Shown: piece after piece, positions 1 through 64,000 of the stretch
Layout: every line of letters begins with the position of its first letter
Numbering within the stretch: the stretch's first letter is position 1
Assembly: GCF_937863155.1 (NCBI RefSeq)
Contig: NZ_CALMFB010000054.1
Location: forward strand, 29,975-93,974
Reading direction: 5' to 3'
DNA from: an uncultured Brevundimonas sp.
Lineage (GTDB): Bacteria > Pseudomonadota > Alphaproteobacteria > Caulobacterales > Caulobacteraceae
DNA: 64,000 bases
Program-made: the position numbers and the translations under genes
The notes under the pieces: generated by a model
Databases searched by the model: none
Told to the model about the DNA's origin: nothing
The model's input: only the letters and a program-made list of their open reading frames with translations

Positions 1-34
1 CGGGATTTCCCCCGGCGCACTCAATCCTCAGCTT
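1..34 (-). ncRNA. Probable group I intron (IC3-like), 5' end only
   Basis: After GGACUU the sequence is AAGCUGAGGAUUGAGUGCGCCGGGGGAAAUCCCG rather than the tRNA 3' half. GAGU can pair with exon ACUU with a U.G pair at the splice site (P1), followed by a GAAA-capped P2-like stem. Truncated by the window edge. Confidence 0.65.
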
Positions 35-69
35 AAGTCCGTTGCGTCTACCAGTTTCGCCACGCCCGC
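33..69. repeat. att direct repeat, left copy
   Basis: ttaagtccgttgcgtctaccagtttcgccacgcccgc. Confidence 0.92.
35..69 (-). tRNA. trnL: tRNA-Leu(UAA) 5' exon (35 nt); remainder lies beyond the left window edge
   Basis: Minus strand reads GCGGGCGTGGCGAAACTGGTAGACGCAACGGACTT: acceptor 5' strand, Leu-type D arm, anticodon 5' stem and loop up to the first anticodon base. Confidence 0.85.
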
Positions 70-82
70 CAGCCGAGCGGGC

Positions 83-112
83 TCTATACCTGCGTTCGTG
101 CCCGCGCGCCAA
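83..112 (-). promoter_or_regulatory. Putative sigma70 promoter for tRNA-Leu, located inside the element
   Basis: TTGGCG (112-107), 18 nt, TATAGA (88-83), then a GC-rich discriminator-like stretch before the tRNA start at 69. Confidence 0.5.
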
Positions 113-258
113 GGCGGCGGGCATTCTTCAACCACCGGGACGCGGCGACCCGTCTCCGGGCGCGATTACCCCCAAAGCGCGCGCGGCTCTCGCATAGGCG
201 CAGGCGCTCCCTATATCGGCGATATGCCGACGCTTCGCCGCCGTTCCTAGGTCCACCC

Positions 259-1185
259 TTGAGCTTTCTCGTTCCGCTGTCGCCCGCGCCTCCAGTGCCC
301 CCGCCCGGGTGGATGTTCGTTGAGCAGCGCTTCTCGGCCTTCATGCAGGGGCTGGGGATCACAGAGCAACAGGCGGTCGACGGTACACGTAAGCAGACGG
401 GCGTTCGGGCAGCCCTGAATCGCTGGTACTACGGCCATGGCGAGGCGACGCAGAACAGTCTGTTGATCGGGTCCTGGGCCAAAACGCTGAGAGTGGCCCC
501 GCCGCGCGACATCGACGTCCTGTTCTGCATGCCTGTCGATATCTTCCATCGCTACGAGGCCCGCGTCGGCAACCGCCAGTCCCAACTGCTGCAGGAAGTC
601 CGCTCGGCGCTGTCGCAGACCTACCCTCAAACGGCGATCCGTGGAGATGGCCAGGTCGTGGTCGTGCCCTTCGCGACCATGCCCGTCGAGGTCATCCCGG
701 CCTTCCGCCTCGACACCGGCCAATATCTGATCGCCGATGCGAATGGCGGCGGTTCGTACCGCAAGACCGATCCGTGGGCTGAGCTCTCGGTGCTCGAAGC
801 GTCGGATCGCGCAACCTTCGGCTCCACGCGTCGCCTGATCCGGATGGCCAAGCAGTGGCAGCGTCATGCCCATGCGCCGATCAAGTCGTTCATGCTCGAG
901 CGCCTGGCCGTGGCCTTCCTTGAAACCTGGCAGCACGCGACCGCAGGCTATGAGGACTGGATGGTCCGCGACTTCTTCGAGTTCATGCTCCGGTATGTCG
1001 GCGGCTCGGTCCAGATGCCTGGAACCGGTGAGTGGGTATCGATCGGCGACGCCTGGGCGCCGCGAGCGCGAACGGCCTTGGCCACCGCCCAGCGCGCCTG
1101 CCAATATGAGGCGGTAAACGCCGATCGGCGTGCGGGCGCGGAATGGCGCTCGCTGTTCGGCTCCGCGATTGGACCCATGTCATGA
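259..1185 (+). CDS. SMODS-family nucleotidyltransferase (CD-NTase-like cyclic oligonucleotide synthase)
   Basis: GSWAK...PPRDIDV catalytic motif, QSQLLQEVR, RGDGQVVVVPF, third acidic residue in VEVIPAF. Start may be TTG 259 or ATG 313. Confidence 0.85.
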   Translation: MSFLVPLSPAPPVPPPGWMFVEQRFSAFMQGLGITEQQAVDGTRKQTGVRAALNRWYYGHGEATQNSLLIGSWAKTLRVAPPRDIDVLFCMPVDIFHRYEARVGNRQSQLLQEVRSALSQTYPQTAIRGDGQVVVVPFATMPVEVIPAFRLDTGQYLIADANGGGSYRKTDPWAELSVLEASDRATFGSTRRLIRMAKQWQRHAHAPIKSFMLERLAVAFLETWQHATAGYEDWMVRDFFEFMLRYVGGSVQMPGTGEWVSIGDAWAPRARTALATAQRACQYEAVNADRRAGAEWRSLFGSAIGPMS

Positions 1186-1718
1186 CCGATACTGTCAGCC
1201 CGGCTGAAACCGACTCCCGAGACGCCATTCTGGCGGAGGCCCGCCGGCTGGCTGTGGACGCCCTCTATTCGGAGAAGGGTCATTTCGAGGCTGCCAGCGC
1301 CTGGCGCGGCCGCACCTACTCGCTTGGCATTCCCGCAGCGCTCATCAGCGCTACCGCCGGCGCCACCATTCTGGCGGATATGGACCCTGCCATCGGCGGT
1401 TCGCTCGCGCTTGTCGGCGCTGCCATCACAGCCCTGATGACCTTTCTCAATCCTTCCGAACGGGCGTCGCAACACCACCGCAGCGGCGTCTCCTACGGCG
1501 GCCTCCGGCGCGCTCTGCGCCAGTTCGTCCAGATCGACGTCGGCATTATGGACGTTGCGGCGCTCCGGTCGCGCCTGACCGAGCTGACGGAGAAGATCGG
1601 GGCCTTGCAATCCGAGTCGCTGCCGATCCCGTCCGCGGCTCACAAGAAGGCGTTCAAGTCGATCCAGGGCGGATCGGCGGAATACACCCCACAGGAACTG
1701 GCGCTCGCAGGAGGCTAG
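1182..1718 (+). CDS. SLATT-domain 2TM effector
   Basis: ATGA overlap with the synthase stop; two hydrophobic helices followed by FLNPSERASQHHRSGVSY; HFEAA upstream motif. Confidence 0.75.
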   Translation: MTDTVSPAETDSRDAILAEARRLAVDALYSEKGHFEAASAWRGRTYSLGIPAALISATAGATILADMDPAIGGSLALVGAAITALMTFLNPSERASQHHRSGVSYGGLRRALRQFVQIDVGIMDVAALRSRLTELTEKIGALQSESLPIPSAAHKKAFKSIQGGSAEYTPQELALAGG

Positions 1719-2572
1719 AGCCCGAGCGCATCCACGAAGGCTCGGACCTGCCCATAGGCGTCCGTCTGCCACTGCTCCGGAGTACGGTCGCCCAAGGCCG
1801 CGCTTGTCTCTACGAACTCGCGAACGCAGGCAGGTCCGTGGTCATCGACATCCCTGAACTTGCTGGCGATCTTCTCATAGCCCTGAAGAGCGCTAGCCCG
1901 TTCCAGGAGGGGCCGGCAGGCGTCGGCCAGGGCTTCGGGCCCGCCCGGGTAGTTTCGGACGCAATAATAGATGTCGTAGGCGTCCTTGCGCTTGAAGCGG
2001 CCGACGAGGGCGTGGCCTTTCATGCCGAGAAGCGCCGGGATCGAGGCCACTGCGATCTTTACGCGATTGGTCCCCGACCGTCCCGGCATCCGGTCCTCAA
2101 TCTCGACCAAAGCCTGGAAGTCAATCGCCAGATCGGCCCCGTCCGCCTTCTGGACGGCGAAGTCCTCCACGAGCGGCCGCTCCCGCTTCGGCACCTCCGC
2201 GTCCCGCGGCATCAGGAAGTCGACGACAACCTTGATCGGGGGACCGCCATCTTCGGCAGGAACTTCCCGGGTCAGCTGGAACGCCCGATCCTCGGGGCCG
2301 CGCTCGTAGCCATGGGCCTGAAGCGCGTGAACCAGGTCTGCGTATTCGGTATCCGCGAGCGCGACCGGGTCGAGTGCGAGATCGATGTCGAACGTCCCGA
2401 CGTGAATCATGTCGTCCGGCTCGAGCAACAGCCACGGCACAGCGCCGCCGACCACGGCGAACTTGCCTTCATAACTGCCGAGGATCTGGCCGATCTCGAC
2501 GAGGGTCTGGCGGACGGCGGCGGTGCTGCGCGCGGGATAGTCCGCCGCGCTCTGCGGTTCCGGCTTCACCAC
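1715..2572 (-). CDS. AbiEii-like nucleotidyltransferase toxin (type IV TA)
   Basis: VVGGAV...GTFDIDL N-terminal motif and K...R..RKDAYDIY C-terminal motif; coupled to the upstream AbiEi-like gene. Confidence 0.7.
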   Translation of the reverse strand: MVKPEPQSAADYPARSTAAVRQTLVEIGQILGSYEGKFAVVGGAVPWLLLEPDDMIHVGTFDIDLALDPVALADTEYADLVHALQAHGYERGPEDRAFQLTREVPAEDGGPPIKVVVDFLMPRDAEVPKRERPLVEDFAVQKADGADLAIDFQALVEIEDRMPGRSGTNRVKIAVASIPALLGMKGHALVGRFKRKDAYDIYYCVRNYPGGPEALADACRPLLERASALQGYEKIASKFRDVDDHGPACVREFVETSAALGDRTPEQWQTDAYGQVRAFVDALGL

Positions 2573-3642
2573 TGGGACACGCTGGCGAGCAGATGGTCTG
2601 CCGCCTCCTGCCCGCGTTCGCCGCCGGTCCCGAGATCAAGGAAGGTCTGCAGCGGGCTGGTCGTCCAGAGGTCTGGAGCCGGCTGACGCAGATCGTCGAA
2701 CAGCTCGGCCTCGTCGGGGATCAGGATCTCGACATTGGCCCCGCTTTCGGCGGGCTTGAGCTGCAGATGATCGACCAAGGCCGGCAGGGCGCTGGGTTCG
2801 GCGATGAGGTAGGTCATCGGCACGCGTGCGTAAGGCGCCCACCAATCGGCGGCCGTGAAGGACATCGCCGCGGCCCGGCCTGAGGACTGAGCCTCACGCA
2901 GGGCGTATCGCAGCGCCACATCCAGCCGCTTCCCGTGCAGGGTCGTATAGTAGCGCCGCCGCTCCCCAACGGGTGCCTCGTAGGCCTCTCGCCAGCCGCG
3001 CAGGAGACCTTCGCGATCGGTCAGCTGCAGGCCCTCGGAATCGGCCGAGGCCCATTCACGGTCGATCAGCGCGCGCCGCACGTTGCTGACCTGGCCCAGG
3101 CTCACTTGCGCGGCTTCGGCGAGGTCCGTCACCTTCCAGGCCCGACCGGGCGTCTGAAGGAGACAACGGAGAACGCGCGCTGATTTCGGTGCGAACGGCG
3201 ACTTCAGCTCGCGCGCGACTGCCTTGGGCTTCTCGGCCGTCTGCCGGTCGATATAGAGGCCCGGGCCGACGATGCGGACGTTGCCCGCGAGATCGAGCCA
3301 GCCCACGCCGGCCTCGTCACACAGGCGCCGGGCGGCATCCGCCATATAGGGGGCTCCCACGAGCACGATGGACTTCATTCCGAGGTTCGCGGCAGCTTGA
3401 AGCGCCTGATCGACGGCGCTGCGGATCACCCGCGGTTGTCCGGAACTCTTCACCTCCATCAATATCGTGAAGCTTCTGGAGGCGATCGAGACATCGGCGA
3501 TGATATCGACGCGTGGGGCGTCGCCCGGTCCCTCGATATCGAGAGACCGTACCTCTACGGTCGGGACGACGGCGAGTATGTCCCGCAGCTCCCCGGCGAG
3601 AGCGCGTTCAGTCTCTTTCACTGAAAGTTCCATTTTCATCAT
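2566..3642 (-). CDS. AbiEi-like antitoxin/transcription regulator with N-terminal PD-(D/E)xK-like region and wHTH
   Basis: VDIIAD...MEVKSSGQPR; wHTH WKVTDLAEAAQVSLGQVSNV; C-terminal TSPLQTFLDL...ERGQEAA. Start uncertain (3660, 3642 or 3633). Confidence 0.7.
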   Translation of the reverse strand: MMKMELSVKETERALAGELRDILAVVPTVEVRSLDIEGPGDAPRVDIIADVSIASRSFTILMEVKSSGQPRVIRSAVDQALQAAANLGMKSIVLVGAPYMADAARRLCDEAGVGWLDLAGNVRIVGPGLYIDRQTAEKPKAVARELKSPFAPKSARVLRCLLQTPGRAWKVTDLAEAAQVSLGQVSNVRRALIDREWASADSEGLQLTDREGLLRGWREAYEAPVGERRRYYTTLHGKRLDVALRYALREAQSSGRAAAMSFTAADWWAPYARVPMTYLIAEPSALPALVDHLQLKPAESGANVEILIPDEAELFDDLRQPAPDLWTTSPLQTFLDLGTGGERGQEAADHLLASVSQW

Positions 3643-3656
3643 TACGTTGAAATAGG

Positions 3657-3673
3657 CCATTTCACTGAAATGG
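3657..3673. promoter_or_regulatory. Palindromic operator between -35 and -10 of the TA promoter
   Basis: CCATTTCA-C-TGAAATGG; minus strand TTGACC, 17 nt, TATTTC. Second copy CTTTCA-C-TGAAAG at 3615-3627. Confidence 0.65.
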
Positions 3674-3699
3674 TCAAGTTCGCTGGCTGATCGCCGCGA

Positions 3700-4995
3700 T
3701 CAGGCACCATTCGAATCCACTGTTTGTCGCTTCGCCGGCTTGGGCTTTCGGACATTGATGGCCGAGGCGTCGAGCACGTTCTTGATGTGAGAGGCGTAGT
3801 ATTTCTCGATCATCTCCACGCTGGTCCGGCAGTTCTTGGCGACCTGATAAATGTCGGCGCCCTCCATGAGCCGCATGGAGATGTAGGTGTGCCGCAGGCT
3901 GTAGGCGGTACGAGGCCTTCCATCCCGGTCCTTCTTCAGGCCGAGTTCGTCCAGGATGGCGTTCAACAGTTCGCGCTGCACCAGACCGAAGACGAGATCG
4001 GTTGGCTGGCCGTTCTTGCGCTTGAGCACCCGTTCGAACGGACGGACGGCTCCGGGCATGCTCTTGCAGTACCCTACCCCACGCTTGCCCCGCACCTCGA
4101 TCTCGAGGATGCGTTCGCCGGTCGCGTCATCCTCAACGATCGAGACGTCTCTGAACTCGAGGCGCTGCGCCTCGTCGGGACGCAGCCCGGTGTTGACCAT
4201 GAACAGCACGAAGTCGTGGAACTGCTCGCACTCGTCGCGCCAGCGCTCCTTTTTCGGGTTCTTCGCGCGCTCGCGCGTCGCTTCGTAGAGGCGCTTGTAC
4301 TCTTCAGGTGAGAACCAAGCCCTGTGGCTCACCTTGCCGGATGCCCGGTACGGGTTGCTCATGTCCGGAAGTGCGGAAATCCACCCTTTCCGGTTCGCGG
4401 TTTTCAGGATCTGCCTAAGACAGACCATCTCGTTATGGAGCGTCTGCCGGCTCGGCCGCTTCCAGATCTTCGCCTTTCCGATCCGTTCTTGCCCCTCCGA
4501 GACGAACCGCACGCGCTGCGGCTCGTCAGGTGGCGTGACACGGTGAAGCCGGTAATCCTGGATCCGGCCGGCGGAGACTTCGGTGATCGGCAAATCGCCG
4601 AAGAACGGGTTGAGGTAGAGACGGATCACCCGCCCCTTCCCAGCGACGTAGTGAGCGTTCCGCTCACCCAACGTCATCGCTTCGAACTCCTTTTCGAAGA
4701 CAGCGGCCGCCTCACGGAAGGTCTTCTCCCCCGGCCGCTTCGGCGTCACACGCTCCGGGACGACGACAGGCATCTCCGGCATCGACGGGAGCTTCCCGGA
4801 CTTGCGGAGACGATCTTCAGCGAGCCGATCGAGATACCAATCGCGCGCGAACTCTCGCGCAAAGGCGACGTTCGTCTCCTTCGTCGACTGACGGTAGTTG
4901 CGGCCGCTCAGATAGGTCGCGCACTGCCAGTATGGGCTGTTTTCGCGACGATAGACGTGGAGCTTGCCCTCCATGAGCGAGTGAGACTCCGACAC
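3700..4995 (-). CDS. Tyrosine recombinase / site-specific integrase
   Basis: TGLRPDEA (Arg), GKRG (Lys), YSLRHTY (H-x-x-R position), MIEKYY (Tyr); adjacent to att. Confidence 0.93.
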   Translation of the reverse strand: MSESHSLMEGKLHVYRRENSPYWQCATYLSGRNYRQSTKETNVAFAREFARDWYLDRLAEDRLRKSGKLPSMPEMPVVVPERVTPKRPGEKTFREAAAVFEKEFEAMTLGERNAHYVAGKGRVIRLYLNPFFGDLPITEVSAGRIQDYRLHRVTPPDEPQRVRFVSEGQERIGKAKIWKRPSRQTLHNEMVCLRQILKTANRKGWISALPDMSNPYRASGKVSHRAWFSPEEYKRLYEATRERAKNPKKERWRDECEQFHDFVLFMVNTGLRPDEAQRLEFRDVSIVEDDATGERILEIEVRGKRGVGYCKSMPGAVRPFERVLKRKNGQPTDLVFGLVQRELLNAILDELGLKKDRDGRPRTAYSLRHTYISMRLMEGADIYQVAKNCRTSVEMIEKYYASHIKNVLDASAINVRKPKPAKRQTVDSNGA

Positions 4996-5021
4996 ATGAC
5001 CTCCTTGCCGCTCGCGGCAAA

Positions 5022-5041
5022 TGTGTAAGTCGTGTGTAAGT
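5022..5041. repeat. Tandem TGTGTAAGT repeats, candidate integrase arm-type sites
   Basis: TGTGTAAGT at 5022-5030 and 5033-5041 between the integrase start and att; inverted repeat GATTTA-N6-TAAATC at 5063-5080. Confidence 0.5.
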
Positions 5042-5089
5042 GTCTACCCGCTCTAACCGATTGATTTAGATACGTAAATCTACGGTAGT

Positions 5090-5131
5090 GGATTTTAAGT
5101 CCGTTGCGTCTACCAGTTTCGCCACGCTCGC
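5090..5131 (-). repeat. att direct repeat, right copy (displaced tRNA-Leu 5' half ending GGACTTAAAATCC)
   Basis: ttaagtccgttgcgtctaccagtttcgccacgctcgc at 5095-5131; continues as an intron-less anticodon loop, then non-tRNA sequence. Confidence 0.92.
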
Positions 5132-5137
5132 GGCGGG

Positions 5138-6583
5138 TCAGTGCGCCTGAGTAGCCGCCGGGCGCGTGGCGCGGAAGTCCACGTCGGAATCGGCGATCAG
5201 CATCACCAGGGCGGCCCAGGCGGCGACGTTCTGGGTCATCTGGGCCGGGTCGATCTTATCCAGGGTGTCGTCGGCCGTGTGGTGCAGGTCGAAATAGCGC
5301 GTCCCGTCCTGGCGCAGGCCGAAGACCGGCACGCCCGCCTGGGCCAGCGGCCCGATATCGACGCCGCCATGCAGCTCCGGCTCGCCCGGCAGCACGCCCA
5401 GCGGGCGCAGCACACGCGCGGCGATGCGGCCGAAATCGGTGTCGGCCGATCCGGGCGGCAGGCCCAGGGCGTAGATGCGGTCGGCGCCGAAATCGCTTTC
5501 GCCGGCGATGATGTGCCGTTCCACGCCCTCAGCGCCGATTTCGGCCAGATAGGATGCGCCGCCATAGGCGCGGTCGGTCGGCTGGTTCACCTCTTCGGAG
5601 CCGTACAGGACGACGCGAAGGGTGCGCGCCGGGCGACGGCCGCTGTCCATGATGGCCTTGGCCGCCGCGATGGTGATGGCGCCGCCCGCCGCATCGTCAA
5701 AGGCGCCGGTGCCCAGATCCCAGCTATCCATGTGCGAACCCAGCACGATGATCTCGTTCGGACGCGACCGGCCCGGAACCTCGGCGATCAGATTGTGGGA
5801 CACGGTCTCATAGGTGCGGGCGGTCGAATGCAGGCGCAGCCGCACCGTCTCGCCCAGGGCGACCAGGCGCGACACCTGGTCGGCGTCGGGGGCGCTGAGG
5901 GAGAAGCCGGGAATGGGCACGCGGCCGTCGACATAGCGGGTGGTGCCGGTGTGGGGCATGCGGTGTTCGTCCGTGCCGGCCGAGCGCATGATGAAGGCCA
6001 CCGCCCCCTTGGCCGCCGCCGCCGCCGGACCCGCGCCCCGGATGCGCGACAGCGAGCCATAGCCCGAACCGTCCTGCATCCGCACCATCTGGCCGCCGTC
6101 GACATAGGCGATCTTGCCAGTCAGCGACCCGGCCGGGGCGGCGTTCAGGGCGTCCAGACTGTCGAACCGCACCACCTCGGCCTCGATCCCGCCTTCGGGC
6201 GTGGCGGGCGAATGACCCAGGGCCGCGGCGGCCAGCATCTGGGGGCGGTCGCCGACGATGGCGGCGCTTTCCTGGCCCCGGTCCCAGCCGACCAAGGGAA
6301 ATTCCTGAAGCCGCACATTCTGGAAGCCCAGGCCGCGCAGATAGTCGGCGGCCCAGCGGAAGGCCGCCGTTTCCGCCTCTGACCCCGCCGGGCGGGCGCC
6401 GAAACGGGTGGTGACCTGGGTGACATAGTCCAGCGCCACATTGGCGTTCAGGGCGTCATCGCGCACCTGTTCGGCGGCGCGCACGACGGCGGAGTCCTGG
6501 GCCGCGGCCGGCAGGGCGGTTGCGGCGACGCCGAAGGCCAGGACGACGGACAGGACGGCGGACTGGCGACGAATGCGATTCAC
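5138..6583 (-). CDS. M28 family exported peptidase (carboxypeptidase Q-like)
   Basis: Signal peptide; GSHMDSWD, GAFDDAAG, GSEE and HHTADD zinc motifs; PA-domain insert. Confidence 0.88.
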   Translation of the reverse strand: MNRIRRQSAVLSVVLAFGVAATALPAAAQDSAVVRAAEQVRDDALNANVALDYVTQVTTRFGARPAGSEAETAAFRWAADYLRGLGFQNVRLQEFPLVGWDRGQESAAIVGDRPQMLAAAALGHSPATPEGGIEAEVVRFDSLDALNAAPAGSLTGKIAYVDGGQMVRMQDGSGYGSLSRIRGAGPAAAAAKGAVAFIMRSAGTDEHRMPHTGTTRYVDGRVPIPGFSLSAPDADQVSRLVALGETVRLRLHSTARTYETVSHNLIAEVPGRSRPNEIIVLGSHMDSWDLGTGAFDDAAGGAITIAAAKAIMDSGRRPARTLRVVLYGSEEVNQPTDRAYGGASYLAEIGAEGVERHIIAGESDFGADRIYALGLPPGSADTDFGRIAARVLRPLGVLPGEPELHGGVDIGPLAQAGVPVFGLRQDGTRYFDLHHTADDTLDKIDPAQMTQNVAAWAALVMLIADSDVDFRATRPAATQAH

Positions 6584-6647
6584 GGCTTCAACCCCAAGCA
6601 ATGGAAGGGGCGAAGCCTATCGGGCGGCATGCGCGAAGGTAAGGGCC

Positions 6648-6905
6648 TTATTCGCCCTGGAGATAGGGCTCGACCGGGCCTTGCAGCTTGACGGTCAGGG
6701 CCTTGCCGCGACGATCGACGCGATTGCCCAGCGCCAGGCGCACCCAGCCTTCGGACACGCAGTATTCCTCGACATTGGTCTTGTCCTCGCCCTTGAAGCG
6801 CACGCCCACGCCGCGCGCCAGAAGGTCGGCGTCGTAGTAGGGGCTGGCGGGATCGACCGACAGACGGTCGGGCATGGACGGAGCGGGTTGGGCGGCGTCG
6901 GACAT
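6648..6905 (-). CDS. DUF3297 family protein
   Basis: PDRLSVDPASPYY...VGVRFKGEDKTNVEEYCVSEGWVR. Confidence 0.8.
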   Translation of the reverse strand: MSDAAQPAPSMPDRLSVDPASPYYDADLLARGVGVRFKGEDKTNVEEYCVSEGWVRLALGNRVDRRGKALTVKLQGPVEPYLQGE

Positions 6906-6988
6906 GTCGGATCAGGCTCGGCGGATCGGGAAGCGCGGTTGATAGCGGGCCGATGGCCCGGCGCCAACCACGCGCTGTGGGCCGTGCG

Positions 6989-7915
6989 TTACTGAACCGT
7001 CTGGCGCGGCTGGGCGCCGGGCGCGCGACCGGCGCCGTCCGCGCCGCCCGAATAGGGCTGAGGTCCGGGGGCTTCGGCGGCGGCCTGTTGCGGGGCCGGA
7101 CGGGCGGCGGCGGGCCGGGCGGCCGGGCGGCGCTGGGGCGTGCGGGCGGCGGGGCGCGGACGCGGCGCGGCGGCCTCCCCGCCTTCACCGGCGGTCGGCG
7201 TCGCCGTCGTCTCGGTCGGAGCGGGGGTTGGGGCCGGCGCGGGGGCGGGCGCCTCGGGGTTGGCGGCGGCGGCGACGGCGGCCTGGGCGGCGGCCTGCTG
7301 GCGTTCGAACCGACGAGCCAGTTTTTCGGTCAGGTCGCGCGCGCCGGACGGCTCCATCTGGGCCATGACGGCGGCCAGGGATCGCGGACGCATGGCGGCG
7401 GCGACCGGCAGGCGCACCCGGTCGTCCAGAGTGGCGAAGACCCGCGCGGCCTCTTTCGGACGCATGGCGGAATAGACGGCGACCAGGCGGTCGATCTCGG
7501 CCTGTTCACGCTCGCCCACCTGACCCAGCAGGGCCTGAAGTTCGCCGCGCAGCGTGGTCAGGGCCTGGGTCTTAGCGTCCAGCTTCTGCTCGGCGGCGGC
7601 CATCAGCGGCAGCATGGTGGCGAAGTCGTGATCGCGCACGTCCAGTTCGGCGCGGCGGTCCTTCAGCGACTGGATGACGCGCAGTTCCGCCGGTGACAGG
7701 CCCGCCTGCTGGGCCAGCTGTTCGGGGCTGAGGGCGCAGACCGCCGGGGCCGCGCGCGGGGCGGCGGCGCCTTCGGCCGCAGCGGCGGGAACGGCTTCCT
7801 CGGCCCAGGCGCGGGCGCCCTCGAACAGGCCCGGCGCGACGCCGATGGCGCGCACCACCACCACGCCTCCGATGGCGATGGCGACGAGCGGCAGGATGCG
7901 AGGCAGACGAGCCAT
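6989..7915 (-). CDS. MotE-family flagellar protein
   Basis: N-terminal TM, coiled coil, RLVAVYSAMRPKEAARVF; syntenic downstream of fliM. Confidence 0.75.
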   Translation of the reverse strand: MARLPRILPLVAIAIGGVVVVRAIGVAPGLFEGARAWAEEAVPAAAAEGAAAPRAAPAVCALSPEQLAQQAGLSPAELRVIQSLKDRRAELDVRDHDFATMLPLMAAAEQKLDAKTQALTTLRGELQALLGQVGEREQAEIDRLVAVYSAMRPKEAARVFATLDDRVRLPVAAAMRPRSLAAVMAQMEPSGARDLTEKLARRFERQQAAAQAAVAAAANPEAPAPAPAPTPAPTETTATPTAGEGGEAAAPRPRPAARTPQRRPAARPAAARPAPQQAAAEAPGPQPYSGGADGAGRAPGAQPRQTVQ

Positions 7916-7986
7916 GGTTTACTCACTCGATCTCGCCCCTCAAGTCGTCCGTCGCCGCGCGACGGACATAGGGGCGTCAAAAAGGG

Positions 7987-8478
7987 TCAGGCGGCGAACA
8001 GGTCTTCGTCCAGGCTACGCCGGGCGCGGTTGAGGCTTTGCTTAGCGGCCTGGTTAGCGGCCAGGGCCTGAAGCACGGGTTGGAAGGTCTCCACCTGTTC
8101 GGGGCTCAGCAGACCGCCAGAGCGCGAGGGGGCGGTGGCGGGTTCGGGCCGGACCGTCGGCGCTTCGGCCATCGGAGGGGCGACCATGCGCGGGGCGGCG
8201 ACGACGGGCGCGCGGTCCATCAGGGCCTCCAGCTCGGCCTTCAGGGCGCGGGCCTTGACGATGCGGTCGTGCAGCAGGTCGGTTTCCTGGTTCGAGGCCC
8301 GCAGCGACCCCAGGGCCGCCTCGGCCCGGGCGGCGGCGGTGTTCAGTTCGCTGACCGCACCGGCGAAGGCCAACTGTCCCTCGCGCAGGGTCTTCAGCCG
8401 CCGATCCAGCCGCACCCCATAGGCCAGGGCGGCCGCCAGCAGCATCATCAGCAGGGCGTCCATGATCACGCCGATCAT
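7987..8478 (-). CDS. DUF6468-like flagellar-locus membrane protein
   Basis: N-terminal TM then RLDRRLKTLR coiled coil; overlaps the fliM stop. Confidence 0.6.
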   Translation of the reverse strand: MIGVIMDALLMMLLAAALAYGVRLDRRLKTLREGQLAFAGAVSELNTAAARAEAALGSLRASNQETDLLHDRIVKARALKAELEALMDRAPVVAAPRMVAPPMAEAPTVRPEPATAPSRSGGLLSPEQVETFQPVLQALAANQAAKQSLNRARRSLDEDLFAA

Positions 8479-9536
8479 CCGTGTCTCCCCTTGGCGATGG
8501 AGCCGGCGGCCTCGGGGCTGATCGGCCCTTCGACGCGCACGGCGATGAACTGGCCCTTGCGGCCCATCTTGCCGGTGGTCAGCGGGATGGACCCGGCCCG
8601 GATCGAGATGTCGCTGTCGGGCGTGGCGTTCAGCATGAAGGTGTCGCCGACCTTCAGGTTCAGCACGGTCGACAGGGGCGCCTGCTGTTCGTCCAGCACG
8701 GCGCGGACCTCGGTGTCGGTGGTCCAGAGTTCGGTGGCCAGGTGGCCTTCCCAGATGTTGTCGCGGCCGAATTTCTCGCCCATGAACTGCTGCAGCAGCA
8801 TCTTGCGGATCGGCTCCAGCGTCGCATACGGCAGCAGCAGCTCGATCCGTCCGCCCCGGTCCTCCATGTCGATCCGCAGCTTGACCAGGATGGCGGCGTT
8901 GGCCGGGCGCGCGATGGCGGCGAAGCGGGGGTTGGTCTCCAGCCGGTCCAGGTTGAAATGCACCGGCGTCAGCGGCTCGAACGCCGCCGAGGCGTCCTGA
9001 AGCACCACCTCGACCATCCGCTGGACCAGCACCCGCTCGATGGTGGTGTAGGGCCGGCCTTCGATGCGCAGGGCCGCCGTGCCGCGCCGTCCGCCCAGCA
9101 GCACGTCGACGATGGAATAGATCAGGTTGGAATCGACCGTCAGCAGGCCGTAGTTGTCCAGCTCCTCGGCCCGGAACACCGCCAGGATGGCGGGCAGGGG
9201 GATGGAGTTCAGATAGTCGCCGAAGCGGATGGAGCTGATGTTGTCCAGCGACACCTCGACGTTGTCCGAGGTGAAGTTGCGCAAGCTGGTCGTCATCAGC
9301 CGCACCAGGCGGTCGAACACGATTTCCAGCATCGGCAGGCGTTCATAGGACACCAGGGCCGAGTTGATGATGGCGCGGATGCCGGTGCGTTCGCTGTCGT
9401 CGCCTTCGCCCAGGTCGAAGCCCAGAAGGCTGTCGATCTCATCCTGGTTCAGGACGCGTTCGGACAGGCCCGTGGCGCGAACCTCGTCGTCGTTCAGACC
9501 GGCCAGCGGATCCCTGTCCTGAAGCGTGTCGGCCAT
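8475..9536 (-). CDS. fliM: Flagellar motor switch protein FliM
   Basis: LNQDEIDSLLGF, YERLPMLEIVFDRLVR, C-terminal SpoA domain. Confidence 0.97.
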   Translation of the reverse strand: MADTLQDRDPLAGLNDDEVRATGLSERVLNQDEIDSLLGFDLGEGDDSERTGIRAIINSALVSYERLPMLEIVFDRLVRLMTTSLRNFTSDNVEVSLDNISSIRFGDYLNSIPLPAILAVFRAEELDNYGLLTVDSNLIYSIVDVLLGGRRGTAALRIEGRPYTTIERVLVQRMVEVVLQDASAAFEPLTPVHFNLDRLETNPRFAAIARPANAAILVKLRIDMEDRGGRIELLLPYATLEPIRKMLLQQFMGEKFGRDNIWEGHLATELWTTDTEVRAVLDEQQAPLSTVLNLKVGDTFMLNATPDSDISIRAGSIPLTTGKMGRKGQFIAVRVEGPISPEAAGSIAKGRHG

Positions 9537-9539
9537 GGC

Positions 9540-10193
9540 CTATTGCACCAGCATTTCTTCGATCAGCACGGCGTCGACCTTGCCCGGCGCGGCGATCAGA
9601 TTGATGCGGCGCAAGAGTTCGGCCTTCAGCTGATAGGTGGCGGCCGAGCCCTGCATCTCTTCGGGGCGCAGCTCGCGCAGGAAGCTTTGGAACATGTCCT
9701 GCATGCGCGGGGCCTCGGCCTGGAGGTGTTCGGCCAGGGCCGCGTCCTTCATCTCCAACGTGAGTTTGAGTTTCAGGAAGGTGGGCCGGCCGTCAGCCGA
9801 CTGCACGTTCACGACCATGTCCGGCAGGGTGTAGAAGGTCACGCCGTCCGGGCCTTCGGCGATCTTGCCGGCGGCGGGGTCGGCCTCGCCGCCTTCCTTG
9901 CCATGGCCGCCGCCCTTCTTCTCGGCCTTGCCGTGGCCGCCGCCCTTCTTTTCGCCATGGCCTTCGTCGGCCTTTTCCTCGCCGTGGGCGGCGGCGGGCT
10001 TAGGCTGCATCAGCATGAAGGCGGCCGCGCCGCCCCCGCCCAGCACCACCAGGGCGGCCGGGATGATGATGAACAGAAGGGGCAGCTTCTTCTTGGCGGG
10101 CGCCGCGTCCTCGGCCCCGGCCTCGCCGTCCGCGACGGCCGGCACGGCGGCGTCATCGGCCGGTTTGTCCTTCTTCTTGCCCAGCTTCAGCAT
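9540..10193 (-). CDS. fliL: Flagellar basal body protein FliL
   Basis: Single TM, FYTLPDMVVNV, FLRELRPEEMQGSA; start at MLKLGKKK. Confidence 0.93.
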   Translation of the reverse strand: MLKLGKKKDKPADDAAVPAVADGEAGAEDAAPAKKKLPLLFIIIPAALVVLGGGGAAAFMLMQPKPAAAHGEEKADEGHGEKKGGGHGKAEKKGGGHGKEGGEADPAAGKIAEGPDGVTFYTLPDMVVNVQSADGRPTFLKLKLTLEMKDAALAEHLQAEAPRMQDMFQSFLRELRPEEMQGSAATYQLKAELLRRINLIAAPGKVDAVLIEEMLVQ

Positions 10194-10242
10194 GCGCGCA
10201 CGACGCCCCGGATGATCCCAGGGGTCAGTTGGGGCCGGTTTG

Positions 10243-10258
10243 GTTAACGGGACGTTTA
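10243..10258 (-). promoter_or_regulatory. CtrA-type site of the class II fliLM promoter
   Basis: Minus strand TAAA-N7-TTAAC, close to the TTAA-N7-TTAA consensus. Confidence 0.6.
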
Positions 10259-10262
10259 GAAA

Positions 10263-10277
10263 CGGCAAATCCTGCCG
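10263..10277. promoter_or_regulatory. ftr-like (FlbD) enhancer
   Basis: CGGCA-AATCC-TGCCG inverted repeat about 55 bp upstream of the sigma54 promoter. Confidence 0.55.
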
Positions 10278-10332
10278 GGCGCCGATGGGGTCGGATCGGC
10301 CCAAACCCAGGCGGGGCCTGCGTTAACCCTGT

Positions 10333-10347
10333 TGGCACGAGGGTTGC
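10333..10347 (+). promoter_or_regulatory. sigma54 -24/-12 promoter of flgFGAH
   Basis: TGGCAC-GAGGG-TTGC. Confidence 0.88.
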
Positions 10348-10375
10348 GAGAGCAGGGACGAAGGAGCCATGCCCC

Positions 10376-11113
10376 GTGGAAAACGCCGCCTACATCGGAC
10401 TGTCCCGCCAGATGACGCTGCGTCGCGAACTGGATATCGCGGCCAACAACATCGCCAATGCGGACACCACCGGCTTCAAGGTCGAACAGTTGCTGCTGGG
10501 CACCGAGGTCGGCGAGCGGGCGCGCAACCACGCGGTGCGACCGGGCGTCAGCTTCGTGCTGGATAACGGCGTGGGCCGCGACTACGGCCAGGGCGCCCTG
10601 AGCCAGACGGGCCGGCCGCTGGACTTCGCCATCGAGGGCGAGGGGGTGTTCTTCGAGCTGGAGACGGCGCAAGGCCCCGCCTACACCCGCGACGGCGCCT
10701 TCACGGTCGATCCCGAAGGCCGTCTGGTCACCGAGGCCGGTCACGCGGTCCAGGGCGAGGGCGGCGAGATCATCCTGGACCCCGCGCGCGGCCAGGCCTC
10801 GGTCGCCGCCGACGGCACCATCACCCAGGACGGCCAGCCGGTCGGCCACCTGAAGCTGGTGCGGTTCGACGCCCTGGCGGCCCTGTCCAAGGGCGGCGAC
10901 GGCCTTTACCGCAACGCCTCGAACGCCGCCGCCATGGACGCCGCCGACGCCCGCGTGCGCCAGGGGATGCTGGAAGGCTCGAACGTCAATCCGATCCTGG
11001 AAGTCACCAATCTGATCGAGATCAGCCGCGCCTATGAGCGGATCACGCGGATGATCGAAAACACCAACGACCTGTCCCGGCGCGCCGTCGAGCGCCTGGG
11101 CCGGGCGAACTAA
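10376..11113 (+). CDS. flgF: Flagellar basal-body rod protein FlgF
   Basis: GTG start after AAGGAG; YIGLSRQ...ANNIANADTTGFK; LEGSNVNPI. Confidence 0.95.
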   Translation: MENAAYIGLSRQMTLRRELDIAANNIANADTTGFKVEQLLLGTEVGERARNHAVRPGVSFVLDNGVGRDYGQGALSQTGRPLDFAIEGEGVFFELETAQGPAYTRDGAFTVDPEGRLVTEAGHAVQGEGGEIILDPARGQASVAADGTITQDGQPVGHLKLVRFDALAALSKGGDGLYRNASNAAAMDAADARVRQGMLEGSNVNPILEVTNLIEISRAYERITRMIENTNDLSRRAVERLGRAN

Positions 11114-11125
11114 GGAGGCCCCGAC

Positions 11126-11914
11126 ATGCGCGCTCTCAGAACCGCCGCCTCGGGCATGCTGGCCCAGCAGCTGAACGTGGAGGTCATCTCCAACAACATC
11201 GCCAACATGAACACGGTCGGCTTCAAGCGTCAGCGGGCCGAGTTTCAAGACCTACTGTACCAGAACGTCGAACGCATGGGCGCCCAGTCGTCCAGCCAGG
11301 GCACGGTGGTGCCGACCGGCATCCAGATCGGCGCGGGCGTCAAGGCCGGCAGCGTCTATCGCATCACCGAACAGGGCAGCCCGACCCGCACCGGCAACAC
11401 CTATGACATGGCCATCGACGGCCGGGGCTATTTCCAGGTGACCCTGCCGTCGGGCGAACTGGCCTATACGCGGGCCGGCAATTTCTCGCCCAATGGCGAG
11501 GGCCAGCTGGTGACCGACGACGGCTATCTGGTCGAGCCGGCCATCTCCATCCCGCAGGACGCGGTGGACGTGACCGTGTCCAAGACCGGCCAGGTGCAGG
11601 TCACCACCCAGGGCGCGACCGAACCGCAGATCGTGGGCCAGCTGGAGCTGGCGACCTTCTTCAACGAGGCGGGCCTGGAAGCCATCGGCGACAATCTGCT
11701 GCTGGAGACCGCCGCCTCGGGACCGGCCGTGGTCGGCGCCCCGGGCGAGCCGGGTTTCGGCCAGATCCTGCATCGCTTCACCGAGGCGTCGAATGTCGAT
11801 GCGGTCAGCGAGATCAGCGCCCTGATCGTGGCCCAGCGCGCCTATGAGATGAACTCCAAAGTCATTTCGACCGCCGACAACATGCTGTCCGTCGCCGCCC
11901 AGGTGAAGAGCTGA
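11126..11914 (+). CDS. flgG: Flagellar distal rod protein FlgG
   Basis: MRALRTAASGMLAQQLNVEVISNNIANMNTVGFK; AQRAYEMNSK. Confidence 0.97.
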   Translation: MRALRTAASGMLAQQLNVEVISNNIANMNTVGFKRQRAEFQDLLYQNVERMGAQSSSQGTVVPTGIQIGAGVKAGSVYRITEQGSPTRTGNTYDMAIDGRGYFQVTLPSGELAYTRAGNFSPNGEGQLVTDDGYLVEPAISIPQDAVDVTVSKTGQVQVTTQGATEPQIVGQLELATFFNEAGLEAIGDNLLLETAASGPAVVGAPGEPGFGQILHRFTEASNVDAVSEISALIVAQRAYEMNSKVISTADNMLSVAAQVKS

Positions 11915-12585
11915 TGAGCATCCTGTTTCCCCTGAATCCGCCGCCTCGACCGCCGCTGTTCAGCCGCCGCGCGCGCTGGACGGCCGCCTGGGTCGCCGCC
12001 GTCGCCGCGGTGCTGGCGGCCACGCCTGCGCTCAGCGGGCCGGTCACCCTGAAGGCCCAGCCGGTCGATTCCGACGGGCGGGTGACGCTGGGCGATCTGT
12101 TCGACGGGGCGGGGGCCGCCGCCGATGTGCAGGTGGCGACCCGCGCCGGGCCGTCCGTGGTGCTGGAGGCCGGTCAGCTGCAGATGCTGGCGCGCCAGTC
12201 GGGCCTGGAGTGGAGCAATCCCCAGGGCCTGCGCCGCGTCGTGGTGCGCAACGCCGCCCTGTCGCCGGGCGCCGCCGCCGCCCAGCCGGCCGAGGCGTCG
12301 GCCACGCCCGCCGCCGCCACGATGACGCCGTCGCGCGCCGTCGCCGCCGAACGGGTGATCGCCCGCAACGACGTGGTCTCGGTCGCCTATCAGGTCGGGG
12401 GCGTGACCCTGACCGTCATGGGCCGCGCCCAGAGGAACGCCGCCGTGGGCGAGCCGGTCGCCATTCTGAACCCGACCTCGGGCCGGATGATCGACGCCGT
12501 CGCCATCGGGCCGGGCCAGGCCATGGCCGGACCCGCCGCCCAGGCCGCCCGCACCGCCGCCTTGCAACAGTTCGCCGCCCGCTGA
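11914..12585 (+). CDS. flgA: P-ring formation chaperone FlgA
   Basis: Signal peptide, VTLGDLF, C-terminal RNDVVSV...LNPTSGRMI; position in operon. Confidence 0.85.
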   Translation: MSILFPLNPPPRPPLFSRRARWTAAWVAAVAAVLAATPALSGPVTLKAQPVDSDGRVTLGDLFDGAGAAADVQVATRAGPSVVLEAGQLQMLARQSGLEWSNPQGLRRVVVRNAALSPGAAAAQPAEASATPAAATMTPSRAVAAERVIARNDVVSVAYQVGGVTLTVMGRAQRNAAVGEPVAILNPTSGRMIDAVAIGPGQAMAGPAAQAARTAALQQFAAR

Positions 12586-12597
12586 GGACCGTTCGTC

Positions 12598-13332
12598 ATG
12601 CGTAAGATCCTGATCGTTTCCGCCGCCGCCCTGATCTTGGGAGCCTGCTCGACCGTCGCCGAAACGGTGCGCGGACCCGAACTGGCGCCCATCGGCTATC
12701 CGGCGGCCCTGGTCCCGGTGCAGCAGGCCTATCTGCCGGCGCCTCAGGCCCGGCCCGAAGCCTCGGCCGCCAGCGCCAACAGCTTGTGGCGCGCGGGCGC
12801 CCGCACCTTCTTCGGCGATCAGCGCGCGCGTCAGGTCGGCGACATCCTGACGGTCAACATCAACATCGACGACCGCGCACAGACCCAGAATTCGACCACC
12901 CGCAACCGCTCGAACGAGATTTCCGGCGGGGTCAGCAATTTCTTCGGCCTGGAGAACAGCCTGGGCCGCGCCTTCCCCGGCGGGTTCGATCCGCAGAACA
13001 TGGTCGGGTTGGAAGGCCAGTCCAGCGCCGCCGGCTCCGGCTCGGTCAACCGTGCCGAACGGGTCAATCTCACCATCGCCGCCGTGGTCACCGACGTGCT
13101 GTCGAACGGCAATCTGATCATCCAGGGTCGGCAAGAAGTGCGCACCAACCGCGAGGTGCGCGAACTGACCGTCGCCGGTATCGTGCGGCCCGAGGACATC
13201 TCGGCCGGCAACACCATCAGCCACACCCAGATCGCCGAGGCGCGCATCAGCTATGGCGGGCGCGGCGACATCAGCCGGGTCCAGTCCACCCCGGCGGCCC
13301 AGAGCCTGGTCGAGCGGTTCAGTCCTTTTTAG
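12598..13332 (+). CDS. flgH: Flagellar L-ring protein FlgH
   Basis: Lipobox LGAC; FFGDQRARQVGDILTV; IAEARISYGGRG. Confidence 0.97.
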   Translation: MRKILIVSAAALILGACSTVAETVRGPELAPIGYPAALVPVQQAYLPAPQARPEASAASANSLWRAGARTFFGDQRARQVGDILTVNINIDDRAQTQNSTTRNRSNEISGGVSNFFGLENSLGRAFPGGFDPQNMVGLEGQSSAAGSGSVNRAERVNLTIAAVVTDVLSNGNLIIQGRQEVRTNREVRELTVAGIVRPEDISAGNTISHTQIAEARISYGGRGDISRVQSTPAAQSLVERFSPF

Positions 13333-13500
13333 GCGCCCTAACGCTCCCGACGCGGTCGGTCGCTGCTTGAGGGCGGACGAGGGCGTGGCCGTTGGCTGCT
13401 TGAGCGTGAAACGGCCGTGTCCTGAACATCACGGGTCTGTCAGGCCCAAAGCTTCGCCGTGAACCGTTAACGGACGCCCGCGTTTGCCTGTCAGACGCGA

Positions 13501-13980
13501 GTGTTTGTGATGTTCAAGGTTCTGATTCCCGCCGCCGCCGCCCTGGGCCTGGTCGCCTTCGCCGCCCAGTCGCGCGAAGTTGTGGCCCCCGTCGCCGAGC
13601 ATGCGCCGATGGGCTGGCATCTGAGCCATGAAGGCGCGATGGCCAAGCTGGCCTACGGCGTGGCGAACTCCGACATGGTGGCGCTGATGCTGACCTGCAG
13701 TCCCGGGGACCAGGAGGCGGCGGCCTATGGTCCGGCCCTGCCGGCGGGTGCGCGTTTGGTGCGGGCGTCGCTGTCGGCGCCGGCCGAGATCGACCCCATG
13801 ACCGGCGACCTGATGCGCGAAACCAAGGTGTCCCTGGGTGATCCCGCCCTGGCCGGTCTGGTGCGTCATGGCCGTCTGGCGGTTCAGAGCGAGGGCGACG
13901 CGGGCGTGCTGAAGGCCACCGCCGCCGAGCGGCGAATGATCGGCGACGTCCTGGCCTATTGCGCGGCGCATCGTATCTGA
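13501..13980 (+). CDS. Exported hypothetical protein, paralog 1 of 3
   Basis: Signal peptide; GWHLSHEGAMAKLAYGVANSDMVALMLTC. Confidence 0.7.
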   Translation: MFVMFKVLIPAAAALGLVAFAAQSREVVAPVAEHAPMGWHLSHEGAMAKLAYGVANSDMVALMLTCSPGDQEAAAYGPALPAGARLVRASLSAPAEIDPMTGDLMRETKVSLGDPALAGLVRHGRLAVQSEGDAGVLKATAAERRMIGDVLAYCAAHRI

Positions 13981-14007
13981 CCCAATCTGGGTCGAACGGG
14001 CGGGGGC

Positions 14008-14445
14008 TTGACCGACATGATGATGCTGATGGCGGCCGTCGCCGGCCTGATGATGCAGGCGGGCGAACCGGCCTGGACCTGGAGCCTGTACGAAGGCGAG
14101 GGGCCGGTGGTCCTGGCCAATGACGTGCCGGACACCGCGCGCCTGCGCGCCACTCTGGAATGCGAGACGGGTCAGGGCGCCGCGCGCGTCACCGCCTATG
14201 GCGCCGGTTCGGCCGCTGGGGGCATGGCCACATTGCGGGCGGGCGCGGCGACGGCGGCGGCCGAGGGGCGGGCGGGCCGCGACGGTCGGCTGTCGGCCAT
14301 GGTGCGCACCGAACACCCGGTTTTCGCCGCCTTCGTCGAGACGGGCCGGCTGACCCTGACCGTGGGATCGACCGAGCGGATGGTCGAGGTGCAGGCCGAA
14401 CATCTTGCCAAATTGCGCCGCTTCGCAGAGCTTTGCGGGGGCTGA
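14008..14445 (+). CDS. Exported hypothetical protein, paralog 2 of 3
   Basis: Signal-like N-terminus; WTWSLYEGEGPVVLANDVPDTARLRATLEC. Confidence 0.7.
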   Translation: MTDMMMLMAAVAGLMMQAGEPAWTWSLYEGEGPVVLANDVPDTARLRATLECETGQGAARVTAYGAGSAAGGMATLRAGAATAAAEGRAGRDGRLSAMVRTEHPVFAAFVETGRLTLTVGSTERMVEVQAEHLAKLRRFAELCGG

Positions 14446-14462
14446 GGACAGGAACGGGCACG

Positions 14463-14987
14463 ATGGGGTCGCAAGCGAAGATCAGGGCGGGCGCCGTGGG
14501 CCTGGCGGGCGCGGCCTTTCTGGGCGCCTGTGCGACCGGAACCCCGCATTCGGCCTCGCTGACGGCGGCGGGCGGCGCAGGCGGCGCGCCGGCGCCCCTG
14601 GCCGGTTACGACTGGTTCCTGAACACCGAAGGCCCCGCGGCTCAGCTGGTCTATGGGCTGGAGGAAAGCGACGATGTGAAGCTGAGCCTGGGGTGCGAGC
14701 GCAAGGATGGACGGATCGAGGTTTCGGCCCACGGTCCTGACGGCGGCCCGGCGGAAATCCATCTGGAATCCGGCGGCGAGACCGAGCGCCTGCGGGCCAC
14801 GGCCGAGCCGATGGAGGTCAGCGACGGCGAATGGCTGACCGCCATGGCCCGCACCAGCGACCCGGTGTTCCAGCGCTTCCGCCAGGTCGGCTGGCTGGCC
14901 GTGTGGCAAGGAAATGAGCGTCATGCCTATGCCCCGCATCCGGGATCGCAGGATCGGGTGGAGCAGTTCTTCGGCCGCTGCGGCTGA
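14463..14987 (+). CDS. Lipoprotein, paralog 3 of 3
   Basis: Lipobox LGAC; YDWFLNTEGPAAQLVYGLEESDDVKLSLGC. Confidence 0.72.
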   Translation: MGSQAKIRAGAVGLAGAAFLGACATGTPHSASLTAAGGAGGAPAPLAGYDWFLNTEGPAAQLVYGLEESDDVKLSLGCERKDGRIEVSAHGPDGGPAEIHLESGGETERLRATAEPMEVSDGEWLTAMARTSDPVFQRFRQVGWLAVWQGNERHAYAPHPGSQDRVEQFFGRCG

Positions 14988-15008
14988 GACCGATCCGGGG
15001 GGATTGAG

Positions 15009-16799
15009 ATGAAACGCACGACCGCGGCCCTGGCGGCCCTGATGCTGGCTTGCGCCACGGCGCCCGCCAGCGTGGCGATGGGGCAAACGCCCGCGGTGGC
15101 GGTCCAGACGGCGTCGGCGCGACTGGCGGCGGTGATCGCCGACTATGAGGCCTATCGGATGCGGGTCGATCCGATGACGGCGGCGGCCGAGGGGGACGAC
15201 ACAGCCTTCGCCCGCCTGCCCGATGTCAGCCGCGCGTTCGAGCTGGCCCAGGCGGCGCCCATGCAGACCCTGCTGGACCGGCTGGACGCCATCGCGCCCG
15301 AGGGACTGACGGCGGCCGAACGGATCAATCACGCCTTTCTGGCGGGCATGCTGCGGCGCGAGATCGCGGGGATTGCGCTGGACGCCGGGCGGCTGTCGTT
15401 CGATTCCGAAGGCGGGCCGGGCAATTTCGCCGGCTATATGGCGCGTTCGACCCGCCTGGGTTCGGCGGTCGAGGCCGAACGCTACATCCAGCGGCTGCGG
15501 GCGTTGGGCCGCACCTATGACGACACCATCGCCAACGCCCGGCGCGGCCTTGAGACCGGCCTGGTCCAGCCGCGTTCGGTGGTCGAAAGCGCCATCGCCC
15601 TGGCGCGCAACGACGTGGCCCTGACGGCGGCGGACGATCCGCTGCTGGCGGCGTTCGACACCCTGCCCGCCGCTATGCCCGCCGAAGAACGCGCGGCGCT
15701 GAAACGCCAGGGGCAGGCGGTGATCGAGGCGGTTGCGGCCCCCAGCCGCCGCGCCTGGCTGGCCTTTTTGACCGACGATTATCTGCCCCAGGCGCCCGAG
15801 GCGCCGGGCCTGGCCCACCGGCCGGGCGGACGCGACCTGTACGCCTATCTGGTCGGCGCCTACACCACCACCGACCTGACGCCCGATCAGGTGCATCAAC
15901 TGGGTCAGCAGGAAGTGGCCCGCATCCGTGCGCGCATGCAGACCGAGATGCGCGCCGCCGGCTGGACCGGCGATTTCGCGGGTTTCCTGACCTTCCTGCG
16001 CAGCGATCCGCAATTTTACGCCGCCTCGCGCGAGGGGCTGCTGGAGAAGGCCTCGGAAATGGCCAAGCGCGCCGATGACGGTCTGCCGGCCCTGTTCGGA
16101 ACCCTGCCGCGCCTGACCTATGGCGTGCGGCCCGTCGCGCGCGAGATCGAGGAGAATTACACCACCGGCCGCTACAGCCCCGGCTCGCTGCGCAACGGAG
16201 TGGCGGGCGGCTATCTGGTCAACACTTCGCGCCTGGACCAGCGGCCGCTGTATGAACTGCCGGCCCTGACGCTGCACGAGGCCGTGCCGGGCCATCATCT
16301 GCAGATCGCCCTGCAGCAGGAGGCCGACGCCCAGCCGATGTTCCGCCGCCGCGCCGGGGTCACCGCCTTCACCGAAGGCTGGGGCCTTTACGCCGAATTC
16401 CTGGGCGAGGAGATGGGCTTCTACCGCACGCCGTATGAGCGGTTCGGACGGCTGAGCTATGAGATGTGGCGCGCCTGTCGGCTGGTGGCCGACACCGGCC
16501 TGCACTGGCTGGGCTGGACCACCGAACAGGCGCGGGCCTGTTTCCGCGACAACTCGGCCCTGGCGGCGCACAATATCGAGACCGAACTGCAGCGCTACAT
16601 CGGCTGGCCCGGCCAGGCGACGGCCTACAAGATCGGCGAGATCCGTCTGCGCCAGATCCGCCAGCGCGCCGAGGCGGCGCTGGGCCTGGGGTTCGACATC
16701 CGCGCCTTCCACGACGCCCTGCTGGTCGAAGGCGCTCTGCCGCTGGACCTGCTGGACGTCCGCATGGACGCCTGGATCGCCGAACAGGCGGCGCCCTAA
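15009..16799 (+). CDS. DUF885 family exported protein (zincin-like)
   Basis: LHEAVPGHHLQ, FTEGWGLYAE, PGQATAYKIG. Confidence 0.9.
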   Translation: MKRTTAALAALMLACATAPASVAMGQTPAVAVQTASARLAAVIADYEAYRMRVDPMTAAAEGDDTAFARLPDVSRAFELAQAAPMQTLLDRLDAIAPEGLTAAERINHAFLAGMLRREIAGIALDAGRLSFDSEGGPGNFAGYMARSTRLGSAVEAERYIQRLRALGRTYDDTIANARRGLETGLVQPRSVVESAIALARNDVALTAADDPLLAAFDTLPAAMPAEERAALKRQGQAVIEAVAAPSRRAWLAFLTDDYLPQAPEAPGLAHRPGGRDLYAYLVGAYTTTDLTPDQVHQLGQQEVARIRARMQTEMRAAGWTGDFAGFLTFLRSDPQFYAASREGLLEKASEMAKRADDGLPALFGTLPRLTYGVRPVAREIEENYTTGRYSPGSLRNGVAGGYLVNTSRLDQRPLYELPALTLHEAVPGHHLQIALQQEADAQPMFRRRAGVTAFTEGWGLYAEFLGEEMGFYRTPYERFGRLSYEMWRACRLVADTGLHWLGWTTEQARACFRDNSALAAHNIETELQRYIGWPGQATAYKIGEIRLRQIRQRAEAALGLGFDIRAFHDALLVEGALPLDLLDVRMDAWIAEQAAP

Positions 16800-17140
16800 T
16801 CCAGCGCCAGGGCGTCGCGCATCTTGCGGGTCAGCTTCGCGCCGATCAGGCGGCGCGCGATGGCGAAATGTTCGATCAGTTCATCCTGGGGCCAGGCGGC
16901 GGGGTCGGGCAGGTTCACCCATTTGGCCCGCGCCAGATACGGCGCCGGCAGCGCCCGCCCGTCCTCGGTCAGCACCGCATAGGCGATGTCCGACACCTTG
17001 AACGACACGCCGCCGGTCTCGCCCACGATCACGAACATCTTGCCGCCGATGCGATAGGCGTCGTTGTGAGGGCCGAACGGATGATCCATCGTCACATGCG
17101 GCAGCGCCAGACAGGCTGCGCGGATGGCGTCTCTGTCCAT
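16796..17140 (-). CDS. MmcQ/YjbR family protein
   Basis: YRIGGKMF...SFKV...[11 protein letters not shown]. Confidence 0.85.
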
Positions 17141-17144
17141 GGCG

Positions 17145-17798
17145 TCAGGCCCCGACGCCGACGCCGATGGGGCAGGTGACCCCCGTGCCGGCGATGCCGC
17201 AGTAGCCGCCGGGGTTCTTGGCCAGATACCCCTGGTGATAGCCCTCGGCGAAATAATAGGGGCCGGCCGGGGTGATCTGCGTGGTGATGGGTTCCACGCG
17301 GCCCGCCGTGATCAGGGCCGCCTGATAGGCGTCGCGCGACGCCTCGGCCTCGGCCCGCTGGGCGTCGTCCAGCCAGTACAGGGCCGAGCGATACTGGGTT
17401 CCGCGATCATTGCCCTGGCGCATGCCCTGGGTCGGATCGTGGTTCTCCCAGAAGGCTTTCAGCAGATCGCCATAAGAGGTCTGGGCCGGGTCGAACACCA
17501 CCTGCACCACCTCGGCGTGACCGGTGCGGCCGCTGCACACTTCTTCATAGGTGGGATTGGGCGTCACGCCGCCCGCATAGCCGACCGAAGTCACCCACAC
17601 GCCGGGCAGTTTCCAGAACACCCGCTCCACGCCCCAGAAACAGCCCATGCCGAAGATCGCCGTCTGGAACCCTTCGGGGTGCGGCCCTTTCAGCGGACGG
17701 CCGTTGACCACATGCACTTCGTCGGTCGGCAGGGGTTCGGCGCGGCCGGGCAGGGCGGTTTCACGGGTCGGCAGGTCGGCGGTCGGCGCGTGGGCCAC
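17145..17798 (-). CDS. msrA: Peptide-methionine (S)-S-oxide reductase
   Basis: [45 protein letters not shown]. Confidence 0.97.
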
Positions 17799-17910
17799 GG
17801 GCGGTCTCCCTGAATCTATGTGGACGCCCGCACATATGGGGATGCCGCGAGCGCTTGCCGAGGGGGGGCGTCTGGTCTATCTGCCCCGTCTTCCGCGACT
17901 GCGTGGAAAC

Positions 17911-18000
17911 GGACAGGTGGCCGAGTGGTTGAAGGCGCACGCCTGGAACGCGTGTATAGGGGAAACTCTATCGGGGGTTCGAATCCCCCTCTGTCCGCCA
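17911..18000 (+). tRNA. tRNA-Ser(GGA)
   Basis: GGACAGG...CCTGGAAC anticodon loop, long variable arm, GGTTCGAATCC, ends CTGTCCGCCA; 90 nt. Confidence 0.97.
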
Positions 18001-18148
18001 CGCCAATTTATTGAAATTGTATCAGAAAATATCGCCACCCCCCTTGGGGGCGGCGCGCAATTCCAAGACTGTAGCGGCGGGTCTCCGGGGCTCGCTCAAG
18101 CACGATTTAGCGAAACGTCGCCGTCTGTTGGCAGACCGACAGCGCCCA

Positions 18149-18460
18149 TCACTGATGCGGGCAGCGCGACGAAATCTTCGTTCGGCTTAGCCAGGTGATC
18201 TGATGAAAGGTGCAACAGGCGATCAATCCCTGCCAGATCGGCCCTGCGATGGCGGGCGAAAGACCGGCCGCCGCCGCCGTCGCGTGAACTTTCTCAAACA
18301 CCTGGGCGACGCGAACCGGGTCGTGAACGGCGTCCGGCAGGCCCTTTATGGCCGCCGCCTGCTCCACCAGCCTCTGCCGTTCCGCCAGCAGCCGGACAAG
18401 CCGGCGATCCACGGCGTCGATCTGAACACGCACGTCGGCCAGGGTGACAGGCGGCGTCAT
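18149..18460 (-). CDS. AroQ/PchB-type chorismate mutase
   Basis: LADVRVQIDAVDRRLVRLLAERQRLVEQAAAIK...HDPVRVAQV; overlaps the ubiV stop. Confidence 0.75.
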   Translation of the reverse strand: MTPPVTLADVRVQIDAVDRRLVRLLAERQRLVEQAAAIKGLPDAVHDPVRVAQVFEKVHATAAAAGLSPAIAGPIWQGLIACCTFHQITWLSRTKISSRCPHQ

Positions 18461-19362
18461 GACGGCACAGGTTCGACGCCGGCCTGGCCGCGCAGATAGC
18501 CGCCGATGAAAGGGGCCGGCGGCTTTGCCTGCGCCACGGCTTCATGCAGGCCTGCGGCGTCCATCCGGCCGTCCAGAAAGCCGCGAAACGCCTCCGCGAC
18601 CTGAGCCATGTCCATATGATGCGGCGACAGGCGAAGGGCCGTGACGCCCGCTGTACGCAGATCGTCGGGCGGAAGATCGGCAAGCTGAACTCCATGCGAC
18701 AGGGTCTGGACGCCGTTCACCGCCAGGAAGGCGCGGCCGTCCAGGGTCCGCAGGTCCATGCCGTCCGGGTCCTGGTCGCAGACGAAACGGCAGGCGTCCT
18801 TGTGCAGGCCGTGGCTGCGGGCATGGTAGCAGCGCCCCGACAGGGCCAGGGGCAGGCGGCCGAAGGCGAACAGCTCGATCTCCAGCCCAGGACAGGCGGC
18901 GGCGATGGCGCCGACAGCCGCCAGCGACAGCTCGACATTGGCGCACAGACGCACGCAGCCGCGCGCGATCAGTTCCTGGGCCGCCCCTTCGTTGTAGATG
19001 TTCAGCAGGGGGCCGGCCACGAACGGGCCGACGCGGTCCTTCAGGGCCGAGACGTCGTTGATCTCGATCAGGGCGTCCGTTTCGGCGGACAGGACCTTGA
19101 TCGCTTTGCGGTCACGCAGCGTCGCCGGCAGGGCCAGGCCCGACCAGACCACCGTCTTGCCCGCCTCGGTCAGTCGTTCTGCGGCTTCGGCCAGCGCATG
19201 ATCGACCAGGGGCGCGCGCTTTCCGCACACCACCTCGCCCAGATAGACGCGGTCCACCGCCGCGCAATCGGCCATGCGGGCGTAGAAATCGCGGATGCGA
19301 TCGGCGGGCCAGTGAAACAGCAAAGGGCCCAGGGCGATCTCGATACGGGTCGGATCGGTCAT
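18457..19362 (-). CDS. ubiV: O2-independent ubiquinone biosynthesis protein UbiV (U32 family)
   Basis: IALGPLLFHW...YLGEVVCGKR; LSGRCYHAR...CRFVC Fe-S cysteines; true start 19362. Confidence 0.9.
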   Translation of the reverse strand: MTDPTRIEIALGPLLFHWPADRIRDFYARMADCAAVDRVYLGEVVCGKRAPLVDHALAEAAERLTEAGKTVVWSGLALPATLRDRKAIKVLSAETDALIEINDVSALKDRVGPFVAGPLLNIYNEGAAQELIARGCVRLCANVELSLAAVGAIAAACPGLEIELFAFGRLPLALSGRCYHARSHGLHKDACRFVCDQDPDGMDLRTLDGRAFLAVNGVQTLSHGVQLADLPPDDLRTAGVTALRLSPHHMDMAQVAEAFRGFLDGRMDAAGLHEAVAQAKPPAPFIGGYLRGQAGVEPVPS

Positions 19363-20351
19363 CGCCACCTCTTGCGATAGGCGCCGGTGGTCTCGCGCCC
19401 GCCCTCGGCCAGGTCGGTCAGCAGATGCTCGTAGGCGTCGGGCGATTCCCCCCGGTCGATGGCGTCGATGGCGGCGCGGAAGGCGGCGGCGACGCGGGCG
19501 ACATAGGCCTTGCCGCGCTGGCGCCCCTCGATCTTGACCGCCGTCACGCCGGCGCGTTTCAGCCCGCCCAGCAGGCTCATGGCGTTCAGGCTGACCGGAT
19601 CCTCGAACAGATAGGACAGGACGCCCCGCGCCTCGAACCGGCCCTTGCACAAGGTGGGGTAGCCCGCCGGGTCGCCGGGGGCGTAGCGATCCATGGCGAA
19701 GCCCGCCAGGCGCGACACCAGGGCGTCTTCCTCTTCGCTGTAGGACACGGCTTCGGGCGGCGAGCAGACGCCGCACAGGTTGGGCGAACGGCCCGCCGCA
19801 TAGGAGGACAGGGCGCACCGTCCCTCGGCCATGACGCACAGGCCGCCGAAGACGAAGGCCTCGGTCTCGACCTCGATCTCGCGCATCAGGGCGGCGATCT
19901 CCTCCACGCTCAGCACACGCGGCAGGACCACACGTTTCACACCATAGGCCTGGGCGTAGAAGGCGATGGCTTCGGGCGATCCGGCCGCGGCCTGAACCGA
20001 CAGATGCAGACGAAGATGCGGCCACGCCTCGCGCGCATAGGCCAGGACGCCCAGATCGGCCACGATCACCGCATCGGCGCCCGAAGCGGCGGCGGCGTCC
20101 AGCGACCGTCGCCAGCGATCGCTGCCGCCCGCCTGGGCGAAGGTGTTCACGGCCAACAACACCCTGGCCCCGTGACGGTGCGCCCAGGCCACGCTGTCCG
20201 ACAGCTCCTGGGGTGAGAAATTCAGGCCGGGGAAATTGCGCGCATTGGTGTCGTCGCGCAGGCCGCAATAGACGCTGTCGGCGCCCGCCTCGATCGCCGC
20301 GCGCAGCATGGCGGGCGACCCGGCCGGACAGACCAGTTCGATCGAACCCAC
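19359..20351 (-). CDS. ubiU: O2-independent ubiquinone biosynthesis protein UbiU (U32 family)
   Basis: ELVCPAG...TNARNFPGLNF; GLCVMAEGRCALSSY...CS; TLCKGRF; KIEGRQR. Confidence 0.92.
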   Translation of the reverse strand: MGSIELVCPAGSPAMLRAAIEAGADSVYCGLRDDTNARNFPGLNFSPQELSDSVAWAHRHGARVLLAVNTFAQAGGSDRWRRSLDAAAASGADAVIVADLGVLAYAREAWPHLRLHLSVQAAAGSPEAIAFYAQAYGVKRVVLPRVLSVEEIAALMREIEVETEAFVFGGLCVMAEGRCALSSYAAGRSPNLCGVCSPPEAVSYSEEEDALVSRLAGFAMDRYAPGDPAGYPTLCKGRFEARGVLSYLFEDPVSLNAMSLLGGLKRAGVTAVKIEGRQRGKAYVARVAAAFRAAIDAIDRGESPDAYEHLLTDLAEGGRETTGAYRKRWR

Positions 20352-20355
20352 GCCC

Positions 20356-20889
20356 TTACCCCTCTCTTGCGCGCAGCCGCGCCAATCCCGCCGACAGCAG
20401 GGCGCCGGTCCAGCGCCGCAGCGGATCCGGCAGGGGTAACAGGTCGGCGGTCGTCAGTTCGGCCGCCTCCAGCGTATTGTGCAGGGCGACCACAGCCTGG
20501 GTGTCGCCGGTGATGCGAATGCGCCGGGCGAAGAAGGCGGCGTCGGCGTCACAGGCGCCGTCGAACAAACCGATCAGAGTGGCCAGAGGCCCCGTGATCC
20601 GCGCGGCGGAGGGCCGCGCCGCATCATGACGCTCGACCTCCACCCGGCCCGCGCCGTGACCCGGACGCAGCCGAAAGGCGACGGGAAAGTCGGACGGGGC
20701 GACCACCAGATCGACGTCATTGGCCACGCCCAGTCGCTCGAACACCTCGGGCCGGCGCCGGCCCAGCGCACGCAGGGCGGCGGTCAGCATCCGTTCCGGT
20801 GGGTGGCGCAGGGTCATCAGCACCGTGACAGCCAGGCGTTCGCCGCGACCGCGCCCGTCAGACTTTGATCGACGCCGCCAGCCGCTCAC
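20356..20889 (-). CDS. ubiT: SCP2-domain accessory factor UbiT
   Basis: RRPEVFERLG...DADAAFFARRIRITGDTQAVVALHNTLE; GTGA overlap with the upstream stop; start uncertain. Confidence 0.82.
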   Translation of the reverse strand: MSGWRRRSKSDGRGRGERLAVTVLMTLRHPPERMLTAALRALGRRRPEVFERLGVANDVDLVVAPSDFPVAFRLRPGHGAGRVEVERHDAARPSAARITGPLATLIGLFDGACDADAAFFARRIRITGDTQAVVALHNTLEAAELTTADLLPLPDPLRRWTGALLSAGLARLRAREG

Positions 20890-22655
20890 GCCGCCGCCTC
20901 CAGGCCGGGGGCGATCTGACGCGCAATCAGATCGGCGAACTCCTGGAACAGGGTGTCGCGCGCGGCGGGGGCCGCCCAATAGGGGGTCATGAAGACGCAT
21001 CGGATCAGCACCAGGCCCGAGGCGTCGACTGTCCCGTTCCATCCCGCGACGTGCCGGGCGATGGCCGCCTTGCTGGTCGCGCCCAGGGTGGTCCGGGACA
21101 CCGAAAAGGTCGGCGACCTGTGAATGTCGTCGAACAGGGCCAGGGTCTGCTGATTGACGACCGACAGAGGCTGTCCCTCGGCCGCGATGCAGAAACAGGC
21201 GATGTTGCTGTCGACCGGGGCCAGGAAACGGGCCTGGGGAACCCGCGATCCGATGGCGGCCTGGAAGGCGCGGCGCACGGCGATCGTCTCGGCCAGGACC
21301 GCGCCCAGGCCCTCGGCGCAGAAGCCCAGGGTGCGCCCGGTCAGCCAGGTCGCCGCCGCCCCCGCCGCCGACCGCGATCCCTCCAGCGTCGAGGACCATT
21401 TGCCGTCGCCCAGCTCGGGGCGGTCCAGATAGGGCGCATCGAAGGTCGACACGGCATAGGCGACCGCATCGCGGGTCAGAAAGGCCCCGCAGGCATAGGG
21501 GGTATAGCCCAGCTTGTGCGGGTCGATGGTCAGGGACTCGGCCCGGCCCATGGCCGCCAGGGCCGTGCGGGTGCGGTCGTCGAAGGCCGCGCCGTCCAGG
21601 TCGATGGCCCGAAGGAAGCCGCCATAGGCCGCGTCCACGTGGCTCCAGACATGCAGGCCGTGTTCGCGCCGCAGGTCGTCCAGACGCGCCTGCCACCGGT
21701 CCATGGGGTCGATCTGGCCCGTCTCGGTCGTCCCGGCCACGGCGACCGTCATCAGGATCGGCCGGGCCTCGTCGCGGGCGCGCTGGATCAGCCGGTCCAG
21801 ATCGTCCAGGTCCATGCGGCCTTGGTCGTCCAGGGCGACGCTCCACAGCGAATCCTCGCCCAGCCCGAAGATGTTGACCGCCTTGCGCCACGAATAATGC
21901 GCCGCGCCGGGCGCCAGCAGCACCGGCCCGCGCCACGGCTGGGGCGTCAGACGGTCGATCCGTCGCCAGATGTCCATGGGGTTGCCCGCCGCCGCGCGTT
22001 CCGGGCGCAGGATGTCCTCGCTCAGGTCGTGCGCGGCCCACAGGCGGCGGAACGCGCCCCATCCCATGTGGGCGTCGGCGAACACGTCCAGCGGGCGGCC
22101 CTTCGTCTCGGCCAGGTGAAGCGCCAGTCCCAGCCACAGGTCCATGCGGTGCCGCGCGCGCCAGACGGCCTCCAGATTGGCGACCGTGCCGCCCGAGGTG
22201 AAATGCCCCTGGGCCGCGTCGGGATCGTAGCCCAGCATGCGCGCCAGCATGGCGATGGCCTCGGTCTCGATCACCGTGCCGACGCGGCTGGCCTCGCGCG
22301 AGGTGTTGTTGGGATTGTGCAGCATGGCCGCCAGCCAGCCCATCAGGGCCGGGGTCGAGATGTCGGCCTTCATGTGGCTGATGTACCGGGGGGTGCAGGT
22401 GGGCGTCTCGCTGGTCATCGCCCGGCACAGGGCGTCCAGTTCCACCGCCAGCTTGTCGCGCTGGGCGCCGGCGGCCGGGGAAACCGTCGTGGTGATGGCC
22501 GCGTCCTGGGGGAACAGGCTGCGCCGCCAGTTGAACCAGGCGTCCAGGACATGCCCCAGCGACGTCCGCATCCAGGCTTCGTTCTCGCCGTGCGGGCCTG
22601 GAAAATAGGCGCCGGCCAGATCCAGCGGCGAAGGGGCGGCGGGCGATGCGGTCAT
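20886..22655 (-). CDS. Group II PLP-dependent amino-acid decarboxylase
   Basis: RYISHM...NPNN..REAS, GHFTSGGTVAN, HYSWRK, AGTTETGQID, HVDAAYGG, SLTIDPHKLGY (PLP lysine). Confidence 0.88.
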   Translation of the reverse strand: MTASPAAPSPLDLAGAYFPGPHGENEAWMRTSLGHVLDAWFNWRRSLFPQDAAITTTVSPAAGAQRDKLAVELDALCRAMTSETPTCTPRYISHMKADISTPALMGWLAAMLHNPNNTSREASRVGTVIETEAIAMLARMLGYDPDAAQGHFTSGGTVANLEAVWRARHRMDLWLGLALHLAETKGRPLDVFADAHMGWGAFRRLWAAHDLSEDILRPERAAAGNPMDIWRRIDRLTPQPWRGPVLLAPGAAHYSWRKAVNIFGLGEDSLWSVALDDQGRMDLDDLDRLIQRARDEARPILMTVAVAGTTETGQIDPMDRWQARLDDLRREHGLHVWSHVDAAYGGFLRAIDLDGAAFDDRTRTALAAMGRAESLTIDPHKLGYTPYACGAFLTRDAVAYAVSTFDAPYLDRPELGDGKWSSTLEGSRSAAGAAATWLTGRTLGFCAEGLGAVLAETIAVRRAFQAAIGSRVPQARFLAPVDSNIACFCIAAEGQPLSVVNQQTLALFDDIHRSPTFSVSRTTLGATSKAAIARHVAGWNGTVDASGLVLIRCVFMTPYWAAPAARDTLFQEFADLIARQIAPGLEAAA

Positions 22656-22687
22656 GGGCGGTGCGTTCTCTGGCGTCGGTTGGGGGA

Positions 22688-23131
22688 TCACTGGGGCCGG
22701 GTGACGATCCAGGCGCCGACGCCGGTCAGGATCGGCGCAACACCGGCCAGGACCAGGACGGGCAGGCCCAGCCCCGCCATCGTCAGCCAGCTGCACGCCA
22801 GGCTGGCGACCGCGATCTGTTTGGCGCGGCGCGGAATGGCGCGACGGGCGCGCCAGTCGGCGATCAGCGGCCCCAGCCAGCGGTGGCCGCGCAGCCAGGC
22901 CTCCAGGCGGGGCGAAGACCGGGCGAAGGCCCAGACGGCGACCAGGGCGAACGGCGTCGCCGGCAACAGCGGCAGCATCACCCCCAGGATCGCCAGGGCG
23001 GCGGCGATCCAGCCCAGCAGCAACAGCATCACCCGGCCGCTGTGCGCCTGGCGCGCGCCGGGCCGACAATGACACTCGCTAAAGCCGCACAGGTCGTAGG
23101 GCGCGTCGCGTTCAACGGAGTCGTGGCTCAT
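22688..23131 (-). CDS. YbaN/DUF454 inner membrane protein
   Basis: GVMLPLLPATPFALVA.WAFARSSPRLEAWL..HRWLGPLIADW; start 23131 or 23029. Confidence 0.85.
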   Translation of the reverse strand: MSHDSVERDAPYDLCGFSECHCRPGARQAHSGRVMLLLLGWIAAALAILGVMLPLLPATPFALVAVWAFARSSPRLEAWLRGHRWLGPLIADWRARRAIPRRAKQIAVASLACSWLTMAGLGLPVLVLAGVAPILTGVGAWIVTRPQ

Positions 23132-23168
23132 CACCGCCAAAGGATCAGGCCGCGCGCGCCGGAACGCT

Positions 23169-23182
23169 TTGCGACGCATCAA
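23169..23182. promoter_or_regulatory. FNR/FixK-type box upstream of the ybaN-ubi operon
   Basis: TTGCG-ACGC-ATCAA (one perfect half site). Confidence 0.6.
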
Positions 23183-23304
23183 TTGCGACTGCGTGAAAGG
23201 GTCGCAGGACGGCTGGCGAAAGGCCGCGCCGTCTCGTACGATTCCCGACGGAGGCCGTTTTGCAGATCACCGCTCTAACAGGCGTCCGGCATGAGTGGAT
23301 ACGC

Positions 23305-24777
23305 ATGCTGGATCGAAGGCGGCCCTATGCGGCTCTGGCCGTGGCGGGCGTCGGCGCGCTTCTGGGCCTGCTCGTGCGGCTGGCGATGTCGGGCTATCTG
23401 GCCGACCGGGTCGCCTTTCTGTTCTTCATTCCGGGGATGCTGGCGGCGGCGGCGCTGGGCGGCGTCTTTCCGGGATTCGCCGCCACGATCCTGGGCGCCG
23501 CCGGGGCCGCCTTCATCACCTGGCGGATGGGATCGCATGGGGCGGGCGACGCGGCGGCGGTGCTGGTCTTCGTCATGCTGGGCATGGGCATCAGCGCGGC
23601 CGGCGAGGTGTTCCAGAGACTGCGCGACCAGGGGCTGGCGGCCCGGCGCGATCTGCACGCGAGAGAGGCGCACCTGCGTTCGATCCTGGACACGGTGCCG
23701 GACGCCATGGTCGTGATCGACGAGCGCGGCCTGATGCAGTCCTTCAGCCCCGCCGCCGAACGGATGTTCGGCTGGACCGCGGCGGAAATGATCGGCCGCA
23801 ACGTCAAGGTGCTGATGCCAGACCCGTACCGCACGGCGCACGACGGTTTCCTGACGCGTTATCTGACCACGGGCGAGCGCCGCATCATCGGCATCGGGCG
23901 CGTGGTGGTGGGCGAACGCAAGGACGGCTCGACCTTCCCGCTGGAGCTGGCGGTCGGCGAAATGGTGTCCGAGGGCCAGCGCTTCTTCACCGGCTTCATC
24001 CGCGACCTGACCGAACGGCAGAAGACCGAGACGCGGCTGCAGGAACTGCAGACCGAGCTGATCCATATCTCGCGCCTGACGGCCATGGGGGAAATGGCCT
24101 CGGCCCTGGCGCACGAACTGAACCAGCCCCTGTCGGCCACGGCCAACTATCTGAAGGGGTCCGTCAGGTTGCTGGACCAGGCCGACCTGCCCCGCGACCG
24201 GCTGGAGGACGCCCTGACCAAGGCCGGCGAACAGGTGCTGCGCGCCGGCGACATCATCCGGCGGCTGCGCGATTTCGTCTCGCGCGGCGAAACCGAACGG
24301 CGTCAGGAGAGCCTGGGCAAGCTGATCGAGGAAGCCGCCGCCCTGGCTCTTGTCGGGGCCAAGGATCATGGCGTGCACGTGCGGTTCGCGCTGGACCCCT
24401 CGGTGGATCGGGCGCTGGTCGATCGCGTGCAGATCCAGCAGGTGATGCTGAACCTGATCCGCAACGCCATCGAGGCCATGGACGAGGTGCAGGGGCCACG
24501 GTCCCTGTCGATCCATCTGGAACCCGGACCGCCCGGAATGGCGCAGGTCATGGTAGCCGATACCGGCCCCGGCGTCAGCGAGGCCGTGACCGCCCAGCTG
24601 TTCCAGCCCTTCATCACCAGCAAGCCGACCGGCATGGGCGTCGGGCTGTCGATCAGCCGCACCATAATCGAGGCCCACGGTGGGCGAATCTGGGTCGAGA
24701 CGCCTAGTGAAGGCGGGGCGCGTTTCTGCTTCACCCTGCCGATGAGCCGAGAGGAGGATTTGGGCGATGACCGATAG
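23305..24777 (+). CDS. fixL: Heme-PAS oxygen sensor kinase FixL
   Basis: N-terminal TMs; PAS ...[37 protein letters not shown]; H-box LAHELNQPL; [18 protein letters not shown]. Confidence 0.93.
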
Positions 24778-25381
24778 GCCGGTGATCCATGTCGTCGACG
24801 ACGATCCGGCCATGCGCGACTCGCTGGCCTTCCTGCTGGAAGCCGCCGGACTGCAACCCCGGCTTTATGAATCCGGTCTGGCGCTGTTGGGGTCCGTGGC
24901 CGAAGGCGAGCTTGAGGACGGGTGCATCCTGACCGACGTCCGCATGCCGGGCATGGACGGGCTGGATCTGGTGCGACGCCTGATCCAGCGCGGCGTCCCC
25001 CAGCCGATCATCGTCATGACGGGCCATGCCGACGTGCCCCTGGCGGTCGAGGCGATGCGGGCGGGGGTGGCGGATTTCATCGAGAAGCCGTTCGACGACG
25101 TGACGCTGATGGCCGCCATCGAGCGAGCCATGAACGGTGTCGGCGCGCCGCCTCCCACCCGCGTCGATCAGGACGTGCGCGCGCGCCTGGACGCCCTGTC
25201 GTCGCGCGAACGTCAGGTGCTGGACGGACTGGTGGCCGGTCAGGCGAACAAGGCCATCGCCTTCGACCTGGGCATCAGCGCACGCACGGTCGAAGTCTAT
25301 CGCGCCAATGTCATGACCAAGATGCAGGCCCGCAGCCTGCCCGAGCTGATCCGCATGGCCTTGCTGGGCCGCCGGTCATAG
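24767..25381 (+). CDS. fixJ: Response regulator FixJ
   Basis: REC plus LuxR HTH; [11 protein letters not shown]; [19 protein letters not shown]. Confidence 0.93.
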
Positions 25382-25765
25382 GCGCGGCTGCAGCGCCCGC
25401 CGCACCGCCGTCAGCAGGGCGTCGCTGAGCAGGGGCTTTTCGACGATCGGCGTCCCGCAGGCCGCCGCCCGCGCGCGCAGGGCCGGACCGGGATTGCTGG
25501 TCACCAATATGGCCGGAAGACGCACCGCCGCCGCGCGAAGACGGCCCAGCAGGCTGAGCCCGTCCATGCCGGGCAGGTGATGGTCCAGCACCAGACAGCC
25601 GTGTTCGGGAAGCGCCCCCGCCGCCAGCAGCGTCTCGGCGTCGCCATAGGCGCGGACATCCAGACCCTCCAGCCCGAACGAAAACGCCAGCGCGTGCGCC
25701 AGGGCTTCGTCGTCATCCACCAGGATGACGATGGGACGCACGGGCACGGGCGCGGGCGCGCTCAT
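25376..25765 (-). CDS. Single-domain receiver protein (FixT-like)
   Basis: LVDDDE...CLVLDHHLPGMDG...IVEKP; ATGA-coupled to fixK. Confidence 0.8.
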   Translation of the reverse strand: MSAPAPVPVRPIVILVDDDEALAHALAFSFGLEGLDVRAYGDAETLLAAGALPEHGCLVLDHHLPGMDGLSLLGRLRAAAVRLPAILVTSNPGPALRARAAACGTPIVEKPLLSDALLTAVRRALQPRL

Positions 25766-26457
25766 TCCCGCAGCGCTTCGAGACGGTCGCGACGCAGCAG
25801 GCGCACATGCCGGCTGGACCGCGCCGCGATCAGCCCCTCGGCCTGCAACTGCGACAGGGTGCGCGAGACGGTGTGAATGGTCAGGCCCAGATGGTCGGCG
25901 ATGTCCTGGCGGCTCATGGGCAGGTCGATCACATCGGCCGCCTCGACCCGGTCGGCATAGTCCAGCAGGAAGGTGGCGACCCGCTCGGTCGCGCCCTGGC
26001 GCGCCAGGATCATGGCGTGGTCCTCGCTGCGCTGGAAGGCGCGCAGCGACATCCGCCACAGCGCGCGCGTCAGCCCGCCATCGATCGCCGCCAGGGCCGA
26101 CAGCCGGGCGCGACGCAGCACCGAGGCCGTCACCGGCCCCAGCGCCTGGGCATGGGTGCGATAGTCGACGCTGGCCTCCAGCCCCAGGAAATCACCCGGC
26201 AGATAGAAGCCCGTCACCTGCCGGCGCCCATCGGCGTACAGCCGATAGGTGATCACCGCGCCCTCGCTGATGCGATAGACGAAGGACGCCGGCTCGCCGG
26301 GGCTGAAGATATCCTCGCCGGCGGCGAAATGCGCGTGGGCGGCCGAACGATCCATGAAGGCCGCCGCCAGCTCGCACGGCTTGTGCGCAGCATTGATGCT
26401 GGGCGCGGCGGGTGGCGCATAGGTCGGACGGTAAGCGACGGATTGAACGCCAGCCAT
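25762..26457 (-). CDS. fixK: Crp/Fnr regulator, FixK-like (no N-terminal Cys cluster)
   Basis: DGRRQVTGFYLPGDFLG; LPMSRQDIADHLGLTIHTVSR; adjacent to fixLJ. Confidence 0.8.
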   Translation of the reverse strand: MAGVQSVAYRPTYAPPAAPSINAAHKPCELAAAFMDRSAAHAHFAAGEDIFSPGEPASFVYRISEGAVITYRLYADGRRQVTGFYLPGDFLGLEASVDYRTHAQALGPVTASVLRRARLSALAAIDGGLTRALWRMSLRAFQRSEDHAMILARQGATERVATFLLDYADRVEAADVIDLPMSRQDIADHLGLTIHTVSRTLSQLQAEGLIAARSSRHVRLLRRDRLEALRE

Positions 26458-26532
26458 GGGTTTTCTCCAGCGGCGGAAACGATGCCGCTGACCCTAGGGC
26501 TGCGCGCCCGGCAGACCATTCGGGAATGGCGC

Positions 26533-26546
26533 CTAAGGGATTTCCC
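26533..26546. promoter_or_regulatory. Possible FixJ-binding site upstream of fixK
   Basis: CTAAGGGATTTCCC resembles the rhizobial fixK-promoter FixJ site as recalled; not verified. Confidence 0.35.
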
Positions 26547-26559
26547 GGAGGCGGCCGGC

Positions 26560-27024
26560 CTAGCCCAACTGATCCAGCAGGGCGTTGAACCGCCGACGCG
26601 CCAGGACCGGCGTCCGGGCGACCGCGGCGCGCATGGCCGCCAGATTGGGCCACGACCGTCCCACCGCGATCACCGCCACCATGCCCATGCCGTAGTGGGG
26701 CGCGCATTTGATCCCATAGACGCCCGGCCGGTCGACCCTCAGCTCGAACACGGCGTTGATGGCGCCGCGCCCGCCGGTGGCGCCGTCGGGCAGCATGGTC
26801 GCCAGGGTCTCGGCGTTGTGGCTGGGATCGGTCGGTACGAAACGGATCACGTCGCCCGGCTGGGCGCGGATCAGGGCCGGCTCGAACACCATGGCGCCGG
26901 CCGCCCCGCGGCTCAGCATCCTGACCTCGCGCACGGCGGCGCGCGCGGCGGATGCCACGCCCAGGGCGGGCGCAAGCATAAGGCCGCCCAGCGAAAGCAG
27001 GGCGTGACGACGATGCCAGGACAT
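26560..27024 (-). CDS. paz: Pseudoazurin (type 1 copper protein)
   Basis: MVFEPA...PGD..RFVPTDPSHN; KCAPHYGMGM (His/Cys/His/Met ligands); RR signal peptide. Confidence 0.88.
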   Translation of the reverse strand: MSWHRRHALLSLGGLMLAPALGVASAARAAVREVRMLSRGAAGAMVFEPALIRAQPGDVIRFVPTDPSHNAETLATMLPDGATGGRGAINAVFELRVDRPGVYGIKCAPHYGMGMVAVIAVGRSWPNLAAMRAAVARTPVLARRRFNALLDQLG

Positions 27025-27105
27025 GGTGATTTCTCCGGGAAGGAACAGCGCCAGACAGTCTGGCCGTCCGTGCGTCCCATGGCTTTGAGACGCCGCAAGA
27101 CCGGC

Positions 27106-27735
27106 TCAGCCGCTCGGAATTATTTCGACGACCGACCGCGCCAGGCGGTCCACCTCGTTGCGATCATGGCTGACGTAGAGAATGGGCAAGCCCAACTGGT
27201 CGCGCAGCCTTTCGATCAGCGCCAGCACGCCTTCGCGGCGGGCCGGATCGACCCCCGACAGAGGCTCGTCCATCAGCAGGGCGCGAGGGTGGCGCAACAG
27301 GGCGCGCCCGATGGCCACGCGACGCGCCTCGCCGCCCGACAGGCCCTGGGGCCGCCGCGCCAGAAGAGGGCCGACACCCAGGATGTCGACGATCTCGTCG
27401 AACGCCACGGGGCCGGCGACGTCGCCGAGCCGGCGGCCGTACAGCAGGTTGTCGCGCACGGTCAGGTGCGGGAACAGGCGGCCGTCCTGAAACACATAGC
27501 CCAGGCGGCGGTGTTCGGGCGCCAGGTCGATCCCGGCGTCGGCGTCGAACAGAACCTGGCCGGCCACGACGATGCGTCCCCGGTCGGGTTTCAGCAGGCC
27601 GGCGATCATGTTCAGCACACTGGACTTGCCCACGCCGGACGGTCCGTAAAGCGCGGTCAGACCGGCCGAGGCCGAGAAGCGGACCTCAACACGGACGTCG
27701 CCCAGCCGGCGCTGCACATCGACGTCAAACGACAT
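27106..27735 (-). CDS. modC: Molybdate ABC transporter ATPase
   Basis: GPSGVGKS, GYVFQDGRLFPHL, LSGGE, LLMDEP. Confidence 0.9.
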   Translation of the reverse strand: MSFDVDVQRRLGDVRVEVRFSASAGLTALYGPSGVGKSSVLNMIAGLLKPDRGRIVVAGQVLFDADAGIDLAPEHRRLGYVFQDGRLFPHLTVRDNLLYGRRLGDVAGPVAFDEIVDILGVGPLLARRPQGLSGGEARRVAIGRALLRHPRALLMDEPLSGVDPARREGVLALIERLRDQLGLPILYVSHDRNEVDRLARSVVEIIPSG

Positions 27736-28420
27736 CGCGCGCCTCCTGACGGTGAGAACGCCGCGTCAGATATTCGGACACGGCCAGGGCCACCAGCGAC
27801 AATCCGACCGAGAACAGCGCCAGCCGCATGGCCGCGCCGTCGCCGCCCGGCGTCTGCAAGGCCGTGTAGATGGCCAGGGACAGGGTCCGCGTCTCGCCGG
27901 GGATGTTCGACACGAAGGCGATGGTGGCCCCGAACTCGCCGATGGATCGGGCGAAGCCCAGCACCACGCCCGCCAACACGCCCGGCAGGGCCAGCGGCAG
28001 GCTGATGGTCCAGAAGGTTCGCGTCCGCGAGGCGCCCAGGGTGCGCGCCGCATTCTCCAACCGCCGATCCACCGCCTCGATCGACAGGCGCATGGCCCGC
28101 ACCATCAGCGGCAGGGCCATGACCCCGGCGGCCACAGCGGCGCCGGTCCAACGGAACATCAGGCTGACGCCGAACAGGTCAGCCAGCAGCCGGCCGATCG
28201 GTCCCGCGGGGCCGAAGGCGCTCAACAGCAGCCAGCCGATCACCACCGGCGGCGCCACCAGCGGCAGATGGATCACGCCGTCCAGCAGGAACCGCCCCGG
28301 AAACCGCCAGCGCGCCAGCGCCCAGGCCAGGGCGAAGGCGATGGGCAGGCCCAGGCCCGTCGCCACCAGGCTGACCTTCAGCGACAGACCGATCACGGCC
28401 CATTCGGCGGGCGTCAGCAT
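27725..28420 (-). CDS. modB: Molybdate ABC transporter permease
   Basis: IHLPLVAPPVVIG, FARSIGEFGATI; start overlaps the modA stop. Confidence 0.92.
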   Translation of the reverse strand: MLTPAEWAVIGLSLKVSLVATGLGLPIAFALAWALARWRFPGRFLLDGVIHLPLVAPPVVIGWLLLSAFGPAGPIGRLLADLFGVSLMFRWTGAAVAAGVMALPLMVRAMRLSIEAVDRRLENAARTLGASRTRTFWTISLPLALPGVLAGVVLGFARSIGEFGATIAFVSNIPGETRTLSLAIYTALQTPGGDGAAMRLALFSVGLSLVALAVSEYLTRRSHRQEARDVV

Positions 28421-29214
28421 CAGGGCGCCGCCGCGGGACTGAAGCCGTGGCGCGCCAGAACGTCCTGGGCCGGCACGGATAAAAGGAACTGGCGCAGCGG
28501 CTCGGCCTGGTCCTGTTTCGACGCCGCGACCACGGCGATCGGATAGACGATGGGCGGATGGCTGTTCTCGGGAAAGACGCCGACCACGCGCACGCCCGAC
28601 GACGCCCGCGCATCGGTCGCATAGACGACGCCCAGGGGCGCGGCCCCACGCTCGACCAACGCCAGGGCCGCCCGCACGTTCTCGGCCGGAGCGACGCGGT
28701 TCGCGACCGCCGTCCAGGCGCCCAGCGCCGTCAGGGCCGCCTTGCCGTAGCGTCCGGCGGGCACCGCCTCCGGGTCGGCCATGGCCAGCCGACCGTCGTC
28801 CAGCAGGGCCGCCACATCCATGCCGGGCCTGATGTCCAGTTGCGCCGTCGAAGCCGCCGGGGCGATCAGGACCAGCCGATTGCCCACCAGGGCCGCGCGG
28901 CTGTCCGGGCGGATCAGCTGCTTCCGCGCCAGCGCATCCATCCAGGCCTCGTCGGCCGAGATGAACAGATCGGTCGGAGCGCCCGCCTCGACCTGGCGCG
29001 CCAGGGCCGAAGACCCGGCATAGGAGACGACCGGCGCGGGATGCCCCTGGGCCGCCCACAGGGCCAGCGCCTCGTCCAGCGGGCCTTGCAGGCTGGCGGC
29101 GGCCAGGATGACCGGCGGCGTCTCGGGCGCCGGACGCGAACAACCGGCCAGCGCCGCCAGACCCAGCGCCAGGCCCGCGAGACCGGCGATCAGGCGGCGA
29201 CGATCAGTGGGCAT
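28420..29214 (-). CDS. modA: Molybdate-binding periplasmic lipoprotein
   Basis: AAASL, AGSSALARQ..GAP.DLFISAD, VPAGRYG, ENVRAAL, VYATDA. Confidence 0.93.
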   Translation of the reverse strand: MPTDRRRLIAGLAGLALGLAALAGCSRPAPETPPVILAAASLQGPLDEALALWAAQGHPAPVVSYAGSSALARQVEAGAPTDLFISADEAWMDALARKQLIRPDSRAALVGNRLVLIAPAASTAQLDIRPGMDVAALLDDGRLAMADPEAVPAGRYGKAALTALGAWTAVANRVAPAENVRAALALVERGAAPLGVVYATDARASSGVRVVGVFPENSHPPIVYPIAVVAASKQDQAEPLRQFLLSVPAQDVLARHGFSPAAAP

Positions 29215-29731
29215 GGCCGCCCTTGCGCTGAACCGTCGCGTCGGCCAGGTCGATCAGCTCGATCCGCACCACCTGACGGGTGGAGCGCGCCGGGCGGATA
29301 TCGTCTTCGATGATGACGCGGAACGGCCCGGTCCCGTCGTTCAGCGGCGCGCCGTCGGCGGCGTCGGCCAGGATGATGCGATTGGGCCGGATGCCGGGAT
29401 CGGCCTCGCCCAGGCCGATGACCACCTGATAGCCGTCCTCGGCGACGATCCGCACCACCTTGGCCAGCTCCAGCCCGTGCATGGCGTCGGTGGCGGGCGC
29501 GCCAACGCGGTTCAGCACCTCGAACAGCAACGGGCCTTCGTAGGTGTGGGTTTCCCCATGGATCTCCATGGTGATCTGTTCGCGCGCCAAGGTCGAAAGA
29601 TCGGCGGCGGTGACGACCTGTTCGCGGCCATCCACACCCTTCAGGGTCACGGACTGGGCGAAGGCGGGCGCGGCGATCAGCAGCGCGGCGGCGGTCAGGC
29701 AGGTGGAGGCGAGGCGGGCCAGGGGGCGCAT
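29204..29731 (-). CDS. Exported protein with molybdopterin-oxidoreductase-like fold (uncharacterised)
   Basis: Signal peptide; HTYEGPLLFEVL, IVAEDGYQV, GPFRVII, RSTRQVVRIE resemble the MsrP/sulfite-oxidase Moco-binding domain; no Cys in the mature part. Confidence 0.55.
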   Translation of the reverse strand: MRPLARLASTCLTAAALLIAAPAFAQSVTLKGVDGREQVVTAADLSTLAREQITMEIHGETHTYEGPLLFEVLNRVGAPATDAMHGLELAKVVRIVAEDGYQVVIGLGEADPGIRPNRIILADAADGAPLNDGTGPFRVIIEDDIRPARSTRQVVRIELIDLADATVQRKGGHAH

Positions 29732-29742
29732 GGGGCGTGTTC

Positions 29743-30537
29743 CTATTCGACGGCCAGGATGACGTGGGGCGCCTTGACCAGGGCGGTGACGGCGTCGCCG
29801 ACGGCCAGCTCCAGGGTGTTGGCGCTTTCGATGGTGATGGTGGCGGTCAGGGTCTTGCCGCCGCCGATGTCGACGGCGATCTCGCTGTTGACGGCGCCGT
29901 CCTCGCGCCCGGCGACGGTTCCGGCGATCTGGTTGCGGGCCGAGGTGCGCAGGTTTTCGCCCTTGGCCAGGACGACGAAGCTGGACTTGATCAGGGCGAT
30001 GGCCGGGCGGCCGACGTCCAGTTGCAAATCCTCGATGCTGCGCCGGGTCAGGATGGCGACGATCTCGACCCCGTCGGCGAGGCTCAGAACCACCTCGCTG
30101 TTGACGGCGCCGGGGACGACGCGGGTGACGACGCCGCGCAGGGCGTTGCGTGCGCTGGTTCTCATGCCCAGGCTCCAGAAAAGGTCGCGGGAGAATTCCC
30201 CCGCGAGCGTGGCGTCCATCTTGGACAGGGCGGCGTCCAGTTCGGACTGGATACGGCGAAAGGCGACGATGGCGGCGCGGCCGCGCGGGGTGACCTGGGC
30301 CGCCCCCCCGCCCTTGCCGCCGGGCGCCGCCTCGACCAGGGGGGTGTCGAACAGATTGTTCAACGCCTGGATGACGTCCCAGGCCCCCTTGTAGCTGAGG
30401 CCCTGGGTCTTGGCCGCCGCGCTGATGGAGCCCAGCTCGCCGACCGCCTCGATCAGGGCGATGCGGTCCAGCCGCAGCCGCCCGCCGTCGCCCCGCGTGA
30501 CCGTCAGAAGGGCGCCCAGGTCCGCCTCGTCGCTCAT
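29743..30537 (-). CDS. modE: Molybdate-responsive regulator ModE (HTH + 2 TOBE)
   Basis: LIEAVGELGSISAAAK..GLSYKGAWD; TSARNALRG and TSARNQIAG mop repeats. Confidence 0.93.
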   Translation of the reverse strand: MSDEADLGALLTVTRGDGGRLRLDRIALIEAVGELGSISAAAKTQGLSYKGAWDVIQALNNLFDTPLVEAAPGGKGGGAAQVTPRGRAAIVAFRRIQSELDAALSKMDATLAGEFSRDLFWSLGMRTSARNALRGVVTRVVPGAVNSEVVLSLADGVEIVAILTRRSIEDLQLDVGRPAIALIKSSFVVLAKGENLRTSARNQIAGTVAGREDGAVNSEIAVDIGGGKTLTATITIESANTLELAVGDAVTALVKAPHVILAVE

Positions 30538-30553
30538 CCGCCTGTCCCCATGC

Positions 30554-32617
30554 CTAGAACCGCATCCGCAGGTCGAGCCGGAAGTTTCGGCCTTCCTCCG
30601 GGAAGCCATCGGTCAGGACATAGGTCTCGTCCAGCAGATTCCGAACGCCGCCGATCAGGTCGATGCGCGGCGTCAGGGCGAACTGTCCCGACAGATGCGC
30701 CAGGATGACCGAGTCCGCCTTGTAATAGCCGACGGGCGCGACCGACCGGTAAGTCCAGCGGTCCGAGGTCGCCTCGAGACTGGGGGTGACGGTCAGGCGC
30801 GGCGTGACGTCCCAGTCGGCCCAGGCGAACAGTTTGTGCTCAGGCGCGCCGGTCGCGCGATAGGCCGGATCGCCAGGCACGTCGAAATCACGCCTCAGCC
30901 AGGTATAGTTGGCGCCCAGCCGCAGGGTCGGCGACGCCTGGCCCGTGATCGCGGCCTCGAAACCATAGTTGGCGCCCGAACCGGCGTTGCGCGTCTGGTT
31001 GGTCACGCCGAAGGGCGGGCCCAGATCCACCGGAATCTGGATCAAGGCGTCCTGAATGTCGGCATAGAAGATCGCGCCTTCGACCTGGAGACCCGAGGCG
31101 ATCCGGCGTCGGCCGCCGATCTCGAAATTCAGCGCCCGTTCGGCGGTGATGTCGGGGTTGGGAATGGCCGTTCCGAAGCGCGAGCTGAAACGCTCGAACA
31201 GGGTCGGGAACCGCGTGCGGGACGAGACGCTGGCATAGACTTGGCTATCGACGTCCGGCCGCCAGACCAGCATGGCCTGAGCGTTCAGGGCGCTGTCGTC
31301 GGTCAGGGGGTGATAGACGAATTTGTTGTCGTTGAAGTCCTCGGCCCGCTGCAGGTCGCGGTAGTCCCAGGACACGCCCACGATCAGATCGACCGCCTCG
31401 CCGAACGCATGGGTGTTCTCGACGGCGATGGACCATGTGTCTTCGGTCGTGGTGTGTGGCGGCTCGATGAACGGCGTCGGGGCGAAGCTCTGCTGCCACT
31501 CCACATGCTCGTCGCGGCGATAGAAGACGGCGGCGCGCAGGGTGTCGTTCGGGCTGATCCGCAGGCCCAGTTCGATGTTCCCGCCATAGGCCTCGTCCTC
31601 ATAGTAGGAGTTGAAGGCCCGGCGCTGGGTCTGGCTGGTCTGGGCGGCGTTGTCGAACGAGGACAGCAGGTTCTCGAAGGTGTTGCGATACAGCCGCGTC
31701 TTCAGCCAGGCGTCCTGGCCCAGTTGCGTCCGCGACAGGAAGGCCAGGCTGTCGATGTTCCAGTAGGGCCAGCTCCAGTAGCGGGTGCTGGCCGTGTCGG
31801 TGACGTGATAGGGCGCGTTCTTGGACCCTTCCTGGCGGGTATAGGTCAGAGAGTATTCGTCGGTCGCGTTTGGGGTGAAGCCGGCCTTCAGATTGATGCG
31901 CCAGTCCTCGGTCGCCGACAGCTCGCGTTCGTCGCCGTCTTCCAGCGTCGTCGGTTTGAAGTCGTCGGGCAGGGACCAGTGGTCGCGGTCGCTCAGCGCC
32001 CCGCTGATCTGGGCGTAGAAACGGTCCGTGGCGCCGCCGATGCGGCCCGAGACCGTGTGGCTGTTGATCCCGCCATCGGCGTCGAAACCGGCGCCGACCC
32101 GCAGTTCGCCCTCGAACGGCCGACTGGGCCGCCGGGTCACCAGATTGATGGCCCCGCCCATGCCGCCGGGACCATCCAGCACCGAGACATAGCCCTTGGA
32201 CACCTGCACCTGCGACAGGTCGGCGGTCAGGAAGCGAGCGAAGTCGATGCGATTGTCCGCCGGCAGGAACACCCGCACCCCGTCGATCGACAGGGTGGTC
32301 TGGAACCGGTCGAAGCCGCGGATGAACACCAGACGCTCGTTGCGCGAGCCGCCCGACGACCCAGCCGCCGCGCCGGGGATCAGGTCCAGCGCCTGATCGA
32401 CGCTGGCCTTGTCGAAGCGGCGCATGTCGTCGCTACGGATCACGGCGCCGCCGACGATCTGACCGTCGCGGTCGCGCGCCGTCACCACCAGTTCGCCCAG
32501 ATCATAGGCGTCGTCGGGACGGTCGGCCGGCGCCGATTGCGCCAGGGCAACGCCTGCCGACGCCAGGGCTGCGAAACCGGCGGCGCCGGCCAGAAGGAGA
32601 GCACGGAAGGTCATCAT
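30554..32617 (-). CDS. TonB-dependent outer-membrane receptor
   Basis: Signal peptide, TonB-box-like ELVVTAR, plug IRGF...IDGV...GGAINLVTR, C-terminal VRNLLDETY...EGRNFRLDLRMRF. Confidence 0.92.
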   Translation of the reverse strand: MMTFRALLLAGAAGFAALASAGVALAQSAPADRPDDAYDLGELVVTARDRDGQIVGGAVIRSDDMRRFDKASVDQALDLIPGAAAGSSGGSRNERLVFIRGFDRFQTTLSIDGVRVFLPADNRIDFARFLTADLSQVQVSKGYVSVLDGPGGMGGAINLVTRRPSRPFEGELRVGAGFDADGGINSHTVSGRIGGATDRFYAQISGALSDRDHWSLPDDFKPTTLEDGDERELSATEDWRINLKAGFTPNATDEYSLTYTRQEGSKNAPYHVTDTASTRYWSWPYWNIDSLAFLSRTQLGQDAWLKTRLYRNTFENLLSSFDNAAQTSQTQRRAFNSYYEDEAYGGNIELGLRISPNDTLRAAVFYRRDEHVEWQQSFAPTPFIEPPHTTTEDTWSIAVENTHAFGEAVDLIVGVSWDYRDLQRAEDFNDNKFVYHPLTDDSALNAQAMLVWRPDVDSQVYASVSSRTRFPTLFERFSSRFGTAIPNPDITAERALNFEIGGRRRIASGLQVEGAIFYADIQDALIQIPVDLGPPFGVTNQTRNAGSGANYGFEAAITGQASPTLRLGANYTWLRRDFDVPGDPAYRATGAPEHKLFAWADWDVTPRLTVTPSLEATSDRWTYRSVAPVGYYKADSVILAHLSGQFALTPRIDLIGGVRNLLDETYVLTDGFPEEGRNFRLDLRMRF

Positions 32618-32621
32618 CCAC

Positions 32622-32650
32622 CTCGTTATGTAGTAGAACTACATAACGAG
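32622..32650. promoter_or_regulatory. ModE box
   Basis: Perfect inverted repeat CTCGTTATGTAG-TAGAA-CTACATAACGAG, similar to the CGnTATATA-Nx-TATATAnCG consensus, 5 bp from the receptor start codon. Confidence 0.85.
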
Positions 32651-32673
32651 AACCCGGTCCATGTGGCGAGGCG

Positions 32674-33270
32674 TCATCCTGTCGCAGTCGGGGCCATCAG
32701 GCGTTCCGCCAGATCCAGATCCGCGGACGAATTGATGTTGGCGAACGGGTCGCGATGCGTAACCGGCCAGTCGACCACCACCGGACCGGCGCGTTCGACC
32801 AGGGCCGTCAGGGACAGGCGCCCCTGCCCCACCACCTCGTCCAGCAATGGCCGCACCGAGGTGCGCCACACGGCGCAGACGGGATGCAGCCGTCCCGCGC
32901 TGGCGGCGACCGCGACGCCGTCGTCCGGTCCCAGATTGGCCGCCAGCCGCCCGGCCAGGTCGTCGGGCAGGAAGGGCATGTCGCACGGCACGACCAGCAC
33001 GCGGTCGCCGCCCTGCTGGACCGCCCAGTCCAGAGCCGCGGCCAGCCCGGCCAGCGGCCCTTCTATTTCAGGGGTGTCGATCAGCAGCCGCAAGCCGTCG
33101 ATCCCGGCCTGTTCGGGCGACCGAACGCCCACGGCGATACAGGCCGACCAACCCCGTGCCCTGATCAGCGCATGGTCCAGAAGGGTCCGCCCGCCCAGGC
33201 GGCGCCGGGGCTTGTCGCCGCCGATGCGCCGCCCCTGCCCGCCGGCCAGAATGACCACCGGCAAAGTCAT
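32674..33270 (-). CDS. mobA: Molybdenum cofactor guanylyltransferase
   Basis: VILAGGQGRRIGGDK, GPLAGL, VPCDMPFLP, NIN. Confidence 0.9.
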   Translation of the reverse strand: MTLPVVILAGGQGRRIGGDKPRRRLGGRTLLDHALIRARGWSACIAVGVRSPEQAGIDGLRLLIDTPEIEGPLAGLAAALDWAVQQGGDRVLVVPCDMPFLPDDLAGRLAANLGPDDGVAVAASAGRLHPVCAVWRTSVRPLLDEVVGQGRLSLTALVERAGPVVVDWPVTHRDPFANINSSADLDLAERLMAPTATG

Positions 33271-33887
33271 GGAGTCTTTCGGGCGCGGCGGCCCGGCGGG
33301 CCGGACACGCTGACTTCCAGATCGCGCACCAGGCCGTCCTGGATCGAATAGATCCAGCCGTGGACGGTCAGCGACTGCCCCCGGCTCCAGGCGTCGCGGA
33401 TGAAGGGATTGGCGGCCAGAAGCTCGACCTGGCGCACCACATTGCATTCGCACAGGCGGTTCACCCGCGCATCGGCGTCGATGATGCGGTTCAGTTCGCC
33501 GCGCCTTTCGTCGGCCAGGCGCCGCACCGGCTGCAGCCAGTGGTCGATCAGCCCGTGCCGGTCCTCCGACAGGGCGGTGCGGACCCCGCCGCAACCATAG
33601 TGGCCGCAGACGATCACATGGCGGACGCGCAGAACCTCGGCCGCATACTGCAGCACCGACAGGAAGTTGATGTCCTGGGACGGGGTCAGATTGGCGACGT
33701 TGCGGTGCACGAACAGTTCGCCCGGATCCAGGCCGACGATCTCATTGGCCGGGACGCGGCTGTCGGAACAGCCGACCCACAGGTATTCGGGGTCCTGCTG
33801 GACCGCCAGGCGGCGAAAGAACTCCGGGTCGATGCGCGCCTTGGCCGCCGCCCAGTGCAGGTTCGCGTCCAGCAGCGGGCCGATCAT
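33267..33887 (-). CDS. beta-class carbonic anhydrase
   Basis: WVGCSDSRV, ELFVHRNVAN, VCGHYGCGG. Confidence 0.93.
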   Translation of the reverse strand: MIGPLLDANLHWAAAKARIDPEFFRRLAVQQDPEYLWVGCSDSRVPANEIVGLDPGELFVHRNVANLTPSQDINFLSVLQYAAEVLRVRHVIVCGHYGCGGVRTALSEDRHGLIDHWLQPVRRLADERRGELNRIIDADARVNRLCECNVVRQVELLAANPFIRDAWSRGQSLTVHGWIYSIQDGLVRDLEVSVSGPPGRRARKTP

Positions 33888-34465
33888 GACGCGGCCGGCA
33901 CCGCGGGCGACGGCCCATTGGCGGCCAGAGGCGGCAGGACGACCCCGCGCCGCGCCGCCAGTCTGAGCGCCAGATTGCGCAGGTCTTCGGGCCGCAGCCT
34001 CAGCCGCGCGATCGGCAGGATGACGGCGTTCTCAAGCGCGATATGGCGCCGTTCGCCGCTGGCGAAGGCGGTCATCAGGCGCCGGTTGTCCGGCTGCCCG
34101 CCGGGCGGCACGCCCGTCTGCTGGGCGGTCTCCAGCAGGGCGCGCAATTGGGCGGCGTTGACCATATCGGCCTTGTGGTCGGCCGACAGCACGCCCAGGA
34201 TCTTGTCCAGCTCGTCCTCGGGCAGGGCGCGACGGCGCAGCAGGGGGAACAGGTCCTCCTCTTCGTCGATGACATGCAGCGGCAGCTCGAACCGCAGAAA
34301 GTCCAGGATCTCGGCGATCTCGTCGCGCAACGGCACGGTGGCGGTCGCGACCCGTTCGATCAGGGCGCACAGCTGGCGGTGGCGATAGTGTTCGGCGAAC
34401 AGCCACTCCAGCGGCTCGTGCATCAGCGTCACGGGCATGGGTTCGATATGCCGTTCGCGGGTCAT
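33884..34465 (-). CDS. Hemerythrin-like (HHE) protein
   Basis: EHYRHRQLC, LHVIDEEEDLFPLL, DH, HIALEN. Confidence 0.82.
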   Translation of the reverse strand: MTRERHIEPMPVTLMHEPLEWLFAEHYRHRQLCALIERVATATVPLRDEIAEILDFLRFELPLHVIDEEEDLFPLLRRRALPEDELDKILGVLSADHKADMVNAAQLRALLETAQQTGVPPGGQPDNRRLMTAFASGERRHIALENAVILPIARLRLRPEDLRNLALRLAARRGVVLPPLAANGPSPAVPAAS

Positions 34466-34508
34466 ACGCCGGGTCCTTTCAGCCGCTGCGAATGAGCCGG
34501 GCGTCTCA

Positions 34509-35744
34509 TCAGAAGCTGTGCTCCAGCGAGACCCAGACCTTGGTGCGGTCGGCGAAGGCCGGTCGGGCGCCGTCGAAACGGGCGACCTTGGCCTCGACCG
34601 CCCAGCGCGCATCGACAACCAGCCGGGCCGAGGCGTCGAACTCGCGGCCATAGCGGATGTCGCCGTCGGCGTCATGGAACTCGCGCGCCGACAGGCTCAG
34701 AACCGCCGACCGGCCCACGGGCGGTTGACGCACCGTCCAGGCCGCGGTGGCCGAGCGATCACGCAGACCCGCCGCCGGCGTGGTCAGGAAGACATCGGCC
34801 CAGCCCTGGAAGACATGCAGGGTGGCCAGAGGCGTCTGGAACGCCTGCCCCTTGTCCGTACCCAGACGTTCATGGGCCAGGGTGGCGGTGAAGGGGCCAT
34901 GCGACACGCCGCCGGAGATCAGGGTGTAGTCCACATCGAACCGCACCGGATTGCGGCCATGGTCCGACTGGCGCGCCTGTTCCAGGGTCCAGTGCGCCGT
35001 GAGGGCGGGTGAAACGGGCCGCGATCCGGCCAGGCGCACGCCAACCGTCGCCGACGACTGGGCCGGCGCATTGTCGAAATCCAGCCAGTAGCCATAGCCC
35101 GTCAGCTTGCCGATCGGCGTGGGGACCGACAGGTTCAGCAGATGGCTGTCCGATCGCCATTCGCCCACCGGACTGTCGTCGCCGAACACGCGATGCACGC
35201 GGTCGATATAGGCATAGGTCGCCTCTACCGGCTTGAAGGCGCGGGTGCGCACGGTGACGGCGTCAAAAGTCTGTTCGTTCTGGCGGAAGCCGACGTTGCC
35301 GACGAACCGGGCGTTGTCCAGCACCAGACGCTGGCGGCCCAGGATCACTTCGGTGTCCGGCAGGCCGGTCCAGGATAGCTGCAGCCGGTTCAGTTCGACC
35401 GTCTCGGGATCGGCCACCACCGGATAGCGGGCCGGGCCGTGGATGGTGTCGTTATAGTCGTCGACCAGGGCGCCGATCGCCTCGCCCTCGATCAGGAACT
35501 GCAGGTTCGCGCGCCGTTCGCTGCGCCAGCCCAGCCGCGCCCGGACGGTCAGGGCGGAGGCGCGGTCCAGGCCGTCCTGATCGACGCTCTCGTACCGCAC
35601 GCGGCTGTCGAAGATGACCTTGGCGCTGTCGGCGGCGGTCTGGGCGGTCTGGGCGGTCTGGGTGGTCTGGGCGGCGGCGCCTGTCGCGACGGCCGTGGTC
35701 ACAAGGAAGGTCGCCAGGGCGGCGGGCGAAGTGATGCGACGCAT
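34509..35744 (-). CDS. Alginate-export-family (AlgE-like) outer-membrane beta-barrel
   Basis: Signal peptide; RVRYESV, LGRQRLVLDNARFVGNVGFRQNEQTFDA, TPLATLH.FQGWAD.F; terminal Phe. Confidence 0.8.
   Translation of the reverse strand: MRRITSPAALATFLVTTAVATGAAAQTTQTAQTAQTAADSAKVIFDSRVRYESVDQDGLDRASALTVRARLGWRSERRANLQFLIEGEAIGALVDDYNDTIHGPARYPVVADPETVELNRLQLSWTGLPDTEVILGRQRLVLDNARFVGNVGFRQNEQTFDAVTVRTRAFKPVEATYAYIDRVHRVFGDDSPVGEWRSDSHLLNLSVPTPIGKLTGYGYWLDFDNAPAQSSATVGVRLAGSRPVSPALTAHWTLEQARQSDHGRNPVRFDVDYTLISGGVSHGPFTATLAHERLGTDKGQAFQTPLATLHVFQGWADVFLTTPAAGLRDRSATAAWTVRQPPVGRSAVLSLSAREFHDADGDIRYGREFDASARLVVDARWAVEAKVARFDGARPAFADRTKVWVSLEHSF
35635..35670. repeat. 4 x 9-bp tandem repeat (Q-T-A) after the signal peptide
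   Basis: gcggtctgg x3 plus gtggtctgg. Confidence 0.8.
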
Positions 35745-35746
35745 CG

Positions 35747-36868
35747 TCAACGTCTCCGTATCAGGGTGAAGGTCTTGGCCGGCGGGGCCAGGGTCTGGCG
35801 CAGGATCGACTGGGCGCAGGCCAGCGCCGGGTCGTCGGCGCCCTGGGCGACCGAGATCAGGCGGGTCCAGACCTCGTCGTCGGCCTGGGCCAGGAAGGCG
35901 GCCAGGGTCTCGCGCACGAAGGCGGCCATGGGCTGTGATCGACGCTCGGCCTCGGACCGCGCCAGCTCGGCCAGTTCCGGGTCCGCCGACGCCAGCCAGC
36001 GTTCGGACCGCAGGGCCAGAGCTTCGCCGTCGCCCATCAGATCGCCGAACGACAGGGCGCCGGGCGCGACCTGTCCGGCCTCGTCCAGCGTCAGGGCCAC
36101 GCCGGTCTCGCGCGCATCGTCGGCCAGGGCGGCGACATAGCGGGCGGCCGCGCCGGCCCAGGCGCGATGGCGAAGACGCTCGGCGATATCGGCCTGGACG
36201 TGCTCGAACGGCAGGCGTCGGCCGGGCTGGCGCCGGTCCAGCCGCAGGACGTGCCAGCCGAAACGCGAACGCACCGGCCGGTCGCCGATCTGGCCGGGCG
36301 CAAGGTCGGTCAGGGCGCGTTCGACCTCGGGCGTCAGGTCGCCAGGGAACAGCTGGCCCAGGGCGCCGCCGACGTCGCGTGACGAACACTGAGACAGTTC
36401 TCGCGCCAGGTCGGCGAACAGGCCCGGCTGCGCGGACAGGCGTTCGATCAGAACGTTCGCCTGGGCCTCGGTTTCGCTCCAGTCGGCGTCGTCTTCTCCG
36501 GGCGGCTGCAACAGGATGTGCGACGCCTCGATCATGGTCGGGGTCATGAAGCGGTCGGGCGCGGCGTCATAGACGCGCCGCCGTTCGTCTTGCGTCGGTT
36601 CGTCCACCTGGACTTCCTGGTCCAGCAGAACGCGGATCAGGGCCTCGTCACGGGTTTCCTCACGGCCGTCGTCATCGACCTGAGGGTTGGCGTCCAGGTC
36701 CAGGCCCCGCGCCCGGTTCAGCAGCAGGGCGCGGATGGCCAGGGCGCGGGCCGCCTCGATGCGGGCCTCGGCCAGGCTGGCGGCGGGATGGTGGCTGATC
36801 TCCTGGGCGATCAGCTTTTCGGGCACCGCGACGCCGTCGATGACCACGGATGGACCGGCGGCGGTCAT
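35747..36868 (-). CDS. PpiC/parvulin-type peptidyl-prolyl isomerase (NifM-like, nar-associated)
   Basis: ASHILL, FADLARELSQCSS...GGALG, PVRSRFGWHV; about 90-aa C-terminal extension. Confidence 0.85.
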   Translation of the reverse strand: MTAAGPSVVIDGVAVPEKLIAQEISHHPAASLAEARIEAARALAIRALLLNRARGLDLDANPQVDDDGREETRDEALIRVLLDQEVQVDEPTQDERRRVYDAAPDRFMTPTMIEASHILLQPPGEDDADWSETEAQANVLIERLSAQPGLFADLARELSQCSSRDVGGALGQLFPGDLTPEVERALTDLAPGQIGDRPVRSRFGWHVLRLDRRQPGRRLPFEHVQADIAERLRHRAWAGAAARYVAALADDARETGVALTLDEAGQVAPGALSFGDLMGDGEALALRSERWLASADPELAELARSEAERRSQPMAAFVRETLAAFLAQADDEVWTRLISVAQGADDPALACAQSILRQTLAPPAKTFTLIRRR

Positions 36869-37605
36869 CAGGGACGCCCCCGCAGGTGCGGCGGGGCCTT
36901 GGACTTGCGGTCCAGCGGCAGGATGCGCTTGCTGCGCACCAGCTGCCAGCCGCGCCGGTTCAGATACCAGACCGGCGCCGACAGCATGTGCACCAGCCGG
37001 GTGAAGGGGAAGACCAGGAAGATGGTCAGGCCCAGCACGATGTGCGCCTTGAAGATCCAGTGCACGTCCGCAATGTGGTTGGCCACGCCGGGCTGGAAGG
37101 TGAAAACCCCCTGGGCCCAGCTCATGAATTTCACCATCTCGTGGCCGTCCATATGCTCCATGGACACGAAGATGCTGGACAGGCCCAGGCACAGCTGGAG
37201 CATCAGCACGATCAGGATCGCCGTGTCGCCAAAGCTGGAGTTGCGCCGGATGCGCGCGTCGAACAGGCGACGGTGCAGCAGCAGCAGGCCGCCGATCAGG
37301 CACAGGGTTCCGGCGAAACCGCCCGCCACCATGGCGATCAACTGTTTGACGCTGTGCGGAACGCCCAGGGTGTCCCACACGATCACCGGCGTCAGCAGGC
37401 CGACGAAATGGCCGCCGAAGATCATCAGCACGCCGACGTGGAACAGGATCGATCCCATCACCAGCTGCTTGCGCCGCAGAAGCTGGGACGAGCCGGTGCG
37501 CCAGGAATAGGGTTCGCGGTCGAAACGCACGATCGAGCCGATCGCCAGCACCGCCAGGGCGATGTAGGGATAGACGCCGAAAAGGATCTGGTTGAGGTCA
37601 AGCAT
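36868..37605 (-). CDS. narI: Respiratory nitrate reductase gamma subunit
   Basis: YPYIAL...RFDREPYSWRTGSSQLL, FHVG...GH, HIVLG...FPFTRLVH. Confidence 0.96.
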   Translation of the reverse strand: MLDLNQILFGVYPYIALAVLAIGSIVRFDREPYSWRTGSSQLLRRKQLVMGSILFHVGVLMIFGGHFVGLLTPVIVWDTLGVPHSVKQLIAMVAGGFAGTLCLIGGLLLLHRRLFDARIRRNSSFGDTAILIVLMLQLCLGLSSIFVSMEHMDGHEMVKFMSWAQGVFTFQPGVANHIADVHWIFKAHIVLGLTIFLVFPFTRLVHMLSAPVWYLNRRGWQLVRSKRILPLDRKSKAPPHLRGRP

Positions 37606-37616
37606 CTCTCGTCTCC

Positions 37617-38321
37617 TCAGGCGCGCCGTTTCAGGGTTTCAGCGGCCGGGTCAGGCCCGGCCCTCATGGCCGCGACCAGGGCCTCGGCCTTGGGACAGCC
37701 GGCGTCGCCAGGGCCGAAGGTGACGGCCGTCTCCTCCCAGGCCTTGTCGATGGCTTCCAGGTCGTCGGGATTGTCGTCCGGCTCGCTGAGCAGGGCGGCC
37801 ACCGCCTCGCGGTCGGCGCCGCCGGCCAGGGCGCACAGGGCGCCGAAGACCCCGCGATAGGGGCTGTCGCGCTTCTTCAGCCGCTCGCCCATGGCGTCCA
37901 GCACATGCGCCGCCTCGCCCAACAGGGACGCCGCCTCGGCGTCCGGGCGGGTGGACAGATAGTCCAGGAACACCGGCAGGAAGTCCGGCAGTTCGTTGGC
38001 GTCCAGCTCCAGCCCGTTCTGCTGATACAGCTCGACCAGATCGGCCATGGCCTGACCCCGGTCGCGGCTTTCGCCGTGCACATGTTCGTACAGGTTCAGC
38101 GACAGCGAGCGGGTGCGGTCGAACAGCTGAACGTAGTTTTCCTGAAGCGCATAAATGTCTTCGCGCGCCAGTTCGTCCGCCAGCTTCGACAGGGCGCGCA
38201 CCAGCGGATCGGACACCAGGCCCTCGGCGCGGATGGCGGCCAGATAGTCATGGGCGCCGGTCTTCAGCCCCTCGGTCGGATAGGTCAGGAACAGGGCCAG
38301 GGCCCGATAGGTGACGGCCAT
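37617..38321 (-). CDS. narJ: Nitrate reductase chaperone
   Basis: YVQLFDRTRSLSLNLYEHVHGESRDRGQAM, ELPDFLP. Confidence 0.96.
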   Translation of the reverse strand: MAVTYRALALFLTYPTEGLKTGAHDYLAAIRAEGLVSDPLVRALSKLADELAREDIYALQENYVQLFDRTRSLSLNLYEHVHGESRDRGQAMADLVELYQQNGLELDANELPDFLPVFLDYLSTRPDAEAASLLGEAAHVLDAMGERLKKRDSPYRGVFGALCALAGGADREAVAALLSEPDDNPDDLEAIDKAWEETAVTFGPGDAGCPKAEALVAAMRAGPDPAAETLKRRA

Positions 38322-38334
38322 TATTCGACCTCCC

Positions 38335-39858
38335 TCATTTCACTTCCATGGGGGTGCGGGGCCGCGAACGGTCCTTGCGGCCGAACAGGCCGACCTCGGT
38401 CGTGCCTCCCGAACAGCCGTTGCCGAAGGTGAAGCCGCACGAGCCGCGCAGGTCATAGGCGTCCTCGACCGTCTCGCGGTGGGTCGTCGGGATGACGAAC
38501 CGGTCCTCGAAATCGGCGATGGCCATGATCTTGTACATGTCGTCGATCTGGGCGGCGGTCAGGCCCACGCGCTCGGCCAGCGGATGGTCGATGCGTCCGT
38601 CGATGGTCTTGGTCCGCATGTAGCCGCGCATGGCCAGCATCCGCTCCAGGGCGGTGACGACCGGGGCCTCGACCCCCGCCGTCAGCAGGTTGGCCAGATA
38701 TTTTACCGGGATGCGCAGCGAGCGGACGTCGGGCATGTCGCCGTCGGTCCCGATGGCGCCGACCGAGGCCGCCGACTGGATCGGCGACAGCGGCGGCACA
38801 TACCAGACCATCGGCAGGGTGCGGTATTCGGGATGCAGCGGGAAGGCGACCTTCCAGTCCATCGCCATCTTCCACACCGGGCTGCGTTTCGCCGCCTCCA
38901 GCCAGGCCTCCGGCACGCCATCGGCGCGGGCCTGGGCGATCACCGCCGGGTCGTTGGGGTCCAGGAAGACGTCGAGCTGGGCCTGATACAGGTCTTCCTC
39001 GGCCACGCTGGCCGCCGCCTCGATGCGGTCGGCGTCATACAGCATGACCCCCAGGTAGCGGATGCGACCGACGCAGGTTTCCGAACACACGGTCGGCAAC
39101 CCGGATTCGATGCGCGGATAGCAGAAGGTGCATTTCTCCGACTTCCCGGATTCCCAGTTGTAGTAGATCTTCTTGTAGGGGCAGGCCGAGACGCACATGC
39201 GCCAGCCGCGGCATTTCTCCTGGTCGATCAGGACGACGCCGTCTTCTTCGCGTTTGTAGATGGCGCCCGACGGACAGGCGGCGACGCAGGTCGGGTTCAG
39301 GCAGTGTTCGCACAGCCTGGGCAGGTACATCATGAAGGTGTTTTCGAAGGCTCCGTAGATCTCCTTCTCGACGCCCTCGAAATTATAGTCCTGCGACCGC
39401 TTGGCGAATTCGCCGCCCAGGATCTCCTCCCAGTTCGGCCCCCATTCGATCTTCTCCATCCGCTGGCCGCTGACCTTCGAGCGGGGGCGGGCGGTGGGGA
39501 AATGCTTCATCTCCGGCGCTTCCTGGAGATGGGCGTAGTCGAAGTCGAACGGCTCGTAATAGTCGTCGATCTCGGGCAGGTCGGGGTTGGCGAAGATCTT
39601 GGCCAGGATGCGCCACTTCGGCCCCATCTTTGGCTGGATGCGGCCGTTGGCCTTGCGCTCCCATCCGCCGTTCCAGCGTTTCTGGTTTTCCCAGTCCTTG
39701 GGATAGCCGACGCCGGGCTTGGTCTCGACGTTGTTGAACCAGGCGTATTCGACGCCTTCGCGGTTGGTCCACACGTTCTTGCAGGTGACGGAGCAGGTGT
39801 GACACCCGATGCATTTATCGAGGTTCAGCACCATGCCGATCTGGGCGCGGACCTTCAT
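38335..39858 (-). CDS. narH: Respiratory nitrate reductase beta subunit
   Basis: MKVRAQIGMVLNLDKCIGCHTCSVTCK and further Fe-S motifs. Confidence 0.98.
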   Translation of the reverse strand: MKVRAQIGMVLNLDKCIGCHTCSVTCKNVWTNREGVEYAWFNNVETKPGVGYPKDWENQKRWNGGWERKANGRIQPKMGPKWRILAKIFANPDLPEIDDYYEPFDFDYAHLQEAPEMKHFPTARPRSKVSGQRMEKIEWGPNWEEILGGEFAKRSQDYNFEGVEKEIYGAFENTFMMYLPRLCEHCLNPTCVAACPSGAIYKREEDGVVLIDQEKCRGWRMCVSACPYKKIYYNWESGKSEKCTFCYPRIESGLPTVCSETCVGRIRYLGVMLYDADRIEAAASVAEEDLYQAQLDVFLDPNDPAVIAQARADGVPEAWLEAAKRSPVWKMAMDWKVAFPLHPEYRTLPMVWYVPPLSPIQSAASVGAIGTDGDMPDVRSLRIPVKYLANLLTAGVEAPVVTALERMLAMRGYMRTKTIDGRIDHPLAERVGLTAAQIDDMYKIMAIADFEDRFVIPTTHRETVEDAYDLRGSCGFTFGNGCSGGTTEVGLFGRKDRSRPRTPMEVK

Positions 39859-42800
39859 CGGGCGGTCTCCTTGGCGTTGAGGGGTTCGTCCAGCCAGTCG
39901 ACCTTGTTCATCTTGCGCACGACCACGAATTCATCGCGGTTCGAGCCGACCGTGCCGTAGTAGTTGAAGCCGTAGGCCAGCTGGACGTAGCCGCCGATCA
40001 TGTGCGTCGGCTTGGGCACGATGCGGGTGACCGAGTTGTGGATGCCGCCGCGCCGGCCGGTGATCTGCGACCCCGGCGTGTTCACGATCTTCTCCTGGGC
40101 GTGGTACATGAAGGTCGTCCCCTCACGCATCCGCTGCGACACCACCGCCCGCGCCGAGATGGCGCCGTTGGCGTTGAACAGCTCGACCCAGTCGTTGTCG
40201 ATGATGCCGGCCTTCTGGGCGTCCGTCTCCGAGATCCAGATGACCGGCCCGCCACGGTTCAGCGTCAGCATCATCAGATTGTCGGAATAGGTGGAGTGGA
40301 TGCCCCACTTCTGGTGCGGGGTGATGAAGTTCAGGACGATCTCGGTCTCGCCATTGGGCTTCATGCCCTTGACCCAGGTGGTCTTGAGATCCAGCGGCGG
40401 GCGATAGACGCACAGCGCCTCGCCGAAGGCGCGCATCCACAGGTGGTCCTGATACAGCTGCTGGCGGCCCGTCAGGGTGCGCCACGGGATCAGCTCGTGC
40501 ACGTTGGTATAGTTGGCCGTGTAGCAGACATGCTCGGACTCCAGCCCCGACCAGATCGGCGACGAGATGATCTTGCGCGGCTGGGCCACGATGTCGCGGA
40601 AGCGGATCTTCTCCTCTTCCTTGGGCAGGGCCAGGTGGGTGTGATCGCGCCCCGTGACCCGCGACAGCGACGCCCACGACTTGACCGCCACCTCGCCGTT
40701 GGTTTCCGGCGCCATCATCAGCACCGCCTCGCAGGCGTCGATGGCGCTCTCCATCTTGGGCAGGCCCTTGGACACGCCTTCGTCCAGCACTTCGCCGTTC
40801 AGGGCGCGCAGCAGGTCGATCTCGTGCTCGGTGTTCCAGGCCAGGCCCTTGCCGCCGTTGCCGATCTTGGTCATCAGCGGGCCGATAGAGGTGAACTGCT
40901 TGTAGAGGTTGGGATAATCCCGCTCGACCACCGTGATCTGGGGCATGGTGCGGTTGGGGATGGGATCGCATTCCCCGTGCCACCAGTCCTTCACGTCGAA
41001 CGGCTGGGCCAGTTCGCCGGGGCTGTCGTGCTGGATCGGGGTCAGCACCACGTCCTTCTCGACGCCCAGAACCTCGGGACAGATGTCCGAGAAGGTCTTG
41101 GCCAGGCCGCGGAAGATGTCCCAGTCGGACCGCGACTCCCACGCCGGGTCCACGGCCGCCGTCAGCGGGTGGATGAAGGGGTGCATGTCCGAGGTGTTGA
41201 GGTCGTTCTTCTCGTACCAGGTGGCGGTCGGCAGAACGATGTCCGAATAGACGGCGGTGGTGGACATGCGGAAGTCCAGCGTCACCAGGAGGTCCAGCTT
41301 CCCTTCGGGGGCGTCGTCATGCCACGCCACCTCATTGGGCTTGGCCTTGCCGGCTTCGCCCAGATCCTGACCCTGCACCCCGTGGGCGGCGCCCAGAAGG
41401 TGCTTCAGGAAATACTCGTGGCCCTTGCCCGAGGACCCCAGCAGGTTCGAGCGCCAGACGAACATGTTGCGCGGCCAGTTGGCCGGATCGTCCGGGTCCA
41501 TGCAGGACATTTCCAGCGACCGGTCCTTCAGCCGCTGGACGGCGTAATCCTTGGGATCGACGCCCGCTTCGACGGCCTGACGCGCCACCTCCAGCGGATT
41601 GGTCTTCAGCGCCGGGGCCGAGGGCAGCCAGCCCAGGCGTTCCGCCTTGGCGTTGAAGTCGATCAGCGAGCCGGACCAGTCTCCGTCCGGCGCCGTGGGC
41701 GACAGGATTTCGTCCGCCGAGACGGTCTCGTACCGCCACTGGTCGGTGTGGGCGTAGAAGAAGGAGGTCGAGTTCTGCTGACGCGGCGGACGCAGCCAGT
41801 CCAGCGCAAAGGCCACCGGCGCCCAGCCCGACTGGGGCCGCAGCTTCTCCTGACCGACATAGTGGGCCCAGCCCCCGCCCGACTGACCCACGCAGCCGCA
41901 CATCACCAGCATGTTGATGACGGCGCGATAGTTCATGTCCATGTGGAACCAGTGGTTCATCGCCGCGCCGATGATGACCATGGACTTGCCGTTGGTCTTT
42001 TCGGCGTTGGTCGCGAACCCGCGCGCCGTGGCGATGATCTGGTCGCGCGGCACCGAGGTGATGGCCTCGGCCCAGGCGGGCGAATAGGGCTGGGCGTCGT
42101 CGTAGTCGGTCGGCATGGCCTCGCCGCCGAAGCCTTGATCGACGCCGTAGTTGGCCAGGAACAGATCATAGACGCTGGCCACCAGGGCCTCGCCCTCGAC
42201 CAGTTTCATCCGCTTGACCGGCACATTGCGCACCAGGACGTCGGGGTGGTCGGTTGAGGCGAAGCCGTTGGAGGCGGTGTTGGCGAAATAGGGGAAACGG
42301 ACGCCCGCCACCTCGTCATGCACGCCCTTCAGGCCCAGGCGCAGTTTCGTCTCGCGTCCGTCGGCGGCTTTCTCCTCCAGGTTCCAGCGGCCCTGCTCGC
42401 CCCAGCGGAAGCCGACCGAGCCGTTCGGCACGACCACCTCGCCTGTGGTCTCGTCGAGGGCGACGGTCTTCCATTCGGGATTGTTGGCCTGGTCCAGTGA
42501 GCCGTCGAAGTCCGACGCGCGCAGCAGGCGTTCGGGAACCAGTCCGCCGTCCTGCGGCACCAGCCGCACCAGCATGGGCAGGTCCGAATACTGGCGCACA
42601 TAGTCGCGGAAGTAGGGCACTTCCCGGTCGACGTGGAATTCCTTCAGGATCACGTGGCCGAACGCCATGCCCAGGGCCGCGTCCGTGCCCTGTTTCACCG
42701 CCAGCCACAGGTCGCCGAATTTCGAGGCTTCGGAATAGTCGGGGCAGATGACCACCGACTTGGCCCCGCGATAGCGCGCCTCGGTATAGAAGTGGGCGTC

Positions 42801-43586
42801 CGGCGTGCGGGTCTGGGGCACGTTCGAGCCCCAGAGCAGCATGAAGCCCGAGTTGTACCAGTCGGCCGATTCCGGCACGTCGGTCTGCTCGCCCCAGGTC
42901 TGGGGCGAGGCGGGCGGCAGGTCGCAATACCAGTCGTAGAATGAGCCGCAGACCCCGCCCAGCAGCTGCAGGTAACGGGCGCCGGCCGCATAGGACAGCA
43001 TCGACATGGCCGGGATGGGCGAGAAGCCGAACACCCGGTCCGGGCCCCAGCGCTGGATCGTGTGGGCGTTGGCGGCCGCGATCAGCTCGTTCACCTCGTC
43101 CCAGGTGGCGCGCACGAAGCCGCCCGAGCCGCGCATCTGCACATAGTCGGCGCGCGCGGCCGGATCGTCCTGGATCGAGGCCCAGGCCGCGACCGGCGTC
43201 AGGGTCGCCCGCGCCGCGCGCCAGCGCTTCAGCAGACGGCCGCGGATGAGCGGGTATTTCACCCGGTTGGCGGAATACAGATACCAGCTGTAGCTGGCGC
43301 CGCGCGCGCAACCGCGCGGCTCATGGTTCGGCAGTTCGGGCCGGGTGCGCGGATAGTCGGTCTGCTGCGTCTCCCAGGTGACGATGCCGCCCTTGACGTA
43401 GATCTTCCACGAGCACGAGCCGGTGCAGTTCACCCCGTGGGTCGAGCGCACGATCTTGTCGTGGCGCCAGCGGTTTCGATAGGACTCTTCCCAGCTGCGG
43501 TCGTCGTCGTTCATGACGCCGTGGCGGTCGGAGAAGAGTTCGGTCTTGCGCTTGAAGAAGGCCAGACGGTCCAGGGTGTTGCTCAT
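39855..43586 (-). CDS. narG: Respiratory nitrate reductase alpha subunit
   Basis: HDKIVRSTHGVNCTGSC, SFYDWYCDLP, TPHQKWGIHSTY. Confidence 0.98.
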   Translation of the reverse strand: MSNTLDRLAFFKRKTELFSDRHGVMNDDDRSWEESYRNRWRHDKIVRSTHGVNCTGSCSWKIYVKGGIVTWETQQTDYPRTRPELPNHEPRGCARGASYSWYLYSANRVKYPLIRGRLLKRWRAARATLTPVAAWASIQDDPAARADYVQMRGSGGFVRATWDEVNELIAAANAHTIQRWGPDRVFGFSPIPAMSMLSYAAGARYLQLLGGVCGSFYDWYCDLPPASPQTWGEQTDVPESADWYNSGFMLLWGSNVPQTRTPDAHFYTEARYRGAKSVVICPDYSEASKFGDLWLAVKQGTDAALGMAFGHVILKEFHVDREVPYFRDYVRQYSDLPMLVRLVPQDGGLVPERLLRASDFDGSLDQANNPEWKTVALDETTGEVVVPNGSVGFRWGEQGRWNLEEKAADGRETKLRLGLKGVHDEVAGVRFPYFANTASNGFASTDHPDVLVRNVPVKRMKLVEGEALVASVYDLFLANYGVDQGFGGEAMPTDYDDAQPYSPAWAEAITSVPRDQIIATARGFATNAEKTNGKSMVIIGAAMNHWFHMDMNYRAVINMLVMCGCVGQSGGGWAHYVGQEKLRPQSGWAPVAFALDWLRPPRQQNSTSFFYAHTDQWRYETVSADEILSPTAPDGDWSGSLIDFNAKAERLGWLPSAPALKTNPLEVARQAVEAGVDPKDYAVQRLKDRSLEMSCMDPDDPANWPRNMFVWRSNLLGSSGKGHEYFLKHLLGAAHGVQGQDLGEAGKAKPNEVAWHDDAPEGKLDLLVTLDFRMSTTAVYSDIVLPTATWYEKNDLNTSDMHPFIHPLTAAVDPAWESRSDWDIFRGLAKTFSDICPEVLGVEKDVVLTPIQHDSPGELAQPFDVKDWWHGECDPIPNRTMPQITVVERDYPNLYKQFTSIGPLMTKIGNGGKGLAWNTEHEIDLLRALNGEVLDEGVSKGLPKMESAIDACEAVLMMAPETNGEVAVKSWASLSRVTGRDHTHLALPKEEEKIRFRDIVAQPRKIISSPIWSGLESEHVCYTANYTNVHELIPWRTLTGRQQLYQDHLWMRAFGEALCVYRPPLDLKTTWVKGMKPNGETEIVLNFITPHQKWGIHSTYSDNLMMLTLNRGGPVIWISETDAQKAGIIDNDWVELFNANGAISARAVVSQRMREGTTFMYHAQEKIVNTPGSQITGRRGGIHNSVTRIVPKPTHMIGGYVQLAYGFNYYGTVGSNRDEFVVVRKMNKVDWLDEPLNAKETAR

Positions 43587-43589
43587 GGG

Positions 43590-44984
43590 TCAGGCCGCCG
43601 TGCTGTGGGAAACATTCAGGAGCGAGCCGCGCCGGGCGTAGTACAGCCAGTTGATCACCGCGCAGCTCAGGTAGAAGCCGAGGAAGATGTAGAGGGCCAG
43701 GGCGGGGTCGCCGGTCGCCTTCATCGAGTTGGCGAAGGCCAGGGGAATGAAGAAGCCGCCATAGGCGCCGATGGCCGACGAGAAGCCGACGATGGCCGCC
43801 GATTCCCGCTCTGACGCCTTCAACCGCTCTTCCGACGTGGCGCCGGGCATCAGGCGCGGCATGTCCGCCCGCACCAGGGCCGGGATCATCTGGAAGGTCG
43901 AGGCGTTGCCCACGCCGGTCCAGAAGAACAGCCAGAGGAAGCTGGCGAAGAACAGGCCGAAGGTCGCCTCTGCGCCAAACACGCCGATGCTGTAAAGCAC
44001 GCCCAAGACGCCGATCAGCAGGGCGCCGAAGACGATCTGGGTGACATTGTGCCCGCCCCACCGGTCCGAGACCCAGCCCGTCAGCGCCCGCGACGCGGCG
44101 CCGACCAGCGGCCCCAGGAAGGCGATCTGCAGGATGTTCACGTCCGGGAACAGGGTCTTGCCCAGCAGGGGAAAGGCCGCCGAGAAGCCGATGAACGAGC
44201 CGAAGGTGCCGATGTAGAGGTAGCACATCAGCCAGTTGTGCTTGCGCTTGAACACCACGGCCTGCTCGCGGAACGAGGACTTGGCCGAGGCCACGTCGTT
44301 CATGCCGAACCAGGCGGCGACGGCGGCGATCAGGATGAAGGGAACCCAGAAGAAGCCCGCGTTCTGCAACCAGACCTGGGTCTCGACGCCGTTGGCGACA
44401 GCGGTCTGGGGCGCGCCGGCGATCGATCCGAACACGGCCAGGCCGGTGACCAGAGGCGCGGCGAACTGCAGGGCGCTGACCCCCAGATTGCCGAAGCCGG
44501 CGTTCAGGGCCAGGGCGTTGCCCTTCTCGCTCTTGGGAAAGAAGAAGCCGATGTTGGCCATGGACGAGGCGAAGGCCCCGCCGCCCAGGCCGCAAAGCAG
44601 CGCCAGGACGATGAACACCGAATAGGGCGTCGTCACATCCTGCACCGCCATGCCGATGCCGATGGCCGGGATCAGCAGCGACAGGGTCGACAGCGTCGTC
44701 CACAGCCGCCCGCCGACGATCGGCGGCATGAAGCCGTAGAAGATGCGCAAGGTGGCGCCCGACAGGGCCGGCAGGGCCGTCAGCCAGAACAGTTCGGACG
44801 TCGAGAACTGGAAGCCGATGCTGTTCAGCCGCGTGGCCGCCGTGGACCACAGCATCCAGACCGAAAAGGCCAAGAGCAGGTTGGGGATCGAGATCCACAG
44901 GTTGCGCCGGGCGATCCGGCGGCCGGTGGCGCGCCAGAAGTCGGGGTCTTCGGGGCGCCAGTCATGAAGCACGTGTCGGGACAT
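43590..44984 (-). CDS. narK: Nitrate/nitrite antiporter, NarK2-type
   Basis: WRPEDP.FW...ARRNLWIS, GGAFASSM, GNASTFQMI. Confidence 0.93.
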   Translation of the reverse strand: MSRHVLHDWRPEDPDFWRATGRRIARRNLWISIPNLLLAFSVWMLWSTAATRLNSIGFQFSTSELFWLTALPALSGATLRIFYGFMPPIVGGRLWTTLSTLSLLIPAIGIGMAVQDVTTPYSVFIVLALLCGLGGGAFASSMANIGFFFPKSEKGNALALNAGFGNLGVSALQFAAPLVTGLAVFGSIAGAPQTAVANGVETQVWLQNAGFFWVPFILIAAVAAWFGMNDVASAKSSFREQAVVFKRKHNWLMCYLYIGTFGSFIGFSAAFPLLGKTLFPDVNILQIAFLGPLVGAASRALTGWVSDRWGGHNVTQIVFGALLIGVLGVLYSIGVFGAEATFGLFFASFLWLFFWTGVGNASTFQMIPALVRADMPRLMPGATSEERLKASERESAAIVGFSSAIGAYGGFFIPLAFANSMKATGDPALALYIFLGFYLSCAVINWLYYARRGSLLNVSHSTAA

Positions 44985-45003
44985 GGGCAGAAGCGTCCTT
45001 GCG

Positions 45004-46362
45004 CTAGCGAGCGTCGCGTCCTGCCGTCGGCAGGCCGTGCAGTTCGGGGAATTCAGGCAGTTGCGAGAGAGCCGGGACGTGGGCGCGCTCCATCCGGCCG
45101 ATGGCCAGGTGCATCCACAGCAGCGCCGCGCCGACCAGGACGAACAGCAGCATGAAGCAGCTGGTGGCGACACCGGTCAGGTCGTTCAGCATCCCGAAGG
45201 TGATCGGCAGCACGAACCCGCCCAGGCCGCCGATCATGCCGACCAGGCCGCCGACCGAACCGATATGGCCGGGATAATAGACGGGGATGTGCTTGTAGAC
45301 CGCCGCCTTGCCCAGGCTCATGGCGAAGCCCAGCACGAACACCAGCACCACGAACAGCGGCAGGCCGATGGCCATGTGGAAGGCGATGGGGCCCTTGGTT
45401 CCCTCGACCACATAGCTGGTGGCCGGATAGGACAGGATGAAGGTGCAGAGCACGCTGACGACAAAGGTCAGATACATGACCTTGCGCGCGCCGATGCGGT
45501 CGGACAGCCAGCCGCCGAAGATGCGGAACACCGAGCCGGGCACCGAATAGGCGGCGGCCAGCATGCCGGCGGTCTTGATGTCCAGATCATAGACGCCGGT
45601 CAGATAGCGCGGCAGCCACAGCGCCAGGGCGACAAAGCCGCCGAAGACGAAGAAGTAATAGAGCGAGAACCGCCACACCCGCAGATCCTTCAGCGGGGTC
45701 AGCTGCAGCCAGGCCGCCTGGGGCTTCTGGCCCGTGGCCCGGCGCGCGACCAGATCGGGATCGTCGCGCGTCAGCAGGAAGACCAGCACGCCGATGACCA
45801 GCAGGGCCGCCGCCCAGATCTGGGCCACCGCTTCCCAGCCCATGGCGATCATGACGAAGGGGGCGGCGAATTTGGTCACGGCCGAGCCGACGTTGCCCGC
45901 CCCGAACACGCCCAGGGCCGTGCCCTGTTTTTCCTTGGGGAAGAATTTCGACACATAGGTCACGCCGACCGAAAAGGCCCCGCCGGCGATGCCGACGCCC
46001 AGGGCGGCGATCAGAAACTGCGGATAGGTTTCGGCATAGGTCAGCAGGAAGGTGGCCCCGGCCGCCAGGATCATGACGATCAGATTGACCACCCGTCCGC
46101 CGTACTGTTCGGCCCAGACGCCCAGGATCACCCGGATCAGCGACCCGGTCAGAATGGGGGTGCCGACCAGCAGTCCGAACTGGGTTTCGTTCAGCCCCAG
46201 CTCGGCCTTGATCTGGACGCCGATGATCGAAAAGATCGTCCAGACCGCAAAACAGGCGGTGAAGGCGAAGGTGCTGAGCCACAGGGCCGTCTGCGCGCCC
46301 TTGTGTTGAAGCGGGGCCCCGCCTGCATTCGCCCCGACACCGCCGTTCGCGCCCGTCGCCAT
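45004..46362 (-). CDS. narK: Nitrate transporter, NarK1-type
   Basis: AFTACFAVWTIFSIIG, GTALGVFGAGNVG, GKAAVYKHIP. Confidence 0.92.
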   Translation of the reverse strand: MATGANGGVGANAGGAPLQHKGAQTALWLSTFAFTACFAVWTIFSIIGVQIKAELGLNETQFGLLVGTPILTGSLIRVILGVWAEQYGGRVVNLIVMILAAGATFLLTYAETYPQFLIAALGVGIAGGAFSVGVTYVSKFFPKEKQGTALGVFGAGNVGSAVTKFAAPFVMIAMGWEAVAQIWAAALLVIGVLVFLLTRDDPDLVARRATGQKPQAAWLQLTPLKDLRVWRFSLYYFFVFGGFVALALWLPRYLTGVYDLDIKTAGMLAAAYSVPGSVFRIFGGWLSDRIGARKVMYLTFVVSVLCTFILSYPATSYVVEGTKGPIAFHMAIGLPLFVVLVFVLGFAMSLGKAAVYKHIPVYYPGHIGSVGGLVGMIGGLGGFVLPITFGMLNDLTGVATSCFMLLFVLVGAALLWMHLAIGRMERAHVPALSQLPEFPELHGLPTAGRDAR

Positions 46363-46432
46363 CTCGCGACCTCCCGAAACCTGGAGATTGTCTCCGTCGG
46401 GAAGGATGTGCGCCGTGCGTGATCAGTACGGC

Positions 46433-46446
46433 TTGCTGTTTATCAA
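46433..46446. promoter_or_regulatory. FNR-type box upstream of narK1
   Basis: TTGCT-GTTT-ATCAA. Confidence 0.65.
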
Positions 46447-46589
46447 GCGCACCCTAGACGCCGGTCCAGAATTCAAAACCAGTTGCGCGATGACAGGGAT
46501 TTTATTGAGAGCGAAAATCAATAGCTAAACTAGACGGCGATGAGTTGTCTTGACGCAAAGCGCTGTCGCGCCGGGGCGGACACACTGGC

Positions 46590-46603
46590 TTGATGAAAGT
46601 TAA
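46590..46603. promoter_or_regulatory. FNR-type box upstream of the divergent Crp/Fnr gene
   Basis: TTGAT-GAAA-GTTAA. Confidence 0.5.
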
Positions 46604-46630
46604 CCGCCAGAATCGGCCGGAGGGCGTCCG

Positions 46631-47416
46631 ATGACCATGCGAACGTCTGATCTGAACCGGATCAAGGCGCTGCCGTTGTTCGCCAGCCTGCCCGACGAGA
46701 CGTTCCGCGACGCGACCGCCGGATCGTTTCTGCAGCGTTTCCCCGCCGGCACCACCTTGCTGATGGAAGGGGATCCGGTCGACTTCCTGTATGTGCTGCT
46801 GGACGGCATCGTCGAACTTCAGGGGTCTTGGAAGGACAAGGAAACCACCCTGGCCGTGCTGCGGCCCGTGTCGACCTTCATCCTGGCGGCGGTCATGCTG
46901 GACGCCCCGGCCTTGATGTCGGCGCGGACGCTGGAGCGGTCCGAGATTCTGATGCTGTCGGGCGAGGCCCTGCGACGCACGGCGCGGATGGACGCCGGCT
47001 TCGGCTATGCCGTCGCGCGCGAACTGGCGGGTTGCTATCGGGGTCTGGTGCGGTCGGTGAAGAACCAGAAGCTGCGCGGCGGGACCGAGCGGCTGGCCAA
47101 CTATCTGCTGACCCAGCGGGTGCGCCAGAACGGTCGCGCGACCATCGTCCTACCGCACGAAAAGCGGGTGCTGGCCTCTTTGCTGGGCATGACGCCCGAG
47201 AACCTGTCGCGGGCCTTTGCGGGGCTGGCCGGGCACGGCGTGTCGGTCAATGGTCCCGAAGTGACCATCGCCAAGCCCCAGTTGCTGGAGCGACTGGCCC
47301 GTCCCTCGCCGCTGATCGACAATCATATGCCGCCGCCCAAGCAACCGCTGGGCAAGGCCGAAATCGAAAGCTGGCCGCCGGACCCCAAACAGCCGGTCGC
47401 GCCCTTCGGCGGATAA
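46631..47416 (+). CDS. Crp/Fnr regulator (FtrB/NarR/DNR-like)
   Basis: cNMP-like domain; ERLANYLL; HEKRVLASLLGMTPENLSRAF; divergent from the nar operon. Confidence 0.85.
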   Translation: MTMRTSDLNRIKALPLFASLPDETFRDATAGSFLQRFPAGTTLLMEGDPVDFLYVLLDGIVELQGSWKDKETTLAVLRPVSTFILAAVMLDAPALMSARTLERSEILMLSGEALRRTARMDAGFGYAVARELAGCYRGLVRSVKNQKLRGGTERLANYLLTQRVRQNGRATIVLPHEKRVLASLLGMTPENLSRAFAGLAGHGVSVNGPEVTIAKPQLLERLARPSPLIDNHMPPPKQPLGKAEIESWPPDPKQPVAPFGG

Positions 47417-47431
47417 GGCGAGCGCCGCGGA

Positions 47432-48424
47432 TCAGCCGCCGAACTGCGCCAGGTTGCGGGTGTCGCCCGGTCGGGCCAGATGCAGGTCGTGGCCCGACGC
47501 CTTGCCGGTCAGGGCCGAACGCACCGCCGCCTGCAGGGCCTCGCGCTGGTCGTCGTCTGACAGGAAGGGGCGCAGATCCACGCCGCCCTGGCCGAACAGG
47601 CACAGACGCAACCGTCCCCGCGCCGTGACCCGCAGCCGGTTGCAGCTGTCGCAGAAGCCCGGCGCATAGGGCGCGATCAGGCCGATGGCGCCGCGATGGT
47701 CGGGATGCCGGTACTCGATCGCCGGCCCGGCGTCGCCCGAACGCGGCGCCGGCGTCCATCCCCGCTGGTCCAGCCAGTCGCGCAGGACGCCGCCGCCGAC
47801 ATGATGGTCCGCGAAATAGTCGGCGTTGTCGCCGGTCCGCATCAGTTCGATGAACCGCGCCGACACCGGCCGGTCGCGCACGAAATCGGCCCAGGCCTGG
47901 AAGCCCGCCTCGGCGGTCTCCTTCAGCAGAACGGCGTTGACCTTCACTGCCTGATACCCGGCGTCCAGCGCCGCCTCGATCCCGTCCAGAACCATCGGCA
48001 GGCGGTCGTGACCGGTGATCCGGGCGAAGGTTTCCCGCTCCAGGCTGTCGATGCTGACGTTCAGATGCGACAGGCCCGCCGCGCGCCAGCGATCGACGTG
48101 CCGCACCAGATTCCAGCCGTTGGTCGTGACCGCCACCTTGCCGACGCCCGGCTGGGCCGCGACGCGGGCGACGATGTCGGTGAAGTCCCTGCGCACCGTC
48201 GGCTCGCCGCCGGTCAGCCGCACCTTGCCCAGGCCCAGATCGGCGAAGGCGCCGACCAGGCGGCCGATCTCGTCCACGTCCAGATAGGACATCGGCCCGG
48301 TCTTCTTGAAGCCATCGGGCAGGCAGTAGGTGCAGCGGAAATTGCACACCTCCGTCACCGACAGGCGCAGATAGCGGAAACGCCGGCCGAAGCCGTCGAC
48401 GGCGGCGTGGCCTTCAAAGGCCAT
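47432..48424 (-). CDS. moaA: GTP 3',8-cyclase MoaA
   Basis: YLRLSVTEVCNFRCTYC, KVRLTGGEP, FCDSCNRLR...LRLCLF, C-terminal GG. Confidence 0.97.
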   Translation of the reverse strand: MAFEGHAAVDGFGRRFRYLRLSVTEVCNFRCTYCLPDGFKKTGPMSYLDVDEIGRLVGAFADLGLGKVRLTGGEPTVRRDFTDIVARVAAQPGVGKVAVTTNGWNLVRHVDRWRAAGLSHLNVSIDSLERETFARITGHDRLPMVLDGIEAALDAGYQAVKVNAVLLKETAEAGFQAWADFVRDRPVSARFIELMRTGDNADYFADHHVGGGVLRDWLDQRGWTPAPRSGDAGPAIEYRHPDHRGAIGLIAPYAPGFCDSCNRLRVTARGRLRLCLFGQGGVDLRPFLSDDDQREALQAAVRSALTGKASGHDLHLARPGDTRNLAQFGG

Positions 48425-48430
48425 TTGGAA

Positions 48431-48546
48431 GCTCCTTTCCAAACACGGGAGGCGAAGCGGTTTCCCGCCGCGCCCTCGGCCCCTTTCGGAGCCCGGCCGG
48501 CCGACCCTGGCGCATGGCGTTAGGTCGGACGGCTCGGAGCGAACTC
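48431..48546 (-). ncRNA. Moco RNA motif (molybdenum cofactor riboswitch)
   Basis: CUCCGAGC...ACCUAA...GGGAAACC...GCCUCCCGUGUUUGGAAAGGAG immediately 5' of moaA, covering its SD. Confidence 0.85.
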
Positions 48547-48602
48547 AGCGACAGTCTAGGGCGTGGCGCGCCGGACGCTGTTGACCCCGGCCGCCACAGG
48601 GC

Positions 48603-48616
48603 TTGATGAAGATCAA
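48603..48616. promoter_or_regulatory. Perfect FNR box upstream of the Moco riboswitch/moaA
   Basis: (GC)TTGAT-GAAG-ATCAA(GC); overlaps the nnrS stop. Confidence 0.85.
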
Positions 48617-49806
48617 GCCGGGCGCAGATCGGGCCGGGGTTTCAGCAGCATGGGGCCATAGATCAGGGCGAACCCGCCAAAGGCCGCGCTCCACAGCACG
48701 GTCGAGACGATCAGGCCGGGGACGTGCAGATCGGGAACCAGGCCGGCCGTCACGCGCGCCATCGCCGCCAGATTGACCGCGACATAAAGCAGGCTGGTGC
48801 CCCAACCTGCGGCCAGGGGGCGCCCCGTATGCCCGCGGCTGGCGCGGGTGGTCATGGCCAGGATCATCACCCCCATGGCGCCGGCGGTCAGGGCGTGTAT
48901 CCCGGCCGAAATGGGAACGCTTGCCCCCACCGCCGACAGGCCCATCAGGATCAACGCCACCGGCAGCCACAGATATCCCATGTGCAGGATCAGCACGAGC
49001 GGCTCGGCCCCCGTGCGCCACCCGCGCCAGCGCGCCAGCCGCACCAGATGCAGCGCACCGACCCCCGCCAGCAGGGCGCCGACCGCCCCCGCTTCGGGCG
49101 ACATGACCCAGGCCCCCAGGGTCACGACCGTGGCGATCAGCACGGCCTGGTCGAACCGACCGGCCGGCGGCGCGGGCAGAGGACCGCCCCTGCGCACCAG
49201 CCAGTTGCGCGTGAAACTGGGCGTCACCCGCCCGCCGATCAGCGCCAGCAGCATGGCCACCGCCGCCAGGGCCAGGCGCAGGAACAGGTCCAGACCGGCC
49301 GGCTCGACGCGCAGATGAACCCCGACATCGGCCAGGGCGAACAGGCTGGCCAGGACGGCGACCGGCAGGTTGCGCCAGTTGCGCCCGGCCAGAACCTCGC
49401 GCCAGATCACGCCCGCGAAGACGACCAGGAAGACCGCGTCGATGCTGGCGACCCAGGCGGGCAGGCCCAGCATCGGCGCCGCCAGCATGGCCGCCCGTCC
49501 CGCCAGCCACAGCAGAAACAGCCCCGCCAGCGGCGCCCCGACCACCGGCAGACGCCCGGTCCAGTTCGGCACGGCAGTCAGCAAGAAACCCGCCACGATG
49601 GCCCCGACGAAGCCGAACAGCATCTCGTGAATGTGCCAGTCCAGCCCGATCCCCGCCTGGGCCAGGGCGCCGCCATGGGCATAGGCGGTCAGCCAGATCG
49701 GCGTGGCCACGGCGGCCCAGACGGCGCCGAACAGGAAGAAGGGCCGGAAGCCGAAACAGAACAAGGCGGGGCCGCGATAGGCCCGCATGGCGGCGGCGGT
49801 GGACAT
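48613..49806 (-). CDS. nnrS: NnrS family membrane protein
   Basis: GFRPFFL, WHIHEMLFG...GFLLTAVPNWTG, GGRVTPSFTRNWL, HALTAG, RASRGHTGRPL. Confidence 0.93.
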   Translation of the reverse strand: MSTAAAMRAYRGPALFCFGFRPFFLFGAVWAAVATPIWLTAYAHGGALAQAGIGLDWHIHEMLFGFVGAIVAGFLLTAVPNWTGRLPVVGAPLAGLFLLWLAGRAAMLAAPMLGLPAWVASIDAVFLVVFAGVIWREVLAGRNWRNLPVAVLASLFALADVGVHLRVEPAGLDLFLRLALAAVAMLLALIGGRVTPSFTRNWLVRRGGPLPAPPAGRFDQAVLIATVVTLGAWVMSPEAGAVGALLAGVGALHLVRLARWRGWRTGAEPLVLILHMGYLWLPVALILMGLSAVGASVPISAGIHALTAGAMGVMILAMTTRASRGHTGRPLAAGWGTSLLYVAVNLAAMARVTAGLVPDLHVPGLIVSTVLWSAAFGGFALIYGPMLLKPRPDLRPA

Positions 49807-49885
49807 CGACCGTCCTTCCTTTGATCAACTGTCTGTCTAGCGCCGCGCCGCGCCGGACAGGTTGCGGCCGCGCAAACGGGCGGCG

Positions 49886-50533
49886 TCAGACGGTCGCAGG
49901 CCGGCGCAGACGGTCCAGCGCCGCCAGGGCGTCGGGCGTGCAGCCCTGGGGCCGGAACGCCTGATGCGTCCAGCCGACGACGCCCATCTGGTCCAACTCG
50001 GCCTGCATCCGCGCCAGGGCCGCCGCGTCCAGCAGGCCGGGATGAACCGTGGTGCGGACCTGATAGGCCACGCCGCTGGCCAGCAGCAGACGCAGGCTGT
50101 CGCGCGCCCGGCGGCCGCTGCCGGGAACAGCGGTGGTGTCGGCATAGGCGTCGAACGGCGCCTTCACGTCGAAGCCGACCCAGTCGACCAGAGGCAGCAC
50201 CGCCGCCAGGCGCGCGGGATAGGGGCCGCCGGTATGCAGGCCGATGCGAAAGCCCATCTCGCGCACCTGGCGCATGGCGACGGGCAAGGCGGTCTGAAGC
50301 GTCGGCTCGCCGCCCGAAAACACCACCGCGTCCAGCAGGCCGCGCCGCCCCGACAGAAAGGCCAGCGCCGCCTGCCAGTCCAGACCCGTTTCCGCGCGTG
50401 GCGGGATCAGGTGCGGGTTGTGGCAATAGCCGCAGCTCCAGGGACAGCCCTGAAGAAACAGGGTCGCCACCAGTTCGCCGGGCCAGTCGCACAGCGACAG
50501 CCGCTCCAGCCCGCCGATGCGGATCTCAGCCAA
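49886..50533 (-). CDS. nrdG: Class III RNR activating radical SAM enzyme
   Basis: DWPGELVATLFLQGCPWSCGYCHNP, AVVFSGGEPTLQ. Confidence 0.92.
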   Translation of the reverse strand: MAEIRIGGLERLSLCDWPGELVATLFLQGCPWSCGYCHNPHLIPPRAETGLDWQAALAFLSGRRGLLDAVVFSGGEPTLQTALPVAMRQVREMGFRIGLHTGGPYPARLAAVLPLVDWVGFDVKAPFDAYADTTAVPGSGRRARDSLRLLLASGVAYQVRTTVHPGLLDAAALARMQAELDQMGVVGWTHQAFRPQGCTPDALAALDRLRRPATV

Positions 50534-50717
50534 GCCCGGCCTGCCGCTCGTCGAAACAGGTGCGTTCGGCGAACTCGCCCTTCTTGCCGCGGTTGAAGGA
50601 CGAGACGGGCCGGTGATAGCCCATCACCCGGGTCCAGATTTCGCACGGCTGACGCTCGTCGTCGGTCAGGGTCAGGGCGGCGGGGGCGGCGCCCCCGGCG
50701 GGCGTGGCGTCGAACAT
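50526..50717 (-). CDS. Stand-alone glycyl-radical domain of class III RNR (NrdD C-terminus, 63 aa)
   Basis: QPCEIWTRVMGYHRPVSSFNRGKKGEFAER; own SD (GAAAGGA). Confidence 0.85.
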   Translation of the reverse strand: MFDATPAGGAAPAALTLTDDERQPCEIWTRVMGYHRPVSSFNRGKKGEFAERTCFDERQAGLG

Positions 50718-50731
50718 GGTGGTTCCTTTCG

Positions 50732-52507
50732 TCAGGCTTGGGCGGCGGCCAGCCGCTTTTGGGACAGGCGTTCCTCGTCGCAGCGCGGACAGAAGGCGTG
50801 CTCGCCCTCCAGGTATCCGTGCGTCGGGCAGACCGAGAAGGTCGGGGTGATGGTGATGTAGGGCAGGCCGAACCGGGTCAGCGCCCGCTGGACCAGACGG
50901 CGACACGCCTCGGTCGAGGACAGTCGCGTGCCCATGTACAGATGCAGCACCGTGCCGCCGGTGTATTTCCGCTGCAGCACCTCTTGCCGCTCCAGCGCCT
51001 CGAACGGATCGTCGGTGAAGGCCACCGGCAGCTGGCTGGAGTTGGTGTAATAGGGCTGGTCGTCGGTCCCGGCCTGCAGGATGTCGGGGAAGCGTTTGCG
51101 GTCTTCCTTGGCGAAGCGATAGGTCGTGCCCTCGGCCGGCGTGGCTTCCAGATTGTACATGTGGCCGGTCGCGGCCTGGTATTCGACGATGCGCGCGCGC
51201 ACGTGATCCAGCAGACGCACCGCGAAGGCGTGGCCCCAGTCGGTGGTGATGTCGTGGGCGTCGTCGGTGAAGTTGCGGATCATCTCGTTGACCCCGTTCA
51301 CCCCCAGGGTCGAGAAGTGGTTTCTCAGCGTGCCCAGATAGCGTTTCGTATAGGGGAACAGGCCGTCGTCCATCAGCCGCTGGATCACGCCCCGCTTGAT
51401 CTCCAGACTGTCGCGGCCCAGGTCCATCAGCGCATCCAGCCGCGCCAGCAGCCCCGCCTCGTCCCCTTTGTAAAGGTACCCCAGGCGCGCGCAGTTCAGG
51501 GTGACCACGCCCAGGGATCCGGTCTGCTCGGCGCTGCCGAACAAGCCGTTGCCGCGTTTCAGCAGCTCGGTCAGGTCCAGCTGCAGCCGACAGCACATGG
51601 ACCGCACCATGTTGGGCTTCAGGTCCGAGTTCACGAAATTCTGGAAATAGGGCAGGCCGTATTTGGCCGTCATCTCGAACAGTCGTTCGGCGTTCTCGCT
51701 CTCCCAGGGGAAGTCGGGCGTGATGTTGTAGGTGGGGATGGGAAAGGTGAAGACCCGGCCCTTTTCGTCGCCCTTGCACATCACCTCGATGTAGGCGCGG
51801 TTGATCATGTCCATCTCGGCCTGAAGATCGCCGTAGGTGAAGTCGGCGGCCTCTCCGCCGATGATCGGGATCTCGTCGCGCAGATCTTCGGGACAAACCC
51901 AGTCGAAGGTCAGGTTGGTGAAGGGCGTCTGGGTGCCCCAGCGCGAGGGGACGTTCAGGTTGAAGATCAGCTCCTGAATATACTGGCGCACCTCGGCATA
52001 GGTCAGTCCGCCCTTGCGGATGAACGGCGCCATATAGGTGTCGAACGAGCTGAAGGCCTGGGCGCCGGCCCATTCGTTCTGAAGCGTGCCCAGGAAGTTG
52101 ACGATCTGGCCGATGGCGCTGGACATGTGGCGCGGCGGGCCGGATTCGACCTTGCCCGGCACGCCGTTGAACCCCTCGGTCAGCAGGGTGCGCAGCGACC
52201 AGCCGGCGCAATAACCCGCCAGCATGTCCAGGTCGTGGATATGCAGGTCGCCCTCGCGGTGCGCCCGCCCGACCGCCGCCGGATAGACCTGGGACAGCCA
52301 GTAGTTGGCGATGACCTTGCCCGAGACGTTCAGGATCAGCCCGCCCAGCGAATAGCCCTGGTTGGCGTTGGCGTTCACCCGCCAGTCGGCCCGCATCAGA
52401 TATTCGTTGATCGAGGACGTCACATCGACGGTGACGTCCCGTTCCGGCCCGGCCAGGGCGAAGCCCAGGTCGGGAGCCGCGGGAGCAAGAACGGTATGTT
52501 TCGTCAT
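50732..52507 (-). CDS. nrdD: Class III ribonucleoside-triphosphate reductase catalytic subunit (no ATP cone, no glycyl-radical loop)
   Basis: HIHDL...GYCAGWS, FTFPIPT, RSMCCRL, EATPAEG, YYTNS, CPTHG...CPRC followed by a stop. Confidence 0.92.
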   Translation of the reverse strand: MTKHTVLAPAAPDLGFALAGPERDVTVDVTSSINEYLMRADWRVNANANQGYSLGGLILNVSGKVIANYWLSQVYPAAVGRAHREGDLHIHDLDMLAGYCAGWSLRTLLTEGFNGVPGKVESGPPRHMSSAIGQIVNFLGTLQNEWAGAQAFSSFDTYMAPFIRKGGLTYAEVRQYIQELIFNLNVPSRWGTQTPFTNLTFDWVCPEDLRDEIPIIGGEAADFTYGDLQAEMDMINRAYIEVMCKGDEKGRVFTFPIPTYNITPDFPWESENAERLFEMTAKYGLPYFQNFVNSDLKPNMVRSMCCRLQLDLTELLKRGNGLFGSAEQTGSLGVVTLNCARLGYLYKGDEAGLLARLDALMDLGRDSLEIKRGVIQRLMDDGLFPYTKRYLGTLRNHFSTLGVNGVNEMIRNFTDDAHDITTDWGHAFAVRLLDHVRARIVEYQAATGHMYNLEATPAEGTTYRFAKEDRKRFPDILQAGTDDQPYYTNSSQLPVAFTDDPFEALERQEVLQRKYTGGTVLHLYMGTRLSSTEACRRLVQRALTRFGLPYITITPTFSVCPTHGYLEGEHAFCPRCDEERLSQKRLAAAQA

Positions 52508-52650
52508 GACGCGCATCCTGGCGATGGGACGGGCCGTCTGGCGGCCGGAACGAAACGCTAGGTGATTCGGTGCGGCGCCCCGGCCTGCGCGTCGCCGCGC
52601 CCTCTGCCGACGAAGGTTTGTCGCCTGAAGACGGACCATCAAGGTTCGCC

Positions 52651-52664
52651 TTGACCGCCATCAA
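52651..52664. promoter_or_regulatory. FNR-type box between divergent nrdD and ric
   Basis: TTGAC-CGCC-ATCAA. Confidence 0.75.
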
Positions 52665-52718
52665 GCCGGCCGGCGCGCGTCGGGCCTAAGGAAAGGGTCG
52701 CCCAACAGGAGCGCGGCC

Positions 52719-53222
52719 ATGACCCTGGAAGCCACAGCGCCGGACCGACCGGACACGATGTCCGAAGCGTCGATGCCGACGCCGGCGCTGATCGCGCACA
52801 TCCTGGAACGCTATCATCAGACCCATAGGCGCGAGCTGCCCGAACTGATCGAACTGGCGCGCAAGGTCGAACGCGTCCACCGCCGGCATCCGCAGGCGCC
52901 GCTGGGGATGGGCGACCTGCTGGCCCTGATCGCGGACGATCTGGAAATGCACCAGCAGAAGGAGGAGCAGATTCTGTTCCCGATGATGCTGAACGCGGCC
53001 GGTCCGATGGTGCATCACCCCATCGCCCGCATGATGATCGAGCACGAGGACGTCGAGGCCCAGCTGGCGGTGCTGGACGAGATGAGCGACGGCCTGACCC
53101 CGCCCGCCAACGCCTGCGGTTCGTGGCGCAGGCTGTACGAAGGATGTCGGAAATTCCGCGAAGACCTGCGCGCTCACATCCGCATCGAGGACACGGTTCT
53201 GTTCCCGCGTTTCCTCGATTGA
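52719..53222 (+). CDS. Ric/YtfE-like di-iron hemerythrin protein (no N-terminal ScdA domain)
   Basis: LIAHILERYHQTHRRELP, HQQKEEQILFP, MMIEHE, HIRIED.VLFP. Confidence 0.85.
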   Translation: MTLEATAPDRPDTMSEASMPTPALIAHILERYHQTHRRELPELIELARKVERVHRRHPQAPLGMGDLLALIADDLEMHQQKEEQILFPMMLNAAGPMVHHPIARMMIEHEDVEAQLAVLDEMSDGLTPPANACGSWRRLYEGCRKFREDLRAHIRIEDTVLFPRFLD

Positions 53223-53307
53223 GCCTGCAGGGTTCGCCGGCGGCCCTTTCCCAGACCAGCGTTCCCGACGAACGCGAAGGGGCCGGGCGAAGGCGAAGGA
53301 GCCGGGG

Positions 53308-54504
53308 TTAAAGGGCGAGCACTTCGACCCTCTCGCCCGCCCCGGCTCCGGAGTCTCCGGCGCGGCGGCGGATCAGGACATCGCTGTCGGCCAGTGTCTT
53401 CTGGGCGCCCGAATCCTGATTGCTCGCCGGCATGACCCGGCCATCGGCCAGGCGCCGTCCACGCAGGAATGTCTCGCGCTCGCCGGTCGCCGGGACATCG
53501 CCCGCCAGTTCGGCCCAGGCCCAGGCCAGGGCGGTGCGCGGCTCGCCGCCCGCCAGGCCGTGCAAAAGCGGGGCCAGAAACAGCCGCGCCGTCACCAGGG
53601 CCGAGGTCGGATTGCCCGGCAGGCCGACCACCAGCCGCCCCCCTGCCCGGCCGATCCACACCGGCTTGCCCGGCTTGATGGCGACCTTGGAGAAGACCAG
53701 GTCCAGACCGGACGGCCCGAACATGGCCCGCGCGTGATCGCGTTCCCCCACCGAGGCGCCGCCGGTCACCACCACCACATCGGCCAGCGACAGGGCCTGG
53801 GCCGCGACGGCTTCCAGGGCGGCGGGATCGTCGGGCGCGCGGCGACGGCCCACGACCTCGGCGCCCCATTGGCGAGCCAGGGCCATGACCCCGAACGACA
53901 CGCTTTCGGGAATGGCGCCCAGCGTCTGGCGGGCCCTGCCCGGTTCGGCCAGTTCGTCGCCGGTGCCCACGACCATCAGACGGGGGCGGCGCACCACATT
54001 CACCCGATCTTGGTCGGCCGAGGCGGCGGCGACCATTGCCTGGGGCGTCAGCGTCGCGCCGGCTTTCAACAGCACATCCCCAGCCCGGAAGTCCGAACCG
54101 CGCTCGCGCACATGGCGGCCCTTGCCCGGCGCGGTCGAAAAGACCGCGTGACCGTCATCCTGGGTCACCTGTTCCTGCACCACGACCCGGTCGGCCCCCT
54201 CGGGCGTCGGGGCGCCGGTGAAGATGCGTGCGCAGGTTCCCGGAAGAAGAGGCGCAGGATCGGCGCGCCCGGCGTAGATCGTATCGACGATCGGCAGCCG
54301 CGCCGGCAGGACCGCCAGATCGGCGTCCCGGACCGCATAGCCGTCCATGGCCGAAACCGCGCGCCACGGTGCATCCGCGAACGCCGTCACGGGGGCGGCC
54401 AGCACCCGGCCGCAGGCGTCGGCCAGAAGCGCATCTTCGGCCTCCAGCGGTTGCGCCAGCCCCAGCACCAGAGCGGCGGCGTCATCGAAATCGATCATGG
54501 CCAA
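53308..54504 (-). CDS. moeA: Molybdopterin molybdotransferase
   Basis: [43 protein letters not shown]. Confidence 0.95.
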
Positions 54505-54986
54505 ACCTCATCCGGCGCCCGCCATTCGCCCGACCGGCCGCCGGACTTCAGCACCAGCCGCACCTGATCCAGACGCATGGCGCGGTCCACGGCTTTCAGC
54601 ATGTCGTACAGGGTCAGGCCCGCGACCGAGGCGGCCGTCAGGGCCTCCATCTCGACCCCCGTGACGCCCACGGTGACCGTCTCCGCCTCGATGCGGAAAC
54701 CGGGCAGGTCGCGGTCGGGCGTGATCGTGACCGCCGCCTTGGACAACGGCAGGGGATGACACAGGGGGATCAGGTCGGCGGTGCGCTTGGCCGCCATAAC
54801 GCCCGCCAGCTCGGCGGTCTGTATCACCGCCCCCTTGGGCGCGCGGCCTTCCAGAACCAGGGCCAGGGTCTCGGGGCGGCAATGCAGATCGGCGCGGGCG
54901 ACGGCGCGGCGCGCGCTGGGCGCCTTGGCCGAGACATCGACCATCCGCGCCCGCCCCTCGGTGTCCAGATGCGTCAGGCCGCTCAT
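54495..54986 (-). CDS. moaC: cPMP synthase
   Basis: [47 protein letters not shown]. Confidence 0.96.
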
Positions 54987-55519
54987 GGGCAGATGCCCCG
55001 ACAGCGCGGGATCTGGCCAACCAGCGAACAGGGGCGGAAGCGGCTGTCCAGTTCGGCGTCCAGCACCAGATCCCAGGCGTCGCGACAGGCGCCGGTCGAA
55101 CCGGGCACGCAGAAGATGAAGGTCTCGCCCGCCTGGCCGGCCAGGGCCCGTGATTGCAGGGTGGCGACGCCGACGGTGGTCTGGCTGGCCTGATGGAACA
55201 CCACCGAAAAGCCGTCCATCACCCGGTCCAGCAGCGGGCGCACCGCCTCGGGCGTCACATCACGCGGGGCGAACCCCGTGCCGCCGGTGGTCAGGATCAC
55301 ATCCACGCCCGGATCGGCGATCCAGTCGCGCAGCCGGGCCTGGATGGCCGGAACCTCGTCCTTGACGATGGCGCGGTCGGCCAGGGCATGGCCCGCCCCC
55401 GTCAGCCGGTCGATCAGCAGACCGCCCGAGGTGTCGGTGCTTTCGTCCCGCGTGTCCGAAATCGTCATCACCGCGATGTTCAGCGGCAGGAAGTCAAAGC
55501 GGTCGTCGATGCCGGCCAT
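54983..55519 (-). CDS. moaB: Molybdenum cofactor biosynthesis protein B
   Basis: [44 protein letters not shown]. Confidence 0.93.
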
Positions 55520-55520
55520 G

Positions 55521-55991
55521 TCAGTCGCTCCAGCGGGCCAGCGCGGCCCCATCTTGCTCAGTGGGTTCGATCCAGCGGCCGCCATCGGGGCCGCTTTCGT
55601 GTTTCCAGAACACCGCCTCGCTCTTGAGCCGGTCCATCAGGTAATCGGCCGCCTGGAAGGCCTCGCGCCGGTGCGGCGATGCGGCGGCGGCGAAGACGAT
55701 GGTGTCGCCCGGCGCCATGCAGCCACAGCGATGCACCACATAGACCGCCGTGACGGGGAACCGGTCCAGCGCATCCTGGGCGATCCGCTGCAAAGACTGT
55801 TCGGTCAGGCGCGGATGCCAGTCCAGCCGCAGTTCATCGACGCGCGCGCCATCCTTGGCCCGGTCACGCGCCAGTCCGGTGAAGGCGACGATGGCCCCAT
55901 CGACCCCGCGCGCGGCGCAGGTCTGGGTGAAGTCGTTCAGTTCGTCGCCCGCATCCAGAAAGCGGTGCTCCAGCCTGGAAACCGCCGCCAT
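55521..55991 (-). CDS. moaE: Molybdopterin synthase catalytic subunit
   Basis: GAIVAFTG.AR, VVHRCG, HRREAFQAADYLMDRLKSEAVFWKHE. Confidence 0.93.
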   Translation of the reverse strand: MAAVSRLEHRFLDAGDELNDFTQTCAARGVDGAIVAFTGLARDRAKDGARVDELRLDWHPRLTEQSLQRIAQDALDRFPVTAVYVVHRCGCMAPGDTIVFAAAASPHRREAFQAADYLMDRLKSEAVFWKHESGPDGGRWIEPTEQDGAALARWSD

Positions 55992-55992
55992 C

Positions 55993-56277
55993 TCAGCCCC
56001 CCGAAAAGGTCGAGAAAAACAGGACGGTCTGGCCCGGCTTCACCGTGGCGCTGTCGGCAAACACCTGGTCGTCGACGCCGCCGCGTACGGAGGGGTCCAG
56101 CAGGATTTCACCGCCTTCGCCGGCCAGGCTCTGCGCTAGCCGCTGCCGCAGGGCGCCCAGGGTCAGCCCCTGGGCGGGCGCCGCGCAAAGCTGTTCGGCG
56201 CCGAAGACATCGGACGGGCGACCAAAGAACTGGACCCGGATGCCCGGCCCCGCCTGTTCCGTTTCCGACTTGCGCAT
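55993..56277 (-). CDS. moaD: Molybdopterin synthase sulfur carrier
   Basis: Ubiquitin-like; VQFFG; C-terminal FSGG. Confidence 0.88.
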   Translation of the reverse strand: MRKSETEQAGPGIRVQFFGRPSDVFGAEQLCAAPAQGLTLGALRQRLAQSLAGEGGEILLDPSVRGGVDDQVFADSATVKPGQTVLFFSTFSGG

Positions 56278-56340
56278 AGCGACGCCCCTGATCTGGTCGA
56301 TCCTTGCTGGACCGGCTTGTATCGGGTTTGCCGCACGGCC

Positions 56341-56358
56341 TTTTGCGCCACCGCAAAA
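56341..56358. promoter_or_regulatory. Crp/Fnr-spaced palindrome upstream of moaDEBC-moeA
   Basis: TTTTGCG-CCAC-CGCAAAA. Confidence 0.55.
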
Positions 56359-56471
56359 TCAGGTGCGCTAAATTGGCGCCGCCCCTGTGGGCGGGCCCAG
56401 CGTCGCCAGGGTGCATTTGGGCTGGATTGGCGATTATGGGGGGCAGCGCTGTCAGGTCAGACGCTCATTCT

Positions 56472-57536
56472 TCAAGCGCCCTGACCCTGAAAAATTTTGA
56501 TGTTCGAAGGCAACTCGGCCGGCACTGTGAACGCGGCGTCCCGGACGCCTTGGGTGCGGCAAGCCGTCAATGCGCGGGACCGGCACTGCGAGGGCGTCAC
56601 GCCGTAGGCCGCACGAAAGGCGCGTCCCGCTGCGGTGTGGCTTTCAAGGCCCCACCGACCGAGAACACTGGCGATCTTTTCGTGCGCCAGCGTCGGATCG
56701 GAGAGATCCCGGTACGCGCCCGTCAGCCGCCGCGTAAGGATGTATTTCCCGATCCCGCCATGAGATTCGAACATCCGGTACAGGGTCGGCCGCGTGATGA
56801 AGAACTGGTCCACCAGCGCGGCCGGGGCAAGGCGAGGGTCGCCCAGGTCGCGTTCGATCCGACGACAGATGGCGCGGAACTGGCTCTTGCGCATTTCGGC
56901 CCGGCTGGCGGCGCGGTGCTGGCTGCCCGCCTTGACCACGGCGGCCAGGAGGGCGGCCGTCGATCGGCTCCATTCCAGCCCCTCTGCGACGGTCAGGTCT
57001 GGGCCCTGGCTCCACATGTCTTCGATATGTTCGCGCACGGTGACGCCGTCTTCCGTATCCCGGCGCAGGATCAGCCCGTGCAGGTCGCTGACGTCGGCCA
57101 GCAGCGGCTCCAGCAGACCGCGCTCGACGATGACCGACAGGTTGTCGATTCCCTCGGTGCGGATGGCGACGGGCCGGGCCAGATCCAGCATGCAGACATC
57201 GCCGGGGGCCACCGAATGCTCGGCGCCGTCAAGGGTCATGACGAAGCCGTGGTTTAGATAGAACTGGACATGGAAGTGATCGACCCCGGTCCGCGCGATG
57301 GTCTGGGGGCTGCGGGTCATGATCGAGGCGGACGACCGGGATTGGCCCAGCTTGATCGGGCCATAATCATAGACGGCGAAGTCCATGACGTAGTTCGCGC
57401 GCACCTCGGGCGTCGGGGCCTCCAGGTCGAACATCGCCGCCATCACCTCGCGACAGGCAGCGAAACTGTCGGCGTAATCGGCGCCGATATAGGCCGTCAG
57501 ATACGGCAGCCGGTCAGTTCTGGAGCCTGTCGTCAT
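56472..57536 (-). CDS. AraC family transcription regulator
   Basis: AraC-binding-like N-terminus; C-terminal double HTH (FITRPTLYRMFE; GRAFRAAYGVTPSQ). Confidence 0.9.
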   Translation of the reverse strand: MTTGSRTDRLPYLTAYIGADYADSFAACREVMAAMFDLEAPTPEVRANYVMDFAVYDYGPIKLGQSRSSASIMTRSPQTIARTGVDHFHVQFYLNHGFVMTLDGAEHSVAPGDVCMLDLARPVAIRTEGIDNLSVIVERGLLEPLLADVSDLHGLILRRDTEDGVTVREHIEDMWSQGPDLTVAEGLEWSRSTAALLAAVVKAGSQHRAASRAEMRKSQFRAICRRIERDLGDPRLAPAALVDQFFITRPTLYRMFESHGGIGKYILTRRLTGAYRDLSDPTLAHEKIASVLGRWGLESHTAAGRAFRAAYGVTPSQCRSRALTACRTQGVRDAAFTVPAELPSNIKIFQGQGA

Positions 57537-57736
57537 GGGCCGGTTCCGATGGTCTGAAGGATGATCTGTAGGCGTTCGAGAAACGGCTAAGGCGAGAATC
57601 TTTCCACCCAGCGTCTCAAAATGATGCGTTCGCGACCTGGGCGCCTTGCGGCCGATCTCGAAGACGAGACTAAGCGGTTTCGAGCGGGGCGGGGAGCCGC
57701 CGCGAAGAGCGTGCGCGTCACGTGGGGGGATTGGCC

Positions 57737-60700
57737 ATGGCGGGTCGGGAATGTGAAACGGTGCGCGCGCGCCGCAATGCCTGTCGGGCGGCCCGTTGGC
57801 TGGGGGCTGTGCTCGCCAGGAGCTCGCGCGCCACGTGCGGGGCGATCTTCAATGGGCTTGTGGCGCTGGCGCTTGTCGCGGGTGTCTTGATGGCCGGTTC
57901 TCCCGCCCAGGCTCAGACCGAGACGTTCGACCAGGATGGACGGACCATCGAATACTCCACCGGGCACTATGGCTCCGTGGGCATGGGGCATTATCTGATT
58001 CAGGACGGTTCCGGCGAATACGTCATGATGTTCTACAAGCCGGTGAATGTTCCCGCCGGCAGAACATACACGTCGGCCAGCGTCAGCTATCGCTATGACG
58101 TCGGCCATGGCGCCGGAAACGCCGTGAACATCACATTGATGAGCACTGAGGCGACGTACGATGCGGCGGGGTTCAGTCTGATCAGAACCAGCCCCTCTGT
58201 CGGCGGGTTCATATTGCAGTCGGGCAGCGGCGTGGCGACGACCAGCCTGTCCAACACCGTGGTCAACGAGATGAACCGCCTGTCCGCCGACGGCGGCGGG
58301 TGGCTGTATCTGGGCGTCTCCATGGCCAGCCCGAGCGCCAGCGTGTCCGCTTCGGCCTATCCGTTCGACGTGGTCGCCGAATTCGCCGTTCCACAGCCGA
58401 CGATCTCGTCCATCTCGCCCAACAGCGGCCCCACCTCCGGCGGCGCGACCGTCACCATCACGGGGACCAACCTCGCCGACGCCAGCGCCGTGACCTTCGG
58501 CGGCAATGCGGCGACCCATTTCACGGCGACCGCCACCAGCATCAGCGCCGAGGTTCCCGCCCGCGCCGCCGGGGCTGTGGCCGTGGTCGTCACCACGCCG
58601 GGAGGGACCGCGACAGGCGCCTATACCTATGTCGGTGCGCCCACGATCTCGACGATCTCTCCGAACAGCGGTCCCGCCACCGGCTTGCAGACGGTCGTCA
58701 TCACGGGAACGAACCTGGCGACCACGACGGCCGTGGCCTTCAACGGCGCTGCGGCGGCGATAATCAGCCGCAGCGATACGGAACTGCGGGTCACCAGTCC
58801 GGCCCAGGCGGCAGGCGCGGTGACCGTGACCGTCACGACGCCCGGCGGCAGCGCGACCGGCGGCTACACCTATGTCGCGGCGCCCACGATCACGACCATT
58901 TCGCCCGATGTCGGCCCCACAAGCGGGGTCTATACGGTCACCGTAACCGGAACGAACCTGGAGGGCGCGACGAGCATCACCTTCGGCGGCGTGACGGGGG
59001 CCATCATGGGGCGCAGCGCCACCCAGCTCCAGGTCGCGGGACCGGCGCTCTATACGCCCAGAACCGTGGACGTGGTCGTCACCACGCCCGGCGGAACCGC
59101 CACGGCTGTCAACGGCTTCACAGCGGCGGACAAGCCGGTGGCCGGGGACGTCACCTATGGCCCGCTGATCCCCTACAACACCGGCACGGCGACGCCGACG
59201 ATCTTCAGCCTGGCCGCGAATGTGACCAACAATCCGACGCGCTATGCGGTCGGATCGACGACGACGGCGCAAGGCGGGACGGTGGGCATCGATGACGCCG
59301 GACAGGTCAGCTACACGCCTCCGGTCGGCTATCGCGACGCGACCGACACCTTCACCTACACGGCCTCCAATGCCATCGGTGCGTCCGATCCGGCGACCGT
59401 GACGGTGCGGATCGGCAACCCGGCCTTCACCATCGCCCTGCCTGCGGCCAGCGGGAGGGTAGGCGAGCCCTACAACAGCGCGGGCGCACCGCTGACGGTC
59501 ACAGGCGGCCGGGCGCCCTACGTCGACTTCTCGGCGACCGGCTTGCCGGACGGGCTGAGCATGAACAGCGCGGGCGTGATCTCCGGCACGCCGACGGGCC
59601 TTGCCAATGCGAGCATCCTGATCACCCTCAACGACAGTTCGACAGGCAGTGGGCCGGCGACCGCGTTTTCGCTGCGTTACCTGACCATCGACCCGCCGAA
59701 CCTGACCCTGTCTCCGGCCGCGGGCGCCTTGCCCGGCGCTCTGCAGCACGCCGCCTACAGCCAGACCTTCTCCGCCGCCGGCGGCACGCCGGACTACAGC
59801 TATACGCTGCGTGGCGGAGCTTTGCCGGCCGGCCTGACCCTGTCGGCCGGTGGAGTCCTGTCGGGGACGCCGACCCAGCGGGGTACGTTCACTTTCACGA
59901 TCCGGGCGACGGACTCATCGAGAGGCGGCGTATTCCACATCGACAACGCCTACAGCCTGGAGGTGGTCCTGCCTGCGCCGCCGACGGCGGGGGCGGTGGC
60001 CACGACCGTCGCAGCGAACAGCAGCGGCAATAGACTAACGCCGGTCCTTGGCGGACCGCAGGCCGACAGCATCGCGGTGGCTCAAGGGCCGGCACATGGT
60101 GTGGTCACCGTGTCCGGCCTGACCTTCCTCTATACGCCGACGGCGGGTTACTCGGGCGACGACAGCTTCACCTATGTCGCGACCAATGCGGGCGGCGATT
60201 CCGTCTCCGCGACGGTCACGGTGACGGTGACGCCGCCGGTTCTGGCCCTGGGCGATCTGTCGCCTGCAACCGCCGAGGCGACGACGCCGTATGGGGCGAT
60301 CCTGACCGCCTCGCTCGGGACGGGGCCCTACAGTTTCGCGGTTTCGAACGGCGCCTTGCCGCGAGACGTGACTCTGTCGCCCGACGGCGTCCTGTCAGGC
60401 GCGCCGACCGTGGCGGGCGCCTTCAGCTTCGAGGTGCGGGCGACGGACGTTCATGGCGCGACCGGAACCCGCGCCTACACCTTGCAGGTCGACGCGCCGA
60501 GCGTGAGGCCCGCGCCCGCCGAGGGGGCCCTGCCGGGTGGCCTTCTGACCATGGCCTACAGCCAGACATTAACCGCCACGGGCGGCGTCGGACCCTATAG
60601 CTGGGCGGTGACCGGCGGCCAGCTTCCGGCCGGTCTGACGCTGGCCACGGGTGGCGGCCTGACCGGCACGCCGACCCTGGCGGGAAGCCACAGCTTCACC

Positions 60701-62548
60701 GTGACGGCGACCGACGTCTTCGGTTTCACCGGGACGGCCGTCTATGCGCTGGAGATCGGCGTCCCGGTCCCGACGGTTCAGCCGCAGACGGCCACGGCCG
60801 TGGGCGGCCAGAGCGTGACCCTGGACGTCACCCATGGCGTGGTAGGGGTGGATATCACCTCGGTGTCGGTGGTCTCGCCGCCGGCGCATGGGACCGCCGT
60901 CGTCCAGGGAATGAGCATCGTCTATACGGCTCGCGGCGACTTCTCCGGGACCGACAGTTTCACCTACACGGTCAACAATGCGGGCGGGGCCTCGGCGCCC
61001 GGCACGGTGACCATCACCGTCCGTCCCGCCGTGGCGACCGGTCCTGAAAAGACGGTCACCATCCTGGCCGGTCGGACCGCGACGGTGGAGCTGACCGCAG
61101 GCGCCGGCGGCGCGCCCTTCACTGGCGCCGCAGTGGTTTCGGTGGGGCCGGGTCAGGCGGGAACGGCGCGGATCGTATCGCGCACCGGCCAAGGCGGGAT
61201 TCAACTCTATGATCTGGTCTTTACCCCGGCGGACGGCTTCACCGGTGAGGCGACTGTACTTTACACCTTGAGCAACGCCTTCGCGGTCAGCGCTCCAGGC
61301 ACGGTGACCATCACGGTGGAACGCCGTCCAGACGCGGGCGTCGATCCCGAGGTGCGGGGCGTGGCGACCAGCCAGGTGACCGCGGCCGGCCGTTTCGCCG
61401 GCGCCCAGATCAGCAATTTCCAGCGCCGTATGCAGGCCCTGCGCGATGGGACCAATGGCTCGTCCAACGGCCTGAGCCTGAACCTTGTCGGCTCCAGCCG
61501 CGACCGCGACCCACGCATGGCCCTGCGCCGTGAACTGGGACAGCCGGTGACCTCTCTGGATCGAGATGCCCTGAACGACGACCGGGATCGGGAGATGCTG
61601 GTGCTGAATCGGTGGGCCGACCGCCGATCGACCGGTACGACCGGTCCGTCCAGATTCGGCGATCGTCTGAACGCCGCGCCGACGACGACAGATCAGACGC
61701 GCGGCCATTCCATCGGCTTCTGGACGGCCGGTTCGGTCGACTGGGGTCGGGAGGCCGCGGATGGTCAGGACGACAGTCGCTTCACCACTCAAGGGGTGAG
61801 CGCAGGTCTGGATGTTCGGGTCAGCGACCGGCTTATCCTGGGCGGCGGCCTAGGCTACGGCGAGGACCGGACCAGGATCGGGGATCAGGGCGCCCTCAGC
61901 GAAGGCTCGGCCGTCACCGGCGCCCTATACGCCAGCTGGCGTCCGGCCGAGGCCTTTTATATCGACGGCGTGATAGGCTACGCCGACCTGGCCTTCTCTT
62001 CTCGGCGCTGGGTCCAGGGTCTGGGCGGCGATCCTTCAGGCTATGCCTATGGGGACCGTTCGGGCGACATCCTGTTCGCCTCGGCCGCCTTCGGGCGGGT
62101 CATCCGGCGCGCCGCCCTGACCAGCGAAATCTATGCTGGGGTCGATGCGCGCGAGATGACGCTGGATGCTTTCACCGAGACGGGCGCCGGGCTGTCGGCC
62201 CTGGCCTGGGACGCGCTGAAGCAGAGCGGTCTGTCGGCCAATCTGGGCGCGACCCTGCGCTGGAGCCTCGATACCCGGCGCCACGGTCAGATCTGGCCCA
62301 GCGCGCGGGTGGAATGGTCGCATGAACTGGAGCGCATGGGCGACCAGGGGGTCCGCTACGCCGATTGGGCGGGCAGCCCCAGGTATCTGATTCCGCTGGA
62401 TGAATGGTCGCGCAATGCGGTCAATCTGGATCTGGGGCTGGAGTGGTCGCTGAATGAACGGCTGATGCTCAACTTCGGCTACCGGGCGATGTACGGCGAC
62501 GCCAGTTCCAGCCACGGCGGCCAGTTCGGGCTGAAGTACGGATGGTGA
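57737..62548 (+). CDS. Large autotransporter adhesin with IPT/TIG, putative-Ig and Big/cadherin-like repeats
   Basis: Extended signal peptide; PTIS.ISP..GP..G repeats (x3), G.LP.GL.L..G.LSG.PT repeats, G.DSFTY repeats, C-terminal beta-barrel ending in W. Confidence 0.9.
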   Translation: MAGRECETVRARRNACRAARWLGAVLARSSRATCGAIFNGLVALALVAGVLMAGSPAQAQTETFDQDGRTIEYSTGHYGSVGMGHYLIQDGSGEYVMMFYKPVNVPAGRTYTSASVSYRYDVGHGAGNAVNITLMSTEATYDAAGFSLIRTSPSVGGFILQSGSGVATTSLSNTVVNEMNRLSADGGGWLYLGVSMASPSASVSASAYPFDVVAEFAVPQPTISSISPNSGPTSGGATVTITGTNLADASAVTFGGNAATHFTATATSISAEVPARAAGAVAVVVTTPGGTATGAYTYVGAPTISTISPNSGPATGLQTVVITGTNLATTTAVAFNGAAAAIISRSDTELRVTSPAQAAGAVTVTVTTPGGSATGGYTYVAAPTITTISPDVGPTSGVYTVTVTGTNLEGATSITFGGVTGAIMGRSATQLQVAGPALYTPRTVDVVVTTPGGTATAVNGFTAADKPVAGDVTYGPLIPYNTGTATPTIFSLAANVTNNPTRYAVGSTTTAQGGTVGIDDAGQVSYTPPVGYRDATDTFTYTASNAIGASDPATVTVRIGNPAFTIALPAASGRVGEPYNSAGAPLTVTGGRAPYVDFSATGLPDGLSMNSAGVISGTPTGLANASILITLNDSSTGSGPATAFSLRYLTIDPPNLTLSPAAGALPGALQHAAYSQTFSAAGGTPDYSYTLRGGALPAGLTLSAGGVLSGTPTQRGTFTFTIRATDSSRGGVFHIDNAYSLEVVLPAPPTAGAVATTVAANSSGNRLTPVLGGPQADSIAVAQGPAHGVVTVSGLTFLYTPTAGYSGDDSFTYVATNAGGDSVSATVTVTVTPPVLALGDLSPATAEATTPYGAILTASLGTGPYSFAVSNGALPRDVTLSPDGVLSGAPTVAGAFSFEVRATDVHGATGTRAYTLQVDAPSVRPAPAEGALPGGLLTMAYSQTLTATGGVGPYSWAVTGGQLPAGLTLATGGGLTGTPTLAGSHSFTVTATDVFGFTGTAVYALEIGVPVPTVQPQTATAVGGQSVTLDVTHGVVGVDITSVSVVSPPAHGTAVVQGMSIVYTARGDFSGTDSFTYTVNNAGGASAPGTVTITVRPAVATGPEKTVTILAGRTATVELTAGAGGAPFTGAAVVSVGPGQAGTARIVSRTGQGGIQLYDLVFTPADGFTGEATVLYTLSNAFAVSAPGTVTITVERRPDAGVDPEVRGVATSQVTAAGRFAGAQISNFQRRMQALRDGTNGSSNGLSLNLVGSSRDRDPRMALRRELGQPVTSLDRDALNDDRDREMLVLNRWADRRSTGTTGPSRFGDRLNAAPTTTDQTRGHSIGFWTAGSVDWGREAADGQDDSRFTTQGVSAGLDVRVSDRLILGGGLGYGEDRTRIGDQGALSEGSAVTGALYASWRPAEAFYIDGVIGYADLAFSSRRWVQGLGGDPSGYAYGDRSGDILFASAAFGRVIRRAALTSEIYAGVDAREMTLDAFTETGAGLSALAWDALKQSGLSANLGATLRWSLDTRRHGQIWPSARVEWSHELERMGDQGVRYADWAGSPRYLIPLDEWSRNAVNLDLGLEWSLNERLMLNFGYRAMYGDASSSHGGQFGLKYGW

Positions 62549-62757
62549 TGGCGCCGGCGCGTGGATTCGGCGTCTTGTCAGCCCGAGGCGACCGGAAAAC
62601 CGATCGTCAGCACGACAATCGCGTCGACAACTCAGACCTGTCTCCCGACGATCCGCGTGGCCTGAGATCGGAACGGAAATAGAGCCGATCCGCCTGTCCG
62701 GTATGCGGCCCGAACCGCGTTTTCGTGTTCGGGGCTGTATCTTGAGAGGATCGGAAC

Positions 62758-63597
62758 ATGAAACGATGGATTGCGGGGCTGTCGGCCTTGGTGGTGCTGG
62801 CGGGCGGCGCGACGGGGGCTGCGATGGCCCTGGCGCAGGGGGGACCGTCCCTGACCCTGTATGAGGGCGAGGGCTATGGCGGTCAGTCCAAACGGATCGA
62901 CCGCGCCGTGCGCGACCTGAACAGCGTGCGGTTCAACGACATGGCGCGCAGCCTGGTCGCCGAAGGTCGGTGGGAAGTCTGTCTGGACGCCGCCTTCCGG
63001 GGCCAGTGCCGGATCGTCCAGGGCCAGGTCAGCGACATGGGCGACTGGAACGGCTCCATCTCGTCCGTCCGCTATCTGGGACCGGCCGACTGGGGCGCGG
63101 CGGGCGGATCGGCCGTCGGCGGCGGATCGACTGTGGCTGCGACGCAAGGGCAACAGGTTCCCGCCGCACAGCCTCAGGAGGAGTGGCGGCCCATGCAGCG
63201 GACCGATCTTTTCGGCAGCGACTATCATGAGTTCGACCTGAACTCGGGCCAGGACTGGCGCGCCTGCAAGTCGGCCTGCGACGCCGATGGCCGGTGCCAG
63301 TCGTGGACCATGACCATCCCCGGCTCGACCCTCTATGGTCGGTGCTATCTGAAGAACACGGTGCCGACCCCGACCGAGGCCGAATGCTGCATTTCGGGCA
63401 TCAAGGGCGCGCCCAGCGCCGGCGGCCCCGGTGCGGGCGGTCAGGCGGCCAGCGGCGGCTATGCTGGCGCTCAAGGGTCATCGCGCGGGCCCAATGCGGC
63501 CGAAACCGCGGCCCAGCGCGCGGCCCGTGTGGCGGCCGAGGAAGCCGAACGTCGGACGCACGACCGCATCCGCGAAGGCATCGGCCGGATCTTCTGA
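62758..63597 (+). CDS. Exported beta/gamma-crystallin + PAN/apple domain protein
   Basis: LYEGEGYGG..., NDMARS, NGSISSVR; DLFGSDY...CKSACDADGRCQSWT...CYLK...CCISG. Confidence 0.85.
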   Translation: MKRWIAGLSALVVLAGGATGAAMALAQGGPSLTLYEGEGYGGQSKRIDRAVRDLNSVRFNDMARSLVAEGRWEVCLDAAFRGQCRIVQGQVSDMGDWNGSISSVRYLGPADWGAAGGSAVGGGSTVAATQGQQVPAAQPQEEWRPMQRTDLFGSDYHEFDLNSGQDWRACKSACDADGRCQSWTMTIPGSTLYGRCYLKNTVPTPTEAECCISGIKGAPSAGGPGAGGQAASGGYAGAQGSSRGPNAAETAAQRAARVAAEEAERRTHDRIREGIGRIF

Positions 63598-63612
63598 TCG
63601 GATGAAGCCTTG

Positions 63613-63645
63613 TCGGCCGGTCGGTCTGCGCGACCGGCCGGCCGA
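63613..63645. terminator. GC-rich hairpin after the crystallin-PAN gene (no clear U tract)
   Basis: tcggccggtcggtc-tgcgc-gaccggccggccga. Confidence 0.3.
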
Positions 63646-63670
63646 TCCTGCGTAAATGGGAGACAGACCG

Positions 63671-64000
63671 ATGCGAGCACTGTTGAAATTGGCGTTGGCG
63701 GCGACCCTGGTCATGGCCGGTCCCGCGTGCAGCCAGACCCCGCCCTCCGCCGCTCCCGCTGACGGCGGCGAGGATGCAGGCGCGCTCAGCGCGGCGGGCG
63801 CGTTTCAGGGGAACTGGCGCGTCACGCGCCTGGACGACCCGGACGATGCGGCCCTGATGGCGCTGCAACTGCGCCACGACGGGGATCTGCTGGAGGGTGA
63901 ATATGTGCTGCACCAGCCGTTCTGCGATGTGGACCAGCCTCTGCCTCTGCCGTCGAACCTGGATTGCGAATTCACGGGCCTTTCCGCGTCGTTCGACGAT
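63671..64000 (+). CDS. Exported hypothetical protein, truncated by the window edge
   Basis: MRALLKLALAATLVMAGPACSQ signal; open to the end of the window. Confidence 0.65.
   Translation, partial: MRALLKLALAATLVMAGPACSQTPPSAAPADGGEDAGALSAAGAFQGNWRVTRLDDPDDAALMALQLRHDGDLLEGEYVLHQPFCDVDQPLPLPSNLDCEFTGLSASFDD

What the first reader, a model, noticed from the sequence alone, without database searches (positions are those of the whole stretch)
49886..52507. Split class III ribonucleotide reductase: the glycyl-radical loop is on a separate 63-aa protein
Seen: NrdD stops shortly after its CxxH...CxxC metal site. The essential R-V-x-G-Y motif (TRVMGY) is in the next ORF, out of frame, 14 nt downstream, with its own SD and a distinct N-terminal linker, so it is not a simple frameshift. 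There is no ATP cone. Established: in canonical NrdD the radical glycine is in cis; a trans-acting spare radical domain is known for pyruvate formate-lyase (GrcA/YfiD). Inference: a replaceable radical subunit would let a facultative aerobe discard only 63 aa after O2 cleavage. The SMCCRL motif suggests the thioredoxin-dependent subtype. Split forms may already be catalogued in RNR phylogenies.
Basis: partly seen in the sequence, partly recalled or inferred. Interest (0 to 1): 0.68.

Follow-up and report, generated by a model that had tools for sequence, protein, structure and literature searches.

The report
Two-piece anaerobic ribonucleotide reductase
This bacterium makes its oxygen-sensitive, anaerobic DNA-precursor enzyme from two proteins, with the radical-bearing glycine on a separate conserved 63-residue protein; the layout is common in denitrifying bacteria, yet I found no paper that describes it.

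Summary
On the minus strand, nrdD (52507..50732, 591 aa) ends 15 residues after its C560-x2-H563-x9-C573-x2-C576 zinc site. Fourteen bases on, in another frame and behind an AAGGA ribosome-binding site, a 63-aa gene (50717..50526) carries TRVMGY. nrdG (50533..49886) overlaps that gene's stop by 8 nt.

The two pieces cover the NF006126 profile end to end (95-651 and 649-682 of 684). There is no ATP cone.

The split is not an artefact:
- 74 of 81 close homologues examined (the window, P. denitrificans and C. necator pHG1 included) have it, in all three relative frames, with gaps from -74 to +298 nt.
- The small gene's core is under purifying selection (dN/dS about 0.15).
- 13 of 16 family members in an even sample of 401 genomes are split.

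The genome has one NrdD and one small gene, so the small protein is most likely the regular radical subunit, not a spare. The operon lies in an FNR-boxed nitrate-respiration island and looks horizontally acquired.

The "disposable after oxygen damage" idea is untested. MCCR does not by itself indicate thioredoxin dependence. No paper I could search describes a split NrdD, and a 2026 review calls non-PFL spare parts an open question.

The parts
50732..52507 (-). nrdD large subunit, 591 aa. It comprises the catalytic barrel and a Zn ribbon. It has no ATP cone and no glycyl-radical loop.
   Evidence: NF006126 gives 1043.9 bits over positions 95-651 of 684. Pfam NRDD covers 2-530 of 562. It aligns to T. 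maritima NrdD 4COI residues 107-614. The exact sequence is on record at NCBI.
51584..51601 (-). Finger-loop motif S303-M-C-C-R-L308, with a double cysteine and a retained methionine.
   Evidence: It aligns to the T. maritima SCCRL motif. The interpretation follows PMC9669993.
50780..50830 (-). Zn-ribbon motif C560-x2-H563-x9-C573-x2-C576, complete within the large subunit.
   Evidence: In T. maritima NrdD the homologous C-x3-H-x6-C-x2-C motif binds Zn (PMC4493059).
50718..50731 (-). 14-nt spacer between the nrdD stop (TGA 50734..50732) and the small-gene ATG. It holds the Shine-Dalgarno AAGGA at 50728..50724.
   Evidence: An SD-like sequence precedes the small gene in 68 of 72 split homologues.
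50526..50717 (-). Small glycyl-radical subunit gene, 63 aa. The N-terminal ~20 residues are variable. The core is ERQPCEIWTRVMG33YHRPVSSFNRGKKGEFAERTCF.
   Evidence: NF006126 positions 649-682 and Pfam NRDD 530-561. 2984 clusters of stand-alone relatives exist. dN/dS is 0.15. In a read-through AlphaFold model of a homologue the core forms a beta-hairpin with Gly at the turn, with block-mean pLDDT 81-94.
50616..50633 (-). T29-R-V-M-G33-Y34, the glycyl-radical motif. G33 is the predicted radical site.
   Evidence: Its counterpart is Gly621 of T. maritima NrdD (PMC4493059). WTRVMGY is nearly invariant in 81 homologues.
49886..50533 (-). nrdG, the radical-SAM activase, 215 aa. Its TTG start overlaps the small-gene stop by 8 nt.
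   Evidence: TIGR02495 NrdG2 gives 185.8 bits against a cut-off of 131.15. The activase motif lies within 400 nt downstream of the glycine-bearing gene in 65 of the 66 loci where it was found, often overlapping it.
52651..52664 (.). FNR/Crp-type palindrome TTGACCGCCATCAA. It lies 144 nt upstream of nrdD, in the divergent intergenic region shared with a hemerythrin gene.
   Evidence: There are 2 matches to TTGAYN4RTCAA in 64 kb, against 0.09 expected. A Crp/FNR-family regulator gene lies at 46631-47416.

Best explanation
The locus encodes an obligately two-chain class III (anaerobic) ribonucleotide reductase.

The 591-aa chain is the catalytic barrel. It carries the substrate site, the bottom-face Cys100, the M304-C305-C306 finger loop and a complete C/H/C/C zinc ribbon. 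The chain stops in the surface linker that, in one-piece relatives, joins the zinc ribbon to the glycyl-radical loop.

The next gene makes a 63-aa protein whose conserved core is that missing loop. NrdG, a radical-SAM activase translationally coupled to the small gene, abstracts a hydrogen from Gly33. The loop sits inside the barrel opposite the finger-loop cysteine. The radical then passes Gly33 to Cys to substrate, as in single-chain NrdD.

The three genes form one operon, probably induced by an FNR-type regulator together with the neighbouring nitrate-respiration genes.

Shown here:
- the gene architecture;
- its conservation and purifying selection;
- exact complementarity of the two pieces to the family profile;
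- the absence of any other NrdD or second small gene in the genome.

Inferred:
- assembly of the two chains;
- activation of the small chain by NrdG;
- enzyme activity;
- FNR control.

Any advantage of the split is speculation. Candidates are easier access of the activase to a normally buried glycine, or loss of only the small chain after oxygen cleavage.
For: - The two products tile NF006126 (95-651, 649-682) and Pfam NRDD (2-530, 530-561) without gap or overlap.
- The large chain aligns to T. maritima NrdD up to the last Zn ligands, ending just before Gly621.
- 74 of 81 homologues examined at 74-86% identity (the window, pHG1 and P. denitrificans included) are split at the same place. Gaps run from -74 to +298 nt, relative frames 0/1/2 number 16/23/33, and the small gene has its own ATG plus SD in 68 of 72.
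- Five natural fusions show the join: CPxC, then a 3-27 aa linker, then CEVWTRVMGY.
- The small core has dN/dS 0.15.
- 13 of 16 NF006126 members in an even sample of 401 genomes are split.
- There are 2984 clusters of stand-alone small proteins.
- The own genome has one NrdD and one small gene.
- Gene order large, small, nrdG is conserved, often with overlapping stop and start.
- In an AlphaFold model of a natural read-through (Thiobacillus locus L036, TGA read as Gly), the small core folds with block-mean pLDDT 81-94 as a hairpin with Gly at the tip. The whole model matches NrdD structures at TM 0.6-0.7.
- In C. necator H16 pHG1, RefSeq lists a 676-aa large gene, a 66-aa 'nrdD' and the activase. 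[quoted passage not shown]
Against: - There is no biochemical or proteomic evidence here that the small protein is made, carries the radical or binds the large chain.
- The structure tool returns no coordinates. I could not verify that the Gly loop is modelled next to the finger loop, and the finger loop itself has pLDDT below 50.
- The model used an artificial tether, and it came from a homologue, not the window's own proteins.
- In this high-GC window the small gene's frame stays open for 712 codons upstream. A frameshifted fusion product cannot be excluded from this sequence alone.
- One homologous locus (L043) has neither a small gene nor nrdG within 3 kb of nrdD.
Confidence: 0.85

Rival explanations
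1. Exchangeable radical cartridge. The split exists because oxygen cleaves the chain at the glycyl radical. With the radical on a 63-aa protein, only that piece is lost. The 66-kDa barrel is then re-armed by a fresh, NrdG-activated copy, as GrcA/YfiD does for pyruvate formate-lyase.
For: - The host is a nitrate respirer that also carries a class I/II RNR (PF02867), so it is probably a facultative aerobe.
- Many split loci come from denitrifiers.
- The precedent of GrcA is well documented (PMC13450708).
- The radical glycine is buried in single-chain NrdD, so a free chain would also be easier to activate (PMC4493059).
Against: - There is a single small gene, inside the operon, translationally coupled to nrdD and nrdG. 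It has no separate promoter or stress-linked copy.
- No glycine-bearing NrdD exists to be repaired.
- Split forms also occur in Sutterella, Coriobacteriia, Chromatiaceae, Elusimicrobia and Omnitrophota. Fused forms occur in Maricaulis, Cellulomonas and Propionicimonas, so lifestyle does not sort them (physiology from general knowledge).
- A later check recorded in the scan's notes put low odds on a related, bolder spare-part claim (a lead only).
Confidence: 0.2
2. Broken gene or sequencing or assembly artefact. nrdD suffered a frameshift near its 3' end, and the enzyme is dead or mis-assembled.
For: The two pieces are adjacent and out of frame by one base pattern, as a single indel would produce.
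Against: - The same break point is found in 74 of 81 homologues examined, from many phyla, in all three relative frames and with very different spacers.
- Each small gene has its own start and SD.
- dN/dS is 0.15.
- Identical 591-aa and 63-aa products appear in independent assemblies.
- The split pHG1 system is reported as essential for complete denitrification.
Confidence: 0.02
3. Programmed recoding. A ribosomal frameshift or stop read-through near the nrdD stop yields a normal one-piece NrdD, and the small ORF is not translated on its own.
For: In this window the small gene's frame is open far upstream (712-codon ORF). A shift into it would therefore give a fusion.
Against: - No conserved geometry exists. 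Gaps run from -74 to +298 nt, all three frames occur, and several pairs overlap.
- In many lower-GC relatives the small frame is closed within about 10 codons of its ATG; stop-to-stop segments are 56-75 aa.
- SD plus ATG are conserved.
- No Rfam element was found in the region.
Confidence: 0.03

Closest known systems
Single-chain class III RNR of the NrdD2 / NrdDh type (T. maritima NrdD, PDB 4COI/4U3E; N. bacilliformis NrdD), with its NrdG activase
   Same: - The same family profile (NF006126 / PF13597).
- A barrel with the bottom-face Cys (Y99-C100, matching Tm Y124-C125).
- A double-Cys finger loop.
- Glu454 aligned with Tm Glu495.
- A C/H/C/C zinc ribbon and an RVxGY radical loop.
- An adjacent NrdG2-type activase.
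   Different: - The chain is cut between the zinc ribbon and the radical loop, so the radical glycine is on a separate 63-aa protein.
- The large chain gains a ~15-aa tail, and the small chain gains a ~20-aa variable N-terminus.
- There is no ATP cone here.
- The finger loop keeps a Met (MCCR), unlike the SCCR of the two characterised enzymes.
- An extra, nearly invariant Cys lies 8 residues before the Gly (CEVW); T. maritima has none there.
GrcA/YfiD of E. coli and Y06I of phage T4 (autonomous glycyl-radical cofactors for pyruvate formate-lyase)
   Same: A small free-standing protein consisting essentially of a glycyl-radical loop. It is presumably activated by the cognate radical-SAM activase and works by inserting into the barrel of a larger glycyl-radical enzyme (PMC13450708).
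   Different: - GrcA backs up a PFL that has its own glycine and is separately regulated. Here the large chain has no glycine, so the small protein is the only radical carrier.
- The small protein is homologous to the NrdD tail, not the PFL tail. Pfam reported only NRDD for it, with no Gly_radical (PF01228) match at E<=0.01.
- It is encoded inside the nrdD-nrdG operon.
Split class II RNR NrdJa/NrdJb of Pseudomonas aeruginosa
   Same: An RNR catalytic chain naturally divided near its C-terminus into two adjacent genes, with the C-terminal functional module on the second protein (PMC4860495, PMC9669993).
   Different: It is class II (adenosylcobalamin) with no glycyl radical. [quoted passage not shown]
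Glycyl-radical enzymes with small accessory subunits (benzylsuccinate synthase beta/gamma, 4-hydroxyphenylacetate decarboxylase small subunit)
   Same: Multi-subunit glycyl-radical enzymes with subunits under 100 aa encoded beside the catalytic gene (general knowledge).
   Different: In those enzymes the radical glycine stays on the large catalytic chain, and the small subunits carry Fe-S clusters or structural roles.

Membership tests
Class III RNR catalytic subunit NrdD (NF006126 / PF13597) | Whole-protein profile score above the curated cut-off | tested here: met
   The large chain scores 1043.9 bits on NF006126 (cut-off 548) and 572.8 bits on PF13597 (cut-off 26.2).
Class III RNR catalytic subunit NrdD (NF006126 / PF13597) | Finger-loop cysteine and bottom-face cysteine of the active site | tested here: met
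   S303-MCCR-L308, and Y99-C100 aligned with Tm Y124-C125 (PMC4493059).
Class III RNR catalytic subunit NrdD (NF006126 / PF13597) | C-terminal Zn ribbon | tested here: met
   C560-x2-H563-x9-C573-x2-C576. It is homologous to the Zn-binding C-x3-H-x6-C-x2-C of tmNrdD. Metal binding itself was not tested.
Class III RNR catalytic subunit NrdD (NF006126 / PF13597) | Glycyl-radical motif RVxGY on the same polypeptide | tested here: not met
   The large chain ends at A591, at profile position 651 of 684. TRVMGY is on the next, separate 63-aa product at profile 649-682.
Class III RNR catalytic subunit NrdD (NF006126 / PF13597) | Adjacent radical-SAM activase NrdG | tested here: met
   TIGR02495 NrdG2 scores 185.8 bits (cut-off 131.15), and the gene overlaps the small gene's stop.
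Class III RNR catalytic subunit NrdD (NF006126 / PF13597) | Anaerobic NTP reduction dependent on a glycyl radical | not testable with these tools
   This needs anaerobic reconstitution and EPR.
NrdD2 subtype (Wei et al. 2014, as summarised in PMC4493059 and PMC9669993): thioredoxin-type reduction | Third cysteine (double-Cys finger loop) plus an active-site glutamate | tested here: met
   C305-C306 are present. E454 aligns with Tm E495. That E495 is the diagnostic Glu is from my memory of Wei et al.; that paper was not readable here.
NrdD2 subtype (Wei et al. 2014, as summarised in PMC4493059 and PMC9669993): thioredoxin-type reduction | Absence of the finger-loop methionine (thioredoxin-only prediction) | tested here: not met
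   M304 is present (MCCR). PMC9669993 says such enzymes could use formate or thioredoxin.
GrcA/YfiD-type spare-part protein | Homology to the PFL glycyl-radical domain (Pfam Gly_radical PF01228) | tested here: not met
   Pfam returns only NRDD for the 63-aa protein at E<=0.01.
GrcA/YfiD-type spare-part protein | Coexists with a full-length enzyme that has its own radical glycine, which it replaces after damage | tested here: not met
   The own genome has one NrdD, which lacks the glycine, and one small gene.

The most novel reading that the evidence does not exclude
A large clade of class III ribonucleotide reductases consists of obligate two-subunit glycyl-radical enzymes. The clade includes those of model denitrifiers such as C. 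necator H16 and P. denitrificans. In these enzymes the radical sits on a free ~7-kDa protein that NrdG loads off the barrel and that exchanges on the large subunit. After oxygen exposure, only the small chain would then need replacing. This would be the first glycyl-radical enzyme with its radical domain always supplied in trans, and it would answer the question, called open in a 2026 review, of whether spare-part-like proteins exist outside pyruvate formate-lyase.
Probability: 0.2. Interest if true: 0.8.

Novelty: new variant of a known kind. Interest (0 to 1): 0.62.

Why it matters
Glycyl-radical enzymes are taught as single chains that carry their own radical glycine, with GrcA/YfiD of pyruvate formate-lyase as the one known exception. 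A 2026 review says it is still undetermined whether other glycyl-radical enzymes have such proteins (PMC13450708).

Here the anaerobic ribonucleotide reductase has its radical loop on a separate, strongly conserved small protein. The same holds in most members of its family across many proteobacteria, including genetically tractable denitrifiers.

This gives a natural system to ask three questions:
- how an activase reaches a glycine that is buried in the assembled enzyme;
- whether radical domains can exchange;
- how oxygen damage is handled.

It also matters for annotation and genetics:
- The small gene is easily missed or labelled hypothetical.
- The C. metallidurans genome paper names NrdDG as Rmet_5137/5139 and skips 5138.
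- Work on 'nrdD' and 'nrdG' in these organisms may have overlooked a third gene.

Tried and rejected
**Literature**
- Seven full-text searches and targeted reads of RNR phylogeny papers, the T. maritima structure paper, a P. aeruginosa RNR paper and two GRE reviews found no split NrdD.
- Wei et al. 2014 (PMC4246965) and Siedow et al. 1999 (PMC93980) are not held. I could not check whether either mentions the small ORF.

**Reads**
Independent assemblies with identical products substitute for this.

**Other searches**
- GenBank phages: only one weak hit to this small protein.
- Rfam: nothing between 49500 and 53300.
- PDB by sequence with the 63-aa protein: no hit.

**Phylogeny**
- The tree of 82 large chains has an unresolved backbone. 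The five fused forms need 4 changes on the tree, but well-supported branches force only 1. The number and direction of split and fusion events is undecided.

**Structure**
- The AlphaFold output gives no coordinates. I could not test whether the small chain's invariant Cys25 approaches the zinc site, or whether the large-chain tail contacts the small chain's N-terminus.

**Readings rejected**
- Sequencing artefact, pseudogene, programmed frameshift, intron (the gap is only 14 nt), and a GrcA-type spare for an intact NrdD.
Full report
**What is in the sequence**

Everything lies on the minus strand.
- nrdD runs 52507..50732 and encodes 591 aa.
- Its stop codon (TGA 50734..50732) is followed by 14 nt that contain AAGGA at 50728..50724.
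- An ATG at 50717 then opens a 63-aa gene ending at 50526.
- nrdG starts with TTG at 50533, overlapping the small gene's stop by 8 nt, and ends at 49886.

The large protein contains Y99-C100, the finger loop S303-MCCR-L308, E454 and the motif C560-PT-H563-x9-C573-PR-C576. It ends 15 residues later. The small protein reads MFDATPAGGAAPAALTLTDDERQPC25EIWTRVMG33YHRPVSSFNRGKKGEFAERTC54FDERQAGLG.

**Do the two pieces make one NrdD?**

Yes. The evidence:
- NCBIfam NF006126 (684 positions) matches the large protein over 95-651 at 1043.9 bits (cut-off 548). It matches the small one over 649-682.
- Pfam NRDD gives 2-530 and 530-561 of 562.
- nrdG is an NrdG2-type activase (TIGR02495, 185.8 bits).
- Against solved structures, the large chain aligns with T. 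maritima NrdD from residue 107 to 614, just past the last zinc ligands.
- The paper on that structure places a Zn ribbon (C-x3-H-x6-C-x2-C) between the last barrel strand and the C-terminal loop carrying Gly621. That loop dips into the barrel to meet the finger loop (PMC4493059).

The cut therefore falls in the linker between the zinc ribbon and the radical loop. The zinc site is complete in the large chain.

**Is the split real?**

I fetched 80 loci encoding close relatives (74-83% identity) from one-genome-per-species contigs.
- Among those 80 loci, 73 have the radical motif in a separate reading frame segment, 5 are natural fusions, one contig ends too early, and one (L043) has no small gene nearby.
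- With the window, P. denitrificans and C. necator pHG1 counted as well, the tally used elsewhere in this report is 74 of 81 homologues split (73 named fetched loci plus the window; the two plasmid loci are also split).
- Spacers range from -74 (overlap) to +298 nt, median 31.
- Relative frames 0/1/2 occur 16/23/33 times.
- 68 of 72 small genes have an SD-like sequence.
- Small proteins are 49-105 aa, median 62. They have a variable N-terminus and a nearly invariant core, CEVWTRVMGYHRPVxSFNxGKxxExxERxxF.
- Over that core the median pairwise dN/dS is 0.15 at dS about 1.

The five fusions show how the pieces join: CPxC, a linker of 3-27 residues, then CEVWTRVMGY.

The wider picture agrees:
- A search restricted to short proteins found 2984 clusters of stand-alone relatives. 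Some are named 'anaerobic ribonucleoside-triphosphate reductase' or 'hypothetical protein' by their sources.
- The window's exact 591-aa and 63-aa products are on record at NCBI and in independent ENA and Logan assemblies.
- In an even sample of 401 genomes of the phylum, 16 carry a family member above cut-off. Of these, 13 are split and 3 are fused.
- Other NrdD families in that sample, apparently the one-piece E. coli-like kind, match right up to profile position 680-681, past the radical-loop region.

These results rule out a sequencing artefact or a pseudogene. The variable geometry rules out a conserved frameshift or read-through.

**Well-studied organisms**

- The megaplasmid pHG1 of Cupriavidus necator H16 has a 676-aa 'ribonucleoside triphosphate reductase', a 66-aa 'nrdD' (WP_011154154.1) and the activase overlapping it.
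[quoted passage not shown] The same paper names the C. metallidurans genes as Rmet_5137 and Rmet_5139, skipping the gene between them.
- From memory, Siedow et al. 1999 gave NrdD as 76.2 kDa, which fits the 676-aa large chain alone. I could not read that paper.
- Paracoccus denitrificans is also split. Its large chain is the window's closest relative at 86% identity.
- Bradyrhizobium, Ralstonia, Thiobacillus denitrificans, Stutzerimonas stutzeri and several Pseudomonas species share the layout.

**Structure prediction**

The tool folds single chains only, so I used a natural in-frame case. In Thiobacillus locus L036 the two genes are separated by TGA plus 27 nt. I read TGA as Gly and used an alignment of 135 rows taken unchanged from the loci.
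- Mean pLDDT is 82.8 and pTM 0.85.
- The tether has pLDDT 60-67.
- The small chain's core has block-mean pLDDT 81-94 and forms a two-strand hairpin with the glycine at the turn, followed by a helix.
- The finger loop is poorly defined, with pLDDT below 50. PMC9669993 reports low finger-loop confidence and alternative conformations for double-cysteine NrdDs.
- The model matches T. maritima, P. copri, S. thermophilus and T4 NrdD structures at TM 0.6-0.7.

No coordinates are returned. Placement of the loop beside the finger loop is therefore inferred from homology, not checked.

**Context and regulation**

The operon sits in a nitrate-respiration island. The island carries two MFS transporters at 43590-46362 and the nitrate reductase alpha and beta subunits at 38335-43586. 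It also has a Crp/FNR-family regulator at 46631-47416, moaA, an NnrS gene directly downstream of nrdG, a divergent hemerythrin gene, and moeA.

Two FNR-type palindromes occur in the 64-kb window against 0.09 expected. One lies at 52651-52664, 144 nt upstream of nrdD. The other lies at 48603-48616, upstream of moaA.

The genome is 2.79 Mb in 77 contigs.
- It holds one small gene and one NrdD.
- It holds a class I/II RNR large subunit.
- None of 5 same-genus and 4 same-family genomes has an NrdD. The one same-order genome that has one carries a fused form.

Acquisition by horizontal transfer, together with the denitrification genes, is likely.

**Mechanism**

The best-supported reading is an obligate heteromer. 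The barrel and zinc ribbon are on the large chain, and the radical loop is on the small chain. NrdG generates the Gly33 radical, and radical transfer to the finger-loop cysteine follows as in one-piece enzymes.

Because the large chain has no glycine and there is no second NrdD, the small protein is the regular part, not a spare.
- The small gene is single.
- It is coupled within the operon.
- The named split and fused organisms do not sort by oxygen lifestyle (with physiology from general knowledge).

An alternative benefit is easier access of NrdG to a glycine that is fully buried in the assembled enzyme (PMC4493059).

On the reductant, MCCR with its methionine, together with C100, the double cysteine and E454, fits NrdD2 / NrdDh (probably h4). 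PMC9669993 states that such enzymes carry the elements for both formate and thioredoxin.

**Comparison with the literature**

- RNR phylogeny papers describe split class II (NrdJa/NrdJb) but not split class III.
[quoted passage not shown] - Earlier notes of this scan report the same layout in several hundred other genomes and likewise found no description. They are not independent evidence. Where I tested their claims, namely conservation, denitrifiers and NF006126 tiling, my results agree.

**Verdict**

This is a new variant of a known enzyme. It is widespread and already called as a separate gene by annotation pipelines, but it is apparently undescribed functionally. The window's own case adds three features: the missing ATP cone, the FNR-boxed nitrate-respiration setting, and probable horizontal acquisition.

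Noticed in passing
window 52651-52664 and 48603-48616: Two perfect FNR/Crp-type palindromes (TTGACCGCCATCAA and TTGATGAAGATCAA) occur, against 0.09 expected by chance. One lies between nrdD and the divergent hemerythrin gene. The other lies upstream of moaA.
   Followed up: partly
window 38335-48442 and 53308-54504: A nitrate-respiration island flanks the operon. It holds nitrate reductase alpha and beta subunits, two MFS (NarK-like) transporters, a Crp/FNR-family regulator (46631-47416, +), moaA and moeA. An NnrS gene (48613-49806, -) lies directly downstream of nrdG, and a hemerythrin-domain gene (52719-53222, +) is divergent from nrdD.
   Followed up: partly
own genome (G000) and its relatives: None of 5 same-genus and 4 same-family genomes has an NrdD. 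One same-order genome has a fused form without an ATP cone. The window's large chain is closest to that of Paracoccus denitrificans (86% identity). The operon therefore looks horizontally acquired.
   Followed up: partly
window 50634-50645 (small protein Cys25): A nearly invariant cysteine lies 8 residues before the radical glycine (CEVW/CEIW) in both split and fused family members. T. maritima NrdD has none at that position. In the shortest fusion (L075) it follows the CxxC by only 3 residues. It could be a fifth metal-site candidate or a redox residue; its function is unknown.
   Followed up: no
window 50735-50779 (large-chain tail) and relatives: In the seven split examples printed, the large chain carries a 10-15-aa tail after the last CxxC with a loosely conserved pattern (DxExLxxKR...). 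It is predicted helical in the model. Four of the five natural fusions lack it, while the Maricaulis fusion (L066) has a similar stretch. It may help hold the small chain.
   Followed up: no
window 50526-52664, minus strand: The small gene's frame stays open for 712 codons upstream and overlaps nrdD in another frame. This is a high-GC artefact that could mislead gene callers. The real start is the ATG at 50717, as in Paracoccus (MFD...).
   Followed up: yes
L043 (uncultured betaproteobacterium) 4708-7674: This truncated nrdD is followed by a membrane protein that looks like a nucleobase permease and by a protein resembling uracil phosphoribosyltransferase (both judged by eye). Neither a small gene nor nrdG lies within 3 kb. 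In genome G198 the small gene is on a different contig from nrdD. The pieces are therefore not always adjacent.
   Followed up: partly
L007, L016, L031, L053, L079 and genomes G277, G079: Loss of the ATP cone recurs in several split relatives (Castellaniella, Allopusillimonas, Janthinobacterium, Pseudomonas sp. GM84). It is independent of the split itself, since most split forms keep the cone.
   Followed up: partly
L081 (C. necator H16 pHG1) 3432-3632; C. metallidurans Rmet_5138: Published accounts name only nrdD and nrdG in these model strains (Rmet_5137 and Rmet_5139). The small gene between them goes unremarked, although RefSeq annotates it as a 66-aa 'nrdD'.
   Followed up: partly
own genome contigs C32 and C49: The class I/II RNR large-subunit gene (PF02867) is broken across contig ends in this draft assembly. 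Its class (NrdA or NrdJ) was not determined.
   Followed up: no
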